64,000 bases of DNA from Schizochytrium sp. TIO01 (GCA_004764695.1 SMSO01000037.1:4688747-4752746); one strand, 5' to 3'. Shown: positions 1-64,000, numbered from the stretch's first letter. Numbers and translations are program-made. Notes: generated from the sequence alone by a model not told the origin.

Positions 1-797
1 ACCTCACAGTAGGAGGGGCCAGTGGAGACTTAGAGGGCACAGAACCGACTGTTGAGCAACTGAACATGAAAGATGGATATCCGTGAGAGAGCGTGGGCCT
101 AGTGGAAATCCGACCCAAACGAGGTCACCTTGTCTATCCCGATTCCTAAAAAAGGCGGCCATTGGCACATCGCTGCGCGACTTGCCTCGTCGCGTACCCA
201 ACGTACCCCCTTTGAGCCCTTCCTCGCTGCGTCTCTAAGCGGTTATTTTGTCTGAGGCTCCCAATATCTCGTTTTCTGGTTTCTTTCCTTCTTTTTTCTT
301 CTTTTCAATCAGTATCCCATTCCATCCATACCAGCGGCATCGCGCATCCAGACCAGTCCGAGCGGCGCAGAGAACGACTTAGCAACAAAACGTAGCTACC
401 AGGCCGCGATCTTCGGCAGCTCTGAGACCTAGTCAGTCTTTGCTTCTTCTCTTGTAGCGTTCTGGTCGCGGCGGCTTTGGGTATCGCTTCGTCCTCATCG
501 GCATCTAACGCCATTCGATTGATTCTTACTGCGCGGAAGTCTCGCGAAGACCTCTACAAGCGCAGAGAGGTCACCTCCACGGGTCACAAGTTCTCAAAAG
601 CTGCTGCTGGAGGGCCCTCCCGCGAGACAGGCGGTGTGCAGAGGCCCTCTGCGATAGTGAATCCCAGATTGGGCTTAGCCCTGAAAGTAACATTCGAAAT
701 TTCCAGGTGAAACGTCGCTTCTAAGACGTCTTTCAAGCTTGTTTGAGAACGCGGAACTGCAGTTTAAGACTAGGTCTCTGCCGAACAGATCACAATA

Positions 798-2591
798 ATG
801 TCACGCAACCAGGCTCCGCTTGGGGAGATTGGCCAGAGCAGTATTGCTCAGCACGTGAGTAAGGCAAATGGCAGTGCCAAGCAGCAGCAGCAATTTTGCT
901 GGGACGAGAATGATAATAATTCTGAAAATGTGCGTCATGAGAATGCAGAGAACAACAGCAATGGAGGCAATAATGTGCTCCGCAAGCAGACCGCTCGCAA
1001 GGCTGTGCGAGGCGGAAAGATCTCTAACGGCGTTGGCCGGAGAGCGTCTGTTTCATCTGCATCTTCTGTATCAGTTGCATCTTCGGTGGCATCACCTAAA
1101 GCGATGGCCGCAGCCTCGGCGGCGGCACACAGTCTAAACGGGGTCAGCGGGGAATCTAAAGCAAAGTCACAACGCGCCACGAGGGAGGCAATAGAGAGTC
1201 CCTTGGAGGAGCTGAACACTCTTAGATCCACCAACAAGGAGGACGAGGCGGGAGTGGCTGAGGGCCTTGATCACCCTCACCTCCGCGATATTGAGAGAAA
1301 GCACGATGATGACACGGTGGAGGAGAACGAACCCCTGGCATTCCAGCGTGCAAAGCGCGATATGGGTATTGCGACTGCACGTGTCAAACCGGAACCTGAA
1401 CAGGAATTACAAACACTCGTCGCGGAGCCGCGTAAGAGAACGAGCACAGCAACAAAGGCAAGTCCACGTCTTGAAGAACTCAAAACCACAGCAGAAGCCC
1501 TGGGTACTGATGCACACGGCGCACCAAAGATAGTCTCTGCAGCAAGTACTAGTGAGTCTGATGCCACCAAGACAGGATCCACATGGCGTATTATAGGTCT
1601 TTTGACACTAGCTGCCCTGTTCGGCGCGCTTATCAGTATGATTGTGACTCCACGAGTCGTCGAACAGATGAAACCATCACCCACAATTCCTTTTGTGTCA
1701 AGCAAATCCTTCTTTCACTCCGTTTCGATTGGTGAACCTTTCGAGTTTGAGCTTGACGTCAGTAATGGCTCCCCCCCACTCAAGTTTCAGTGGCGCTTGA
1801 ATGGCGTCAATGTTGCAGGTGCTACAGACTCTATTTTACGCGTACCTAGCGTCACCTTGAGAGACAGCGGCACGTACTCTTGTGTCGTAGAAAATGAAGC
1901 TGGCCGAGTTCTTTGGGAGGAAGGTTATCTGAATGTGATTGAAGGTCAGGAGTCCCGATTCAGTTCTGATGCTTCCAGCCAAGATGCCCATTCTGAAGAA
2001 GACAGCTCAGCTTTTCCCTCTTCCATTCCTATGTTAGCTAGCTCGGCAGAACCGCCTCTCATGCTTGTACCATCATTGCTAGAGCTGGAGGCCCAAGCCA
2101 AGCGAGGCGACTCGACTCATGTTCGTCAAGTTCGCACGTGTTTACTCCGCCAAGCTCCAGATGAAATCATGCGAGCAGCTTCTATTGATGGTGGCGCTGC
2201 GGTCATTGCAGCGGGATATCGAACGGATTTTCTCCAGTGTTTCCCGTCACTTGCGCAAACCCTGCAGCAGGGGCGCTCTGATAAGGAGCTGGCTAGGCAG
2301 CAAGATCAGGCGATCGACATGCTCCGGTCCCTTCATGGAACCTCTAAGAAACGCTCGCTCCTGGTCAATGTTGTCGCTGCAGTTGATGATCTTGCCAAAG
2401 CCAAAATTGCTGCGCAACAGGATAGCACATTGCTTCGCTACTTTGATGACCTCATCTCCCGGGTCGCCTTTCAAGCTGGGTTATATTGCGCTAGTACGCC
2501 AAGGTGCGCATCTACTGCATCTGATCGTACAGGTCTTGACGCACGAACTAGATTTATTAATCTAGTTCTTAGTGCCCTGACTCATGCATAA
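798..2591 (+). CDS. Single-pass (type II-like) membrane protein with long disordered N-terminus, one immunoglobulin I-set-like domain and a helical C-terminal region
   Basis: 597-aa ORF; hydrophobic helix WRIIGLLTLAALFGALISMIV; Ig signature GSPPLKFQWRLNG...ILRVPSVTLRDSGTYSCVVENEAG (C-strand W, DxGxYxC). Confidence 0.8.
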   Translation: MSRNQAPLGEIGQSSIAQHVSKANGSAKQQQQFCWDENDNNSENVRHENAENNSNGGNNVLRKQTARKAVRGGKISNGVGRRASVSSASSVSVASSVASPKAMAAASAAAHSLNGVSGESKAKSQRATREAIESPLEELNTLRSTNKEDEAGVAEGLDHPHLRDIERKHDDDTVEENEPLAFQRAKRDMGIATARVKPEPEQELQTLVAEPRKRTSTATKASPRLEELKTTAEALGTDAHGAPKIVSAASTSESDATKTGSTWRIIGLLTLAALFGALISMIVTPRVVEQMKPSPTIPFVSSKSFFHSVSIGEPFEFELDVSNGSPPLKFQWRLNGVNVAGATDSILRVPSVTLRDSGTYSCVVENEAGRVLWEEGYLNVIEGQESRFSSDASSQDAHSEEDSSAFPSSIPMLASSAEPPLMLVPSLLELEAQAKRGDSTHVRQVRTCLLRQAPDEIMRAASIDGGAAVIAAGYRTDFLQCFPSLAQTLQQGRSDKELARQQDQAIDMLRSLHGTSKKRSLLVNVVAAVDDLAKAKIAAQQDSTLLRYFDDLISRVAFQAGLYCASTPRCASTASDRTGLDARTRFINLVLSALTHA

Positions 2592-3842
2592 TCGCCATTT
2601 CAAACTTTATTGAATCCCAATTCATACTCGCTGTGTACTGTTTTCCGATTTTCTTCTTTGTAACAGGTCTTTGGACTTTTTTCTTTCTCATATCAGTCAT
2701 TATCAGCCTCTTCGCACATTTGCTACCTACATTCTTTCTCAGCCAAATCCCAAAACTTAAAAAGTCGTTCTTACGCGTACGACCCAATATTGGTAATCCG
2801 CCTGACATTTTATTACCAATAAAAACTTTCGCATGAAGCCCTCATTTTTCTCAAGTGCATCTAAATCTTTTTACTGCTTATACCCGTTGATGGCTCTAGG
2901 TTTATTCAAGGTTACTTACTCCTAGTAACCATCACAACAACGTTTTGGTGTGCTCGAGGCATTTCTTTGCAACATGTTTCTCAAAGTCACTCTAGCTAGA
3001 GCCATAATCTTACAAGCGAAATACACCTTTCGTCTGTAGCATATACAGATTTTATATTCTAACAAAGCAAGCTTATTTACTTGTCCATCCGGGAGCGGCC
3101 TTCTAAAACAGAGGTGTAATACTCTCTGTGTACCTGAAGCTGAGATTTTAATCAATGAATACATTCAAGTCAGTGATAGCGGAAGCGAGAAATCAGTTTA
3201 GCTCTTATTTAAACAGGATATACACAGAAGCAGGCGTATTTTAAGAAGTCCAAGCGAACATTTTTCATTTTAATTTGGAGGCCGTAAACTCTATTGTGTC
3301 TATTTGCAAGGGTGTTAGATTGGTTCAACAGCAAGGAAATAAAAAACAAACAAACAGAAGACGAATGGTTTATTTAAAGAACTGTTGCGTAAGAGTAGTA
3401 AATCAAACGCGAGATATGTGGATTCTTGATTCTATGGTGCCGATGCAACTACCATCAAAACGGAAGATTCGTTGTGCACACTTAATGTGTGGCAAATGTG
3501 TATAAGGGAAGAAAGACTTACTCGCACAAGGGGGTATAAAAGCGTCATATGCCTCGATGAGAGAATGATAGTTTTCTTCCTGTCGATCCTCCAAAACCAG
3601 ATTTAACATACGTGTTCTTCTTCACCTCCACACTCAGAGGACTCTTGCTTGTATGTATCAAGTCAAGCTACAGAGCACTGGTGAAAAGGAAACAGGAGTG
3701 AATACAAAGTATTCATTGCTTCCTATCATCTGCAAACCTAGGTTTTGGAAATGTATGTTCAAAAGCTGGCATGCTGCAGCACTTCAACTTACAATTAGTT
3801 ACCTCTATGGGACGGGCTAAACCATATGCAGACTGCAGAAAC

Positions 3843-5310
3843 TTAGCTAAGGACAATCAAACAGCTCGATGGGAAGCCGGCCTTGATCACAGAGGACTGG
3901 ACAGTTTCAGCAAATTTGCAAGATCCACAAACCACCACCCGAAGGCCCGGCTCTAGTGAAGACTCGTCACTAGGGGAGCGCGAGTAAGTTTCTCCAAGAT
4001 GCAAGGCTAACAGATCTTCATTAACACGACTTCCCTCACTACTGAGGACTACGCGGAAGTTTTCAAGCTGTTTGTTAGCCGCAAGTTCCTCACGGAACGG
4101 GACCTCGTCCTCAGTGCGACTAGCAATGACCATGGAGAAAGTAGGAAAGCTAGCAGTCTCATTATGGAGGGCCGCATAGTCTAGAATTTGAAGCATAGGC
4201 ATCACGCCAGTACCTTGGGCTACCATACAGATGTGATCAATGTGTACCTGGGGTTTGGCCCGGCGGAAAGAGGCTGCGCCATAGGCAGCCATGGCAAATC
4301 TACCGTCTACGACTGCAGGCGCGCATGGGCGCCCGTCGAAATTGGACTTTAAGGGACTGATTCTGTTCTTTGATTGATGCCTCGTCATCGACACATCGTA
4401 CAAGACTCGCAGTCATAAGACTATCTGCATAGAGCTTCAGGAAAAGATCAAACTCGCCAGGCCCTGCAGGGGCCCTGCCCAAGATTTCTGACATGGTTCC
4501 TGTCGCAGACCCCGCTGCCAGCATCGGCGTAAAAGGTCTCTCGATCAGCTTTCCGTTAATCTCCTTCATCAACTTTACATAATGTCCTGGCTCACACATG
4601 AGTTGTAGCGTGGCTTCAGAAATATCCTCTACAACCCGAATCCTAATCCAGAAGCAGTGCTCCACCTCGCTAACTTCCGCAGCGACAACTTCACATTTCA
4701 CCCAATCATTAGACTCCATGAATATTTTCTGCTCGGACTCTACAGGACTCGCAGGAGCTTGTGAAGGAGCTTCAGAAATCATTGAAGCCGGCATAGTTCC
4801 TTGAGAGTCTTTTGCAGAAGACCTTCCTGCGACTCGACTCGTAACCCTCGCAAGAAGACCAGCTTTCGACGTTACAGGAGGCCGCACCTGGTCGAGATTT
4901 CGGGTTTGAGTTTGAGGGTTCTGGCCCTGGTTCTCGTCTACGAGCCACCCAACCTCGCAGCCGCTGAGAAGACCCATGCTGACCCAAGGGTGGACTTCTT
5001 CAAAGAGTTTTGTGGCGTCGTCGGCAAGTGCTCTTTCCAGCTCGTCTGCGCCGCCAGGGTGGTAGGGCACGTACCGGGTGACGTTATAAACTTTGCCGTG
5101 AAGTGCCATCCAGAAGTCTTGGCGAAGGCTGTTGTGGGCTCGCACCTCCGCCATTGTGAGAGCGCGAGGACGCTGGCCACGAAGCCCTGCAAGATCATCG
5201 GCCTGGACCATTAGTCGCATCCAGTCCATCTGGCTGAAGCCAGCCCCCAAGGAGACCTTCTTGCCAAGCCCGCGGGCCGGAGCGGGAGTGACGCTACCTC
5301 CCGAAGACAT
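3843..5310 (-). CDS. Cytochrome b5 reductase 4-like flavohemoprotein (cytochrome b5 + FAD-binding + NAD-binding), split by a +1 frameshift near 4341
   Basis: ORF 4300..5310 has KKVSLGAGFSQMDW, WMALHGKVYNVTRYVPYHPGG (b5 heme motif) and RPFTP (FAD). Overlapping ORF 3843..4403 has MVAQGTGVMPMLQI and VVVCGS (NAD domain). Confidence 0.85.
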
Positions 5311-7698
5311 CGAGCAAGTCCCGGAGACCTTCGGACGCTCTAGTGGAAGGCGGTTAATTCAGGGTTCGAGAACTGATCGGCAATTACAGCTTTGCTAACA
5401 CTACGTTTTTGATGGTCTCTTTTGCTCCTGCGAGTTCACTAGTGATGTATGACATATAATAATAAGGGAGTATATTCTATGATTTCTGTGGAATGAATTC
5501 ACTTCCGAGTGACAGCTTCGATATGCAGATTCGCTTTTTACGGATAGATACTAGTCATTGGTTTGACATCCAGAAACCAAAAGTGGATGTGGTCAAACGA
5601 TGGTCAGGAGGGCCAAAACTAAGCTCTAAGCAATGATTCGGCTCGTATAAAATTGCTCGCAGTTTTCATGATTCCGGGAAACTTATATATATAACCTTGC
5701 ACTTTATAGGCAGATGCAGGAGAAACATAAAACTTACGAGCACTTTACTTCCTTGTACTTTTTCCGGGTTCTACTTGTCATCGAATAAAATGCATGGTTT
5801 AATCAACACCCACTACATAGTTGTTTTTTGTTTTTATTTTTGTTTCAAAGGCGGAGAAGCTATTCTTCTGTTACAAGACTCTAGAAATGCAGTCATTATT
5901 TTTATTATATTTATCTGTTCTTGTGACAATCGTGCTTTGGTGAGACAATGAATTTCGAGATTCGCTCGACTTGAACTTCGTTTGCGTGCGAATGTCGCAG
6001 GGAAGCTTCAATCGAAGTTCTAATAACTAAGATGTTGCCAACACCAGACTAAGGAAAGCAGACCCGGCTACGGGCCCGCTTCTGAAAGAAGTAGAAGCTT
6101 TAATGCCATGTCAAGTAGGACTTTTAGGGTACACACAATTAGGTTTCTTAAGTTGGGAAATGCCGGACACCGCTCTTATTCTGCAGTGAGTTGTCCTGAC
6201 GTCACTCGACAGCACCACCTCGACTGCGATGTCGGTGCTTCGACACCAAGTACAGAGTGTAGCACAAACTTTTAAGTCGGCAGGGAACCTGAGAACACAA
6301 GCTGCACACTCCTCAACACAGTGTTGCGTCGACTTCTCCTTCATTATTGCCTCGATCATACAATCGATGACATTCTGGTGTAAAGTACCATTTCGCTAGA
6401 GCAGGTGTATCCAACTGGGGGAATGGCACGCTTCAGAACATGCATGTGCTTTACGCCTCCTCTGTAAATGCAGATCGTTGCGCTCAATTAGTGTCCTTGC
6501 ACGCTTCTACTTCCTGTGGTGCACACCCTGCCTGCATAACCGTGAAGTTGACCAAATTCTGGTAATTGTATTATCCATCGATACTCCCTCGTTCAGACAG
6601 CCACCGCGTTTGTTAGGTACACAATGCAGTCCTTCTGCATTCGTGATGTAGAGTCTTCACATCCTTTGCAATAATTTACACGTTTGTGCTGAAGAAAATG
6701 GGGACTTATCAAAGAGACTCCACCATAATCTTAAAAGCTGGGCTCGTCCACCCGGGATGCGTTTGGGACCAGGTTTCGGAGCTAGCTACAGCCCCGGGAC
6801 CGAGATTTTTCTACCTAATTGAGTTGTGTACTGCGGACGGAATCAACTTCAGCTCAGTTCACAAGACGATGTAGCTCATCATAATGCTGCCGGCGGACTA
6901 TTCCGCAATCCGCTCCGGCAGAGCCTGGAACCATGGACATATTTGACCCACAGACAGCTTAGAAACTAGGTCGCACGTAGTTTTACTAATATCTACGAAG
7001 CGAGTATCTGGGAGACCGAGAAGTCACGCTGGAAACAAAACGACATCCCAACGTAATCAATCTATTCCGAAAAGGGTGGCAGAGTTGGATGAATGCACGT
7101 CTTAAGTGAGCGATTGACTTGATTCATTAATCGTCTTGTTCTGATCGTCTTTTGTTAGGCATTCTCTCAACGTTTTGCCCAGAATAAGCCAGACGATACA
7201 CAGATATCTTCTGATAAACGAAGATAGCATGAATATGCCTAACATGCTCATGAAACTCATCTTGCAAGCGAGCCTGGGTGCTTCCTCCCTAAAATGTGGC
7301 ATTTGCAAGCGCACATAATAAATCAATCATTTCTTTGCGAACCTTCTCATGCCATTTCAGAGGTTTCCCCAAAACAGCAATCAACATCCCTCCGGTAATG
7401 AATGGCGCAATTCATCGGCACGTTTAAACATCGTCTTGAGCTACCCAGCCAGGACCTCCTCATCTTAACTGAAGAGCTTAAGTCTCAGTCTAGGGCGGCC
7501 CCGTACACCTTTCATTGCAAAACAGATCTTGCCTGCGGAGCAGAGATGTAATCCTACTTTCCAAGCATATTGTGATGTCCCTACACCAAACTTATCTCAA
7601 AGTCATGGCATGAAGTATCAGCACCGCTGGCATTTGTATTTAATGTCACACTCTCTATGTTGGCAACGAACTTAATGGTAGAGCGCTGCGCTCTGTTG

Positions 7699-8170
7699 CT
7701 ATTGGTGCTTGGCGTGGTTGGTTTTTCGTTTTACATATCTCTCAAGCATTGTACAGAACCATTCACACTGCGAGAGGACTACGCATAGGACCCAACGATC
7801 TGTTAGCAAGATGTGTGTAAACACAGTATTTGCTTCCCCTTCCTTTTTGATGTCGCGATTACCTGCTGATTTAATCCATGCGTAGATGTACTCCTTGCCG
7901 TTGACTATTTCGGCATGCGCCTTCACCGCTTTAAGCACATGGTCAAAAACGCCTTCCCTGGGTACATGATTGGGCCAAAGTTCGATAATTTTGGCCTTGA
8001 GAAGGGTATCTCCACGTACTTGCTAGGCACCATGGATCGGTTTTGGGTTCGGTGTGTTGTGTAGCTTTTCTTTCTTGGCCATGATAGCTTCCGCTTGCTT
8101 GATGTCATGGGCCTCTATGGCCATTTTTTCTTTCTTTATGGCGTGGGTGTCCTTCTTGATAGCGGCGACG
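7699..8170 (-). pseudogene. Decayed coding remnant of unknown family; may extend towards ~6100
   Basis: One frame reads AAIKKDTHAIKKEKMAIEAHDIKQAEAIMAKKEKLHNTPNPKPIHGA*QVRGDTLLKAKIIELWPNHVPREGVFDHVLKAVKAHAEIVNGKEYIYAW..., ~155 codons with one internal TAG; downstream sequence is fragmentary. Confidence 0.45.
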
Positions 8171-10235
8171 GGGCTGGCAGCAGCAACGGTTTTCCGCTTG
8201 CTCCACTACACATAAGGCAAGCTTCAAAACACCAGCATACTTCAACCTCATTCCTGTTTACATTAATGTCAGAATCAAACCCTTTGAATTAAAGCGACTC
8301 GTGATTCTACTAAAAGGCTCCAGTTTCACTTTAAGTTCTGTTTTGGGATGGGATATTTCATTTTGAAAAAGTCAAGGTCTTAAAGACGGGTAGTCTCTGT
8401 TGACACGGTCCCATGGAGCCAGGACTGCATCATCACAGTTCTTGAAATAACTGAAATGCTGCATTTCACAATGCTGGTCAACGCTTTACAGACATGCCAT
8501 CTTCTTACGCGTTCTTCTTTCGTCCCACTTCATCGAGGAGAAACCGTCGCCCGAAATCCCCTCATCTGTCTGTTCGGGGTTCCTCGCCTTCAAGTCTATC
8601 TATAGTCAAACATACTAATTCAAATAGACTTAACATCAGGTCAACGTGAATCAAAGAGTAATTAAAGGATGGCATTGCTGAAAGAGTTTGCTAGCTCATT
8701 AGATGCAACAGAACGCGCAAGCAAGAAGCCTTTGAAGAAGCGTTCATGATTACATTCTAGTAGGGATTATGTTTGGATACAGTGCCGCTCTGAGCCTTGT
8801 ATCATACCTCTGCTTGGTAAGCCAAATGTCGATAGAAGACCAAAAGCTCTTGAATTGGTCCTTCTATGATGACTTAATGTGGGTACTTTATCCCAAACGA
8901 TGCTCTTCAATACTCGCCAACGTAGGTTTCCCGACTTGAATCATGGAGGCAGCAAAAGACCAAAGTCGAGTCATACAGATAGAAACATTCAAAGCAGCTA
9001 TGAGCAGACACGGGTGTCTAGGTCCATCAAGAAAACCTTAGGAATCTATCTTCGATTCAAAGTTTTGCTCGAGGACTTCTGAAAAGAGAGACTGTTCTTC
9101 AAATTAGCTGGAGCAGTCTCCATTATTTTATGATGCTGCAGCGTCACGTAGCAAAAATAATATTTTTAACTTTACTTTTTTATAAAATTATAAACATGAC
9201 ATGATGATTACCAGCAATACTACCTAGGCCAAGTCTAGGGTAAAAGGAAGTAGCATGTTGAGGCTCGTTCGCGTGGCATCGTGATTGCCGGTACCTTCGT
9301 CGTCGAGGATAGCAAATACATCATGGTCCGCTCCCGCTCTTTGCGCAATGAGTCGACGCTTGAAGACTACGAAGAAATATGAAGGCTCAAGTGCTCGAGG
9401 AGAGGCTTCATTTCACTGATCCCGCGCGTTTGTGCTAAACCTGCTGGAGTGAGGTGCATGATTTAATGACCACTACCTAGTGCCTGTCTAGCGTTTAAAT
9501 TAAGTGTCTTAGTTATATTTATTTAAAAAAAGTTTTAAAAAAAAAAGTACAACTCAAGTTCTATGAACACAGAATACTTATACAGTCCGGGATGCTTAAT
9601 TTAAAGCGATGATGTTCTATCAGCTCTTTAAAAGCAGCGACATCCATTGACAAGCCGAGTCTAGCCCAGCTAGTACTACCCGAAAGCTGACCTGGAGTCT
9701 TTTGGCCCATAGGTTTAGACGAAAAGTCCTCGATTTTCGTTCGATCTTTCTTTATCTCGATCTGGGTTTGGTTTTTGTTACTTCCAGTAGGGTGGCCTTT
9801 CTACTTTAACCGTATATTGGACTAACTAGACTATAAATAGGCCTCGATGCTACCTATCTCCCTTGAGCTAAAAACATACAAATGTATATGTTTAGAATAG
9901 AACTATTGGTAGGCCTACAATGATAAATGTTTTAAAACCCTAAAAACACATTTAAAAACAAACTTCTAATAGAAAACACTACATCAGGAATACTTTTTTA
10001 AAATATACAGTTTCTTTTTTATATGTGATAAGAAGAGATGAAGAACTCGAGTTCAAAACTTGAAGTTCTGTGCAGCAAATCCCAATCAGCGCGGCCTGTA
10101 TTCTTGAACTTCTGCAGGCATCACAGCATCAGCACCGGTTAAAGTAGGATATGCGACACGAGCGAAGGTGGAGATCCGCCCTGGCACCGCAAGACTAAGA
10201 AGATCGAGGTTTGTTTCGTGGGTTGAGAAGGGAAG

Positions 10236-10496
10236 ATGCTGGGAGGCAAAACTCTTCTCCGGCGCCTTAGCGGAGGCAAGCGTAGCAAGAAGAACTCTGC
10301 GGAGCAGCCTTTGAAGAGCACACCAGAGGTCGAAGCAAGACTTGCTAAAATGCAGCCAGTCGCCTCCAACCTGGCGTACGTACCGGTATCAGCGCGTATC
10401 ACACCTGAAGGCCAACAGCCTGCTCGTCGTTCGCAGCCCTTGTGGATGGGAGCACTCGCCCCAGGAAGCTGCTTCGCTGGAGGGCCGGCTCTGTAA
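10236..10496 (+). CDS. Small basic protein, GPA[IL]-tail family copy 1 (subfamily A), 86 aa
   Basis: Ends PARRSQPLWMGALAPGSCFAGGPAL*; paralogous to 14173..14478 with mostly synonymous differences in the tail; aagATG start. Confidence 0.8.
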   Translation: MLGGKTLLRRLSGGKRSKKNSAEQPLKSTPEVEARLAKMQPVASNLAYVPVSARITPEGQQPARRSQPLWMGALAPGSCFAGGPAL

Positions 10497-11902
10497 ATAT
10501 AAGTTACCTATAATCACATGCCCTAAGGCAATTGGCTCAGCACGAGAAGCAAGCGATACAAGCTCGTACAATATGCTTTAGTGGCAGGCATTCTTCATGC
10601 GAAATGGCTCAAGTTTAATCTACTTTGTTGTTGTTTATCTACTTCGCACTGTTTCCATTAGACCAGTTGTGCTAAATTTCGCAGAATAGAAACCTTGTGT
10701 TTCTACTTCATTCCTGTACATCTCCTTTAAATCACTATATCTATTTTCCATCTGAATTACTTCCAAAGCCTATTAATTTTACAACTACAGTAAGGTTTTC
10801 CACCTCCCTTTGTTAAATAGTGAAATCTTGCATGGATGCGCAGCTGATAAGAATTGTCCAAATGCAAAGTTATGGGCCTTGCTCATTTCTGCGTGAATGT
10901 TCATTATCTTCAGTACAATTATAAATCGTCTGAAGAGCGTTGGGCTCGTAAACTCGAAAATCGCATAATCGGTAACTTATAAAATCTTAAGTTACATAAT
11001 GCACAAACCTTCCACAGATGAGTAACCTGCTACTACTGGTTCGGCTGGTCCTGCTCGGCGCCAATTTCAACGGCAGCCATGGGCACGCGATGTCCCACCA
11101 GCTCGAGCTGTCTCCTATACCGAAAGGAACTAAACCAAAATGCTGCATATGTTATTTTTCACAACAGTATATAATTTGGCACACAAGGTCATTTCATTGT
11201 GAAGACCCTGCGCCTTCGAAACTCTCCAAATTTGTCGCAGCAACGGCATCAGAACTTCAACAAGCCCCGAGGAGTAGTAGATAATCCTGTGGACACCTCA
11301 TAAGAAACTACCTACGAGAAGCCAACTAACAACTTCTCAACTCCTCAACTCGATAAACTAAACAACAAATACACATATCTACAGTACAGTAGTCACTATT
11401 CTACTTCTATCAGAGACTTGAAGAAGGTAGAAGGTAGTTTAGCTGCCTTTTTACATCGTTGCATCCTCTCTACCAAAAGCTGACTAAGAGTTCACTAAAC
11501 CCTATTACGCCGCGTGGCCACCCTAGAAAATAAAAAACATTTAAACTATTTATTATCACATTAACGAGACAAACAAAAGAGAAGTTCAGGCCCGCTCGGA
11601 GCGGCTCCAGGCAAGCTCGCGCTCGTGATGATGGAGGCCTTCTTCACATCACAAGCTGTAGAAGGTAAGCAAGTACCTGGCGACCGCCGTGGTCGTATGC
11701 CCCCCTCTCCACAGCTGATGACCTTTCCATCAAAACTGATCAAAGCGAGCGAGAACTTTGAAGGCTGCTGCTTTGGTGAGTCATTCTTCTTCTTATTATT
11801 ATTATCTCGAGCAGAGCAGAGCAAGCGCGCCCGCTATAGTAAACGATAGCCGGGGCTAGCGGCGGCCACCCTACGGAGACGGAAGAAGAGTTCGGAGCGT
11901 GG

Positions 11903-11958
11903 GTCTGTCTGTCTGTGTGTCTGTCTGTTTGACTGTCTGTCTGTCTGTTTGACTGTCT
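11903..11958. repeat. Imperfect (GTCT)n microsatellite
   Basis: gtctgtctgtctgtgtgtctgtctgtttgactgtctgtctgtct... Confidence 0.85.
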
Positions 11959-12186
11959 ATCTTTCTTTCTATTGCAAGATTGCTGTCACTCACTCAGCCC
12001 ATCGCCTCCGCTATCGTGCATCGCTGATGCTTGCTTGCTTGCGTGCGTGCGTGTGTGAAAATCTCCTCGAGGCCGCCGAGATCTCCGTCTGCCGCTGTCC
12101 GCCTGGCGGCGCCTGTTCGCATTCGAGCAGCCGAGCAGCTGATTAACGCAACCTGTGTAAATGTCTCTATCCCTTTCTATCAGTGT

Positions 12187-12214
12187 GTTTGTTTGTTTGT
12201 TTGTTTGTTTGTTT
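12187..12214. repeat. (GTTT)7 microsatellite
   Basis: Direct reading. Confidence 0.9.
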
Positions 12215-12585
12215 GTCTCTCTATAGCTAGATTTAATTGTGAAAAGCGATCGATCTTGAAGCCACCGACTGAGGAGACAAGCGTCTGTCTGTTGCAGGGT
12301 GAAGGCTGAGCCTGCTTGGAGAGCGGCGATGATGCATGACCAGCTCTTCACCGAGGACGGTCTTGGAGTTCAAGTCGATCCTGAAGAGCTCAAGAGCGAG
12401 CGATCTCTCTCGTGCGCAAGAATTCGAATTCCCAGCAGCTGTCTAACCGACCTTCCTTTCAAGTTGAAGGCCTTACTTCTAACAGACTCTTCAAACGAAC
12501 TGCCTACCTACTATTATCCGAAAGCAAAAACCTTTTTTTGAGATTATCTTTTTTAATTTAAAAAACAACAACATTAAGTACCTCT

Positions 12586-12612
12586 TAATAATAATAATAA
12601 TAATAATAATAA
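12586..12612. repeat. (TAA)9 microsatellite
   Basis: Direct reading. Confidence 0.9.
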
Positions 12613-13430
12613 ATTATAAATTATAACTTGGCTGCTAGAATTTGGAAGCCCCTCGTAGGGTGGCGCCCTCGACTTACGAAAGGGTGGCTCGGAGTTCAGC
12701 TCGTTTTCATAGGGTGGCGCCTTCTGAGGCGCAAAAACTTTTTGATGCAGCAGAAAGTACTATGGTTTGCTATGGAAACGCTAAGGGGGAAAAATGGTCT
12801 GCTGCCAAGTTTGCGCTGAATTGTCAAAGGTGACTGAATCAGTGAGCGTGAGAAGAACTGTTTATGATTTTCTTTTTAAAGTACTTGCTTTTTTCTTTTT
12901 AAAATTAACTAAGAAGAGCATCCTCGCTTGTTGTGTGCATGACAGCTAGCTGGCCTCGAAAAGAAGACCACAAGAAGAAGAAGGGGTGCAGATCACGCGC
13001 TCGGACACCGCTTTGGTGCAGCTGCCGGAGGGCGTCCTGAAAATCCTACAGCAGCCTACGGCTTTGCGGCTTCTTTAGTGCATCAACCGCTAAAGTACCA
13101 CGGGAATTTGTGAGCGAGTTCGGAACTCGTGAGTTGAGTGCGTTATCATGTTTTTTTTTTTTTTTTTTCTAAACCTAAATGTGCTTCCTTTTCCTCTAAA
13201 CAACTAAAAACAGATCATACAATCATCAAATAGAGTTTCCTTCGCTTTTGGAGGAAAGAGCTTTGGTTTTGGTAGCTTAGCGTAGGGTGATCGCCTTTTC
13301 GAAGTGAAGGCGCGACGAACTCAGGTTATGGAAAGTCTGTTGAGGGCGTGGGAAGCGCAGAGGAACGCGAGCGAGACAGCGTACTTACTACGGCGCAGTA
13401 GTCGGCTGTCCGCTCGAAGCCGCAGCCTCA

Positions 13431-13462
13431 ATCTGCTGATCTGCTGATCTGCTGATCTGCTG
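13431..13462. repeat. (ATCTGCTG)4 tandem repeat
   Basis: Four perfect 8-bp units. Confidence 0.9.
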
Positions 13463-14172
13463 TACCAGCTGTGCCGCCGCTTTCAAGCCCCAAAGCTGTC
13501 TTCTCGTGTAGTGAACGAATGGGCGCCATCTTCAAAGAATGAAAAAGTGGACTCTGTGGTTGTGAGCTGGAGCTTATCAGCTCATTAGCGTAGCTTCGCA
13601 TAGCTTGGGATTAGGGGGATTTTGGTTTGATTGATTTATGGCAGTTGCGTGCATGAAAATCAATCGATCAATCAATCAATCATTCAATCAAAGAACAGCC
13701 TGCTCACTGCGACTTCGCGAGCACGGGTAGACGAGAGAGAGAGTTCCGAGTTGGTTTTTGGACATTGGCATTCGTCACCAAATTATTAGTTTTCTGATTT
13801 ACTGCTGAGATAGTTATCTAGCCTAGGTAATAACTATATGTACCTATGAGGATTGTTACTTTTGTAAAAAGCGTTGAGGTGTAGACCGCGATCGCTGAGC
13901 CTGTAGCATAGGTTTGCTTATGCTAAATACTAGGAATGAAGGTCGCTAGCTAGGACTCTTTGACTTGAAGTGGGCATGATTTGGAGGACTTTTGAGGAGG
14001 CAGCAAACCAGAAACTAATCAACAGCAAATCCCAAACGACCATCAAGTGTGCCCAGTCACTGCACAGACGACGAGCAGGCTTTCCGTGAGCACAACGGCT
14101 GACACGTATCAGGACAAGAGAGCAGCAGCAGCAGCAGCAACCAGCAACACATACAGACACCTGTATCCAAAG

Positions 14173-14478
14173 ATGATGATGGGCAAGTCGATCCGCCTTG
14201 GAGGCAAGAAGAAGTCTGCCAACAAGGACGAATGCAAGAAGGACGAGATCCGCACTGCCTCGAGCTTCAACTTTGAGCGGCCGGCATCCCGCCGTGCCTC
14301 CACCACAACTCTCCCTCGTGTTGAGATGGCTTCTGCGAACGTTCAGTATCTCCCCATGGCCGCCAAGTCCCAAGTCTCCCCGGTTGGTGTCAAGGCCCCT
14401 GTTCGCCGCAGCAGCCAATCCATCTGGATGACTGCGTTTGCTCCTGGCAACTGCTTTGCCGGAGGCCCCGCGATCTAA
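14173..14478 (+). CDS. Small basic protein, GPA[IL]-tail family copy 2 (subfamily A), 101 aa
   Basis: First in-frame ATG at 14173 (aagATG); MMMGKSIRLGGKKK matches the copy 1 N-terminus; ends PVRRSSQSIWMTAFAPGNCFAGGPAI*. Confidence 0.82.
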   Translation: MMMGKSIRLGGKKKSANKDECKKDEIRTASSFNFERPASRRASTTTLPRVEMASANVQYLPMAAKSQVSPVGVKAPVRRSSQSIWMTAFAPGNCFAGGPAI

Positions 14479-15273
14479 TCTTCTCCTGTCTTTAAAGAAG
14501 AAGAAGAAGATGGTCAACCTTCTTTACACTGTATCGGCAGAAAACTTCAATCCCAAAGCTGGCTAGCGAGGTAGCTTGCTGAGCAATGGCAAGAGCAACG
14601 TTTTCAAATTGGCAATCGCACCCGGGTCGTCGTTGCCTATTCGCTCTGCTCTCAGCTGGTAAAGCTTACCCGCATAGGGCTTGAACTTTTACTTGCCACA
14701 CTGTCACTCCTTTCATTTATTCTTATTGTCTTTGCGCACGAGCGTGGCACCCGTCTAAGTCGCTTTGCGCAACGCCTCGCTCTCCTGCGCCCTTTGTTTA
14801 TAAAAAGAACCAACCATTCGTAGATTTTCGTAGATTACTCCAGTAGATATTATTTCTCTTCTCACCATAATTGTTTCCTCCTCCCCTGTTTTGTTCTCTG
14901 GAAAACACTCACGTTGTGTTTCTAGTTGGCTCGAAAGCGCAGCCGAAGAGCCCAGCTTTTGATTGATTGAGACCCTCTTCCACGCACACCCATCCTGCCA
15001 CCCTGACACCCTGACATGAGATTAATCTGAAGACCCACCCACCACAATCAGTCGCACTTGCTTCCTAACCGAGCGAACGGAGCCAAGGAAACCCACGCTC
15101 TAATGCCGTCTCTGCTGTGCTCAGTACTCATGCCGCAACACGTCCATGGGCGCCTTCAAGTCCACGTTGAAGCCGTCAAGCCCATCAACTTGAACAAAAG
15201 CCCATGCAATTCGTTGACGAAGGCGGCGCTCCTGTAAAACGGCTGCTTCTCAGGCCAACCATCAGCGGCGGTA

Positions 15274-15301
15274 GCAAGCAAGCAAGCAAGCAAGCAAGCA
15301 A
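15274..15301. repeat. (GCAA)7 microsatellite
   Basis: Direct reading. Confidence 0.9.
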
Positions 15302-15895
15302 TATCATAGATGTCCAAACACGAATGAATGACTCGCGGCCTCTTACGATACACGTCGATGGCAGCATTATTCCCCCGCTCACCGCTGTAGAGCTTCTGGT
15401 ACATGGCCAGCAGCGTCTGCGTAGGGTGGCGGCGAAGCACTTACAAAAGGACCCCAAACTCGTCGAAAACTCGGCTTCCTTCCGCTCGATGCTTCCCCGT
15501 AGCCTCTCAAAGAAAATCGAAAGCGAATTCAGCCGCGCCCCGCGACTCCAGCTCTCTCGCGCTCGAGAGCTTGCTTTAGAGCTCGAGAGCTTGAGCGCTT
15601 GAGCGCTTGAGGGATTGGGAGCTTGAGATATTGCCGTAGAGATTGAGCTTATAGACTGATAGAGCTCTGGCGCCAGAACGATGCGACTCCAGGGTGGCCT
15701 GGGAGCGACCTTTTGATTGGTGAGTTTACACACGTGATTTCTTTTTAGACTAATGTGGAGGCCGTGCTGGCGAAGACGAGAGCCACCCTATCGAGAGGCT
15801 CGGATCGGTACTGCCCTCCTAGCCTTATCGTTAGCAGTATTCAGGTTCACTTTTGAATTGTGGTAGTTATTTCTCACTTTCGAACTATTCCTTTA

Positions 15896-15968
15896 AATTG
15901 AAAAAATAATTGAAAAAATAATTGAAGAAATAATTTAAAAAATAATTTAAAAAAAAACAATTTTAAAA
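15896..15968. repeat. AT-rich 12-bp minisatellite (AATTGAAAAAAT), about 5 degenerate units
   Basis: aattgaaaaaat aattgaaaaaat aattgaagaaat aatttaaaaaat aattt... Confidence 0.8.
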
Positions 15969-17095
15969 CTTTATGAATAGAAGATAAAAGTATAAAGGAG
16001 CAATAAGGGTGCTTTTGGAAAATGAGATCGGTAGTGGGAAATGTTGGGTTTGAAGTTATGAGCAGATCCTTGTGCAGGCAGGCTGTCGGAGGGTGGTGGG
16101 CACGAATGAATACTCATTGAAGGAGGGCGCACGGCCAGAAAAGTGGACTTAGCCCTCTAGACATAATTAAATTTTAAGCTGCCCTCAAGGGAGCTTTGAG
16201 AGCGCAACACTCGAATTCTCTTCGATCTCCAAACGTTCTCCTTATTCTGAAGTGGTGTAAGAAAGGCTATGATGCCGTAACTAACTCTTAGCCAAGCTAA
16301 AAGAGCGAAAAAGCGCGGCTCTGGAAGAAAAGGTTTGATGTTCCTTCGCGAACTGACTGACTGAGTTCCATAGTTTTGGATAGGTAGGTTCTACCATGGA
16401 TTGGAAATACCTGAAATGAGATTAGTATGATGATTCCTGAAAACAGTTTTTACCAATCAAAACAAACTGAAGGCTGTTTGTTGTAAGCGGGTAGAAAGTT
16501 TTGGCGTCTGAACGCGGCGCGAGTTCCGAGCGGGAGTCGGCTTGACGCTCGAGAGTCGTGACTCGACCAGCGAGAACGACGCTGTGTGCGTTGCAGGACA
16601 TAGAAAGCAGCGCCGAGAAGAGCTCTCGTTTTGCCTTTTACTCTTTCTCTTTCTTTCTGTTGTAGGACGACAAACGATGAAACATGTGATATTTTCTTCT
16701 TCTCCTCTTTCTTTTTCTGAAGGCTGGAAAAAACAAAAAACAAAAACTTCTTTTTAATTTAAAAAAGAAAAAGAGGGTGGTAAGAGTAGGTCGGTCTCTT
16801 AAGGCGCGACGCTAGTAGTGGAGAGTTGAGAATAGTTTTTAAAGTTGAAAAGAGATTGAAACGACTGAGGGGCAGAAAGCCGAGAGACTCGGGCAGCAAA
16901 CCCGAAACGAAAGAGTGCTCTGAGAAATAAGGAAAGGAGCGCGCAACGTATGTGAGTGGGCAGCGAGTAGCACCACAGGTGGATTGGAGAAGAAGATATC
17001 AGCAGCGAGCGGTTGATCGAGCAAGAGACCCGCAGTCGTTGACAACCACAGCAAAAGCCGCAGTGACCAGTTGTTGTTGTAGAAAAGCAAGCACA

Positions 17096-17440
17096 ATGGC
17101 ACTCAAGAAGATGTTCCGTGGCCTGCGTGGCAGCAAGGAAGTCAAGCAGGTTGTACAGAAACGCCACGGACCGTGCCTGCCGACGATCCAGGAGGACGAG
17201 CCAGAGGTCATGACCATGAACAGTATTAACTTGAGCATTGCTCGCCTCTCGTCTACTGCGGCTCGCAGGGCGGCTCGAAGTGCCAAACATGCAGCCAGGA
17301 CGGCACACATCCAGAAGGAACCCGTCTTCTTCTCCATCCCTACCAAGAAGCTCGCGCAGCAAATCCAGCAAGAGCAAAGAAAGAAGGAGTCGTTTTGGGC
17401 ATCTGCCTTTAACGGCGGCTTCGCTGGCCCTGCTATCTGA
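17096..17440 (+). CDS. Small basic protein, GPA[IL]-tail family copy 3 (subfamily B), 114 aa
   Basis: ATG at 17096 (acaATGG); MALKKMFRGL...LPTIQE...LSIARLSSTAA...PVFFSIP...RKKESFWASAFNGGFAGPAI*. Confidence 0.82.
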   Translation: MALKKMFRGLRGSKEVKQVVQKRHGPCLPTIQEDEPEVMTMNSINLSIARLSSTAARRAARSAKHAARTAHIQKEPVFFSIPTKKLAQQIQQEQRKKESFWASAFNGGFAGPAI

Positions 17441-18732
17441 GTCTCCCTCGCAGACTCCTGACTCGTTATAATTTTGTACATATTCATAAACAACCCCTTT
17501 ATTGCAACTCGTTGCGGATGTGCAGGCAATCTTTCGTTTTCACGCCTTTCGCATCCAAGACGAGTTTGCCTCTGCGGAGTGGTCCCTCTCGCCTGTTGCA
17601 TTGCTGCACCAAGGTTGAACGATGGCCTGCTCTTGCTCAAATAGATATATACATATCCCTCAAGATTATGTCTCCAAGTAGTTTTCAAGAGCGCCGGCTT
17701 CTGATCAATGCTCAGGTTTGCTTTGCATGCGATCGATGCCATGTTCTCTTTGATACGCTTTATCTTGTGGCTTCCGTAGAAGGCCTCCGCTCGTTTGTGA
17801 GGCCCTGTAGCGTTTTTTTGTCTTTCAATCTCTTTTTCATACATAATATTTATAATCATGACGTTTACTCTCTCACATCTGTTTCTCCTAGACCCTTTAC
17901 GCCTGTACTGCACATCCCATCTCCAATACACTGTCAAGACACCATGGATAGGGTGGCTGGCTTGCCATGAGATGGTATCCTCTTCCCCGGTTTTCTTCTT
18001 TTCATCGAGTTGCCCCCCACAGTGATACAGGCGACACCTAGGTGTAGCTCACCTGAAGATGGTCCGCAATCACCGTTAGTGCCACTCCGCGTCATCATTT
18101 CCTCCACTGGCTTCTCAGCCACCCTATTCGTTTAGGCCACCACATTTGTTCTTCAAGCGCACAGCTCGTCAATGCGTTCAATTCCCCCAGACGCTGTCTC
18201 TAGAGTAGCTCTGAGTTACTCGGTATATTACATAGTACTTGAGTCAGTACCTACTACCTACTTACTGCCTACCCTAGCGACCATACTAGTAGTAGAAGCT
18301 TTCTTCTCTTGGTAATTTTATCAATTATGATGCAAAATGAAAAAGGTTTCTTTCTTTCCTCTCGCACAGTGCCAGAACAGACCTCCGTAGGGTGGCGCAC
18401 TGCGCAGCTGGAGAGGAGCTCGCGCATGGCTGAACCCTCGATACGGGTGGTGGGCATCCCTCAGACTACTTCGATAAAACCCGCACCATCACGCGCCCAT
18501 CCAGTCTGGCGGCAGGCCTGGTGACTGACGATGGTGCGGATTGCATCCATCACCAAAGCTGGTTCGTTCTCATGACCTCTGGCGTCATAACCCTGAGACA
18601 CTCACTGCAGGAGCCAACGAAAGGAAGCCAACGCCGCCAGCTCGCAGAGAGAGAGAGAGCAGTGGGTAGGCACTAGTGGCGGGTGCAGAGGAGAGACACG
18701 CAGCGGTGGCAGGGGCAAGAGCAGGTACCATT

Positions 18733-19368
18733 ATGACACTCAGAGAGATGCTGCGCAATCTTCACGTGAGGAAGCACGAGGGCTCTGGAGAAAAGAAACC
18801 AGGCGGCCTTGCAGCCAATACAGCAGACGCACAAGCTGACCCTACTGCTGGGAAGGATGAAACTCAGGATAAGAAAACTTCTGATGGAAAGAGAGACCAA
18901 AAGCTAGAAAATAAATTGCAAGCTCTGTCCACCGGGGAACAAAAGCTGCGACAACATACACAAGCCACCCTGGAGGCATCTGCGCAACAGAAGAAACCAG
19001 TAGTAGTACAACAGAAGAAGCATGCTCACAAAAAAGCAGAGCGGCAATCAGGCACGAAAACAGCTAAGAAGGAAACGGCAAATCCTACACAACAAGAACA
19101 CCTCCCCGCAATCAGCGAGAAGAAAGCACAAATTATGAAAGTAAAAAGTGCCCAACTTGCCATCGCGCGACTCGACTCAACAGCAGCAAAGCAGGAGGTG
19201 CGCAAGAAGCGACGGCCAGTTGAGAAACCAGCGGATCCAGTAGTGTTTTCACTTCCAAAGTTCGATCCGAACGATCTGTCGCGGGTCCACGAACCTCCTC
19301 GTCGCAAACGCTCACGATGGGCAGCTGCTTTCTCTGGAGAAGGAGGCGGATTTGGCCCTGCCATCTAA
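18733..19368 (+). CDS. Basic low-complexity protein, GPA[IL]-tail family copy 4 (subfamily B), 211 aa
   Basis: ATG at 18733; MTLREMLRNL...LPAISE...LAIARLDSTAA...PVVFSLP...RRKRSRWAAAFSGEGGGFGPAI*; motifs collinear with copy 3. Confidence 0.82.
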   Translation: MTLREMLRNLHVRKHEGSGEKKPGGLAANTADAQADPTAGKDETQDKKTSDGKRDQKLENKLQALSTGEQKLRQHTQATLEASAQQKKPVVVQQKKHAHKKAERQSGTKTAKKETANPTQQEHLPAISEKKAQIMKVKSAQLAIARLDSTAAKQEVRKKRRPVEKPADPVVFSLPKFDPNDLSRVHEPPRRKRSRWAAAFSGEGGGFGPAI

Positions 19369-19829
19369 GTAAAATCTTTACTTTCCCTCTGAGGGCCTTG
19401 AAATGCTATGCCCTCCTTGCTGGATTGCCCCTTGTACATATATCCTTGTCTCTTTTTTTCGTAGCTCGTTTATAATGTAGTTTTGTTTTATTATTATGGA
19501 TCCTTCACCTCTTCTCTGATGTTCTTGTTCAAGTCTTTGTTACGGCAGCTTAGACAACTAGATGATAAATTATATTATAACTTCGCTCGAATTGTCGCCA
19601 GCACTCATTCGCTTCCCAAGACCACTTGGCGTTTGGTTTTTCGCATTCTACTTGTAGTGGCACGAATCAATCATACTCAGATATAGAAATGAGATGTTTG
19701 CGTATAATCAAGGTCACTCAAACTGCCCCTGATTCAGGCTTACTTTTGCCAGAACAACTGATTTGTAAGAAACCTAATGTGAAAGTAGCAAACCATACAT
19801 CAACAGCGGTGATTCTCAATTTAGTTCTA

Positions 19830-20645
19830 TTATAGTTTAAAGTCCTTGGCGGCACTTGACAGATCATTAGGTATGGACAAACTCGCCTTAGGCGGCGGGG
19901 CTGGGCCTCCATTCAACGTAGACGATAGTGGCCTTCGCATCGGCGATGTAGACTGGGGAGCTGTACTCATCATCGGCGTGGAAGAAGTGGGGATCATCGG
20001 TGGAGATGGCGACGGGGAAGGTGCTGTTGACGACGACCAATCTAGGTCCATACTGTGCAAGGCGTCTGCTGCTGAAGTTGAACTCACAGGAGAAGCCTTA
20101 GCGCCAGCTGCAGGTGGCTTTACAGGTACTGGAGCGGATATGTTGCTGGCTGCTGTGGAGGAGTTGAGTCCAAGGAGATCGCCGCTGTGGTGTTTGCTGC
20201 TCGCTGCCTGTCCAGGACTTACAACCCGAGTTGGAGGAGGCGTCGAGCTTGAAGAGTTCCCACCACCGCTGGGGGCACGACCACGGCGCGCATGCTGCTG
20301 CTGTTGTTGATGATGCTCCACAGGCCTGAATGATGAAGATGAAGGTCTTTGGGAATGGGCTGTCGCTACCCCGTGCAGCGATAACCGTGCAACCTTAGCG
20401 ACGATTTGGTTGTCAAAACGTGGCACAAGAGCAGCGTCGTCGAGGAGGTCGAGCCAGACATAAGTGTTCTTGAAAGCTTTTTTAAAACGGAAATGGTAAC
20501 CACCAGGCAGAGGGAAGGTAGTTTTGACATCGCCAAGACGAACCTTGTTCGCAGGCCGCCCAAGCGTGTAGAAGTTCGGGTGTGCTTCGTCATCTCCGTC
20601 CTCCGGCACAAAGTAATAAACGCTGGTCCGTGTGGAGGCGCTCAT
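19830..20645 (-). CDS. DIX-like domain protein with disordered Ser/Pro-rich C-terminus, 271 aa
   Basis: First ATG at 20645; VYYFVPED...VRLGDVKTTFPLPGGYHFRFKK...YVWLDLLDDAALVPRFDNQIVAKV fits the DIX pattern. Confidence 0.75.
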   Translation of the reverse strand: MSASTRTSVYYFVPEDGDDEAHPNFYTLGRPANKVRLGDVKTTFPLPGGYHFRFKKAFKNTYVWLDLLDDAALVPRFDNQIVAKVARLSLHGVATAHSQRPSSSSFRPVEHHQQQQQHARRGRAPSGGGNSSSSTPPPTRVVSPGQAASSKHHSGDLLGLNSSTAASNISAPVPVKPPAAGAKASPVSSTSAADALHSMDLDWSSSTAPSPSPSPPMIPTSSTPMMSTAPQSTSPMRRPLSSTLNGGPAPPPKASLSIPNDLSSAAKDFKL

Positions 20646-21603
20646 AATCCTAGGCAAAAGAAGAGCTCCAAAGAGCTCTAAGCCCCTTGAGTCCCGTTAC
20701 AGTGGGAATTTCGGCGGAGAGGCAAGGATATCGATCGATGCGAAGCAGATCAGGCGCCTTCCAAAGTTCAAGTGTGGCAAGTCCACAACAGCGTGGCATG
20801 CACCGCAACTGCCTGCTGCCGCGACGAAGCAGCGAAGCGACCGAGCCCAATCGGTACGCCCAAACCTGCTCTATATTTTCTACGCTAGCGGGTTAGATTC
20901 TGTCTCCATGAAAACCCTAGAGACGACGGATATATATATATTCAAATCCTTCTCCACCTTCGTCTTCGCCATCATGCTCTCCAAGAGCATCGACTTTTCA
21001 CTAGGCAATGACTACCCCGTTCAACTAGGAACTACTAGTGTTCCTATTGTTTCAAACATTCCCAAAGTTACCAGAGTTCCGAAAATGCCCTTGTGTTCCA
21101 GGGGTTCAAAACCCCGGCGTTCCAGGAGTTCTTTACCAAAGGGGCAGACTGGGGGCGCAGCGCGCACGGAGGAGGAGGCAATGCATCGGAATGGGGAAAG
21201 AAAACATTGTTTCTTTGTTGTTGCTGTTTCTAAGTGAGGAAAGATCATGAAGAAGAAATGATAATGCGATGTCATCGAAGGCGCACATCAGAACATAAAG
21301 ACTCTCCAGCAGATCCTTTTCAAAGAGCGGACTTGAGGCGAAGACACAACGGAAGCAGGCCGTGGGCACAGAGGCTTGTGCGGGCAGATCCTGTTGCGAA
21401 GGAGGAGGCTCTGAAAAGAAGGCCTTGTCAAGTCAGGGTTCCGGGCTGGAGAAGGCTTTTGGAGTCTGGGAGGCTTTCGCGTGGAAGTGATCTATCTCTA
21501 GCCGAGTGACGAACTAGGTAAGTACTTACGTACTGTCTACATAAGAAAGAAGAAGATCTTAGGTCGCAAAGCGAGCTCGTGGCTTGTTGGGTTTACGTGG
21601 AAA

Positions 21604-22680
21604 ATGGCAGAAGCAAACCCGTTTGAGGTGCGCGGTGAGCTCTCGGTGAGGTCGGCATCGACAGTGATTTGTGTAAGAAGAAGCTCAAGTGATGATGAGA
21701 AGGCCGCGCGTTCTCTACCGAGAGAGCCACGAGGATTTGCGCAAAGATTTAGAGCCAAGTATGGCGAAGCGATGTCGAACAATCCCTTTTTAACAGGATA
21801 TCTGGGAAGCGATGAAGAAATTGAATTCGAGGGCGGATGGGAAGTTCTTCTTGGCCAGAACGAGGTTATCAATTGGCTGCGCAGCAAGAATGATAAAATC
21901 ACAACCATGCGGTATCCTGGTGAATACAAATTGGCTGGTGGCAATGTCGATGAGGGCGAATCCCTGCTCGAAGCGGCTAAGCGTGAACTGAGCGAGGAGT
22001 TTCTCCGCCCTGCAGAGACACAAGTGCCTCCTGAAGACATGATATTGCATCCTTTCAGTGTGAAACAAACAAGACCAATTCGTAGCCGTTCTAATCTAAT
22101 GTACAATTTCGTGGCCATTGCTGATGAAAACCCATGGCTTGCGAACCTTGATATTGATGAGGTCAACGAGTCTCTTCACGCTCGACGAAAGGCATTTTAC
22201 GAACTTATAAATCACACAGAATCTCCTTACTGGAGCCTTCCTGATAGCGAGAAGGAAGAGATTTCCCCGGAGGTTCATGAAGTGCGCTGGGTGCCTCTCG
22301 AAGAGGCTGTGGAGCACTGTCTTACATCAGTCATGGATGCTGGCTCAGTCTACGTCAATGAATGGCAGAAAACTCAGTTCGATATCCTTCGACGGACGCG
22401 TCGGGATCCAATGATCATCACTGGAGCAGCTCTTATCGAGCTCGAAATGTTTCCTACTGTCGAGTCCTTGCAAGAGTTTTGCGCTTCAACCAAGCTTGAA
22501 GACCTCCGCAAGGGTGAGCAGTGGCTTTTTGATGGGATGACCAACGATGATGTTGAGTTAGCATTTAAGCAAAGGCTTGGCGAGCACAACAAGGTTAATC
22601 CAAGCTTTAAGGCCTTGCCTTTTATTGCCAAGCAACGTCAAAGAAACCTGAAAAAGTTTGAGGCCAAAAGTTCTTTATGA
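21604..22680 (+). CDS. Nudix hydrolase
   Basis: Nudix box GGNVDEGESLLEAAKRELSEE (GX5EX7REUXEE) in a 358-aa ORF. Confidence 0.88.
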   Translation: MAEANPFEVRGELSVRSASTVICVRRSSSDDEKAARSLPREPRGFAQRFRAKYGEAMSNNPFLTGYLGSDEEIEFEGGWEVLLGQNEVINWLRSKNDKITTMRYPGEYKLAGGNVDEGESLLEAAKRELSEEFLRPAETQVPPEDMILHPFSVKQTRPIRSRSNLMYNFVAIADENPWLANLDIDEVNESLHARRKAFYELINHTESPYWSLPDSEKEEISPEVHEVRWVPLEEAVEHCLTSVMDAGSVYVNEWQKTQFDILRRTRRDPMIITGAALIELEMFPTVESLQEFCASTKLEDLRKGEQWLFDGMTNDDVELAFKQRLGEHNKVNPSFKALPFIAKQRQRNLKKFEAKSSL

Positions 22681-23344
22681 GGTTCAACTGCAACTCCCTC
22701 ATCAGTCCGTCAAATTTTGACCTCAGATCTCCAAGAGACGTGACGTTTTTCAAAATACAGAGCTTGTTTATTCCTCTCATTAACTATTTCTGTTCCTGAA
22801 GCTCGATCCCCCAAACGATCGAGCGGGGGGGAGAGCTAATTCCCTGCCAGCAAAACAGATAATAGCTTTCTTTGTGGAAACGTATTCGTCTGTTTTGCGC
22901 TTTACATTTATCTATCTATGCTCGTTCACTCAGTCTTTAATCTATCTATAATCTTCTTTTAATGATTAAAGCCGCTGCGGTTAAATATCAACGCATACAA
23001 CTATTTCTATCACCATCTTGCAAATAAATTTACCTCTGCTTTAGCAATCTACACTTTCGTTCTTTTAATTGCCTCGAAAGAAGAAAGAATTGAATATATA
23101 TTGGTGTACACTTTATTTCTCAATTGATTCGAGACATACTGACATTTGTTAACATAAAGTAACACTATAGATTAAAAATAATAGCAACAACAGAGAAGCG
23201 AATGGCTTTCATTTCCTTTCCCAGGATATGCGTCGCAAATTTTTTCAACATTTGTCATCCCGGTCACTCTACCAGGATTTCTTGTGTTCTAGAATACGAT
23301 GAAAGCGGAAATCCACGACGATGATAAGTAGCACAATAATGCAA

Positions 23345-25318
23345 TTAAATAAGCACATGAACATGCAACATGGAGGATTGCGTGCTGCTACTCAACATAA
23401 GAATGCCACTATCGTAACCATTTTCGGGGCTAACGGATGTAGGAGCAGAAGAACTTGCCACACCGTCAGTCTCAATAGCACTGGCAACTTGTTTCACACG
23501 GATCGACGCCTTTTGTTTGGCATGGCGGTCAAATGGAGGCAAGATTTTAAGAGGAATGCGCCATGGAGATGTCTGAGTGCGTGAATTAGTGATAGGAAGG
23601 CCACCCTGCACAGTGCCAGGTCCATCCCAGCTGGTGCCTGGGTCTCGATCTTTTGCGGTTACAAAGGAAAATCGAAGATATGAGCGAACTGAGATTAGGT
23701 CTGTTTCAAAATCTGGTGTAGCGTCCACAGGAACTGTCATGATAATGCTTCGCTGAAGATTAAATCCTACTTGGACAGTGCGGGATGTCAAGATGCGTTG
23801 CCACGGGCCCATGCCAAATCCATGTGCATCTGTAAGTGGGTCTAAAGCTGCCTGAAGAGACGGTGGGCATTTACTTCGCTCTTCTAACTCCAAGGCCACC
23901 GTAATTTGATAACAGTTCACATCTGCATGAGCAAAATCAAAGGACATGAGCAATTGGTCTCCGGGCCGCACCGCCTCGCGAAACATGTGTAAAAGTGCCA
24001 TATGCCTTGCCTCGCTGCCAATACGAAAGACCCTTGCACCACCTCCAGCTGCAGCGGTATCCTCCTCGTCCCCGAAGTCTGAATCTGAAGGGCTTCGATG
24101 GCGTGCGCTTGAAGGCGTCTCATCACCTGCTGCTGGAGCATACTGACTAGCGCGTTCTTCAAGAGCGATGCCGGTGCAGTCAAAGTCAACCACCTTAAGA
24201 CCAACAGCACCAGGTCTCACGTTCAATGGGAGGTCATCAGAGGCCACACGAAATGATTCGTCAGAGCCGGGTGCCATTTTCCTTCGAAATCGAGTCTCAC
24301 CGAGGATATAACTCCGCACATTAAAGTTGTGCTCCTCAACAATAAAAGACGAGAACGACCGCATACGATCTTTCCCAGTACTCAGTGAAGAACCTGGTCT
24401 TGTTACAAGGTTGCCATCAGATGATCCATTGGAGGCGCCTTGAATAGTGTCGTCTTCAGGCTCAATCGTAGAGCAAAGACGAATCGGTACATGCAAAACC
24501 TGTGCGGTCTCGTGGTGGCCTAGCTTAGTGCCGACACTGAGCACATAAAAGTAACGAGCAGCGCACCCTCTGTAAGACGGAGGAAGCTCGGTTGGCAGCT
24601 GCGCCTCAAAAGCAAATGCCATCTCACGGCCAGGACGACCTTCAAGAGCGCAAGCGAAGACTTCGGGAGGACTGGAGAAAATGCAGCTACCATATTTACC
24701 AGCAAGTAGAGTGACATCAGGCATTCGTGGCATCGGAACGCTAGCGGTCTGGGAGAGGAAGTCCATGGTCGCCTCATAACCATCATGACCTGCCTGATTG
24801 ACGTCTCCTGCACGAGGATTGTGATGGTCGTTTCTACGACCGACACGGACCTCAGATTTAGTCCTACGAATTACCTGCATACCTTCCTCAGCACGGTGGA
24901 GAACGGACGTTGTCTCGTGAGCTCTACGAAGACGCTTCTCGCGATCTTCAAAGTCCAAATGACCGGCATCCGCAGCCTCAGCAACCAACTCCGCATCGCG
25001 AGGAGACACCAAATGTGGATCAAAAGCCACGTGGCCGTGAATCTGGGCACTGGCCCATTCCAGAAATACGCTCTCGCGAAGGGAGTCAGGGAAATAGAAG
25101 TAAATGCGGCACTTGACGACATCGCCGGCAAAGTACGAACGCTGCGAAATCACAACATCGAGGCCTACGTTAACACTACTTGAGTTTTGAAGACTGAGGC
25201 TTGAAGATGCCGCACCAGAGGGCCCCGATGAAGAGGCATTCGAGACACTCGAGCGACGAAGAGGGCGCGGGTTCGCACCCGACCTTCTAGCAGAGCCCGC
25301 CGGCAAAAATGTAGACAT
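23345..25318 (-). CDS. RGP1: Rgp1 family protein (Ric1-Rgp1 Rab6/Ypt6 GEF subunit), ~657 aa
   Basis: YFAGDVVKCRI, LEWASAQIHGH, IFSSPP, LPTELPPSYRG..RYFY, ATPDFETDLISVRSYLRFSF; first ATG at 25318. Confidence 0.8.
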   Translation of the reverse strand: MSTFLPAGSARRSGANPRPLRRSSVSNASSSGPSGAASSSLSLQNSSSVNVGLDVVISQRSYFAGDVVKCRIYFYFPDSLRESVFLEWASAQIHGHVAFDPHLVSPRDAELVAEAADAGHLDFEDREKRLRRAHETTSVLHRAEEGMQVIRRTKSEVRVGRRNDHHNPRAGDVNQAGHDGYEATMDFLSQTASVPMPRMPDVTLLAGKYGSCIFSSPPEVFACALEGRPGREMAFAFEAQLPTELPPSYRGCAARYFYVLSVGTKLGHHETAQVLHVPIRLCSTIEPEDDTIQGASNGSSDGNLVTRPGSSLSTGKDRMRSFSSFIVEEHNFNVRSYILGETRFRRKMAPGSDESFRVASDDLPLNVRPGAVGLKVVDFDCTGIALEERASQYAPAAGDETPSSARHRSPSDSDFGDEEDTAAAGGGARVFRIGSEARHMALLHMFREAVRPGDQLLMSFDFAHADVNCYQITVALELEERSKCPPSLQAALDPLTDAHGFGMGPWQRILTSRTVQVGFNLQRSIIMTVPVDATPDFETDLISVRSYLRFSFVTAKDRDPGTSWDGPGTVQGGLPITNSRTQTSPWRIPLKILPPFDRHAKQKASIRVKQVASAIETDGVASSSAPTSVSPENGYDSGILMLSSSTQSSMLHVHVLI

Positions 25319-26263
25319 CACCGCCGCCCGCCTTGGAGGACAATCTGCGAGAGAGCGGCAGCAGCCTCGCGGTTTACTAGAGGATTTTTTGTTTTGTTTT
25401 GTTGTTATCTTCAAGCCTATTTTTATTCATTTCATTAAATCCTCCTTGTCCTCCTTATTCTTCTTATCATAATCTTCCTGAATAATTGACGCGCCTGCTA
25501 GCAAGTAGCATTCACACGCATTATTATGGACTAAGCCCATAACAAATTGATGCTAGCTGGGCCTGTCGTTGTAGAAATCAGGAAAAGAAAGTGACTTTAA
25601 ACACACAGAGCATTCTTTGTTTGGCAATTGAAAGAAGGATTATTTTTAGATTTATTTTGTTTTTTCCCGTCGCTTCGGGGGAATGGTGAATGGGAAGAAT
25701 GCAGCGTCTTTCCTAGATTTCTTTGGGAAGGAAAATAACAGTAAACCGATACCCTTCTCGCCAGAGAAATCCGGAATCTGAGGAACCGATTCTCACAGAA
25801 TGAGGCCAACGTGCTTTAGTATTATATTCGTGTTGATTCGCTCATCATCTTTCGTCTCACCCCAGTGACGACCACACAATTACATTTCGGCTACCATACC
25901 TTATAAGTTTTCTCAAAGTAAATGTGCAATATCTTCAAGCATATGTTGTTTTTAATTTATGGAAACGTCGGCGTTTCTGTCCATTGTGAAGATTTTATAT
26001 CTCGCAATTGTCAGTCTTGTAGTTGAGGCGAATCAAGCGAAGATCAAACTATTGCAAAACATTCAACTCCAATAGCTTTTGATTTAGGGAGAGCAGTATG
26101 AAAGTTTGATCTTGTCTCTACTACGAAGCCGTGAATGCGTGACTTTAGAACCTGTGCTCGATGGGCGCATAGAATTTGAGGAAATTGTGTTGCTCGTGCT
26201 TGCTTCACAACTGAATCGATGAATAGAGTCCTTCAGAACAACTCGCATAGAAGGAATTGTGTG

Positions 26264-26309
26264 TTCACCATGCGGTCCTTTTATCTTTCACCATGCGGTC
26301 CTTTCATCT
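26264..26309. repeat. Two tandem 23-bp units with one mismatch
   Basis: ttcaccatgcggtccttttatct / ttcaccatgcggtcctttcatct. Confidence 0.85.
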
Positions 26310-27645
26310 TTCATAAATCTAAAATCGCTCAGCTGTGGAAGTGGAGCTACAGAGTTATTTCTACTTTCAAATGACAAGTAGGGCGGTAACGCTCAGGAGG
26401 CTCGAACATGAGAATGTGCTAGCAGACACGGGTGTTCCTTTGGTCGAAGTTGCCCATTCTACTTATTTTCACTCATATGCTAGCACCCAGAGCAACATCC
26501 AGATGATCTAGCTAAGCTAACAACTTCGAATGGTGCAGCAGAGTTTCTTCATCTCTCAAGAGTCAGATCAGCCGCCTGCAACTTCCTTTTGATTTAATTA
26601 CGGTTTCGTTGCCGAATGGTCAATGTCTAAATCTAGACATTTTCCTTGGTTCTTTTAAACATGACATGACTCCTCAAATAAAGCATTCGAATAATTTTGG
26701 GAAACAAAATTGAAAAAATAATGGAACGATCATCGTGTTTGGTGACAATGAACTAAGAAGAGTTAAACGCAACTATACATAAGTATATTGACAACCAGAA
26801 CCTAGTTCCATAGCCGAAGAGAGCGATTATGCTCCCGGCTGATTTGATGGATTGCTTCCAAATACTTTGGAAATGGATAAATCTAATAAGGTACATTTCA
26901 GTTTTATAATTTAGATTATTCTCTTGCACTGGTTTCCCAAAGATTCGATTTTGGCTGTGATAATGCCCGTATTTAATGCCATACACTTCATGCTCGTAGC
27001 TATCATGGATATGAGTTGTCTATTTCAACCTTTCAATTTACATATGGATCTTTCAGGACTTCACGCTTCGCTCTTTATCCTTAATCGATAGAGTGCTCTA
27101 CTTCTACATGCTCTGTGCGCAGCAATTTTCCGCTCTCTAGAGTTTGGTCTTTGACTAATAGACTTGAATCTCCAACTCATAAAGTATAGGCTATTTCTAA
27201 AAGTTTGGACTCGTACCCACACTCGAGGTCTATACCTTGGTGAAGTTTCCTTGTTGCCCTCGCAAAGGCTCACCCTAGAATAGTATTTTCTGCATCTCCA
27301 TGAATAGCTGCTCCAATATTACTAAGAAGAGCTTGGTCAATCGCGTCGCTCAGAACATCATGCATTGATTGAATGATAAAAGCCAGTCAACGCGCTGCGA
27401 AACAACTTAATATAATGATATCTGCTGCCATGGTGCCATCATTGCCGATCTCGGGGTTCCGGAGGCCATTGATTTGATCAAAGATGGAAAACAATACATA
27501 GTTCATGCAGAGCCAAAGGCTACTCTCAAACGTCCTTGCTTGGGTAAAAACTCAAGCCAAAGCACATTATTACTGGCAGTTAGGTAGGTAGTGGTAGTAC
27601 CTACATAGATAGATTTTTATAACCTAGCCTATTCTTCAATGACTG

Positions 27646-29931
27646 ATGGTGTGTACTATGGGTCCCTACGCGTACTTCTCCGCGCTGGGTCAAAGAAAAC
27701 AAGCTATAAGAAGCATGTGCCAATACGATCTACGCAAACTTGAGTTCGCAGACTCCAAAGAAAGCACAACAAGCCCAGGAGGCATGCAGCAGGATGGCCA
27801 TAAGCTCTTGAGGAGGACCTCATCACGAAAGGGCCGCGCCTGGACCTCGCAGACAAATGTTGCGAAACCCAAGGCTCCGTCGCGAAGTCGGCGGGAGAGC
27901 ATTTTATCACAACGCCCTGAAAGACGAGCGTCTAAGATAGTGCATAGTAGCACAACAGATTCCTCAGTAATCAGCGCTGCAACGCATCATAACTTGAAGA
28001 GGGAAGGGTCAACTGCGACGAGAAGTAGTGCGCTTGTGGAACGTGGGAGCAACAACAAAACTCCCAACAGGGATCTTTGGGCTAAGGTCCGAGCAGCTGT
28101 AAAACTCACTTCTGCTATTGGCCGTATGCACAAAGAATCAGATGGGGCCCGACGGAAGCGTATACGTAGGCACTGGGATATTGCTCGGCAGATCGCCCGG
28201 GCTGCAATGTCTTTGTCAACAATAAACAACAAGAGAGCAGACGCTGATAGCCATGTAGGAATTCGTGACTACACTCGATTTATTAAACTTCTTGGCGCCC
28301 ATCCCTCAGCACGCACAGATAATGACCTCAATTTTATGATGAAGTCTACTGCTCATCTTGCAATCTTTAAAGGCGCGGGGAGCTCTGCGCCACCACCTAG
28401 CTCTAACCAAAACCCGACACCCGAGAGTCTTGTGAGTGCGGAGATCTCTGAGTCTCAACATCGTGAAATTTGCCGAACTATGACTATTCGCAAGCTTAGT
28501 TCCTCCCATGAGTTTGTCTTTCGCCAAGGCGACACAGGTGAAGAGTTTTTCATTATTTTAGAAGGGTCTGTTCTTGTACAACGTGATGTAAATAATTCTG
28601 GTGTAGCTCACACCGTAGCCAAGTTAGAGGCTGGCGGGAGTTTTGGAGAGATCGCTTTATCCTCCAAATTTGTTGTTCGAACTGCATCTGTAGTTACGCT
28701 AGAACCTTGCCTTTTACTAGTGATTCATAAGGACGACTACCAGCGAATCTTGCAGAACACACATCAAGAAATATTTGATCGAAAGATTCGATTTCTAAAA
28801 CTTGTTCCGGCCTTCCAAGACCTTACTGAAAAGGAAGTATTCAATCTCTGCGTATCGCTGCACACCTATCGAGTACGAGCTGGATCGTCTGTTGTGAGAG
28901 AAGGAGACCTCCTTGACCCGCTCCGGTTCTTCATTATTGTTAAGCGTGGAGAACTCGAAGTTCGCAAGCTTGCACGAAAATCGATGCAATCAACGAATAA
29001 AACAGACAGTAAGACGATTATGAATTCTGATAAAGTCCTTACACTATGTCTCATGGGTCCGAGTGAAAGCATTTGTGATCATCACTCACTACATGGAAGA
29101 GAGGACCTGGACTACCGCTATCCATTTACGGTTGTGGCAAACACCTTGTGTGAGTACTATTGTATCTCCAAGCACGACCTATTTGGGAAACTTAGTCGTA
29201 TCTCTTTAGCAAATGTTCAAAAGAGGATTTCAAAATTTCCAGATGAACGTCTGGTTCGCAACGCACTTGCAGCATCAATCGGCTGGAAGGAGTATAAAGC
29301 CGACTTGATAGCCGAAATTTTAAGCAAGAAGGAACTTAGAGGGCCTGCTGGATTTAACCAACTAAGCCCTTCATATGTTCCCGAAACTCGTATATCTCGC
29401 CGTCGCAATGTTGACTTTGAGCTTGATAAACCTACAAGGCCTACTCCAAAACGGCCTACTATTGCATACCGTAAAAACTCCTCGGGAGGTCCTCGGGGCA
29501 GCACATCAGGACCTCGAACCAGAATCAGCTGCTTTGAAAGGGCTCGCAGAGCGTCTGGCGTTGACATGGATGCAACCTCCCATGATTCTGATGACAATGA
29601 GGACGCCAGCGTCCAACGTAAAGCATATACTTGCGTATCACAGGTTTATTCAAGGTCTCAAAATACTGAAGAACAACCCGAAGTTATTAATATTAAAAAC
29701 GAAGCAGCATGCACTGGTACGTATGGCGAACTGAATTCTCTTGAGCGGGCCCACATGCGCTCAAAGCGTCGAGAGGCCCTACGAAAGCGGCTGGCTGAAG
29801 GTGCACACGAACTTGATGAGTTTCTGCAAGACGGAATGGAACTCACGAGGCATGTCTATGAAAATGCACTTTCGCATGGAGCAAGATACTATTGTCGTTC
29901 CCTTGCGCTCACGACTGAAAGCGATCGGTAA
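27646..29931 (+). CDS. Cyclic nucleotide-binding domain protein with two cNMP domains (CNBD2-like)
   Basis: VFRQGDTGEEFFIILEGSV...GGSFGEIAL....RTASV (intact phosphate-binding cassette); second, degenerate domain VVREGD...FFIIVKRGELEV. Confidence 0.85.
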   Translation: MVCTMGPYAYFSALGQRKQAIRSMCQYDLRKLEFADSKESTTSPGGMQQDGHKLLRRTSSRKGRAWTSQTNVAKPKAPSRSRRESILSQRPERRASKIVHSSTTDSSVISAATHHNLKREGSTATRSSALVERGSNNKTPNRDLWAKVRAAVKLTSAIGRMHKESDGARRKRIRRHWDIARQIARAAMSLSTINNKRADADSHVGIRDYTRFIKLLGAHPSARTDNDLNFMMKSTAHLAIFKGAGSSAPPPSSNQNPTPESLVSAEISESQHREICRTMTIRKLSSSHEFVFRQGDTGEEFFIILEGSVLVQRDVNNSGVAHTVAKLEAGGSFGEIALSSKFVVRTASVVTLEPCLLLVIHKDDYQRILQNTHQEIFDRKIRFLKLVPAFQDLTEKEVFNLCVSLHTYRVRAGSSVVREGDLLDPLRFFIIVKRGELEVRKLARKSMQSTNKTDSKTIMNSDKVLTLCLMGPSESICDHHSLHGREDLDYRYPFTVVANTLCEYYCISKHDLFGKLSRISLANVQKRISKFPDERLVRNALAASIGWKEYKADLIAEILSKKELRGPAGFNQLSPSYVPETRISRRRNVDFELDKPTRPTPKRPTIAYRKNSSGGPRGSTSGPRTRISCFERARRASGVDMDATSHDSDDNEDASVQRKAYTCVSQVYSRSQNTEEQPEVINIKNEAACTGTYGELNSLERAHMRSKRREALRKRLAEGAHELDEFLQDGMELTRHVYENALSHGARYYCRSLALTTESDR

Positions 29932-30268
29932 TACAAATTTGTACTCCCTCTCCATCACATTTGACTTGAATTGTGGTCTAAATTTTATTTCTTTTCTGAA
30001 CTTTTTGAATTTGAGGGAAGGGCCTTCATTTAAAGAAAATCATACATAGTTTGAAAACATAAATAACCTGATGTGAAAGGAAGTGCTTAATTATCAGTAC
30101 CTTATATAGAATGACTTGGCTATAGGGAGGGTGGACGTTATCTATATTTGGTTTAATTTGTTTTTGCCTTTAATGCAGAGATCAAGAACCGAATATCCAT
30201 GCATAACTTAATTTTTACGTGGAAGAAAAAATGAAAGAAACTAATTTACATAACCACAAAGGCGTAGT

Positions 30269-33200
30269 TTAACGATTTTGGAAAGAATCTGCATTCTTTT
30301 CAATTACGAACTTGGGTTTTAGTGAAGTTGGAGCACGCTGAATTGTTGAGTAGGGCACAGTGGAAACAGTCTTCAGAATGATGGGTGTCTGCGTGACTTT
30401 CGTCTCTTCGAGCTGTACCTGTTCAAGATTAATAAGCTCACGGATAGCATCAGTACGCTTAGTTTGCGACACTCGCATTTGCTCGCAAACTCGATGGAGC
30501 TCTCGGAGGGTATTACTTGGCTGTGATGGGACTGATAAAAGCGCTTCAGAAGTAGAAACAAAACTACTGCTGCCTCCACCGGGCATCGCTGCAACCTTAG
30601 ACTCCCTCGATAAGCCAGGGTCGCATTCTTGAGGACCACCAAACATCCGATCAAGCCCCGCCTTATTTCGTTGTATGGCTGCTTTCTGAGACTCGATACC
30701 GCGACGACGTCTTGAGCTTTGCACGGGTTCTTTAAGTCGGTGGACCTCTGAATTTAAGTCTAAATCAGAAGTTCTTAATTGAAATTCCTTCTGCAGAGGA
30801 GTGGCTGAAGACGTTTGAGTTTGATTATCAAAGTGCGCTTGCCATTTCATTTGTTTCTTCTCCTCGAGTAGTTCAAATTGTTGGCGCTCCACCTCGCGCC
30901 TTTTTTGCTCGGCCTTCATCTTCATGTCCCTAGCAGAATCTAGGATAGCTGTTGCGTTCTGTTCAATTTCTCCTTGGCGAGCCTCGGCACGCTTGAGCTG
31001 GGAACGCAGGTTATCAATTTGATCTTCTGATTGCTTCACAAGTCTACGAAGAGTCAGTCGATCGCGCTCCACTCGCTCACGAGCAGACTCAGCTTCCATG
31101 ACCTTGTCTTCGAGTCCATTGCACCTTTGCAGTAATTCTTGTACGAAGGCCGGAGGCTGATGAGAAGGCTGATGAGAAGTGTCGTGAGTGCTTTGATTCG
31201 TCACTACTTTAGAATTTGGCTTTTCTGAGTTTCCTTTGTTTCGTTGAGATGATGAACGTCCAACATGACCCTTTCTGTTATTGGATGACGATTTAGCAAG
31301 CTTTTCAAGTTCAGAAACGCGTTTTTCGTATGCGATAGTTTTGGCGATAGCTGTGCGCTCGCGAAGGATTCGTCGCATGAAAGCACCAAGCAGTTGCCCA
31401 AGCTGCTGAAGAAATGAGATGTGTGCATTAGAGTCGAATCGCGCTCCTCGACATACATGTAGCACACCGACAGGGCGTATTTCACCTTTGGTATCGCGGT
31501 ACATGCAAGGAATCGCGATGCGACGAGTTCCGCTAGGTGAATATGAAGACTTGCTTTTGCAAGCAAGCTCGGCATCTCCCTTGAGAGACCTCGCACGATC
31601 CTCCAAAAGATACATAAATGCACCTGGACGGTCTGGAGATATGATGGAGATACCTTCGAATGAAGAAGCTGCATTCTGTTCACAAAGTTGCGATAGGGAT
31701 TTTTTCAAATATCCAGGTCGAGTCATATCCGCACAAAGTTCACGACATAGTGCTGCCCATGGATTCTCCAATCCTCCCTGGTGTGTCGAAACATCCTCAT
31801 TTGCAAATCGATCCATGCCAAACTGTAGGTATTTCACAAGAGATTCACAGCGCTCGCGAAGGCTATCCATTTCATCGGGAGAGAGGACTGGAACAAGCCA
31901 AATGCATAAAACCCCTTGTACCGTTGGCACCGAAGAAGATCGAGTGGAAGAAGACGAGTGCGACTTTTGCAACGGGCAAACAATTATACCACGAGCTTGC
32001 GATCGGAAGATCACTCGGTGATCCGCATCTGGGTGGTACCTCGGGTCATCGAGGACATCTCTTGTACAAATAGTCTGGCCAGACTTTATTGCGACACCAC
32101 GCAATCCCACTAGCTGCTGTAGTTGTTCTTGCTTCTTTGTTGAAATCAACTCCACAAAAGATTCATTTTTCCGACCTGGACATAGGTAACTTGCACCATG
32201 ATCAGTAATAGTCTGTTTAAGGTCTGCAAAAGATGTGCAAGAAAATAACTGAAGCAAAAGCGCATCTTTGGCTTGCTGTAAATTTGCAACGGCCTCAAGT
32301 TCTACTAAGCGCGCCTCAAACTGTCGTGAAGATTCTTCTATTACCTGCATCTTGCACTTCTTTTCGTCAAGACTTTGCTTTGAAAATACTAAGCGTTCTG
32401 CGCTTTGCAAAACTGCAGCCAAAAATGGGGTGAAGCGCTCTACATATAGACGATCAGCAACATCTAGTGGAATACTTAAATAGCCAGTTGCAGAAGATGC
32501 ATCTTCACCCATCGGCACTAAAGGAATTACACAACCGGAGAGTAAGCCGTGTACCGAGTTTCCTTGACTTTTCAGCACCAGACAACAACTACCACGATCT
32601 GCTTCGCACAGCAACTCCACCTCATGTTCCATAGCAGAACACAGACGTCGCAGATCCTCCGGAGTATTGACAGTGCACCCATGAGCAGAAAGTCGACAAA
32701 GGGCTGACACAGAAGTTTTCCAGCGCTCCTCTCGCAAATGTTGCGCCTCAGCTTCAGCAGTTGTCTCTTTCTGCATATTTTCATGCAACTCATTAAGCTG
32801 AGCTTTGGATTCAGATAGCATGGCCTCGACTTGCTGGAACTGAGCGATATGAGCATCAAGGGACGCAGCGTTGCTTAAGGCAATTGCACACCACTCTACA
32901 ATTGCTCGTAAGATGTCAGCAAAAGGTTCTGCGGGGTGATCAAATTCAAACTCGCCTTTCGGATCGGCGTGAAGATCAAGTACCCCCAGAACTCGACTAC
33001 TCGTGTTCGACATATCCTCAATAATAGGTAATGTCATGCGATGTCTAGATTTAACTGGTTGTCCCATCGAAGCAACATAATCAATCACATTACAACCTTT
33101 GCGAATCCCATCGTTTTCGTCAATGGCAAACAGTTGTCGATGTTGCAAGCTTCCTGATGGATTAAAGCCATCCTCAGTCCTAGAATCATCAGGGTCATGT

Positions 33201-36200
33201 AAGCCAACCATGTACAAAAACACTGCGCGAGAATGCGTCCAATCCTCTACGATTTTTGCTGCACCCTGCTGGACTGATTTGCACAGGTTTCGTCTACCGA
33301 GAGACACAGCAAGATTAACAACTTTTGCAAAACTTTCCAAACGAATTTTTGTTCCTGACTGAGACTTGATAGCCTCAGCTTGAGTTTTAATATTACCTTG
33401 CAACTCGGAGATTGTCGTCTCGTAAGATCGTACTACTTGAGTCTGCCTATGTGAATACTGCTGAGCAAAAGTAACCTCTATAAATGGAACCATTGCGTGA
33501 CGTATCGTATGTGCAATCTTTTCAGTTGCATCGGGGAAAGGTTTAATGAAACAAAGCAAACCTATTGTGTGCCCACGAGCATCTCGAAGGGAAACTACCC
33601 AGGCTGGGCCTTTCTCAATGGACACCGACATAAGTCGCTTTCCGAAAGCCCGAAGAAGAGAGTCGCCGCCTTGTAGTACAACCAAATCATCTGAAGAACC
33701 TAAAGCCTTTGCAGAACTATTGCTTAGGACGTCTTTGGATAAGCTCCAATGAATGTCTCCTGCAAAACACCAGATTCCATTGTTATTCTGTTCATCCAAG
33801 TCATCCTTCTCCGACTGAAAAATTAGAACAAAGGTAGCCTCAGAGCATGTTTGCAAAGAATCTTTGAGTTCAACCATAGCTGACCCAACCTTCTTCGCAA
33901 ACGAAAGATCGACTACTCTGTAAGAATCCTCTTGAGAAGCAGACGTAATATGTGCTAAAGAACTCTCGATGGTTGTCTCCAATGTATCACAACGCTCCAG
34001 CATGAGCTTATGTACATCTGCAGACGCAATCTGATCCTCCAATGATTTTAGTTTGTCTTCTATCTCGATGACTTTTGCTTGTGACAACCGAAGAGAAGAA
34101 GAAGATAGTAACTTTTCGATTGCACAGGCGCTCGACGCCGCAAGAAGTTCCAACACCTCCCGGAACTCGTGGGCGATATTTGCAACACAAAGAACGCCCA
34201 ATGTAGTTGCCCCCTTTAAACCTGTTACGGATGCCACAAGTGGAATACATAATAGACTTGTAGGATGCGTCTCTAGGCCGGCTCCATCAATTCGATAAAT
34301 ATAACGTGGATCAGAGATGACATTTTCCGGAAGGAAAATAACTGTTTGTTCGCTTGCAGATGTGCCTACAAGACCCTCGCTAGCATGCGCACGACGCTGT
34401 GGGTTGCTCTCATCAACAAATATAATCTCGTTTGGACGATCACTAGGGAGAGAAATTAGGGTGTTTAAATCCTCTCGAAGAAAAAGCACGTTTTTGAAGG
34501 AAGCGTCGCGTACCAAATTTGCAGAGTTTTCCAGAACCTGCACAATGTCAGCGATGCTCGTCGCAGAACTCACATTTCGAAGCGCAGCGTACAATTTACA
34601 AGTTGCGTCATTCTGCGCGCGTACCCTGAGAAGATCAACCTCTGTATCTTCTAAACGGGTTTGCAGGTCCTCAACAAGACTCTGCGAGGTTCCACTTTTG
34701 TTCGCAAGCTTGAGCATTTCCAATCGCGAATCGTAAGCTTCACCCACCAAACAGACAGCATTCTCCATGATCTCGTGTACGCGCTCAAAAGCAAACTCCT
34801 TAAGGTCGATAAATCCTGCAACGAAAATTAGCGAACCATTCTCAAATGTGTCTCGAGCAATTGCAAGGGTGCACTGGTTTTCGTGAGAAAACTTCATCTC
34901 AGCTCTGTCTTTGGGGGAAGTGGGTAGAGTTAGTGAATCGTGGGCAAATATTTGCAGGTCTTTAGCGAGCGGTGGTAGGAAAAATGTGCATGGATCTGAC
35001 AATACAGGTAGATCAATCAATTGTTTATTCGGCGATGACACACAAATCATTTGATCGCCTGCATCATTAAGACGAAAAGCATGTACAAAGGCAGCTCCCA
35101 AATCAGCGCACAAGTTTGTACAGCAACCACGAAGAAGCGAAGATATATCAACATTGATAGGAGATAACGCAAGCTGCAGCCCAAGCTGCCGCAAGCGCCC
35201 ATGTAAGCGAGAATCTTGCAATTGTGCCATGGCATCTTCCCTTTCGGCAAACAGCTGATGATATTTTTCTGCGTTGCGAAGTACAAATGTATGAAGTTCC
35301 ACAATGCTTTTTGCTGCTGTCAAATGATGAGGATCATTCGAAGAAACAACCAATCGAGGAGAGTCCTTCTTGTCTATTCCAGTTACAGGTTCGAACATAT
35401 TCCACGAAGAGCCATCCTCAAGCGGATGTAAGTTCTTTTCAGTCTCCAGCTTCTTCAATTCTTCCTGTGATAACATTTTGCAACGGAGACCAGAAGGTGC
35501 TCCTCGCAGAATCCAAGAAGGGAGCGATGTCCAAAGTGCACCAAGGTCTGTGGAAAATCTTTCCAGAAAATCAGCATTCAAGCAGCCTTGAACAATTTGG
35601 ATACCCTCTCTAGCTGCTTGAAGCTCTGTTTCGGCTTGAAGGGCGTGTTCTTGAGCAATCTGCAACTCACGTTCCTGGGCCTTTAGTGAAGCTTCTAAAT
35701 CCTGTGTCCTCGACCAGTGGTCATGAGCATGACCTAACCATTGCGCTAGAATAGCTAGTACCTCAAAGTCATCATCATCCAGCATGAATCGGCCCGGACT
35801 ATATGGACGTTCGTTCTTGCGATGCTTCTCTTCAAGAATCAGGACATGGTCTTTCCCAGCCGGCGCACCAGCCCAATGGGTCGTGTTGAAAGGTCCCTTT
35901 TGAGCAGGTTCAAACAGATGAGGGAGATCGTCTATGCAATACCACGTGGCATCTAAACCTGGACCATACAACTCTTCGATGAACCAAGTCAAGCGCAGCA
36001 CCGGGTCTTCAGAAGACAATGACGCTGCGGCCTTTTGGTGGTTGGTCAATGCGATTGGTTGCGCTATTACCGACTGATGCAACCTGAGAATCGTCAGAGT
36101 CAAGCTTTGTCTCGTCAGAGACGAACCCTAAACTTGCTGCGATGGCAGTTAGTTTACGAAACCTTTCAAAAGAAAGCGATAATTGTTCATGTTCAGTTTG

Positions 36201-39200
36201 GATGTGTGAGAGCTGAGAAGACTGCGTTTGTGCAGTATGTGAGCCCTGTCTAGACGAGTCGAGTGCTTCAAGAAAGTGCAGCACAATTGGTAGAACACCC
36301 GCAAGAAATTCAAAAAGTACACTGCGATGTTCAGAGCTCAAAACAGCTTCACAATATGACCCCTGAACACATCGTAGAATGTGTAAGGGGCGTTGCTGCG
36401 TGTGAGACTAAATCTAGATGGCATCCGAATTCTTGGACCATTGCAGCTACGCGCTCAAATAAACTTTGAAAAGGTAAATTTTCAGATGCAAGAAAACAAA
36501 GCTTCTGCCCGAAATGGAAAAGTGTTTTTCGCGCTTGCTCATGTTCACTGACTAGCTCTCGCGAGCGGGTCTGAACTTGTAATAGCTTCATTTGCTGAGC
36601 AAGATGATTCGCAATCATACGAACAAGTTTTCCGTCTGATTCTGTAAAGGGCGTTTCAAAAGCGCTGCGCGTAACTTGGATACAGCCTAAGACACCCGGC
36701 GCTAAGCCCGAAGATGAAGCCCAATGCGAGTCTGCAACATCCGCATCCGACGGACTTGGGGCAGGCCCATGTTCCATTGTAATAATTGGGACACACAATA
36801 TTGTGGTGGTATCAGGATGATTGAGTCCACGGATAAGCGCCTCATTACGTGCGATGTCTTTTCCTGCCAGAGCCAAGGTACGACCTGTGCTCATAGCACG
36901 GCCAACAAGCCCTTGACCCAGTCTAATTTCAATGTCCCCACCGGTCTCCTGAGGACTTGGAATAACCACTCGTATGGTTGGAGACGTTGAACTTTGCAAA
37001 GGAGCAGTGTTGTGACTTTCGAGTACGAGGATATGAACGTACTGTTGTGTCACGGGTACGAATGTGTCAGTACCAATAACTGCATTAATGCATTCCTGAG
37101 CAGACGTGCAAATGCGTCGCAGAGAGAGAGGCAGAGGATCCGACAGCTTTTCCAAAATGAGTCTTGCTGTTTTCACGAACCGGTTGTGCTCTGCAATGCT
37201 AGACTGATGAGTACGTCTTTCTTTGATAAGAGTGTCTCCAGCCTCAGTGCTCTGTGCCGTTAGAGTAGCGACAATATCACTCTTTTTTTGTTCCTCACGC
37301 ATCCGCTGGAAAACAGATGCCATTAGATTTGATAGGGAAGAAAGTAGATCAGAATCAGTTCCTTCAGCACCAGTGAGAGCCAATTGTGTTTCGCCATCAA
37401 TAGAAAAAACTTGCAAGGTTTCGCTTGATGTGAGATGATCAGGTTTACTGTTACATGAATAGATCTGTACCGCTCTGGCAGACAGAATAGATGGCAGTTG
37501 TTTCTGAGCATACTCTACGACCTCTGCCTCTGAGGTCATCTTAGCAACTTGCAAGACAAATGTGAACAGTTTCTGGGCACGGTTTACTGAGTCCTGCTGA
37601 TTTTGTAGATCCAGAATTTGGCTTTTTGAGTGAGCCAATTCTTCTTGGAGTTTGAGAATTCCGTCATCGAGCTCAAGGCTAGACTGTGCAAGCTCTTTAG
37701 AAAGCAGATATAATTGGTAGACATTTTTCGCAAGGTCTATTGCTAAACGTTGCTCCCAAGGTTCAAACAGAGTTTGCTGAAGCTCTTGCTGCTGCTCACC
37801 TTGTGTATGTTCCACATTTCTTTGTCCCTGCTGAGGATGTTGTTGCTGATTATGTTGGTGACGACGTGCAAGGAAAATGATTGCCTCTCTATCACCTAGT
37901 GTGATATCAAGTTTCATGTGTACCGGGTATCCTGTTGGCTTGATTGGTATCTGACTTGAGGCATATTGGATGGCACAAAAATCAGCCTTTATGCACAAAC
38001 GAATGCCACGTTCAACAAGTTCCATAAAATGCATTTCAGAAGTGTGGAGTGAAACATTTGTGATTGCCTCAGCAATGACCTCTTGACCAGCCCGTAGAGC
38101 ATCTGACCGTGCTTTAATTGCTTCTTCAGTTCCTACAAGATTTTGTTTGGAATCTGCGAGGGCTTTGTTTACAGTGCTCAGCATTTGGTCCTTCAGACTA
38201 TCTACTACGCAAATGACAAAACAACACCGATTTCCTCACAAGCAGACTGCAGAACAGTTTCTGAAGGTAGGGGATTTCCATCAAGTCTAAGCACAGCGCA
38301 AAGCCCTTGAGTTCCACCATAGATAGGCAGGTATTTGATTCCTTCGGTTTCCAGGGGCTCTTGGTGTTCAAAAACAAAAGCATACTCGTCAGCTTCCCCC
38401 AAAGAACTAGTTTTGCTATCCTTAAGAACTAGCTCGCAAGACTTTACCTGAAGTAATCCAGGGAGGTCGGTGCGTACAACTGAGAGGACATCCTCGATGG
38501 CACGTTGTTGGTGCAGCTCCAACCGAAACCTGTACAAACCCTCCCATAAACGCGCCTCGTCCCTAGCTGCTATAACAACGTGAAGCTCATTATCCAGGTG
38601 CTCCAAAGAGTCCTGCAGAGTCCCTGCACGTTCACGCTCCGATTCCCATAGAGCCCGAAGGTCACTATTTTGCTTCACAAGCACTGGCAAAAGCGCCAGG
38701 CGGTTCTCGAGTTCCATAATCTCTGAAGCTGGCTCACCCTCCACAAAGTCATCGTCCACGTCCTCGGTCTCGCTCGCGAGAATATCTTGCAACGAGGAGT
38801 TCTGCGACCAGATTTCGTTGCCAGCGCTTGGTGAGCGTGGTCTTACAATATCATCATAAACATCGCCACAATTGTCGATTTCTGTGCTAGTTGAGTTTAG
38901 TTTTGGGTTTTTAGATACGTGCGTATTTACTGAGGTCCCCAAATGACCATCTTCTTGGTCGTCTCGCGAAAGCGTTGACCTGGAAAGATCATGGCGTGTC
39001 ATCGACGGAGACTCTGGCGATGAAAGAGAAGCGTTCCTAACATTATTTGCACTTCCGATGCGGTCTGATGTGAAATTCTGGGACTTGGAAGCAGAAGCCA
39101 AGCTCGACGCCACCAGGAATGGGCTTGTCTTTGATGAATGTTGCTGTGCCGATGAACTTGACGTCAGCCCAAGACCACTAGACCGCCCCAACGCAGCGGG

Positions 39201-39284
39201 TGCAGCATCAGCAGGGCCCAAGGGTGGCTTGGTACCACTGACTACCCGCCGATCATCCTCCCGCGAAGAGGCCGTCGCGCGCAT
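30269..39284 (-). CDS. Giant (~3000 aa) protein of tandem GAF domains alternating with coiled coils; split into four ORFs by frameshifts
   Basis: Abutting or overlapping same-strand ORFs 38205..39302, 36349..38184, 36009..36341 and 30269..36103; GAF motifs GQGLVGRAMSTG...TILCVPI...VLGCIQV...FTESD, EGLVG...DPRY...SLLCIPL...LGVLCVAN, GLRGVAIKSGQ...DDPRY...IIVCPL. Confidence 0.72.
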
Positions 39285-39941
39285 CGCGGCGCAGAGCCGC
39301 AAATTCGAATTTGAGTACTAGTCGTACCTCCGTGGGGGGAAAAAGCGATCGACGGTTAAGTATGTTCTGTATATTTCACTTGCATTCGAGGAGAGCTCCG
39401 TATAATTCACTTGTCTTCAACTCTTATACCATGTATTAAATTCTGGAAAACAGAATTATTGGAATAAATAAAATAATAAATAAATAAATAATAAAAAGAG
39501 AGAGACCTCTTCGTTTTTGAGGAGTCAGTCTTTTCATGATAAGCGATGTGTGTAGGGGGGTGGGAAACTCAATAAGGATAAATCTTGGAAAAATACTGGC
39601 ATGCAATTTTGAGAAGTTTGATCCTTGCTGGGTTTGGCGAAAGTTGGTACTAAAATAGAAACGTAGTGTTTTTCAGAAATCAAAACCATTCAAGAAGAGG
39701 ATAAACGCGACTATTCTCATCGTTACTTGCGAAGTATGGTAAATTGATTGAGTGTGGACGAGTTAGTCTAACACATAAGGTAAGATATGGATAATATAGA
39801 AAGTCAAGAGCCTCTAGGTAGCTAAAAGTCAAAATACTGTGACAGTATGTGGTACTCCAAGAGGAAAGTCACGGTAAAAGGGACAAGCAAATGAAACTGG
39901 GAAATCTAAAATTTGGTTCTTGTCTGAAACTAAAATGATCT

Positions 39942-42900
39942 CTAAGCGTAGGGGTTTTCAAGCCTCTCTTTATCAAATTGCTGTTTAGAGAGCTCGATGA
40001 AAATTTTCTCCAGGTCCATGACAGCGAGGTTATAGAGCTTGATTTGAAGTCGCGACTTTACTGACTCAGTAAATCGAAATGCAGATGCGAGGACTCGTGC
40101 AGTGTTATGCTGTGAGTGGTTTTCTAGATTTATCTGAAGCTTAACACGGTGCGAATAGGCCTCAACGATCTCAGCGTTAAAGCCAGACTTGGCATATATA
40201 GCCAGAATTTGCTCCTCAGGGGGAGCAGAATTTGTAAAAGTAAGGTCTGCAAAAATCTTATTGCAGTGTTTGTCCTGAAGCTTCGCAAGAGAGCCGATAG
40301 TCAGGAGAGACCCATTGACCATGATGCCTATTTTGTTGGCTAATACCTGCGCCTCATCCATATAATGCGTTGATAGCAAAATGCCAGGGAGCCTCAAGTT
40401 GCTGACAACAGCAGCATCAGCCTCGCTTCGAATCGCCAGCTCTGGTTTAAGAATACTCCAGATCTGATGTCTTCCAGCGGGGTCAATCCCTGAGGAAACT
40501 TCGTCGATTAACATAACCTCCCCCTTTGCTATGAGTGCCAAGGCTAAGCAAAGTCTGCGCTTGTAACCTCCACTGAGTTTACTTGCAAGTTTCTCAGTGT
40601 GCTGATGCAAATTCAAAGCATCTAAAACTGCATTAACATGCGATTCGACCAGAGGATCTTTCTTATTCATGTGATGAGCACTTAACACAAATTCCAAATG
40701 CTCTTGTACAGTAAGCTGTGAAAAGAGTGCATCGTGCTGAGGACAGTAAGCCACAGACCCGCGTGCGTATACATCATCAATTTGTGAAGCTTCACGAAGC
40801 GAAACTCCATCGATATAAACGTCTCCACCACCAAGCGAAATATCTCGAACGATAGACGAAGCAGTGACAGATTTTCCACTTCCGTTAGGTCCAAGAAGCG
40901 CAAAGATACTGTTAGGGGGTACCGAAAAGGATAAGCCCTTGACAGCCTCGTTTCGCTTGCACAGGTGCACGTAGGGGTCGGCACCAGCATTGAATAGTCG
41001 CTTGATCCAATACTGCAGAGTGAAAAATCGTACTTTATACTCTACAGTATCAGGTGGCACTAGAAATGTCTTTACAATGTCTTTGACTCGCAATGTTTGG
41101 TCTCCTGAGGTGACTCCGTCAAGGACACAATTCCGCTCTCTACATACATCATCGTCCTCGGGCTCTACGCCTTGTTGATGACCTGGCACGGCAATGTGAC
41201 TAGAATGGCGAACTTGAAGGAAAACAATAATCCAGAGGACAATTCCCATCACGATCATGAGAACAATGCTATAAGAAACGCGTGCATCGAAGTTCCATGT
41301 GCTATACCAGGAGATGGAACTGTCATTGTAGTTGTTAGAAATGCCGAACAAAGCACTTAACCCACGTTGGAATGAGAATGGTGGCAAAATGGACATGATG
41401 TCTCCCATGATCCTCTGTGCTGATGCGGATGCATAGATTGGCATGGTGCCATAAATCGCGTAAGGAGCTGCAAGAAGGAAGATCATTATGACAGGCATCC
41501 AATCACGGGCCCCAGACCCTGTAGCAAAGAGTGGTTCAAAAGCCAATCCAAGGGGCAGTACAGAAAACGCGTAGGCTATGCACAGGAGAATGAAAGCCAG
41601 CCAGCGGCCACCAGAGCCTACAAGCGGATTTTTGAAGGCGAATGCGAGAATGAGCGCTACAATGAAAAAAATCAGCCAACTTGTGAGAACACCATTAGCT
41701 GCTGCCCCGGTGAAGATGTGAAAGCGGTTGATACCATGAAGCCTTGCAAATGTGTACAGCTTCTTTTCCTTGATCTCAGCAAGACCAATCACAATGTAGC
41801 CTAATGGAACAAACCCTAAGCCAATGAAAAGTGCAAGCATGAACTGACTAAAGTCATAGCTGCTAGGTGTCGGATAATAAGACAATCCACGCACTTCTGT
41901 GAGCACACTTGCTCCAACTGTGTTTAAGGTTGAGTTTGCCAAAAGACCATACATAACCGGAATAGAGACTGAAACGGTTGTGTTGTAAAAAAGAGTGGAA
42001 TTAGAGTTGATATAGCCTCCAATTACAAAGCCTTGACTCACATACCAGGAAAGATTGTCTCGATCTGAAGGTCCATTATTGACAAATACGAAGGTATCAT
42101 CGTTCCCCACGGAAATACTTCCCCAATTGGTTGTGTTAGGAAGATTGAAGACTTTTGCAGTGGAATAAGCCCCATCTATGGCATCAAATATTGAAGCTCC
42201 ATCAAATTGAACAGGATCAACTGTTTTTAGTTCATCTGACTCCTTGTACACGTACACTAAAACAAAAGCAATAATAATGTAAACTATGGGCAAGACTGTT
42301 CCAAAGATTTTATGCTCGAGGCTTCTTCCTGACTGTCTGTAGAGTGCAACAGCCATAGCTCGAATCTTTTGTAAAAATGACACTGGTAAACGAGATTCAA
42401 CATCCCCACGAGTATCAGTCCAGATAAGTCGCAATTGTTCTACTGGATCAGTTTCACTATCAGAGTCCATGTTAAGAACAACTTGATCCTTAACCTGGTC
42501 GTGTCTCGTGTCATTCGCTTCCTCCAAGCCGCTATCACTTTGGTGAACTGCTTCAGATCCGGTTTTCAAAAAGACCTCCTCTAACGTTGTCAACTCAAGA
42601 GAAGTTTCATAACAACCGGACTCGTCCAAATGTTCGAGCAGGCTTGCGAACGAAGCTTCTGCACCAGAAGGCAACCTCCAGTGGAAAGTGAGGTTATTCT
42701 CGAGCTTTATCTCGGCTCCCTTGACGCTTTGCGGAATATAGGAGGAGATGTGGCCGGCAACTTTATGGTTAGGGGTAAGATATTTCAAAGTGTACCCAGC
42801 ACCAAAATGATGCTTAAGGAACAGATTCGTACCACATGCTACCATTCGACCATGATTTAAAATCCCAATTCGATCAGAAAGGATGTCAGCTTCGTCCATA

Positions 42901-44993
42901 AAGTGAGTAGTGAGAATGATACTACGACCTTGTTTTGAAGCTGCAATCATGTCCCAAATAGCGCGCCTGCCATAAGAGTCAACACCAGCCGTCGGTTCGT
43001 CAAGCATCACAAGCTCTGGATTTCCAAGAAAAGCGATCGCAATACTCACTCGACGCTTCATACCACCAGAGTAAGTTGTTACAGGTTTGTCTACATCTGA
43101 AGGAGTCGTAAATTTGACTTGTTCGATGCGCCGCTCCACCTCTGCAGCAATAGCTTCTTGTGTGCTCTGGCCCTCCATGCATGGTATTCCACCCTTGAGC
43201 TTAGCAAAGAGTTCAAGATGCTGTCGACACGTCATTTCTTCGAACAAAAGATCTTCTTGCGCACATACGCCAATGTGGTTCCGGATGATGTCATTCTTCC
43301 CTCCTGCTACACGTAAAGTACCTTGTTGAAAGTGAAGCTCCGCTGCCCCTGCAGTAGGAAGAAACTCTCCGGCGATCATGCTAAGGGTGGTAGTTTTTCC
43401 CGAGCTGTTATGGCCAAGAAAACCAAATATTTCTCCTTTGAGAACAGTCATATCCAGGCCGTTCACAGCCTTCACAACAGGGCGTTTTGCGCAGAGTGCA
43501 CCACCAGGAAGTTCAAACTCCTTACGGAGCCCACGAATTCGCAAAAGAGGCTCGGCACCATCTGGCAATTTTTCAAATTCTGGTCTGCCTCCAAGGTCAT
43601 CTTCGGAAGGCTCAAGGTCAATCGACACTGCTGCCGATGCTTTCACGCGAGCAGGTTTGTAAATTTGTGTAATGATCAAATGATAAAAAACAATTTGTCC
43701 AATCTGGGCTCCAATAATACCAGCCATACCACTTTCAACAGCTGTTGAGGCCACGACACCGATTGCTTTCCCTTCCCAGTCCCAGCGAACAAAGGTTTCG
43801 ACACACTGATACGCACCAAACCATGGATGAAGAAATGTAAATACTGTAAGTGCGGGTTGGGATAGCCCAGAAATGACGAGAATGGAAGATATACCTGCAA
43901 AGAAAAGCCAGGAGATAAATGGAACAAGGCTTGCGACGTTATCCTGCTTGATGAGGTGCGGAATGAGCACGGCATATTGGCTTGTACCGACCATGAACAG
44001 CAAGAAACAAAGGAAAACAAATCCAGGGCTTGCAAGAACAACATACTTCATCACAAAGAAGACCAATGTCATGAGGCCTGCAATAATTGTTCCATCCACC
44101 AAGTGGTATGCAACCCAATGATTCCAATAGGTAACTTCCGCAACACCCATAAGGATAAGCCCACGAACGATTCCAGTTCGCCTATCGCGCATCATCGGTG
44201 TTAGATAAAGGTTCAAAGCAAATTGTACACCTAGGAGGATGTATAAACTGGGGAGAATCAATGTGGTGATGTCCGCGTCTGTCCCTCCTCGCTTTGGAAG
44301 TCCTTGAATATATGAGACTAATGTTTCTGCGGAAACTACTGACCCTTCAATACTTGAAATTGCCTGATTCATTGCGTACTGTGCACTAAGGACACCACTG
44401 GATGCCCAGTCCGAAACAGCATCAGAAGACGAAGTGCCAACCTCAGGATCAGGCAGAGCGCTTCCGTTGACCACAATTGAATAGGCCCAGTCAGGGGAAC
44501 CGTGAGAGACAAAGATCCCCAAGCTAAAGTTATTTGGCCCAGCCTCCTGATCAAGATAGCTCACAAAGTCACTTGCTGTGGAGCTTGCGTTGTGTATGCT
44601 TAATTGGTTATTCGACACAAAATCAAGATTAATAAGCTCGTTGTAAATATCAAGGTAGCCAGATCCTTGAGCTCCTCCAAGCACTAGCATCCCTTCGCCG
44701 ATTTCATTAAGCCCATTGGTGAATAGCCCTTGTGAATACGAAGACTGTGGAGTAATGGAATTGCCTGTGGCTTCACTTGAACCATAGGAGTTGTATTCAG
44801 ACAAGAAAGAAATGCCATAGAGCGCCATAAAAAGTGGGGGGAGGACGATACGAACCAGAAGTTTGGACATAGCTCCGGTATTTGTAAAGTCATTTCTCAA
44901 CTCTTTGCTGACAAGAGTGAAAAGACGCTGCAATTCGCTTGGGATTGGTGTGCGTATGGACTCGTCAGAGGCCACAACTCCACAACACTTCAT
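39942..44993 (-). CDS. ABC transporter subfamily A, full-size (TMD-NBD)x2
   Basis: NBD1 GFLGHNSSGKTT, YSGGMKRR, MLDEPTAGVD, ILTTHFMDEADILSDRI, LFLKHHFGAGY; NBD2 GPNGSGKS, YCPQHDAL, LSGGYKRRL, STHYMDEA. Confidence 0.93.
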   Translation of the reverse strand: MKCCGVVASDESIRTPIPSELQRLFTLVSKELRNDFTNTGAMSKLLVRIVLPPLFMALYGISFLSEYNSYGSSEATGNSITPQSSYSQGLFTNGLNEIGEGMLVLGGAQGSGYLDIYNELINLDFVSNNQLSIHNASSTASDFVSYLDQEAGPNNFSLGIFVSHGSPDWAYSIVVNGSALPDPEVGTSSSDAVSDWASSGVLSAQYAMNQAISSIEGSVVSAETLVSYIQGLPKRGGTDADITTLILPSLYILLGVQFALNLYLTPMMRDRRTGIVRGLILMGVAEVTYWNHWVAYHLVDGTIIAGLMTLVFFVMKYVVLASPGFVFLCFLLFMVGTSQYAVLIPHLIKQDNVASLVPFISWLFFAGISSILVISGLSQPALTVFTFLHPWFGAYQCVETFVRWDWEGKAIGVVASTAVESGMAGIIGAQIGQIVFYHLIITQIYKPARVKASAAVSIDLEPSEDDLGGRPEFEKLPDGAEPLLRIRGLRKEFELPGGALCAKRPVVKAVNGLDMTVLKGEIFGFLGHNSSGKTTTLSMIAGEFLPTAGAAELHFQQGTLRVAGGKNDIIRNHIGVCAQEDLLFEEMTCRQHLELFAKLKGGIPCMEGQSTQEAIAAEVERRIEQVKFTTPSDVDKPVTTYSGGMKRRVSIAIAFLGNPELVMLDEPTAGVDSYGRRAIWDMIAASKQGRSIILTTHFMDEADILSDRIGILNHGRMVACGTNLFLKHHFGAGYTLKYLTPNHKVAGHISSYIPQSVKGAEIKLENNLTFHWRLPSGAEASFASLLEHLDESGCYETSLELTTLEEVFLKTGSEAVHQSDSGLEEANDTRHDQVKDQVVLNMDSDSETDPVEQLRLIWTDTRGDVESRLPVSFLQKIRAMAVALYRQSGRSLEHKIFGTVLPIVYIIIAFVLVYVYKESDELKTVDPVQFDGASIFDAIDGAYSTAKVFNLPNTTNWGSISVGNDDTFVFVNNGPSDRDNLSWYVSQGFVIGGYINSNSTLFYNTTVSVSIPVMYGLLANSTLNTVGASVLTEVRGLSYYPTPSSYDFSQFMLALFIGLGFVPLGYIVIGLAEIKEKKLYTFARLHGINRFHIFTGAAANGVLTSWLIFFIVALILAFAFKNPLVGSGGRWLAFILLCIAYAFSVLPLGLAFEPLFATGSGARDWMPVIMIFLLAAPYAIYGTMPIYASASAQRIMGDIMSILPPFSFQRGLSALFGISNNYNDSSISWYSTWNFDARVSYSIVLMIVMGIVLWIIVFLQVRHSSHIAVPGHQQGVEPEDDDVCRERNCVLDGVTSGDQTLRVKDIVKTFLVPPDTVEYKVRFFTLQYWIKRLFNAGADPYVHLCKRNEAVKGLSFSVPPNSIFALLGPNGSGKSVTASSIVRDISLGGGDVYIDGVSLREASQIDDVYARGSVAYCPQHDALFSQLTVQEHLEFVLSAHHMNKKDPLVESHVNAVLDALNLHQHTEKLASKLSGGYKRRLCLALALIAKGEVMLIDEVSSGIDPAGRHQIWSILKPELAIRSEADAAVVSNLRLPGILLSTHYMDEAQVLANKIGIMVNGSLLTIGSLAKLQDKHCNKIFADLTFTNSAPPEEQILAIYAKSGFNAEIVEAYSHRVKLQINLENHSQHNTARVLASAFRFTESVKSRLQIKLYNLAVMDLEKIFIELSKQQFDKERLENPYA

Positions 44994-47900
44994 AGTTTCT
45001 AGAGTATCCTAGGTCTCAAATAATCAAGCGTGGTTCTTTGTCACAGGTTCTTTGTTTATGACTCGATCTGACAAGCCTTGATATCAGTTAGGGGTTTGCT
45101 TTGCTTCTGTTCTGAGTTTGCTTTCAAGTTTTCGTCCAGCGGGCCCAGCGCGGTACAATTAATGTTCCACATGGTACATTCAATACAATCTAGGATGGTC
45201 CTAGAGAGTCCTATCAGTATCATTTGCAGCCAGCACATAAGCCCGGACTGTAAGGAAACTACCTCCGGATCTATCTCTTAGAAAGTGTATTCTCGCAAAC
45301 TCTAATAGGTACTGCAAACAATGTTGGCTACCGAGATTGCCTATGGAGGTTCGTCAGAGAACGTCTACCCAGTAGTAGAATGGAAAACACTTTGTTTCTC
45401 TTTTTAATTTTCAGCCAAGGTACCCTACCTACTCACTTAGGCACGACTACCAGCACTCTCACTGGTCAGAGGTAAAAACTCAAGCCAAAACAATCATTAA
45501 TTGTATCACCAGTAACAAGATTCTAAATTCTAGTGAGGGAGTTCGTTCCACAGAAGCAGCGTAGGCACTAATCAAGCTGTTCGTCCTATGCGATGAAATG
45601 GGTTGAAGCTCTTGCTGACCAGGTAGATGATACCTATCGTCATGACGGTACCCACACCGTCAGATTTATACTGGTAATAACATCATACTCCAAGTCTTTT
45701 CCAAGTTCTTTTCAGTTGAAAAAAAATCTTGTTGTCCCAGGTTCCAGCCTGAGAGGAAAGTTACAAGAGTCCAATAGCTGCAATGGTCATCATTTGCCTC
45801 ACTTTAAGGTGGCTCCCGAGGAGTATCGTGCACTACACGCATTGCTCAACATGATCGTAGGCAGTCACTAGTTCACAATCTATTTTTCGCACTTGCCTGG
45901 ATTGACAGGTAATTTTGCTCTGGAATACTCGTTTTTTAGAACCTTTAGCAGTTCACCTAGCGAGATCTTTGCGAACGAAGAAACTGCGCTTGAAACTTAT
46001 GGTCAAGACGATAGAAAAGTTCGAGACGGGAACCTAGTAGTATATATTTGTGCTCCGCCCTTTTACTAAAAGGGATCGACAGGGAGAGTTGGCCAGACCG
46101 CCTTCAAACCAGATGCGCTGGTTTTCTACTCAGGATTCAGCCCTCAGGAAAGATCCTGCCCAGAATGCAATCATAGACATACAAGTAATTCCAAGCCAAA
46201 GAAAACGAGGTGAGTTAATGCTTCAATGTGAATTAAAGGAAGAGACCAACTTAAAGGTGAGTACTTCTAAGACCCTGTGTTTTTCTAAGATTGTATTTCG
46301 AAAGCTCATGTCGCCGTCTTGCAATAAACGCTGGTAGCAAAATGCAACTTCTGCTACGGAATTGAGATGCGCAGATCAGAGTTTCCCTAATGAATGCCAT
46401 ACCTGCCCAGGCACTATATATTTTAGCGTTTCTTCGTGGATATCAAGTGGGGTGTCATGGAATCTCTCGTTCGACTTACAAGTAATTTTGAGCAACGCAT
46501 ACTCAGGCGTTGGCGCCCTCAGTAGAACTCACTATTCCTCAACTTAAGGTATACTATAGTATAATATGTATGCACTTTAGAGGTTCTCGACAGACTTGAA
46601 CCTTTCATTTTAATACAGCCTTAGCCAAAGTTAAAATTTGCTTTTGGCACTTTACGCTGTCTCGTGTTGGCATAGTGGCGCGCACTCCTGCATTGCGAGT
46701 GTTCCTTTGCGAGTTCAACTCGAGCCAAACACACAACAAATTTTGTTTCTAGTACAACTTACGGCGCGAGCAAAGAGCTTCTAACAGTCTTTCTTTGGCC
46801 ATCAAAGCAGCAACTGAGGCAGTTTGCAAGATTCTAGACCTGGTTCTGTGAAACCCTCTCCAGTTCAGCCATATTATCTGAACTGCAGTTCCTACTGATC
46901 GCATAGCATATAGAGAGAGCGAGCAGTTTCTGCTATACAAAATTGGGAACATCCTACCTATGTGTGAAGAGATGCACCATGATAAACATGACAGCTTTTA
47001 CTCTGTACCTACTGCTGCTAGGAGGTAGTAGAACAAGTTCTTTGTTTTTAAGGCTTGTTATATTGTCCATACTTTAGGAAGCGATCTTATAGGCTGTTCC
47101 TGAGTTCTGTTATCTTGAAGCTTCAACTGATTGCCTCTCTAGAGCTAGATACCTTGGTACCTCTCTAGGTGCCTGTAAAGTGTGCATAAAGAAGAAAAAA
47201 GCCTCCGAATTAATCAATTCCAGTTTGAGGCGACACATAGGAAATAAGTAGTAGTAGGTACTACATTTTTTATTATTTTCCCCCATATTTTTAATTTTAT
47301 TTTATTCAAAATAAAAATACAATTCAGATATAAATGCTTTATTTTGCTCCCTATCACTTTGGAATCTCCTGTGGCCGGCTCGCTCTCATACAACGGAAGC
47401 AGCGAACCTGATGCTAACATATCTCCAGCTCAGTGTGCCATCGCCACACGTAACAACATTCTAATTACTTACTAGTCTTCGCGCTCATGACTGGGCATCA
47501 GTGAGCACCAGCTTTATCCTCAATCAAAAAAAAAGCCCAGGTTATAACACTTGGAACTTTGAGAGGGGGCCCGAAGTTCCCGAGATTTTAGACCTGGGTA
47601 TTTTCAAAGGAAACACAGCTTTATTGTGAAGTGGTAGCAGCGCATAGGCTTATAATCGGCATATTCTGCCAATGCTGAGGAGCTCGAGACTAAAATAAAG
47701 CTGGTCTACTAATGATCATGGTTCAATGCATGCTCAAGAATAATTTTGTGGCATGTCTTTCTAAATAAACCTTATATCCATTCAGACCTACCTGCGAAGC
47801 GCCGTAGAGTCCAACGTGGACACAAACACACGCTCTGAAATAAAACTGGCAACCCTGGCATAAAATCTGTATTCAGACAGAGTGTATGCTGGCTCCTTTC

Positions 47901-48238
47901 TGGAGGGTGCACGTTCTCCATGTGCAACTCTTACAAGCAACCAACGTGTTCCTAAACTTGCTTGTAACGTATACTTCTCTACATCAATAGTACGTAGGTG
48001 AATCATTCTATAGCTCATCGAGGCATTTCCTTTCTACTTGTCTATCTTCTCTATATTATTTGAAAGTGAGTTACTTTCGCAAATGAATGAGAAACACTTC
48101 CACTATATTTTATTCTGAATTTAAAGCATATACTGGCGAAGTTCTTGTTAAATTCAATATTCTATTTGGCATTATTTACAAAGATGAAGAAGAAATACAA
48201 TAACAGAAAAGTAAGACTTCAAGAAAGTAGACCTAAGG

Positions 48239-49417
48239 TTACCTTGATCTTGTAGGTGGGGAAGCCATAGTGGCAGCATTTTCGAGGCGAGCATTTTCAA
48301 GGAAATCAAGCGCCACGCGGTGCATAAAACAGCCTTGGCCAAAAATCCCTTCTCGATAAGCAACGTGAGACCCATGCTGAGTTAGACAGATGGAATAGTT
48401 CTCAGTTTTTGTGGCAATGTCATAGCGGATATTTTCCTCTACACAGAGAGGATCATCAAGGGCATTCAGAATCAGACACGGGATTTTTGAGCCAGAGTAG
48501 TGTTCCATCGGATTCGAAGCAACCAGGTACTCTTTCAGGTCCGAGTATCCAGCAAATCGAACATGGGCCTCCACAAATTCTTGCACTGATGTGCTCTCAA
48601 GACATTGCTGGAATCCTAATTCTCCTCGTAGAAGCTCCTTATTCGGAGTGATAAAAAAGTGCTTCAAACCCCATAAAAGAAAGCCTGCTAAGCGAGGGCT
48701 ACGGGATTGAAAATTTATAAATGCCTCTTCGATATTGTATGCAGGACAGAGGGAAACCGCAGCCTGCACTGGGCTGTTTTCAGGCTGTTGGCCAATATAA
48801 GAAACAATTTGGCCAGATCCAGCGGAGATGCCACAGGCTCCAATGAAACACGCGGTGGGAAAAAGCTCTTGAACACAACCCACCATCCGATGCGTGTCAT
48901 CAACGCAGCCCATTATATTAAATTTCGGGTTCGCAAGCGTTCCCATATGGCCGCGGCGTAATAAAACGCAAGCCCTCCAACCCTTGTAGTATGCATACTT
49001 CGCAAATTCAACCTCGTCATCAGTGCGACCCGTGATGGTGTGCAGAATCAGTAGGATTGGGGCGTCTGGAGGTAGTTCATGTTGACCTTTCGGGGCATGA
49101 AATACATCGACGGCTACTTCGCCTCCATCTTGACATTTCACAATATTGCGATCAAACCTTAGACTCCCAGCATGGTACGCTTTCCATAGCGTGTGAGGTA
49201 TAAACTGGGCGTAAGTTCCGTGAGCCCAGCATACGGGCCAAAAGCGCTCCTTCAATGTCTGCATGCGCTGGAGGATTCTTCCCATTCGCTCATCGCCGGG
49301 ATGGTGTAGAACTTTGCATTTTCCATGCAGCCAGCCTTTTCGAACTACACCATCTAAGCAGTACAGCAGTGCGGCAGCTGCAAGTCCTCGGCGGAGTAGT
49401 GCGCACTGATTCTGCAT
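48239..49417 (-). CDS. Alpha/beta hydrolase, ABHD1/2/3 (YheT/Eht1) family
   Basis: DGGEVAVD, nucleophile elbow GISAG, LNALDDP (Asp), GSHVAY (His). Confidence 0.87.
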   Translation of the reverse strand: MQNQCALLRRGLAAAALLYCLDGVVRKGWLHGKCKVLHHPGDERMGRILQRMQTLKERFWPVCWAHGTYAQFIPHTLWKAYHAGSLRFDRNIVKCQDGGEVAVDVFHAPKGQHELPPDAPILLILHTITGRTDDEVEFAKYAYYKGWRACVLLRRGHMGTLANPKFNIMGCVDDTHRMVGCVQELFPTACFIGACGISAGSGQIVSYIGQQPENSPVQAAVSLCPAYNIEEAFINFQSRSPRLAGFLLWGLKHFFITPNKELLRGELGFQQCLESTSVQEFVEAHVRFAGYSDLKEYLVASNPMEHYSGSKIPCLILNALDDPLCVEENIRYDIATKTENYSICLTQHGSHVAYREGIFGQGCFMHRVALDFLENARLENAATMASPPTRSR

Positions 49418-50167
49418 GGTTCACGCAGACCTCGGGTTCTTGAGTTCTTCGAAAACAGAGCCTTATTACTGGCTAGTTGCTCTGGAAAGATAACAGAATA
49501 TACCAAGGCCGAATCAACACTGCTTGACCTCGAGCCCACGTGAGTTTGCAGGACCACTATTCCTCGACTTTCAATCAAGCCTCTTCAGTCTTAAGACCAG
49601 TGCCATGATGACGTATTAAAAAGATACTAATGGAAGTACCTAGTAGTACAACTAACTACCTACACCGTAAAATTGTCTAAAACTTATTTTAGTTGAAAAT
49701 TTCAGTCGTCCTGTTTGGGGAATTTAGTATCCGTTGGACATGACCACACTACTCACATGGTTTATGTTCTTACTCTCTATTTTACTATACTATCAAGTAG
49801 TCCTGGACTTGCAGTATGACAGGTCAGAGTAATGCACACTTGCGCTATTAGAAACGGCGTCGTAGCAACGTTCTAATTTTGTGGAAAAGTAGTCTCCCGT
49901 TTGTTGTGCTACAATTAAACTGTCTGCTGCTAGTTACCTTGAAAGCCTCAGTAGTTGAGACTGAAGGCCCTTTCTCAAGGAAAGTGGTACACCAAAGCGA
50001 AAGGCGTGGTTGTTTGACTACAGTTGCAGAAAGACAGAGCACAGGAGTGCAGGGGTTTGTTTGATTCGAGGTACCAAGAAACTCTGGATTCTTCGCACAT
50101 AGGCTTCGTACTTTGGAAAACCAGAAGTAGCACTATTATCTAATAGGTTGGCAAAACATTTACGAGT

Positions 50168-52908
50168 ATGGCGGACCCTCGTATGGAGGCTTGCCAAGAA
50201 GCCTATGATGCGGCCCTTGGGAAGCTCGAGGGTATGGACCGCTTGAGATCTGAGTTCGACAAAATGTGGAAAGCATTAACCAAGTCTCACGAGAGTAATC
50301 AAAAACTCTTACACAAAACCTCCGAGCTCGAGAGTGAGATCTTGCTTCAGTCTGAAAAGGTACAGCGAGCGAAATCAGAAGAGGAGCTCCAGCAGCTTGA
50401 AAAAAAGGACCTTCAGGAGGAGATTGAGAAGCACCATCGCGAAATTGGCATGCAGAAACAGCTTCATCGTGAGCAAACTGCCAAACTTGAAGAGCTTATG
50501 ACTTCAATTCAAGAGCTTGAGGAGCTCGTTGATGTAGGCTCAGGGTGGACACCAGAACAGGAGAAAAAACTCGCACAAATACAGAAAAAGCAAGTTGATC
50601 TTGAGCACCTTTTAGAGCAGAAATTGTCCAAGTTGCAAACAAGTAGACAGGACGTTGAAGTTATTAGCGAGACAGTAGCAAAGGCAGAAGCAGACCGAGA
50701 TGCTCTAGAGGAGGAGATTGCTGAACTTCGTTCTCAGGTAGAAGATAATGAGCGAAGCTGCAAGGAATCCCAGCTTCGAAGAGACCGGGTAGATGCAGAA
50801 CTTAGAACCCTCAAAGCGGATGTGGAGCGATATCAGCTGGAGCTAAATGCAAAAGAAGGACGGGTCAAAGATGGCGAAGCAGAAATTGAGGCGCTGGAAA
50901 ACAAACTGAAGGCCGCCAAGTTAAAGATGGAGCATTACTTAAACGAGTATGATAGCTTGTTCAACAAACTCAAAGATACACTGGGGCATTAGATGATCAA
51001 ACTCGCATTAATAAATTTCTCACGGAGGAGCTCGGAAAGCGCAAAGATGATATTGAAATTAAGAGAAATGAGGCCAAGGCTGTGCGCAAGGAAATGGACG
51101 GTGTTAAGCGAATGATGGAGCATGCTGAAAAGCGCATTGCAGAAACCGACGCCTTGAGAGAGAAAGCAGAGGCGAATCGGCTTCAGATTAAGGAACGCAC
51201 ACAAACTATGGAACGAGAGATCAAAATTGCACGAAAGGAAAACGATACTCTTCAGCGCCAAGTTGACGATCTAGTCAAGGAGCGAGAAGTTCTTAACAAG
51301 ACACTAATGAAGGCAGAAGACCGCACCAAGCAAATTCATGACCTCATTGCGATGTACAACAACACGAAGCGTAACTTGGAGAATGAAATTCAAGGGTACA
51401 AAGGTGATGCTATCATTGAGCGTCAAGGGATTGAAGCTCTTGAAGAGGATGTACAAAAATACGAAAAAGAAGCGGCGATGGAGTCTCAGCGTTTTGCTAA
51501 TGCGCAGGAAGAGGTTCGCTTACAAGATGCTAGAGTTTCAGAATTACAAAAGCGGATTGCTGAAGGCGAGGCCAAACTGAAGCAGCAACAAAACTTATAT
51601 GAAGCTGTTCGCTCTGATCGTAACTTGTATTCAAAGAACCTAATTGATGCTCAAGAGGAGATTGCAGAAATGAAACGCAAGTTCAAGATCATGAACCACC
51701 AAATTGAGCAATTAAAGGAAGAAATTACGGGCAAAGATCATTCATTGGTAAAAGAGCACTTTGCCCACCAAAAGGTTGAGAAAGAAAAGGAACAGCTCAA
51801 AAATGAACTTACTAAGATTAGGAAACAGACACAGTCTTCAGAGCAAATCATCACCAACCAAGAATCTGAGATTCAGAAACTTACACAAATTATGCGTGAG
51901 GCCGAGGAAGAGCGTATGCGTCAGGAAAAAGAGTACCGAGCAATTATTAGTGAAAGAGACATTCTTGGTTCTCAACTAATCAGAAGAAACGAGGAGCTGG
52001 CTTCGCTTTACGAGAAAATCAAGCTACAGATGTCCTCTCTACGAAAGGGCGAAGGGCAATTTAATGCCATGTCATTAGATTTGCGTAAACTTCAGCGCTC
52101 ACTTCGCTCCTTACATCGTGAACGCAAGAAGCTTACGGAACAAGTCTCAGGTATTCCAGAGCTTGAGACTGAGATTATCCGTCTCGAGCGTGAAATTGTG
52201 CAAGAGCGATCTAAAGTTAAAGCATTATCAGATGAGATGGAACGACCTCTGAATGTGCATCGTTGGCGCAAGCTTGAGAGTTCTGACCCAGAAAGATTTG
52301 CACTTATTAAAAAAATCCAATCTCTTCAAGTCAAGTTGATTGAAAAAACTGAAGAAGTAGCCTTGAAGGCCAAACAAATTGAAGAGAAAGAGAAACTGTA
52401 TGTCGAGCTCAAAAATGTTCTGGCTCGTCAACCTGGTCCAGAGGTTGCTGAACAACTTATTGTTTACCAACAAAACCTCAAAGACAAGCACCGCCAAATT
52501 AAGGAAATGGAAGCCGACTTGGATAGCCATCGTGCCAAGGTGAACGAGTTTAAATTTGAGATTGATGCACTGAACCATCAAATGCATAAACTCAAGAAGG
52601 AGTACATTCGTAAGAATCTGCGAAGCTTGCGTTATCAGGAAGGTGATGAGTCCGACGATGAAAACCAGTCTGATTCAAGTTCTGACTCTGATTCTGATGA
52701 CAGTGACTCTGACGAGTCTACAAGTTCCTCGTCTTCCTCTTCGTCTCGATCGTCTTCCAGGTCCTCTCGAGCAGAGAAGGAAGAATCGATGGCTTCCCCA
52801 GGATCATCCAAAAAAAGTAAGTCTATCATAATTGAAAATTTGGAGACCAAGACAAATCAGGAAGGCTCAGAAAACCAGGAAGAGGAAAAGGATATTGAAA
52901 TTCCTTGA
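50168..52908 (+). CDS. CFAP58: Cilia- and flagella-associated protein 58, split by an apparent 1-nt deletion near 50965
   Basis: Coiled coil with YEAVRSDRNLYSKNL, ERDILGSQLIRRNEEL, PLNVHRWRKLE, LARQPGPE; ORFs 50168..50992 and 51082..52908 join in the -1 frame. Confidence 0.88.
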
Positions 52909-53656
52909 ATCACCTGATTCTATAGAGTATATCTGTTTTGCATTTCTGATAAATCCTTCTGTTTAGTGCTAGAATAATAATATGGTTCCGTTTAATGTTG
53001 TAATGATTAGTTTACAAGAAGCTCTTATCTGTACAATATATCGAAAATCAAATATGGGAGATACAACTGTTCTGAAATGGTAAAGGCCGTACATTTATTT
53101 AAATAAAAAAATAGCAAACGGAATCGCTTGGGCTTGCTTTCAAGATATTTATTCTTATATATACATTTGAAAGTGAAAAATGCCTCTCATTTATTTTTGT
53201 ACTCAGTTAATTTGGACCTTAAACATTTCAGAGTTCCACATATCTAAGCCTTTTTTTTGTTTCTCAAAGAATACGATTCATATCGTAGGTTTGCGTCGGG
53301 GTTATATATTTTACAAACGTAGGATAAGGAATACCAAATTTAATCTCATCTAAACTATCAGACGTGACATAGAGTTAAATTCTTATAGTTTGTACCAACG
53401 ATGGGCTCGGAGGAGCTAAAACAATACACTTTCCCCTAAAACGGAGCATAGGAATGCCTGGTGCCTGCGCCCGATGATATAGATAATAATGAGTTCTTTG
53501 AACCATTACAGCCATGTGCTGTAGTCTCAGAGCCTACACTGGAGTATATTACGGATTGTAAGTTTAGTTAAGAAACTAGGGCATCAATGGATGCGGAGAG
53601 TCAGCATGGTCCTCTATTAAACATGAATGGGGTGTCATATAGGCCGACCGTTTCGT

Positions 53657-55288
53657 TTAAACTTGTGAAGGGCTCGTAGGAGCTGGCATAGACTTCACCG
53701 AGGCAGCTGCGAATCTTTCTGAAATTGTCTTTGTATAGGCATACCAGTCCTTACGAACAACTGCCAAAAGGAGAAGTGAGTCGAGAAGCAAGTAAATTGC
53801 TGGCATTGCTTCCCATACGCCAAGAATACCAAGATCGAGGTATTTGAACATGTAGAAAATAAAAGGGATACCGATTATCCACAAAGACACCAAAACAGCC
53901 CATGACATCGCATACTGCAAAGAAAGGGCTCGGATGAGGCCCATAAATACACCCAGCTGGGCATCCATATTAAAAAAGAAACACACCCATGGCCATATGG
54001 TATTCGCCAGCTCGATGACCTCTGGGTCAGATGTGAAGGCACTGATAATATGATCACGTAACGAGTACGCAACAATTGAGTTGATGGCAACTATGGAACA
54101 GCAGGCGAAAACAGCAATAGTAGACACCTTCTTTGCAACACGAACCTTTCCTACAGCTAGGAGCTGGCCGATCTGTGATGAAAGACCGATACAAAAGCCT
54201 AGTGGTACCATGAAGGACAAAGGGATAAGGGAGTACGCAATGGTGTGCGCCGCAAGGCCTACTGTACCTGCTTGGCCACATACAAAGCAAACAAGCTCCC
54301 AGAACCACCATTCTGAGTTAGACATAATCCCAGGTAATCCGAGACGCAACACAAGCCACGCACCAGACTTGTCAAATAGAACTTTGCGCCAGAATTCGAA
54401 TGTCATAGCTTGCGGAAACGTTAAAGGGTGGTGTTGATCTCCATATAAAAACAACAGGATAATCAGCAGAGAGAGGGTTGTCATTGATGCAACATGTGCC
54501 ATGGGTAGACCATTGAAACCATATCCCATCTCCTCCGCAAATAAATGCACATAAACTGGGTGGAGGAAAAGCACAGCTAGATAAATGAAAATGAAAGGGA
54601 CCGTGACGTTTTGCGCGCGGTAGAAACGAAGGGCACATTCATTGAAAACGAGGGCTGGGTAGCCGAAGGCATAAATGCTAAGAAATTCTTGAGCAAGACG
54701 AGCAGATTCCTCTGGTTGTCCGAGGAATACCAGCACTTGGTCAATGTATTTAATTAATGGGCCGACAGGAGTCAGCAAAACCAAACAAAGAAAGAAAGAC
54801 CGTGTGCAAATCTGCCCTACCTCTGGATAATGCTTCAGGCTGTATGCCTGAGGAGTCAGAGTCTCTGCAGCAGATAGAAAGCCCATTACAAGTGAGATGA
54901 CAACCAAGTTACCACTGAGGTTTGCGAGTGAGAAGCCTGCAAGTGAGGCTGTTCCGTAATGCAGACCAGTATATGTTGAGGTATATGTGAATTGGAGCAT
55001 ATAACACAATTGAATGACCACTGCTGGGAAAGCAAGCTTGCCGAACAACCGGAATTCATTAGCGATTGCTCCTGCGGTCGGTTCAGGGTCCTCCAAATGT
55101 CCATGCAAGGGGCCCGAGCTGGACTGCGATGATTCCTCCAAGTCCTCTAGATCCGCTTCTGCCTCATCAAGTGCCAGTGCTTCGAACTTAATGTCAGATT
55201 TCGGGTCCTCACGAGTAGCTAGAACTGGTCGCATAGCAGGTGACCCTCCTGACCGAGCCACCAGCTCCTGCTCTGATAAGTGTAACAT
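53657..55288 (-). CDS. MATE family multidrug/toxin efflux transporter
   Basis: Multiple TM helices; AETLTPQAY, RFYRAQN, SEWWFWE, MVPLGFCIGLSSQIGQLL, IISAFTSDPEV, LGILGVW. Confidence 0.92.
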   Translation of the reverse strand: MLHLSEQELVARSGGSPAMRPVLATREDPKSDIKFEALALDEAEADLEDLEESSQSSSGPLHGHLEDPEPTAGAIANEFRLFGKLAFPAVVIQLCYMLQFTYTSTYTGLHYGTASLAGFSLANLSGNLVVISLVMGFLSAAETLTPQAYSLKHYPEVGQICTRSFFLCLVLLTPVGPLIKYIDQVLVFLGQPEESARLAQEFLSIYAFGYPALVFNECALRFYRAQNVTVPFIFIYLAVLFLHPVYVHLFAEEMGYGFNGLPMAHVASMTTLSLLIILLFLYGDQHHPLTFPQAMTFEFWRKVLFDKSGAWLVLRLGLPGIMSNSEWWFWELVCFVCGQAGTVGLAAHTIAYSLIPLSFMVPLGFCIGLSSQIGQLLAVGKVRVAKKVSTIAVFACCSIVAINSIVAYSLRDHIISAFTSDPEVIELANTIWPWVCFFFNMDAQLGVFMGLIRALSLQYAMSWAVLVSLWIIGIPFIFYMFKYLDLGILGVWEAMPAIYLLLDSLLLLAVVRKDWYAYTKTISERFAAASVKSMPAPTSPSQV

Positions 55289-57699
55289 TTTTTCTTACAC
55301 GATCTATCAGCTTGCTTCTCCTCAATCGTGAAACGCCTTGGCCTGCAGCCGCAGACGCGGGATGGGTGGGATGGAACTCAATTCTGTTTTGCTGCAACCT
55401 CGAGCAAGGACTTCGATGACAATTGAATTTGCAGTAGCGTAGGTACCTAGATAGCCTAACTATCTTCTATAGAGGTAGCGTTTTTGCTTCATTTGGGTGT
55501 TCACGCATTGAATTTGTTACTTTCCCTTTTCTTGGTTCTTAGTTTGATTGGACTAGAACCACCTTGAAAGTGAGAAGCTATACAAGAAATACTTAACTCT
55601 TAACTCCGTTGCGTTGTTGGATAATCAGTTAAAAGCAGGTTCTCTGCAAGGCGCCCTGAAGATCGCGTGCCCTCCGCCAACAAGTCTTCAGCCACTCTCC
55701 GTGCCTAGATCGGACCAGCTTCGACTCGGCGAGACGCTCGTGGCCCACTCCAAAATCTCATCGGTAGGTAGCCTTCATTAAGAGAACTTCAGAAACTACT
55801 ACTACTACTATCGACTATGTCATTCTATCAAGCCAACTAGTAATAAAAATTAATTAAAAAGAAAACTGACATTCGTTTTAATTAATTATTTATTCATTAT
55901 AAATAAATAAAGAAAAAAGTAACGCTAGTCCTTTTTGTAATTGAGCACTATGACAATAAGATAAAATGTTATTATGCTATAAAAACTCGACTAGATTACA
56001 TTCTGGCGGGTGATTCGTTGAGACCGGACCCGGAAAGCCTGAACAATAAAGACCGACCTTGCACTAAGAACATGTCAGAGACGTTCCTATGATTGCAACT
56101 TTTGCTACATTATGACAAGAGTCGAGTTCATCTTTTGATGAACTGGTGCCGATTGTCGGCCCATTTAATCAGCCTTCGAATCTTTGGAGATGAAAGGAAA
56201 TACCTAGGACAAAATGAGATGAAAGAAGCGGCAGTTGGCCATCCAACAGACGACAAAATTAGTTAATTCTGTCGCGACGAGTATCGTACACCGTACCTGG
56301 AAATACTCCACCCCCACCTATCTTCTTCTTGTGCTTGGTAGTGCCTAAATATCTCTAAAATGATAGCCGACTGACTGTTTGCTCGTGGATCACTCCACGA
56401 ACAAAGCTCGCAAATAATCATCGTTCCGAGCGGCTTTGACGCAAGCTCCCTTCGCAAACAAAGGGAGGGCTTATGTAGACCGCGCAACGCGCACAACTCG
56501 TCACACATAACCTTGAAAATGCGGGGACCCTCCGAGGATGGCCTTCTCGCTAACTCGAACTCCAATCGAGCTGGTCTTGATGGAGATGAACCTCAAAGAC
56601 TCAATTTCTACATCGAAGAAGCTATTGCCCAAGGCAAAGTCAAGACCAAGAATATGACCTGAAGCGCTTCGGCGTCAACGATAGTTTAAATTAGTTCTCA
56701 AATTAGTATTACAAACAAACAACAAACAAACAAAGGTAGCAAGTAGGAACCTCTAGGTGCATGATGAGGACTACTAGCAACGCTCCAGTACACACCTTTA
56801 AATAAGAGACTTGTGGAAGGCTGTGAGAATAACTGGTAACCTCAAGCGTTAAAGACACCATATAGATTGGCTATGATTGAGAACGAAATTGGTAGGTACA
56901 CCTATTCGCGTAACTTAATTTGGGTCAAGTATTACATATCTTGTATTAGGGACGATCTTTAGTTTGGCTGGAGTGTAAGGAACAGGCGTGGAATGTGCCT
57001 TAATTAGTTACCAGTCATTTTAGTGCATCTGTGAGTAGCTCGCTCATGGCGCGCGTTGAAGTTCGAGAGGTTTTGCACAATGAGAAAGCAAACTGCATCT
57101 GCATACCGTGGGTTATTACTGCTAGGCGCACCTGATTGTACAGATGAAGAAACTATCTTACAAGTTGAACATGTACATTTAATAGCAGATAATAAAAACC
57201 AACAGACTTTAACTTAGGGAAGCCAAAGAATTGAGTGGATAGAACCCTTAAGTTCTCCTCAAGTTGTATTATTATACTATGAATGAATCCAAAGTTCTAG
57301 TGCTGGTCCCAGGGAAAGGCTGAAACGTATTTCTAATTAAGCAATTGTTAGTCAATATCTTGAAGAACGTTTCTCCATTGTAGGGAGAGAATCGCTCCTA
57401 CTGAAGGTGTCTCCCGGAATCGCTTAAGCACGCGCAATATAAGAACAAGCTTGAAACAATCGTAAATTCTTACAGTTAGTTTGGCTGTCACTCGCTGTGG
57501 TTTATATCACATCTAACGTCACCTTCTTGCAAGCCTCAGCATACCTATGCAGCGCCCGAATGATGCATCTAAATGCGATTGGTGACTGCTCTCTACAAAG
57601 GGAATTCAATCCCAAGTGTCTCAAAACGAAAAGTATTGATGCAAGTCATTGGCAATAAAAGCTAAGGAACACTTTTATTTTTTATTTTTTAAATCTGTA

Positions 57700-58700
57700 A
57701 ATTTGCTCATCCTGCGTCATCAAAATGCTGCTCTTTGCATGTACTGATAACATTTTATCAAATCTTAAGTATTCTCGCCCAGCATACAGATTGCTGAAAA
57801 TACTGCTCTGCATAATAATGTCTAGTGACTGAATCTCCATACACATCTTCATGCCTCACTGCTTTGCTCTCAGTATAAAATTCTTGCTTCTGGAGCTCTA
57901 ATAATTTTCGTGCAGCATAATTCTATGTCTATCATTATTGTGAGATAAATTATAACTTCTGCGTTTAGCTCATGGCAGTCTGCTTCAGAAGTACAACGAC
58001 TGGATCACATATTGGAATCACAGACCGCAAAGATTGCAAATACGCGAAGTGTTTGTTGCAAATTGTATTTGTCTTTTCCGCATCGAAATAGTTCATAACA
58101 TGGTGGCCGAGGTTAAGTCTTTATTAGATAACGAAAGTAGAGTTGCTGGCGTATTTCTTTGAAATCTACTGCCATCCTCTTGAAGCATTATAGAAAAGCC
58201 AAACTGATAGTGAAGGAACTTCTCAGATCATGAGAATAATTGGAATGAGTTCTGCCTCATTCAAGTTGTAGAGGTATTTTGTAAAGCAGCGTATGATAGG
58301 GACTTCAAATCCCTTCCTCCATTTTAGATTGCCAAGGCAGTCCTTAATTTGTTTCAATAATGATTTTCAAACCGCAAAAACCTCTCCAGCGTTCCTGCAG
58401 TTCTAACAAAGAAAACAACGTTTTCTTCATGAACATATCATTGGATTGGCCGCTTAAATGGCATTAGCTTTCATGTCGTTGTTTTGGGGAAGCATCCTAG
58501 GAGCAAAAACCGCGAATCAACGTCCTGATTGCTTGAGCATTCCCAGAAAATATCTGCAACATGCAAACAGCAAGAGAGAAGGCAATCGTTGCAAATAGCT
58601 AGTGAGTATGGATGGCTATTGACATTGTAAAGCATAGTGTAAGAACGGAGTTCACCAGCATTCGTTTCAGTGTTCTCTTTTTGCAAAGCACTTTAAACAG
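57700..58700 (-). pseudogene. Possible heavily decayed coding remnant in an AT-rich intergenic stretch
   Basis: Protein-like runs broken by stops, e.g. LLKQIKDCLGNLKWRKGFEVPIIRCFTKYLYNLNEAELIPIILMI*EVPSLSVWLFYNASRGWQ*; boundaries approximate. Confidence 0.3.
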
Positions 58701-59554
58701 TTTGAATTCTGCTTACACGATTAGAATAGGCTTTGACGATAGATATGCTCATTTCTAAATTTAAGCAATTCAGGTTTCAAAATAATATGTAAGCATTATA
58801 CTTCCTTCCACCCAGGCATATGTATTTGTAGTAGCTTTTAGATATTCTTGAAGAATTTCGATACATACAATCTTCTCTATGCGATAGATGCCTTAAGAAA
58901 ATAGCGTGCTATTGGGGGAAATGCAAACAGATCTGGTTATTAAAATCTCCAAGTGAGGGAAGAGCTCACTTTGGGTTCGGAAAAGTTTATTCCCAAACTC
59001 GAACAAAACCATGCTCGGCAACTTAACCTTCCATTCGCATTTGCTTTGACAAAACAATCAGTTTGATATTTTCTGCTTCAACTTGCGTTTGAAGACTGCC
59101 TTTACATGATTTTAGAGACGATCCTTTTTTCGCCCCTGGCATGATTTAAGCTAGTTAACGTTTCTAGCTGTTCCAAAGCATATCCTTGAATCCTTGTTGA
59201 GCATTCACACGTTATTTTGAAGTGCCAATATGTATATGCATTTACTGTAATTGTTGTTAGTGCTGTTGGAGGGGGTTGGGTTGCGACATTCCTTCCCTTC
59301 CTGTAATGTTTAAATAAGCTCGTTTCATGTATTGCTCTGTTCTAGCTGACACCCTTCTGTTGAGAACTGCACTTGAATTCCTCGACAGCTGTGAAGTAGT
59401 TAGACATTCAGAGGGTTACAAATAAAATTACCTGATCAATTTAAGCAAATTGAGTTCAAACTTAAAGATTATTTAATTTCTGTATTGTTGCTACGTTGGT
59501 AATTGCTGAATTCAATTTTTAAAGTGGAACAAGAGCTATTGAATAGCTCTTGCT

Positions 59555-62500
59555 CTAACGACCTCCGAGAGAACGCCGCCGAGGCTTGCGTTTCGCCTTC
59601 GCGTCAGTCAACGCTCGCATTACATCTGATTTTGGTCTTGTGATGACCTTCGCCTCTCCTGAAGGCGGCTTGAAGTCTGGATGTGTTCCGCGAAGGAGGT
59701 AACTCCACTGCATTTCGTCAGTGCTGATAATTAGCTTTGCCTTGACAATTTTGCCGTATTCGGTTGGCGTAAAACTCACAATAAATGTTGTCCCGTCCTC
59801 ACTATCGACAGGAGGGAGAACACCATTTGTAGGGTAAACGGAGAACTGGTAAGCAGACTCAACTGTCAGATAAGCCTCAAACGGCGCAGGTACATTGAAC
59901 TGATTTTTAAGCTGAAAAGAAACCGATGCTGTATGCTGCAACATTGCCTGCACCTCAATAACATCATCAATTGAGGGTTCTGCAGAATCAAGTCGGATCT
60001 GAAAACGCCAACGACCTCCAGACCTCTTTGAAATAAGGAGGTCAACGCTAGTTTGGAAAGGCTTGAGAGGGTGGAACGAAAATTGGAAAGGGATTACCTG
60101 GTTGGGTTGTGTAATGCGGGTCTCCAACGGTGTGAGAGATAAAGACTGAGACACAAGACCCTGGAGAGCATCTGGCACTACAAGTTCGTGAACAAAAGGT
60201 TCAGGTGTGGAAACCTTATTTAGTCCAAGAAGTGGAAGATCCAAGGTTTGGACAATTGCATCACGAGCCTTCGTAGACAGGTAAAATACCTCTGGATGTG
60301 GCGGAGCTTCTGCAAATGCCTTGATTGGGAAATCCCAGGTTGTGTCACGTTCAATTGCATGAACACGAACACGAGCAGTCTGCTCAGTCATTTCCAGTGG
60401 TGCAAAGGAGAACGGTATCATGAGATTGGCAAATGGAGCAACGGTTTGCCGAGGTCTGTTCAATAACATACGAAGGCTTTCAGATGCACCAGACTCCATT
60501 TCCACAATGACAATAAGAGGATCCGGGAAAGGATTTCTAAAAACTACGGAGGAGGTATCCGAGGAGCCAACGTGAGTGTTTATTTCTACAGTTGGCATAA
60601 CACTAGGCATAGTCCCCTCACCACGCACGTGGAACTCCCATTCTCCGAGCTTTGGACTGGTGAACTTAACTACACCTTGTTCTTCCTCACCAATACTACT
60701 AGGAAGATACTCAATCTCAATCGGGGTGTGCGCATAAGGAGCGAGTGTTGGGTTGGCAGGGCGAACACAGAAATTACGACGGTTTGACAATACAGCCCGC
60801 AGCTCAATAGCTTCTTCCGTTGGGTTTTCTAGCACTACTGTCTGACGAATGTGAGAGCCAACAGCACATTGGAACGGGTCGAGGGAGACAGGTGCAGCTG
60901 CTTGGGCTGATAAACTGAGTTGATACCATACCTCGCCAACCTGGTCGTTGACAAAGGAGACTGAGCCCTCGATATTTCCTGCAATCAGAGGTGAGTAAAT
61001 GAGTTCATAACTTGCTGTCTCTTGGGCTTCTAGAACAAAACGAGGTTCACCCAGAAGTCCATGACCCTGTAAGCTAACATCAAATTCAACTGGCTGGTCT
61101 AAAGGATTAACGAGGGTTATCTCTACTGCTGCGGCCTTGCGTACAAAACTTGTAATTTCCAATGTTCCTTCAGGAGCCGGGCTGCTGGCCCGAATTTCTA
61201 CAGTGTACCAGATATATGGTTTGCCGGGTCCAAGCGAGAAAGTAATCGAGCCGGTGTATGTTCCACCAAGCAATGGATTAACAGTAAGAATATATTCCGA
61301 AGATGCACCCTTTCCAACTGAGATTGTTGGATCGCCACCCACATGTGGAAGGTCAGATTCAACAGAAAATGTTGTCAACATATCAGACCCTTTGTTGCCA
61401 AAGTTATTACTTACTGCAAAACTTTGGAGCACCTTTTCGCGGGCCTTGCATTCAATAAGAATGTGATCCTCGGCTAAAGGCTCAAGACCTACTCCCGATA
61501 AAATGTATATCATGTCTTCATTTGTAGTTGCATTGTGAAGAACAAGTTTCCCTGAGAACTCCCCAATCCAGCTTGGCGCAAACTCTAAGATATAATCGAT
61601 TGCACCACCATCAGGCGGCACAGAAATCGATGATCCAGCCTTAAAGCATGCACTACCTTCAAGACGACCTTGGATATTCCACACTACATCTGTTGTATTT
61701 AAGATAGGGATGCCTTGCTTAATTCGCTGTCGAGCTGGTGCCATAAAATCAAGCTCTGAAGTTACAGTCGGGTTAGAAACCGTAGCTTCAAGCTCGTAAA
61801 CTCTGATCTGCTTTTTCGAGCGTAATACCATAAAGCAAGGGTAAACTCCAGCATGCTGGGGTTGGAAATCCACTGTGATTGAATTGCCGGCGCCAGATTG
61901 GTCATTCCGTTTATCTTCATTTGTTGGATCCATGAGTGTTAATGTGGGTGGGCTAGAAAAAAATGGTGACTCGAGCTCAACCTCAAAATCGATACTATCC
62001 GGATTTACAAACGATCTGCCTGAAAATGCAGCGGCTTGGCCCTCCAGAGCACCCTTTGCTTTTTCCAAAAGTTTATTTACCATGGTAATGTTCACGCGCT
62101 TGCTAAATACTGATTTAGCCTCCGTTGCAAATGATATTTTCTCTAAAGCCACAGGACGAGCTGCTTCTCCAACAATCTCATACAGAAATTCTCCAACGTT
62201 ATTATCAACGAAAACGATCTGACAGCGGTATTCGCCAGGTAAGAACGGAAGATACTGCACCGTTAGGTTAACAGTTTCTCCAGCACGTAGTTTAATTGTG
62301 GATGTTTTACATGTAAACGCTTCTGGTACTTTTTCTTGACAAGGGGTACTTGTGATTGCGGAAGCTCGTGAGCTGTCTTTGCTCATGGGACGTTTCACAG
62401 ATTTGCTATTCATGCGTTTTGTGGTGGACATACGGTTAGGACCTTGTGAGCCATCGCGAGGATTCTTGTTCTTATTCTTTTTGCCATTGAGTCTGACTTC

Positions 62501-64000
62501 ATCCTTCGTGCGTTCCTGTACAAAGTCAATATGAAATCTTGCATCTTGAGAGAATGGATTCGTCACCTGAATGTCCACATTTAGAGGCTCGTAAGTGCGT
62601 GTAGCACATTTGATCGTCCTGATAGATCGTCTGGAATGGACTTGAGACACCAGCTTGAACACCAGAGCCGAAGCCGAACCAGAAATTGAAGACCCCGCCT
62701 TCGAGGTTGCTGAAATGCCCCCACCTGTATTGCGATCAGGTTGTAAAGTTAATATCGCCTCTGCAGGTTTTGAGAAACGACTCATAAGTTCAACAGGAAC
62801 CTCAACATTCTGACCTGGTTCCAGGGTAACCTTTCGCACAGGAACGGTAAACTCAAACGAGCCGTCTAAAAGAACATCATATGAAACTACCTTTGAAGAG
62901 GGGTTTCGGAGCTCAATAGCCTTAGTCACCTTTGAACCTAAAGCACAGCTGAATTCAATTGTCGCTTTCGGTACAAACTGTGGCATATTCTGGTATAAAT
63001 ATAGAGCAAAGAGCAAGTTATCACGTGCGTTTGCAACTGATGGAAGCATGTCTTCTGGATTCCGTGTATAAGCCAAACCTAACTCTCTGAGAGCTTGCAT
63101 AGCAGCCGCCAGATTGGCCGTACACTGAGACTCATCAGTGGGTTCAAGAACAATAGAAGCCAGCGCTCGCCCAGGCAGTATCATTGAAGGCACATGAGAA
63201 GCAACAACAGTTGCAAGCACAACACCACTGCTAAGGTCGGTATCAAAATTCACAATCGGCGAGTTATGCGAGAATGAGTTTTTCTGCCCGCGCATTAGCA
63301 CGTCTGCAGCAGGAATACCACCGCCTCCACCACTTAAAATGGCATTTGTTCCAAGTTTGCAGTGAAGGTTGAGCCAATACAGAAGAATGCCTTCAGGAGC
63401 GCTGTAAATGTTGCTGTTGCTAGCAGAAAGCATTTTGATATCCTCGTTACTGACCTGGGTACATCCGGGAAGCCCTCGCAGCTGCTTAACAGTGACACGG
63501 TTGAGAACAAAAAGTTTGAGAATCTGCAAAATTACGCTACTCCAAGCATTGACGGAAACAGCCGGGAACTCTCGCTCTAGTTGATGGCGTCGCTGAAGTA
63601 AACGGGCATGGGACTGCGAGTTTGACATACTCACAGAGGACATCGCTGAAGATTGCAAAATCATGGTCATTCCTGAACTTGATGTTCCTTCCCCGCATCC
63701 AAGATCTGGATCACCTTTTGCTCGCTGCCGGATGTACTCATCGCGTGGCAGAAATTGCTCAGGGCGGATATCATGCAAAAGTGCCCCTCGGGACTTCAAA
63801 AATTTTAGCAAACCCTCATACTGTAGAAGAAGGGCTTTTGCTTCTTCTTTAGGTCCTCCTTTCAATTGATTTTGCTTAAGCCGCCCAGGTGCTGTTTTCC
63901 CGGAAAGGCTCGAGATGAGCTCGTAAACTTGACTTCCACGTGACGAAATAAGGTCTGCTGGAAAATCAGTAATTGGAACTTCTAAGTAGGTCACATTGAG
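59555..64000 (-). CDS. CFAP47: Cilia- and flagella-associated protein 47, C-terminal ~1480 aa; 5' part lies beyond the window
   Basis: CH-like segment SNIYSAPEGILLYWLNLH...VNFDTDLSSGVVLATV followed by repeated ASH/PapD-like beta domains (IELRNPSSKVVSY, ITLVNPLDQPVEF, GGRWRFQIRL, FTPTEYGK). Confidence 0.85.
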   Translation of the reverse strand, partial: LNVTYLEVPITDFPADLISSRGSQVYELISSLSGKTAPGRLKQNQLKGGPKEEAKALLLQYEGLLKFLKSRGALLHDIRPEQFLPRDEYIRQRAKGDPDLGCGEGTSSSGMTMILQSSAMSSVSMSNSQSHARLLQRRHQLEREFPAVSVNAWSSVILQILKLFVLNRVTVKQLRGLPGCTQVSNEDIKMLSASNSNIYSAPEGILLYWLNLHCKLGTNAILSGGGGGIPAADVLMRGQKNSFSHNSPIVNFDTDLSSGVVLATVVASHVPSMILPGRALASIVLEPTDESQCTANLAAAMQALRELGLAYTRNPEDMLPSVANARDNLLFALYLYQNMPQFVPKATIEFSCALGSKVTKAIELRNPSSKVVSYDVLLDGSFEFTVPVRKVTLEPGQNVEVPVELMSRFSKPAEAILTLQPDRNTGGGISATSKAGSSISGSASALVFKLVSQVHSRRSIRTIKCATRTYEPLNVDIQVTNPFSQDARFHIDFVQERTKDEVRLNGKKNKNKNPRDGSQGPNRMSTTKRMNSKSVKRPMSKDSSRASAITSTPCQEKVPEAFTCKTSTIKLRAGETVNLTVQYLPFLPGEYRCQIVFVDNNVGEFLYEIVGEAARPVALEKISFATEAKSVFSKRVNITMVNKLLEKAKGALEGQAAAFSGRSFVNPDSIDFEVELESPFFSSPPTLTLMDPTNEDKRNDQSGAGNSITVDFQPQHAGVYPCFMVLRSKKQIRVYELEATVSNPTVTSELDFMAPARQRIKQGIPILNTTDVVWNIQGRLEGSACFKAGSSISVPPDGGAIDYILEFAPSWIGEFSGKLVLHNATTNEDMIYILSGVGLEPLAEDHILIECKAREKVLQSFAVSNNFGNKGSDMLTTFSVESDLPHVGGDPTISVGKGASSEYILTVNPLLGGTYTGSITFSLGPGKPYIWYTVEIRASSPAPEGTLEITSFVRKAAAVEITLVNPLDQPVEFDVSLQGHGLLGEPRFVLEAQETASYELIYSPLIAGNIEGSVSFVNDQVGEVWYQLSLSAQAAAPVSLDPFQCAVGSHIRQTVVLENPTEEAIELRAVLSNRRNFCVRPANPTLAPYAHTPIEIEYLPSSIGEEEQGVVKFTSPKLGEWEFHVRGEGTMPSVMPTVEINTHVGSSDTSSVVFRNPFPDPLIVIVEMESGASESLRMLLNRPRQTVAPFANLMIPFSFAPLEMTEQTARVRVHAIERDTTWDFPIKAFAEAPPHPEVFYLSTKARDAIVQTLDLPLLGLNKVSTPEPFVHELVVPDALQGLVSQSLSLTPLETRITQPNQVIPFQFSFHPLKPFQTSVDLLISKRSGGRWRFQIRLDSAEPSIDDVIEVQAMLQHTASVSFQLKNQFNVPAPFEAYLTVESAYQFSVYPTNGVLPPVDSEDGTTFIVSFTPTEYGKIVKAKLIISTDEMQWSYLLRGTHPDFKPPSGEAKVITRPKSDVMRALTDAKAKRKPRRRSLGGR

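Follow-up and report, generated by a model that had tools for sequence, protein, structure and literature searches.

The question raised by this locus is what four small proteins of a thraustochytrid have in common when they differ in length and body and all end in the same short peptide. The window is the whole stretch of DNA that was analysed, 64,000 nucleotides of Schizochytrium sp. TIO01. The four genes lie in tandem on its plus strand and encode small basic proteins of 86 (g1, 10236–10496), 101 (g2, 14173–14478), 114 (g3, 17096–17440) and 211 amino acids (g4, 18733–19368), with coordinates counted from the first ATG. An A occupies position −3 of the ATG in all four. An in-frame stop lies 12 nt 5′ of the ATG of g1, g2 opens with three Met codons, and g4 carries a Lys/Glu/Gln-rich insert of ~100 residues behind its N-terminal motif. 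The neighbouring genes encode an Ig-domain protein, cytochrome b5, and DIX, NUDIX, Rgp1 and cNMP-binding proteins. They are unrelated, and there is no protease, cyclase or transporter among them. Blastp pairs g1 with g2 (subfamily 1; E 1.4e-13) and g3 with g4 (subfamily 2; E 3.6e-15). A profile search from one subfamily to the other gave E about 1 among 1250 frames, which is not significant; the two are joined here because of the tail, a common layout and the tandem position. A sequence-only reading of this DNA had described four co-oriented ORFs of these lengths in two subfamilies, and this description holds; the group of organisms it implied, Labyrinthulomycetes, is correct as well.

The four units share no nucleotide similarity, and no repeated DNA element is present. 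In Nei–Gojobori comparisons of g1/g2 and g3/g4, pS is 0.75–0.76, which is saturated, versus a pN of 0.41–0.42. In the last 20 codons of g1/g2 the values are 0.84 and 0.19. Sense-frame similarity reaches E 1e-13 to 1e-15, versus 4e-4 for the antisense shadows. Comparison of the DNA strings of g1 and g2 confirmed the earlier codon count: 13 residues are identical over the last 17 codons, 9 of these through differing synonymous codons. Because pN lies far below a saturated pS without DNA similarity between the units, we conclude from these old paralogues that g1–g4 are real protein genes under purifying selection, and that conservation acts on the protein, as had been claimed.

Transcript-derived data agree. 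MMETSP and EukProt are protein sets derived from poly(A) transcriptomes, and three of the four proteins (g1, g3 and g4) are represented there. The g1 protein is found identically in MMETSP (P0009) and that of g3 in both MMETSP and EukProt (P0001); g4 corresponds to an MMETSP TransDecoder ORF of "type:complete" with 211 residues, one of them different (P0006). An identical g2 protein is found on Logan contigs (P0004). Variants with one or two residue changes come from other samples, every change lying outside the motifs, and the cluster DNA was found in runs of 12 studies. The GC3 of g2 (0.71) and g3 (0.68) is high, as in highly expressed genes; it is 0.75 for PP1c and 0.80 for an RPL7-like gene, versus 0.39–0.55 for ordinary neighbours. 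The term "unannotated microprotein family" thus needs qualification. The protein family is confirmed and is missing from the NCBI- and UniRef-type sources within the protein collection, but three members are present in the MMETSP/EukProt sets, and at 86–211 residues these are small proteins rather than microproteins.

The tail spans 20–24 residues and follows the consensus [RK][RK]-x(1-6)-W-x-x-A-[FL]-x(2-10)-F-x(0-1)-G(1-2)-P-A-[IL]-stop in all four proteins. In g1 (residues 64–86; 10425–10493) it consists of RR, Ser, W-x-x-A-L, a Gly/Pro-rich stretch and F-A-G-G-P-A-L, and in g2 (residues 78–101; 14404–14475) of RR-S-S, W-x-x-A-F and F-A-G-G-P-A-I. The g3 tail (residues 95–114; 17378–17437) reads R-K-K-E-S, W-x-x-A-F and F-A-G-P-A-I, and that of g4 (residues 190–211; 19300–19365) reads R-R-K-R-S, W-x-x-A-F, a Gly-rich stretch and F-G-P-A-I. 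All four lie on the plus strand. W, the Ala at W+3 and G-P-A at −4 to −2 (the last residue being −1) are invariant, the linker length differs among the copies, and the stop codon stands directly behind the aliphatic residue in every case. The four endings match those quoted in the sequence-only reading exactly. A dibasic site lies 1–6 residues N-terminal of the Trp in each tail, and the dibasic cluster taken with its Ser is 1–4 residues away from the Trp in all four; as a kinase site it is a consensus match only, and in g1 the basic residues are at −1 and −2, not at −3. The segment from Trp to the end (14–17 residues) has a mean Kyte–Doolittle hydropathy of 0.5–0.9 (0.53–0.91), far lower than a membrane span would have. 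In g1 and g2 a G-[SN]-C-F-A-G-G-P stretch is bounded by two prolines and stops two residues short of the end; the second proline is missing from g3 and g4.

The tail is specific to the cluster. Read in six frames, the window contains the peptide pattern W..A[FL].{2,10}GPA[ILVM]-stop 4 times, versus a mean of 0.0 in 200 shuffles, and GPA[ILVM]-stop by itself 4 times versus 0.155. A scan of this genome with such a pattern had been suggested beforehand. Over the whole 64 Mb, a degenerate DNA tail pattern matched at 4 places, all forward and all inside the cluster, and a reversed control pattern at 0. No further paralogue was found.

Two other short motifs accompany the tail, again on the plus strand. 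The N-terminal basic amphipathic motif M-x-L-x-[KR]-x-[ML]-[LF]-R-x-L-x-G-x-K was placed by alignment (g1 10236–10280, g2 14173–14211, g3 17096–17137, g4 18733–18774), and M1, L11 and K15 are invariant in it. The net charge of the first 20 residues of the four proteins is +1 to +7. A central motif, S-x-N/Q-L-x-I-A-R-L-x-S-T-A-A-[RK], is present in g3 (17222–17266) and g4 (19147–19191), with weaker counterparts in g1 (10362–10397) and g2 (14329–14367). Two blocks are found in subfamily 2 only: L-P-x-I-x-E (g3 17177–17194, g4 19102–19119) and P-V-x-F-S-[IL]-P (g3 17321–17341, g4 19237–19257), the latter 20–22 residues N-terminal of the basic-Ser site.

AlphaFold gave models without a fold (pLDDT 59–60, pTM 0.13–0.22), and the ESM Atlas model has a pTM of 0.18. 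Helical propensity is predicted for the N-terminal amphipathic motif, the central motif and the surroundings of the Trp; the Gly-rich end behind the latter is floppy. In g3 the helices, all of low confidence, cover residues 3–10, 43–71 and 84–106, the last spanning the Trp. By these models the proteins are intrinsically disordered with local helices. With a pI of 10.2–11.0, this agrees with the earlier description of the bodies as basic and apparently disordered.

Among 1.8 and 5.8 billion proteins searched by profile, matches came from the same species only, and no relative was found in the ESM Atlas or among metagenome and viral sequences. The earlier statement that no known domain is recognised stands: Pfam has no family for g1–g3 and for g4 only matches with E above 1, far under the cut-offs, and a PDB profile search gave 0 matches at E up to 10. 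Judged from the collections searched, the family is lineage-restricted, with no relative beyond the source species.

The octamer AGGGTGGC is grouped upstream of each gene. Fourteen copies, ten of them preceded by T, lie in both orientations between 9789 and 18971, at 9789; at 11517, 11865, 12657, 12681 and 12711; at 14997, 15423, 15691 and 15782; at 17950, 18118 and 18389; and at 18964, inside g4. In the window it occurs 17 times versus 1.13 expected, a 15-fold enrichment, with 14 of these copies in the cluster. It is not enriched genome-wide (169 versus 155) and is absent at the PP1c and Cdc48 loci. We infer that AGGGTGGC is a putative cis-regulatory site common to the cluster, and the four genes are probably co-regulated through it. 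For a thraustochytrid, so clean a candidate cis-regulatory element, clustered in this way, is rare. Other AGGGTGGC clusters are few, and one of them adjoins an RPL7-like gene.

For the function of the proteins we propose a lineage-restricted family of disordered adaptors or regulators, whose C-terminal peptide would dock on a partner able to sense the free carboxylate; the basic-Ser site is a possible phospho-switch. We give this proposal an even chance. Selection would have kept only short linear motifs: the N-terminal amphipathic basic helix, the central helical motif and, above all, the tail. The tail combines a dibasic cluster and its Ser with the predicted short helix W-x-x-A-[FL], continues through a Gly-rich, flexible linker and closes with F-x-G-P-A-[IL] at the carboxyl terminus. 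In this model W/F and F..[IL]-COOH would be its hydrophobic anchors, both inserted into a folded partner able to read the free end, and a basophilic kinase phosphorylating the Ser beside it could switch the binding. That all four paralogues, four related sequences, stop after [IL] despite saturated divergence fits a putative need for a free C-terminus. Specific recognition appears preferable to bulk hydrophobicity because W, the W+3 Ala and G-P-A are invariant, the linker varies and the hydropathy is low.

A more specific form of the proposal is offered tentatively, with the chances somewhat against it. The tail (W-x-x-A-[FL], Gly linker, F-x-G-P-A-[IL]-COOH) may be an undescribed class of C-terminal motif, gated by the basic-Ser site, that docks thraustochytrid-specific disordered proteins on a conserved machine (a phosphatase, an AAA ATPase or the ribosome are candidates), and the cluster may have a transcription factor of its own that acts through AGGGTGGC. 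Should the partner prove to be a conserved machine, the motif would offer a new way of regulating it; otherwise the family would be one more lineage-specific orphan. Annotation systematically misses small disordered proteins with short motifs, and in protists they have hardly been explored. In this family, long-term selection has singled out a tail of 20–24 residues that must matter to the cell. It is a ready bait: synthesised as a peptide whose end is either free or blocked, it could be used to fish for the partner, and the host is transformable and industrially important (DHA production).

Several other readings start from the same tail. The basic, Trp/Phe-containing end and the N-terminal amphipathic helix may instead bind acidic lipid surfaces, as in a peripheral membrane or lipid-droplet protein. 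Phosphorylation of the Ser would then be an electrostatic switch, as it is for MARCKS. We consider this unlikely, although the organism is oleaginous, a dibasic cluster precedes W-x-x-A-[FL] in all four tails, the N-termini are net positive and the g3 model places helices at residues 3–10 and 84–106. A generic lipid contact would not be expected to conserve G-P-A-[IL]-stop and the W+3 Ala so strictly, and the tail has a hydropathy of merely 0.5–0.9 and includes Pro, Gly, Asn and Glu. No segment looks like a membrane span and none like a lipidation site; patterns for N-myristoylation and CaaX are both absent. If the tail were a C-terminal degron, recognised by a ubiquitin ligase or by a protease adaptor, the proteins would be short-lived regulators; this would be a special case of docking. 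The placement of the motif at the very C-terminus of each protein, the disordered bodies and the phosphorylatable Ser adjoining the tail suit a degron. However, to our knowledge none of the known eukaryotic C-degron classes Gly-end, Arg-end, Glu-Glu-end and Ala-end matches P-A-[IL], and the high GC3 values point to g2 and g3 products that are abundant, not unstable; we put the chances of a degron as low. For a tail directed at the ribosome the chances are lower still. Either the nascent tail would stall termination, as in conserved-peptide uORFs or in arrest peptides of the SecM/TnaC type, or the mature free tail would enter a ribosomal cavity as dormancy factors do. Conservation up to the stop, a Trp/Gly/Pro/Ala-rich tail behind basic residues, a pI of 10–11, the codon usage of g2 and g3 and the other AGGGTGGC cluster beside the RPL7-like gene are compatible with this. 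But the N-terminal and central motifs are conserved as well, and the ORFs are 86–211 codons long and are not upstream ORFs, that of g4 at least being the TransDecoder-complete ORF of its transcript. No conserved ORF lies downstream of any of the four, and AGGGTGGC is neither enriched genome-wide nor present at the PP1c and Cdc48 loci.

The sequence-only reading had listed a processed peptide beside a docking ligand, a degron and a targeting signal, the last three still being candidates. The tail might be cut at the dibasic site that precedes the Trp in all four copies, or the Pro-bounded octapeptide might be excised in g1 and g2. This is very improbable: the basic, hydrophilic N-termini show no signal peptide by hydropathy, the second proline is missing in g3 and g4, and the unrelated neighbours include no processing enzyme or transporter. 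In usual peptide precursors the leader is conserved and the product part varies, whereas here the would-be product is conserved and the would-be leader is variable. That the ORFs are non-functional, arising by chance on non-coding transcripts or as an assembly artefact, is already close to refuted, and its residual probability is minute. It would account for the lack of orthologues in the collections searched, but not for a pN far below saturated pS, for a tail with 4 genomic matches versus 0 for the control, for proteins in transcriptome-derived sets and DNA in runs of 12 studies, or for the A at −3 of all four ATGs.

Of the named motif classes with which the proteins were compared, none suits the whole family. 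All four proteins carry Pro at the antepenultimate position, so that the class I and II PDZ ligand patterns ([ST]-x-hydrophobic or hydrophobic-x-hydrophobic at the end) do not apply, and the peroxisomal PTS1 signal [SAPTC]-[KRH]-[LMFI] is absent from the carboxyl end. A tail anchor would need ~18 or more strongly hydrophobic C-terminal residues; the best 19-residue window in any of the four scores 0.93. Lipid anchoring was rejected on the same two patterns as above, and a secreted precursor on the N-termini and the neighbours. An upstream-ORF arrest peptide was rejected too, there being no conserved or domain-bearing ORF downstream and the g4 ORF being complete on its transcript. The Pex14-ligand pattern W-x-x-x-[FY], which is of low specificity, is matched in g2, g3 and g4 but not in g1, which has Leu. 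As in the Pex5-type motif, W and F stand four apart on a short helix in g2–g4, the Trp region being helical in the models. However, this is a very degenerate pattern, its flanks are basic here and acidic or polar in Pex5, and it leaves the invariant G-P-A-[IL] end unexplained.

The ribosomal stalk proteins P1/P2 close a flexible region with a Gly/Phe-rich docking peptide that reaches the very carboxyl terminus, and g1–g4 likewise end in a Gly/Phe-rich peptide, but an acidic stretch precedes the stalk tail, a basic one precedes ours, and the sequences are unrelated. In 4E-BPs the TOS motif lies at the extreme C-terminus. These small (~100 residues), disordered proteins carry a short N-terminal motif, RAIP, and a central one besides TOS, and are controlled by phosphorylation; TOS binds raptor (for RAIP and TOS, PMC2966049). 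The resemblance is in design only: g1–g4 share no similarity with them, lack the Y-x4-L-hydrophobic motif, have another tail and have basic rather than near-neutral bodies.

Phosphatase docking was compared in the same way. In Inhibitor-1/DARPP-32, which are heat-stable and disordered, the docking motif R8-K-I-Q-F12 lies 23 residues before the PKA site Thr35/Thr34, which sits in the phosphatase active site (PMC5758809). This [VI]-x-F before a PKA site resembles P-V-x-F-S-[IL]-P before the basic-Ser site in g3 and g4. However, the RVxF pattern [RK]-x(0-1)-[VIL]-{P}-[FW] occurs in none of the four. Its core V-x-F is found in g3 and g4 only, without a basic residue within two positions before the Val, and the block is lacking in g1 and g2. 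The known inhibitors are animal proteins without a conserved C-terminal tail, and homology is not detectable. The degenerate PP2A-B56 pattern [LMFI]-x-x-[ILV]-x-E is absent from g1 and g2 and conserved between g3 (L-P-T-I-Q-E) and g4 (L-P-A-I-S-E).

Cofactor motifs of p97/Cdc48 are likewise short, often at protein ends, basic, hydrophobic and Gly-rich. The consensus ligands of the N-domain are SHP, h-x(1-2)-[FW]-x(0-1)-G-x-G-x2-L with two invariant Gly; VBM, E-h-RRRR-L-x-h-h; and VIM, R-x5-A-A-x2-R (PMC5389986). Neither VBM nor VIM occurs in any of the four proteins: nowhere do four consecutive basic residues precede a hydrophobic one, and R-x5-A-A-x2-R is absent. The strict SHP box is also found in none of the four, and g4 matches only when the last residue is relaxed to a large hydrophobic one, its A-A-A-F-S-G-E-G-G-G-F being one residue off the consensus.

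Four co-oriented open reading frames (ORFs) for small basic proteins lie on the forward strand at 10236-10496 (g1, 86 aa), 14173-14478 (g2, 101 aa), 17096-17440 (g3, 114 aa) and 18733-19368 (g4, 211 aa), all lengths being counted from the first ATG. The sequence-only reading had described four such ORFs between 10236 and 19368 with a common tail at the stop codon, and they are present as described. All four proteins end in one layout, in which a dibasic cluster with Ser is followed by W-x-x-A-[FL], a Gly-rich linker of variable length, F-x(0-1)-G(1-2)-P-A-[IL] and the stop codon. A six-frame scan of the window returned the peptide pattern of this tail four times; the mean over 200 shuffles was 0.0. 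A degenerate DNA pattern for the tail matched four times in the 64-Mb genome, each time in this cluster, and the reversed control gave no match. These counts rule out a chance origin of the tail. The cluster is the sole occurrence of the motif in the genome, and the motif is apparently undescribed.

The earlier count over the final 17 codons of g1 and g2 was reproduced by comparing the DNA strings: of the 13 identical residues, 9 are encoded by different codons. We calculated the proportions of synonymous (pS) and nonsynonymous (pN) differences between paralogues by Nei-Gojobori counting. For g1/g2 and g3/g4, pS is 0.75-0.76, which is the random, saturated level, and pN is 0.41-0.42; for the g1/g2 tail alone the values are 0.84 and 0.19. 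With pN well under a saturated pS, this comparison bears out purifying selection on the family. No nucleotide similarity was detected among the four units, and their likeness is therefore old and held at the protein level. The antisense shadows are conserved far less than the sense frame. An A stands at position -3 of the ATG in all four genes, and no in-frame ATG precedes any of the four start codons. The transcriptome-derived protein sets of MMETSP and/or EukProt include g1, g3 and g4 in identical or almost identical form, and the g2 protein was found on Logan contigs. Other samples yield variants with one or two changed residues, all outside the motifs, and the cluster DNA is present in runs from 12 studies. 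Taken at the sequence level, this evidence makes it very probable that g1-g4 are real protein-coding genes under selection; that they are not genes at all has a negligible chance of being right.

The GC3 values of g2 (0.71) and g3 (0.68) resemble those of highly expressed genes, unlike those of ordinary neighbours. In this genome GC3 tracks expression class, with 0.80 for the RPL7-like gene, 0.75 for the PP1 catalytic subunit (PP1c) and 0.64 for Cdc48, compared with 0.39-0.55 for ordinary genes and neighbours. The g4 record in MMETSP0958 (P0006) is a TransDecoder ORF of 211 aa marked 'type:complete'. We take MMETSP0958 to be Aurantiochytrium limacinum ATCC MYA-1381. The header of P0006 carries TAXON_ID=87120, a number that NCBI taxonomy now assigns to the fungus Rhizopogon burlinghamii; A. 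limacinum is 87102, and the digits are apparently transposed. MMETSP includes the predicted proteome of A. limacinum (PMC12221091). The published values for this species are 60-62 Mb and 45.66% G+C (PMC7262427), and those found here agree with them, at about 45-46% G+C in the window and 64 Mb for the genome.

Pfam gave no match for g1-g4, in agreement with the earlier statement that they hold no known domain. No relatives were found in the PDB, and no look-alikes in the ESM Atlas. A HMMER profile built from the four proteins was run on 1.84 billion representatives and recovered only g1-g4 and one spurious match, P0005. This SRA-derived protein of 695 aa was rejected as a family member, being the translation of a tandem repeat of about 66 aa. 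The sole non-self match of the profile, it copies part of the tail ten times as R-R-S-S-P-L-W-I-F-S-F-A-L. When 5.8 billion proteins were searched by word index, neither g3 nor the four-sequence profile retrieved anything beyond g1-g4. There were no relatives on metagenome contigs when both subfamily alignments (g1/g2 and g3/g4) were used as queries, and none on viral contigs. The organism's own genome, searched with g2, g4 and the profile, has no fifth copy. Absence of the family elsewhere is not proven by these searches, since the paralogues are so diverged that distant orthologues could miss the E-value thresholds of such large libraries. Even from one subfamily to the other the profile search gives no significant similarity; they are united in one family by the tail, the layout they have in common and their tandem position. 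The family is an old, lineage-restricted one of small disordered proteins. The sequence-only reading was right in seeing a real family, selected at the protein level and free of known domains. Its term 'unannotated' stands only in part: three of the four proteins were already in transcriptome-derived protein sets, with neither name nor function.

All four proteins are basic, with a pI of 10.2-11.0, and no fold is predicted for them: the models have pLDDT of 59-60 and pTM of 0.13-0.22 (0.18 for the ESM Atlas model). The g3 model has three helices of low confidence. Helix 3-10 is the N-terminal motif M-x-L-x-[KR]-x-[ML]-[LF]-R-x-L, helix 43-71 takes in an Ala/Arg-rich stretch besides the central motif, and helix 84-106 spans the basic-Ser site and W-x-x-A-F. 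The terminal G-G-F-A-G-P-A-I is extended, beyond the last helix. The g1 model shows a single helix, at the Trp. Subfamily 2 (g3 and g4) also carries L-P-x-I-x-E and P-V-x-F-S-[IL]-P, the latter 20-22 residues ahead of the basic-Ser site, and g4 has a charged insert of about 100 aa. The paralogue sequences show that it is the short motifs of a mostly disordered chain that are under selection, the tail more than any other.

We propose that the tail may be a docking peptide that binds a folded partner. The Trp, the Ala at Trp+3 and G-P-A at -4 to -2 (with the C-terminal residue as -1) do not vary among the four tails, all of which end in an aliphatic residue. The two hydrophobic anchors are separated by a variable 4 to 7 residues, and the hydropathy of the tail is low (0.5-0.9). 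Together these features speak for recognition by a specific pocket of a folded partner, and against general stickiness or membrane insertion; peripheral binding to membranes or lipid droplets is an unlikely account. Although divergence is saturated, the stop directly follows [IL] in all four, in keeping with a partner that would read the free carboxylate. A basic cluster with Ser lies 1-4 residues N-terminal to the Trp in each protein. By pattern match the site fits the consensus of basophilic kinases in g2, g3 and g4, with a poorer fit in g1, which makes a phospho-switch beside the Trp plausible. Taken as a whole, with free-end recognition and phospho-switch included, the docking-peptide reading has in our view about an even chance of being correct. 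A C-terminal degron would be a special case of such docking, and we regard it as improbable, somewhat more so than membrane binding. It is less probable again that the tail is directed at the ribosome, as an arrest peptide or as a plug of a tunnel or cavity, and there is only a slight chance that it is released as a processed peptide.

Published and standard motif patterns were applied to all four proteins. The SHP box (consensus from PMC5389986) was rejected as a family-wide feature, its strict form matching none of the four and its relaxed form only g4. VBM, VIM, RVxF, class I and II PDZ ligands, PTS1, CaaX and N-myristoylation patterns matched none. Two degenerate patterns did occur, W-x-x-x-[FY] in three proteins and the B56-type L-x-x-I-x-E in two. 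Inhibitor-1 has its docking segment at R8-K-I-Q-F12 and its phosphosite at Thr35 (PMC5758809). The layout of g3 and g4, with V-x-F, about 21 residues and then the basic-Ser site, is similar; however, neither satisfies the docking pattern, and g1 and g2 do not have the V-x-F layout. Complex prediction for residues 1-302 of the organism's own PP1 catalytic subunit with residues 62-114 of g3 gave a score of 0.01, which points neither way. The nearest analogues in design are small disordered regulators that carry motifs both at their ends and within the chain; 4E-BP, with RAIP and TOS, is an example (PMC2966049). None of them is homologous to g1-g4.

The window contains 17 copies of the octamer AGGGTGGC where 1.13 would be expected, and 14 of them fall within 9789-18971, in both orientations and in groups of 1-4 upstream of each gene. 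Over the whole genome TAGGGTGGC is about as common as chance predicts (169 versus 155), so that some 6% of all copies are in this cluster alone. Since the units share no other DNA, we infer that selection may maintain the AGGGTGGC sites as a common regulatory element. Elsewhere, a few tight clusters occur in ORF-poor parts of one contig (C13:3576933-3579065 and C13:3692016-3698344), and neither of these two contains a member of the family. One of the clusters on this contig is next to an RPL7-like gene, and one site is 144 nt upstream of the RPL7/uL30-like ORF. The PP1c and Cdc48 loci have no octamer sites.

The 14.5 kb at 5311-19829 hold no other ORF of at least 200 aa except antisense shadows of g3 and g4. 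To standard annotation this region resembles a gene desert, but it contains the four small, apparently transcribed genes. Five antisense or intergenic ORFs (16999-17937, 13930-14517, 15185-15733 and 11986-12351 on the reverse strand, and 15204-15602 on the forward strand) have no Pfam domain and no paralogues apart from the g3/g4 shadows; the local ORF scripts omitted ORFs over 15910-15950. No Rfam family was found at 5000-15900 or 15960-20000. The flanking genes are unrelated and encode an Ig-domain protein, cytochrome b5, DIX, NUDIX, Rgp1 and cNMP-binding proteins, and one with a weak, sub-threshold GAF match. In the reverse-strand ORF 19830-20657 a clear DIX domain (Pfam E 4.5e-12), here in a stramenopile, precedes a tail of low complexity that is rich in Ser and Pro. 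At 27646-29931 (forward), the gene for a 761-aa protein with a cyclic-nucleotide-binding domain adjoins a 1944-aa ORF (30269-36103, reverse) whose GAF-like match is weak and under the cut-off. The VLPxY-stop pattern forms no cluster above control, and its match in the window (50140-50157, reverse) is due to chance. A long Glu/Lys-rich coiled-coil gene at 50168-52908 (forward) is present as two ORFs, 50168-50992 and 51082-52908, probably split by an intron or a frame change, and it accounts for the strong purine skew at 50-52 kb.
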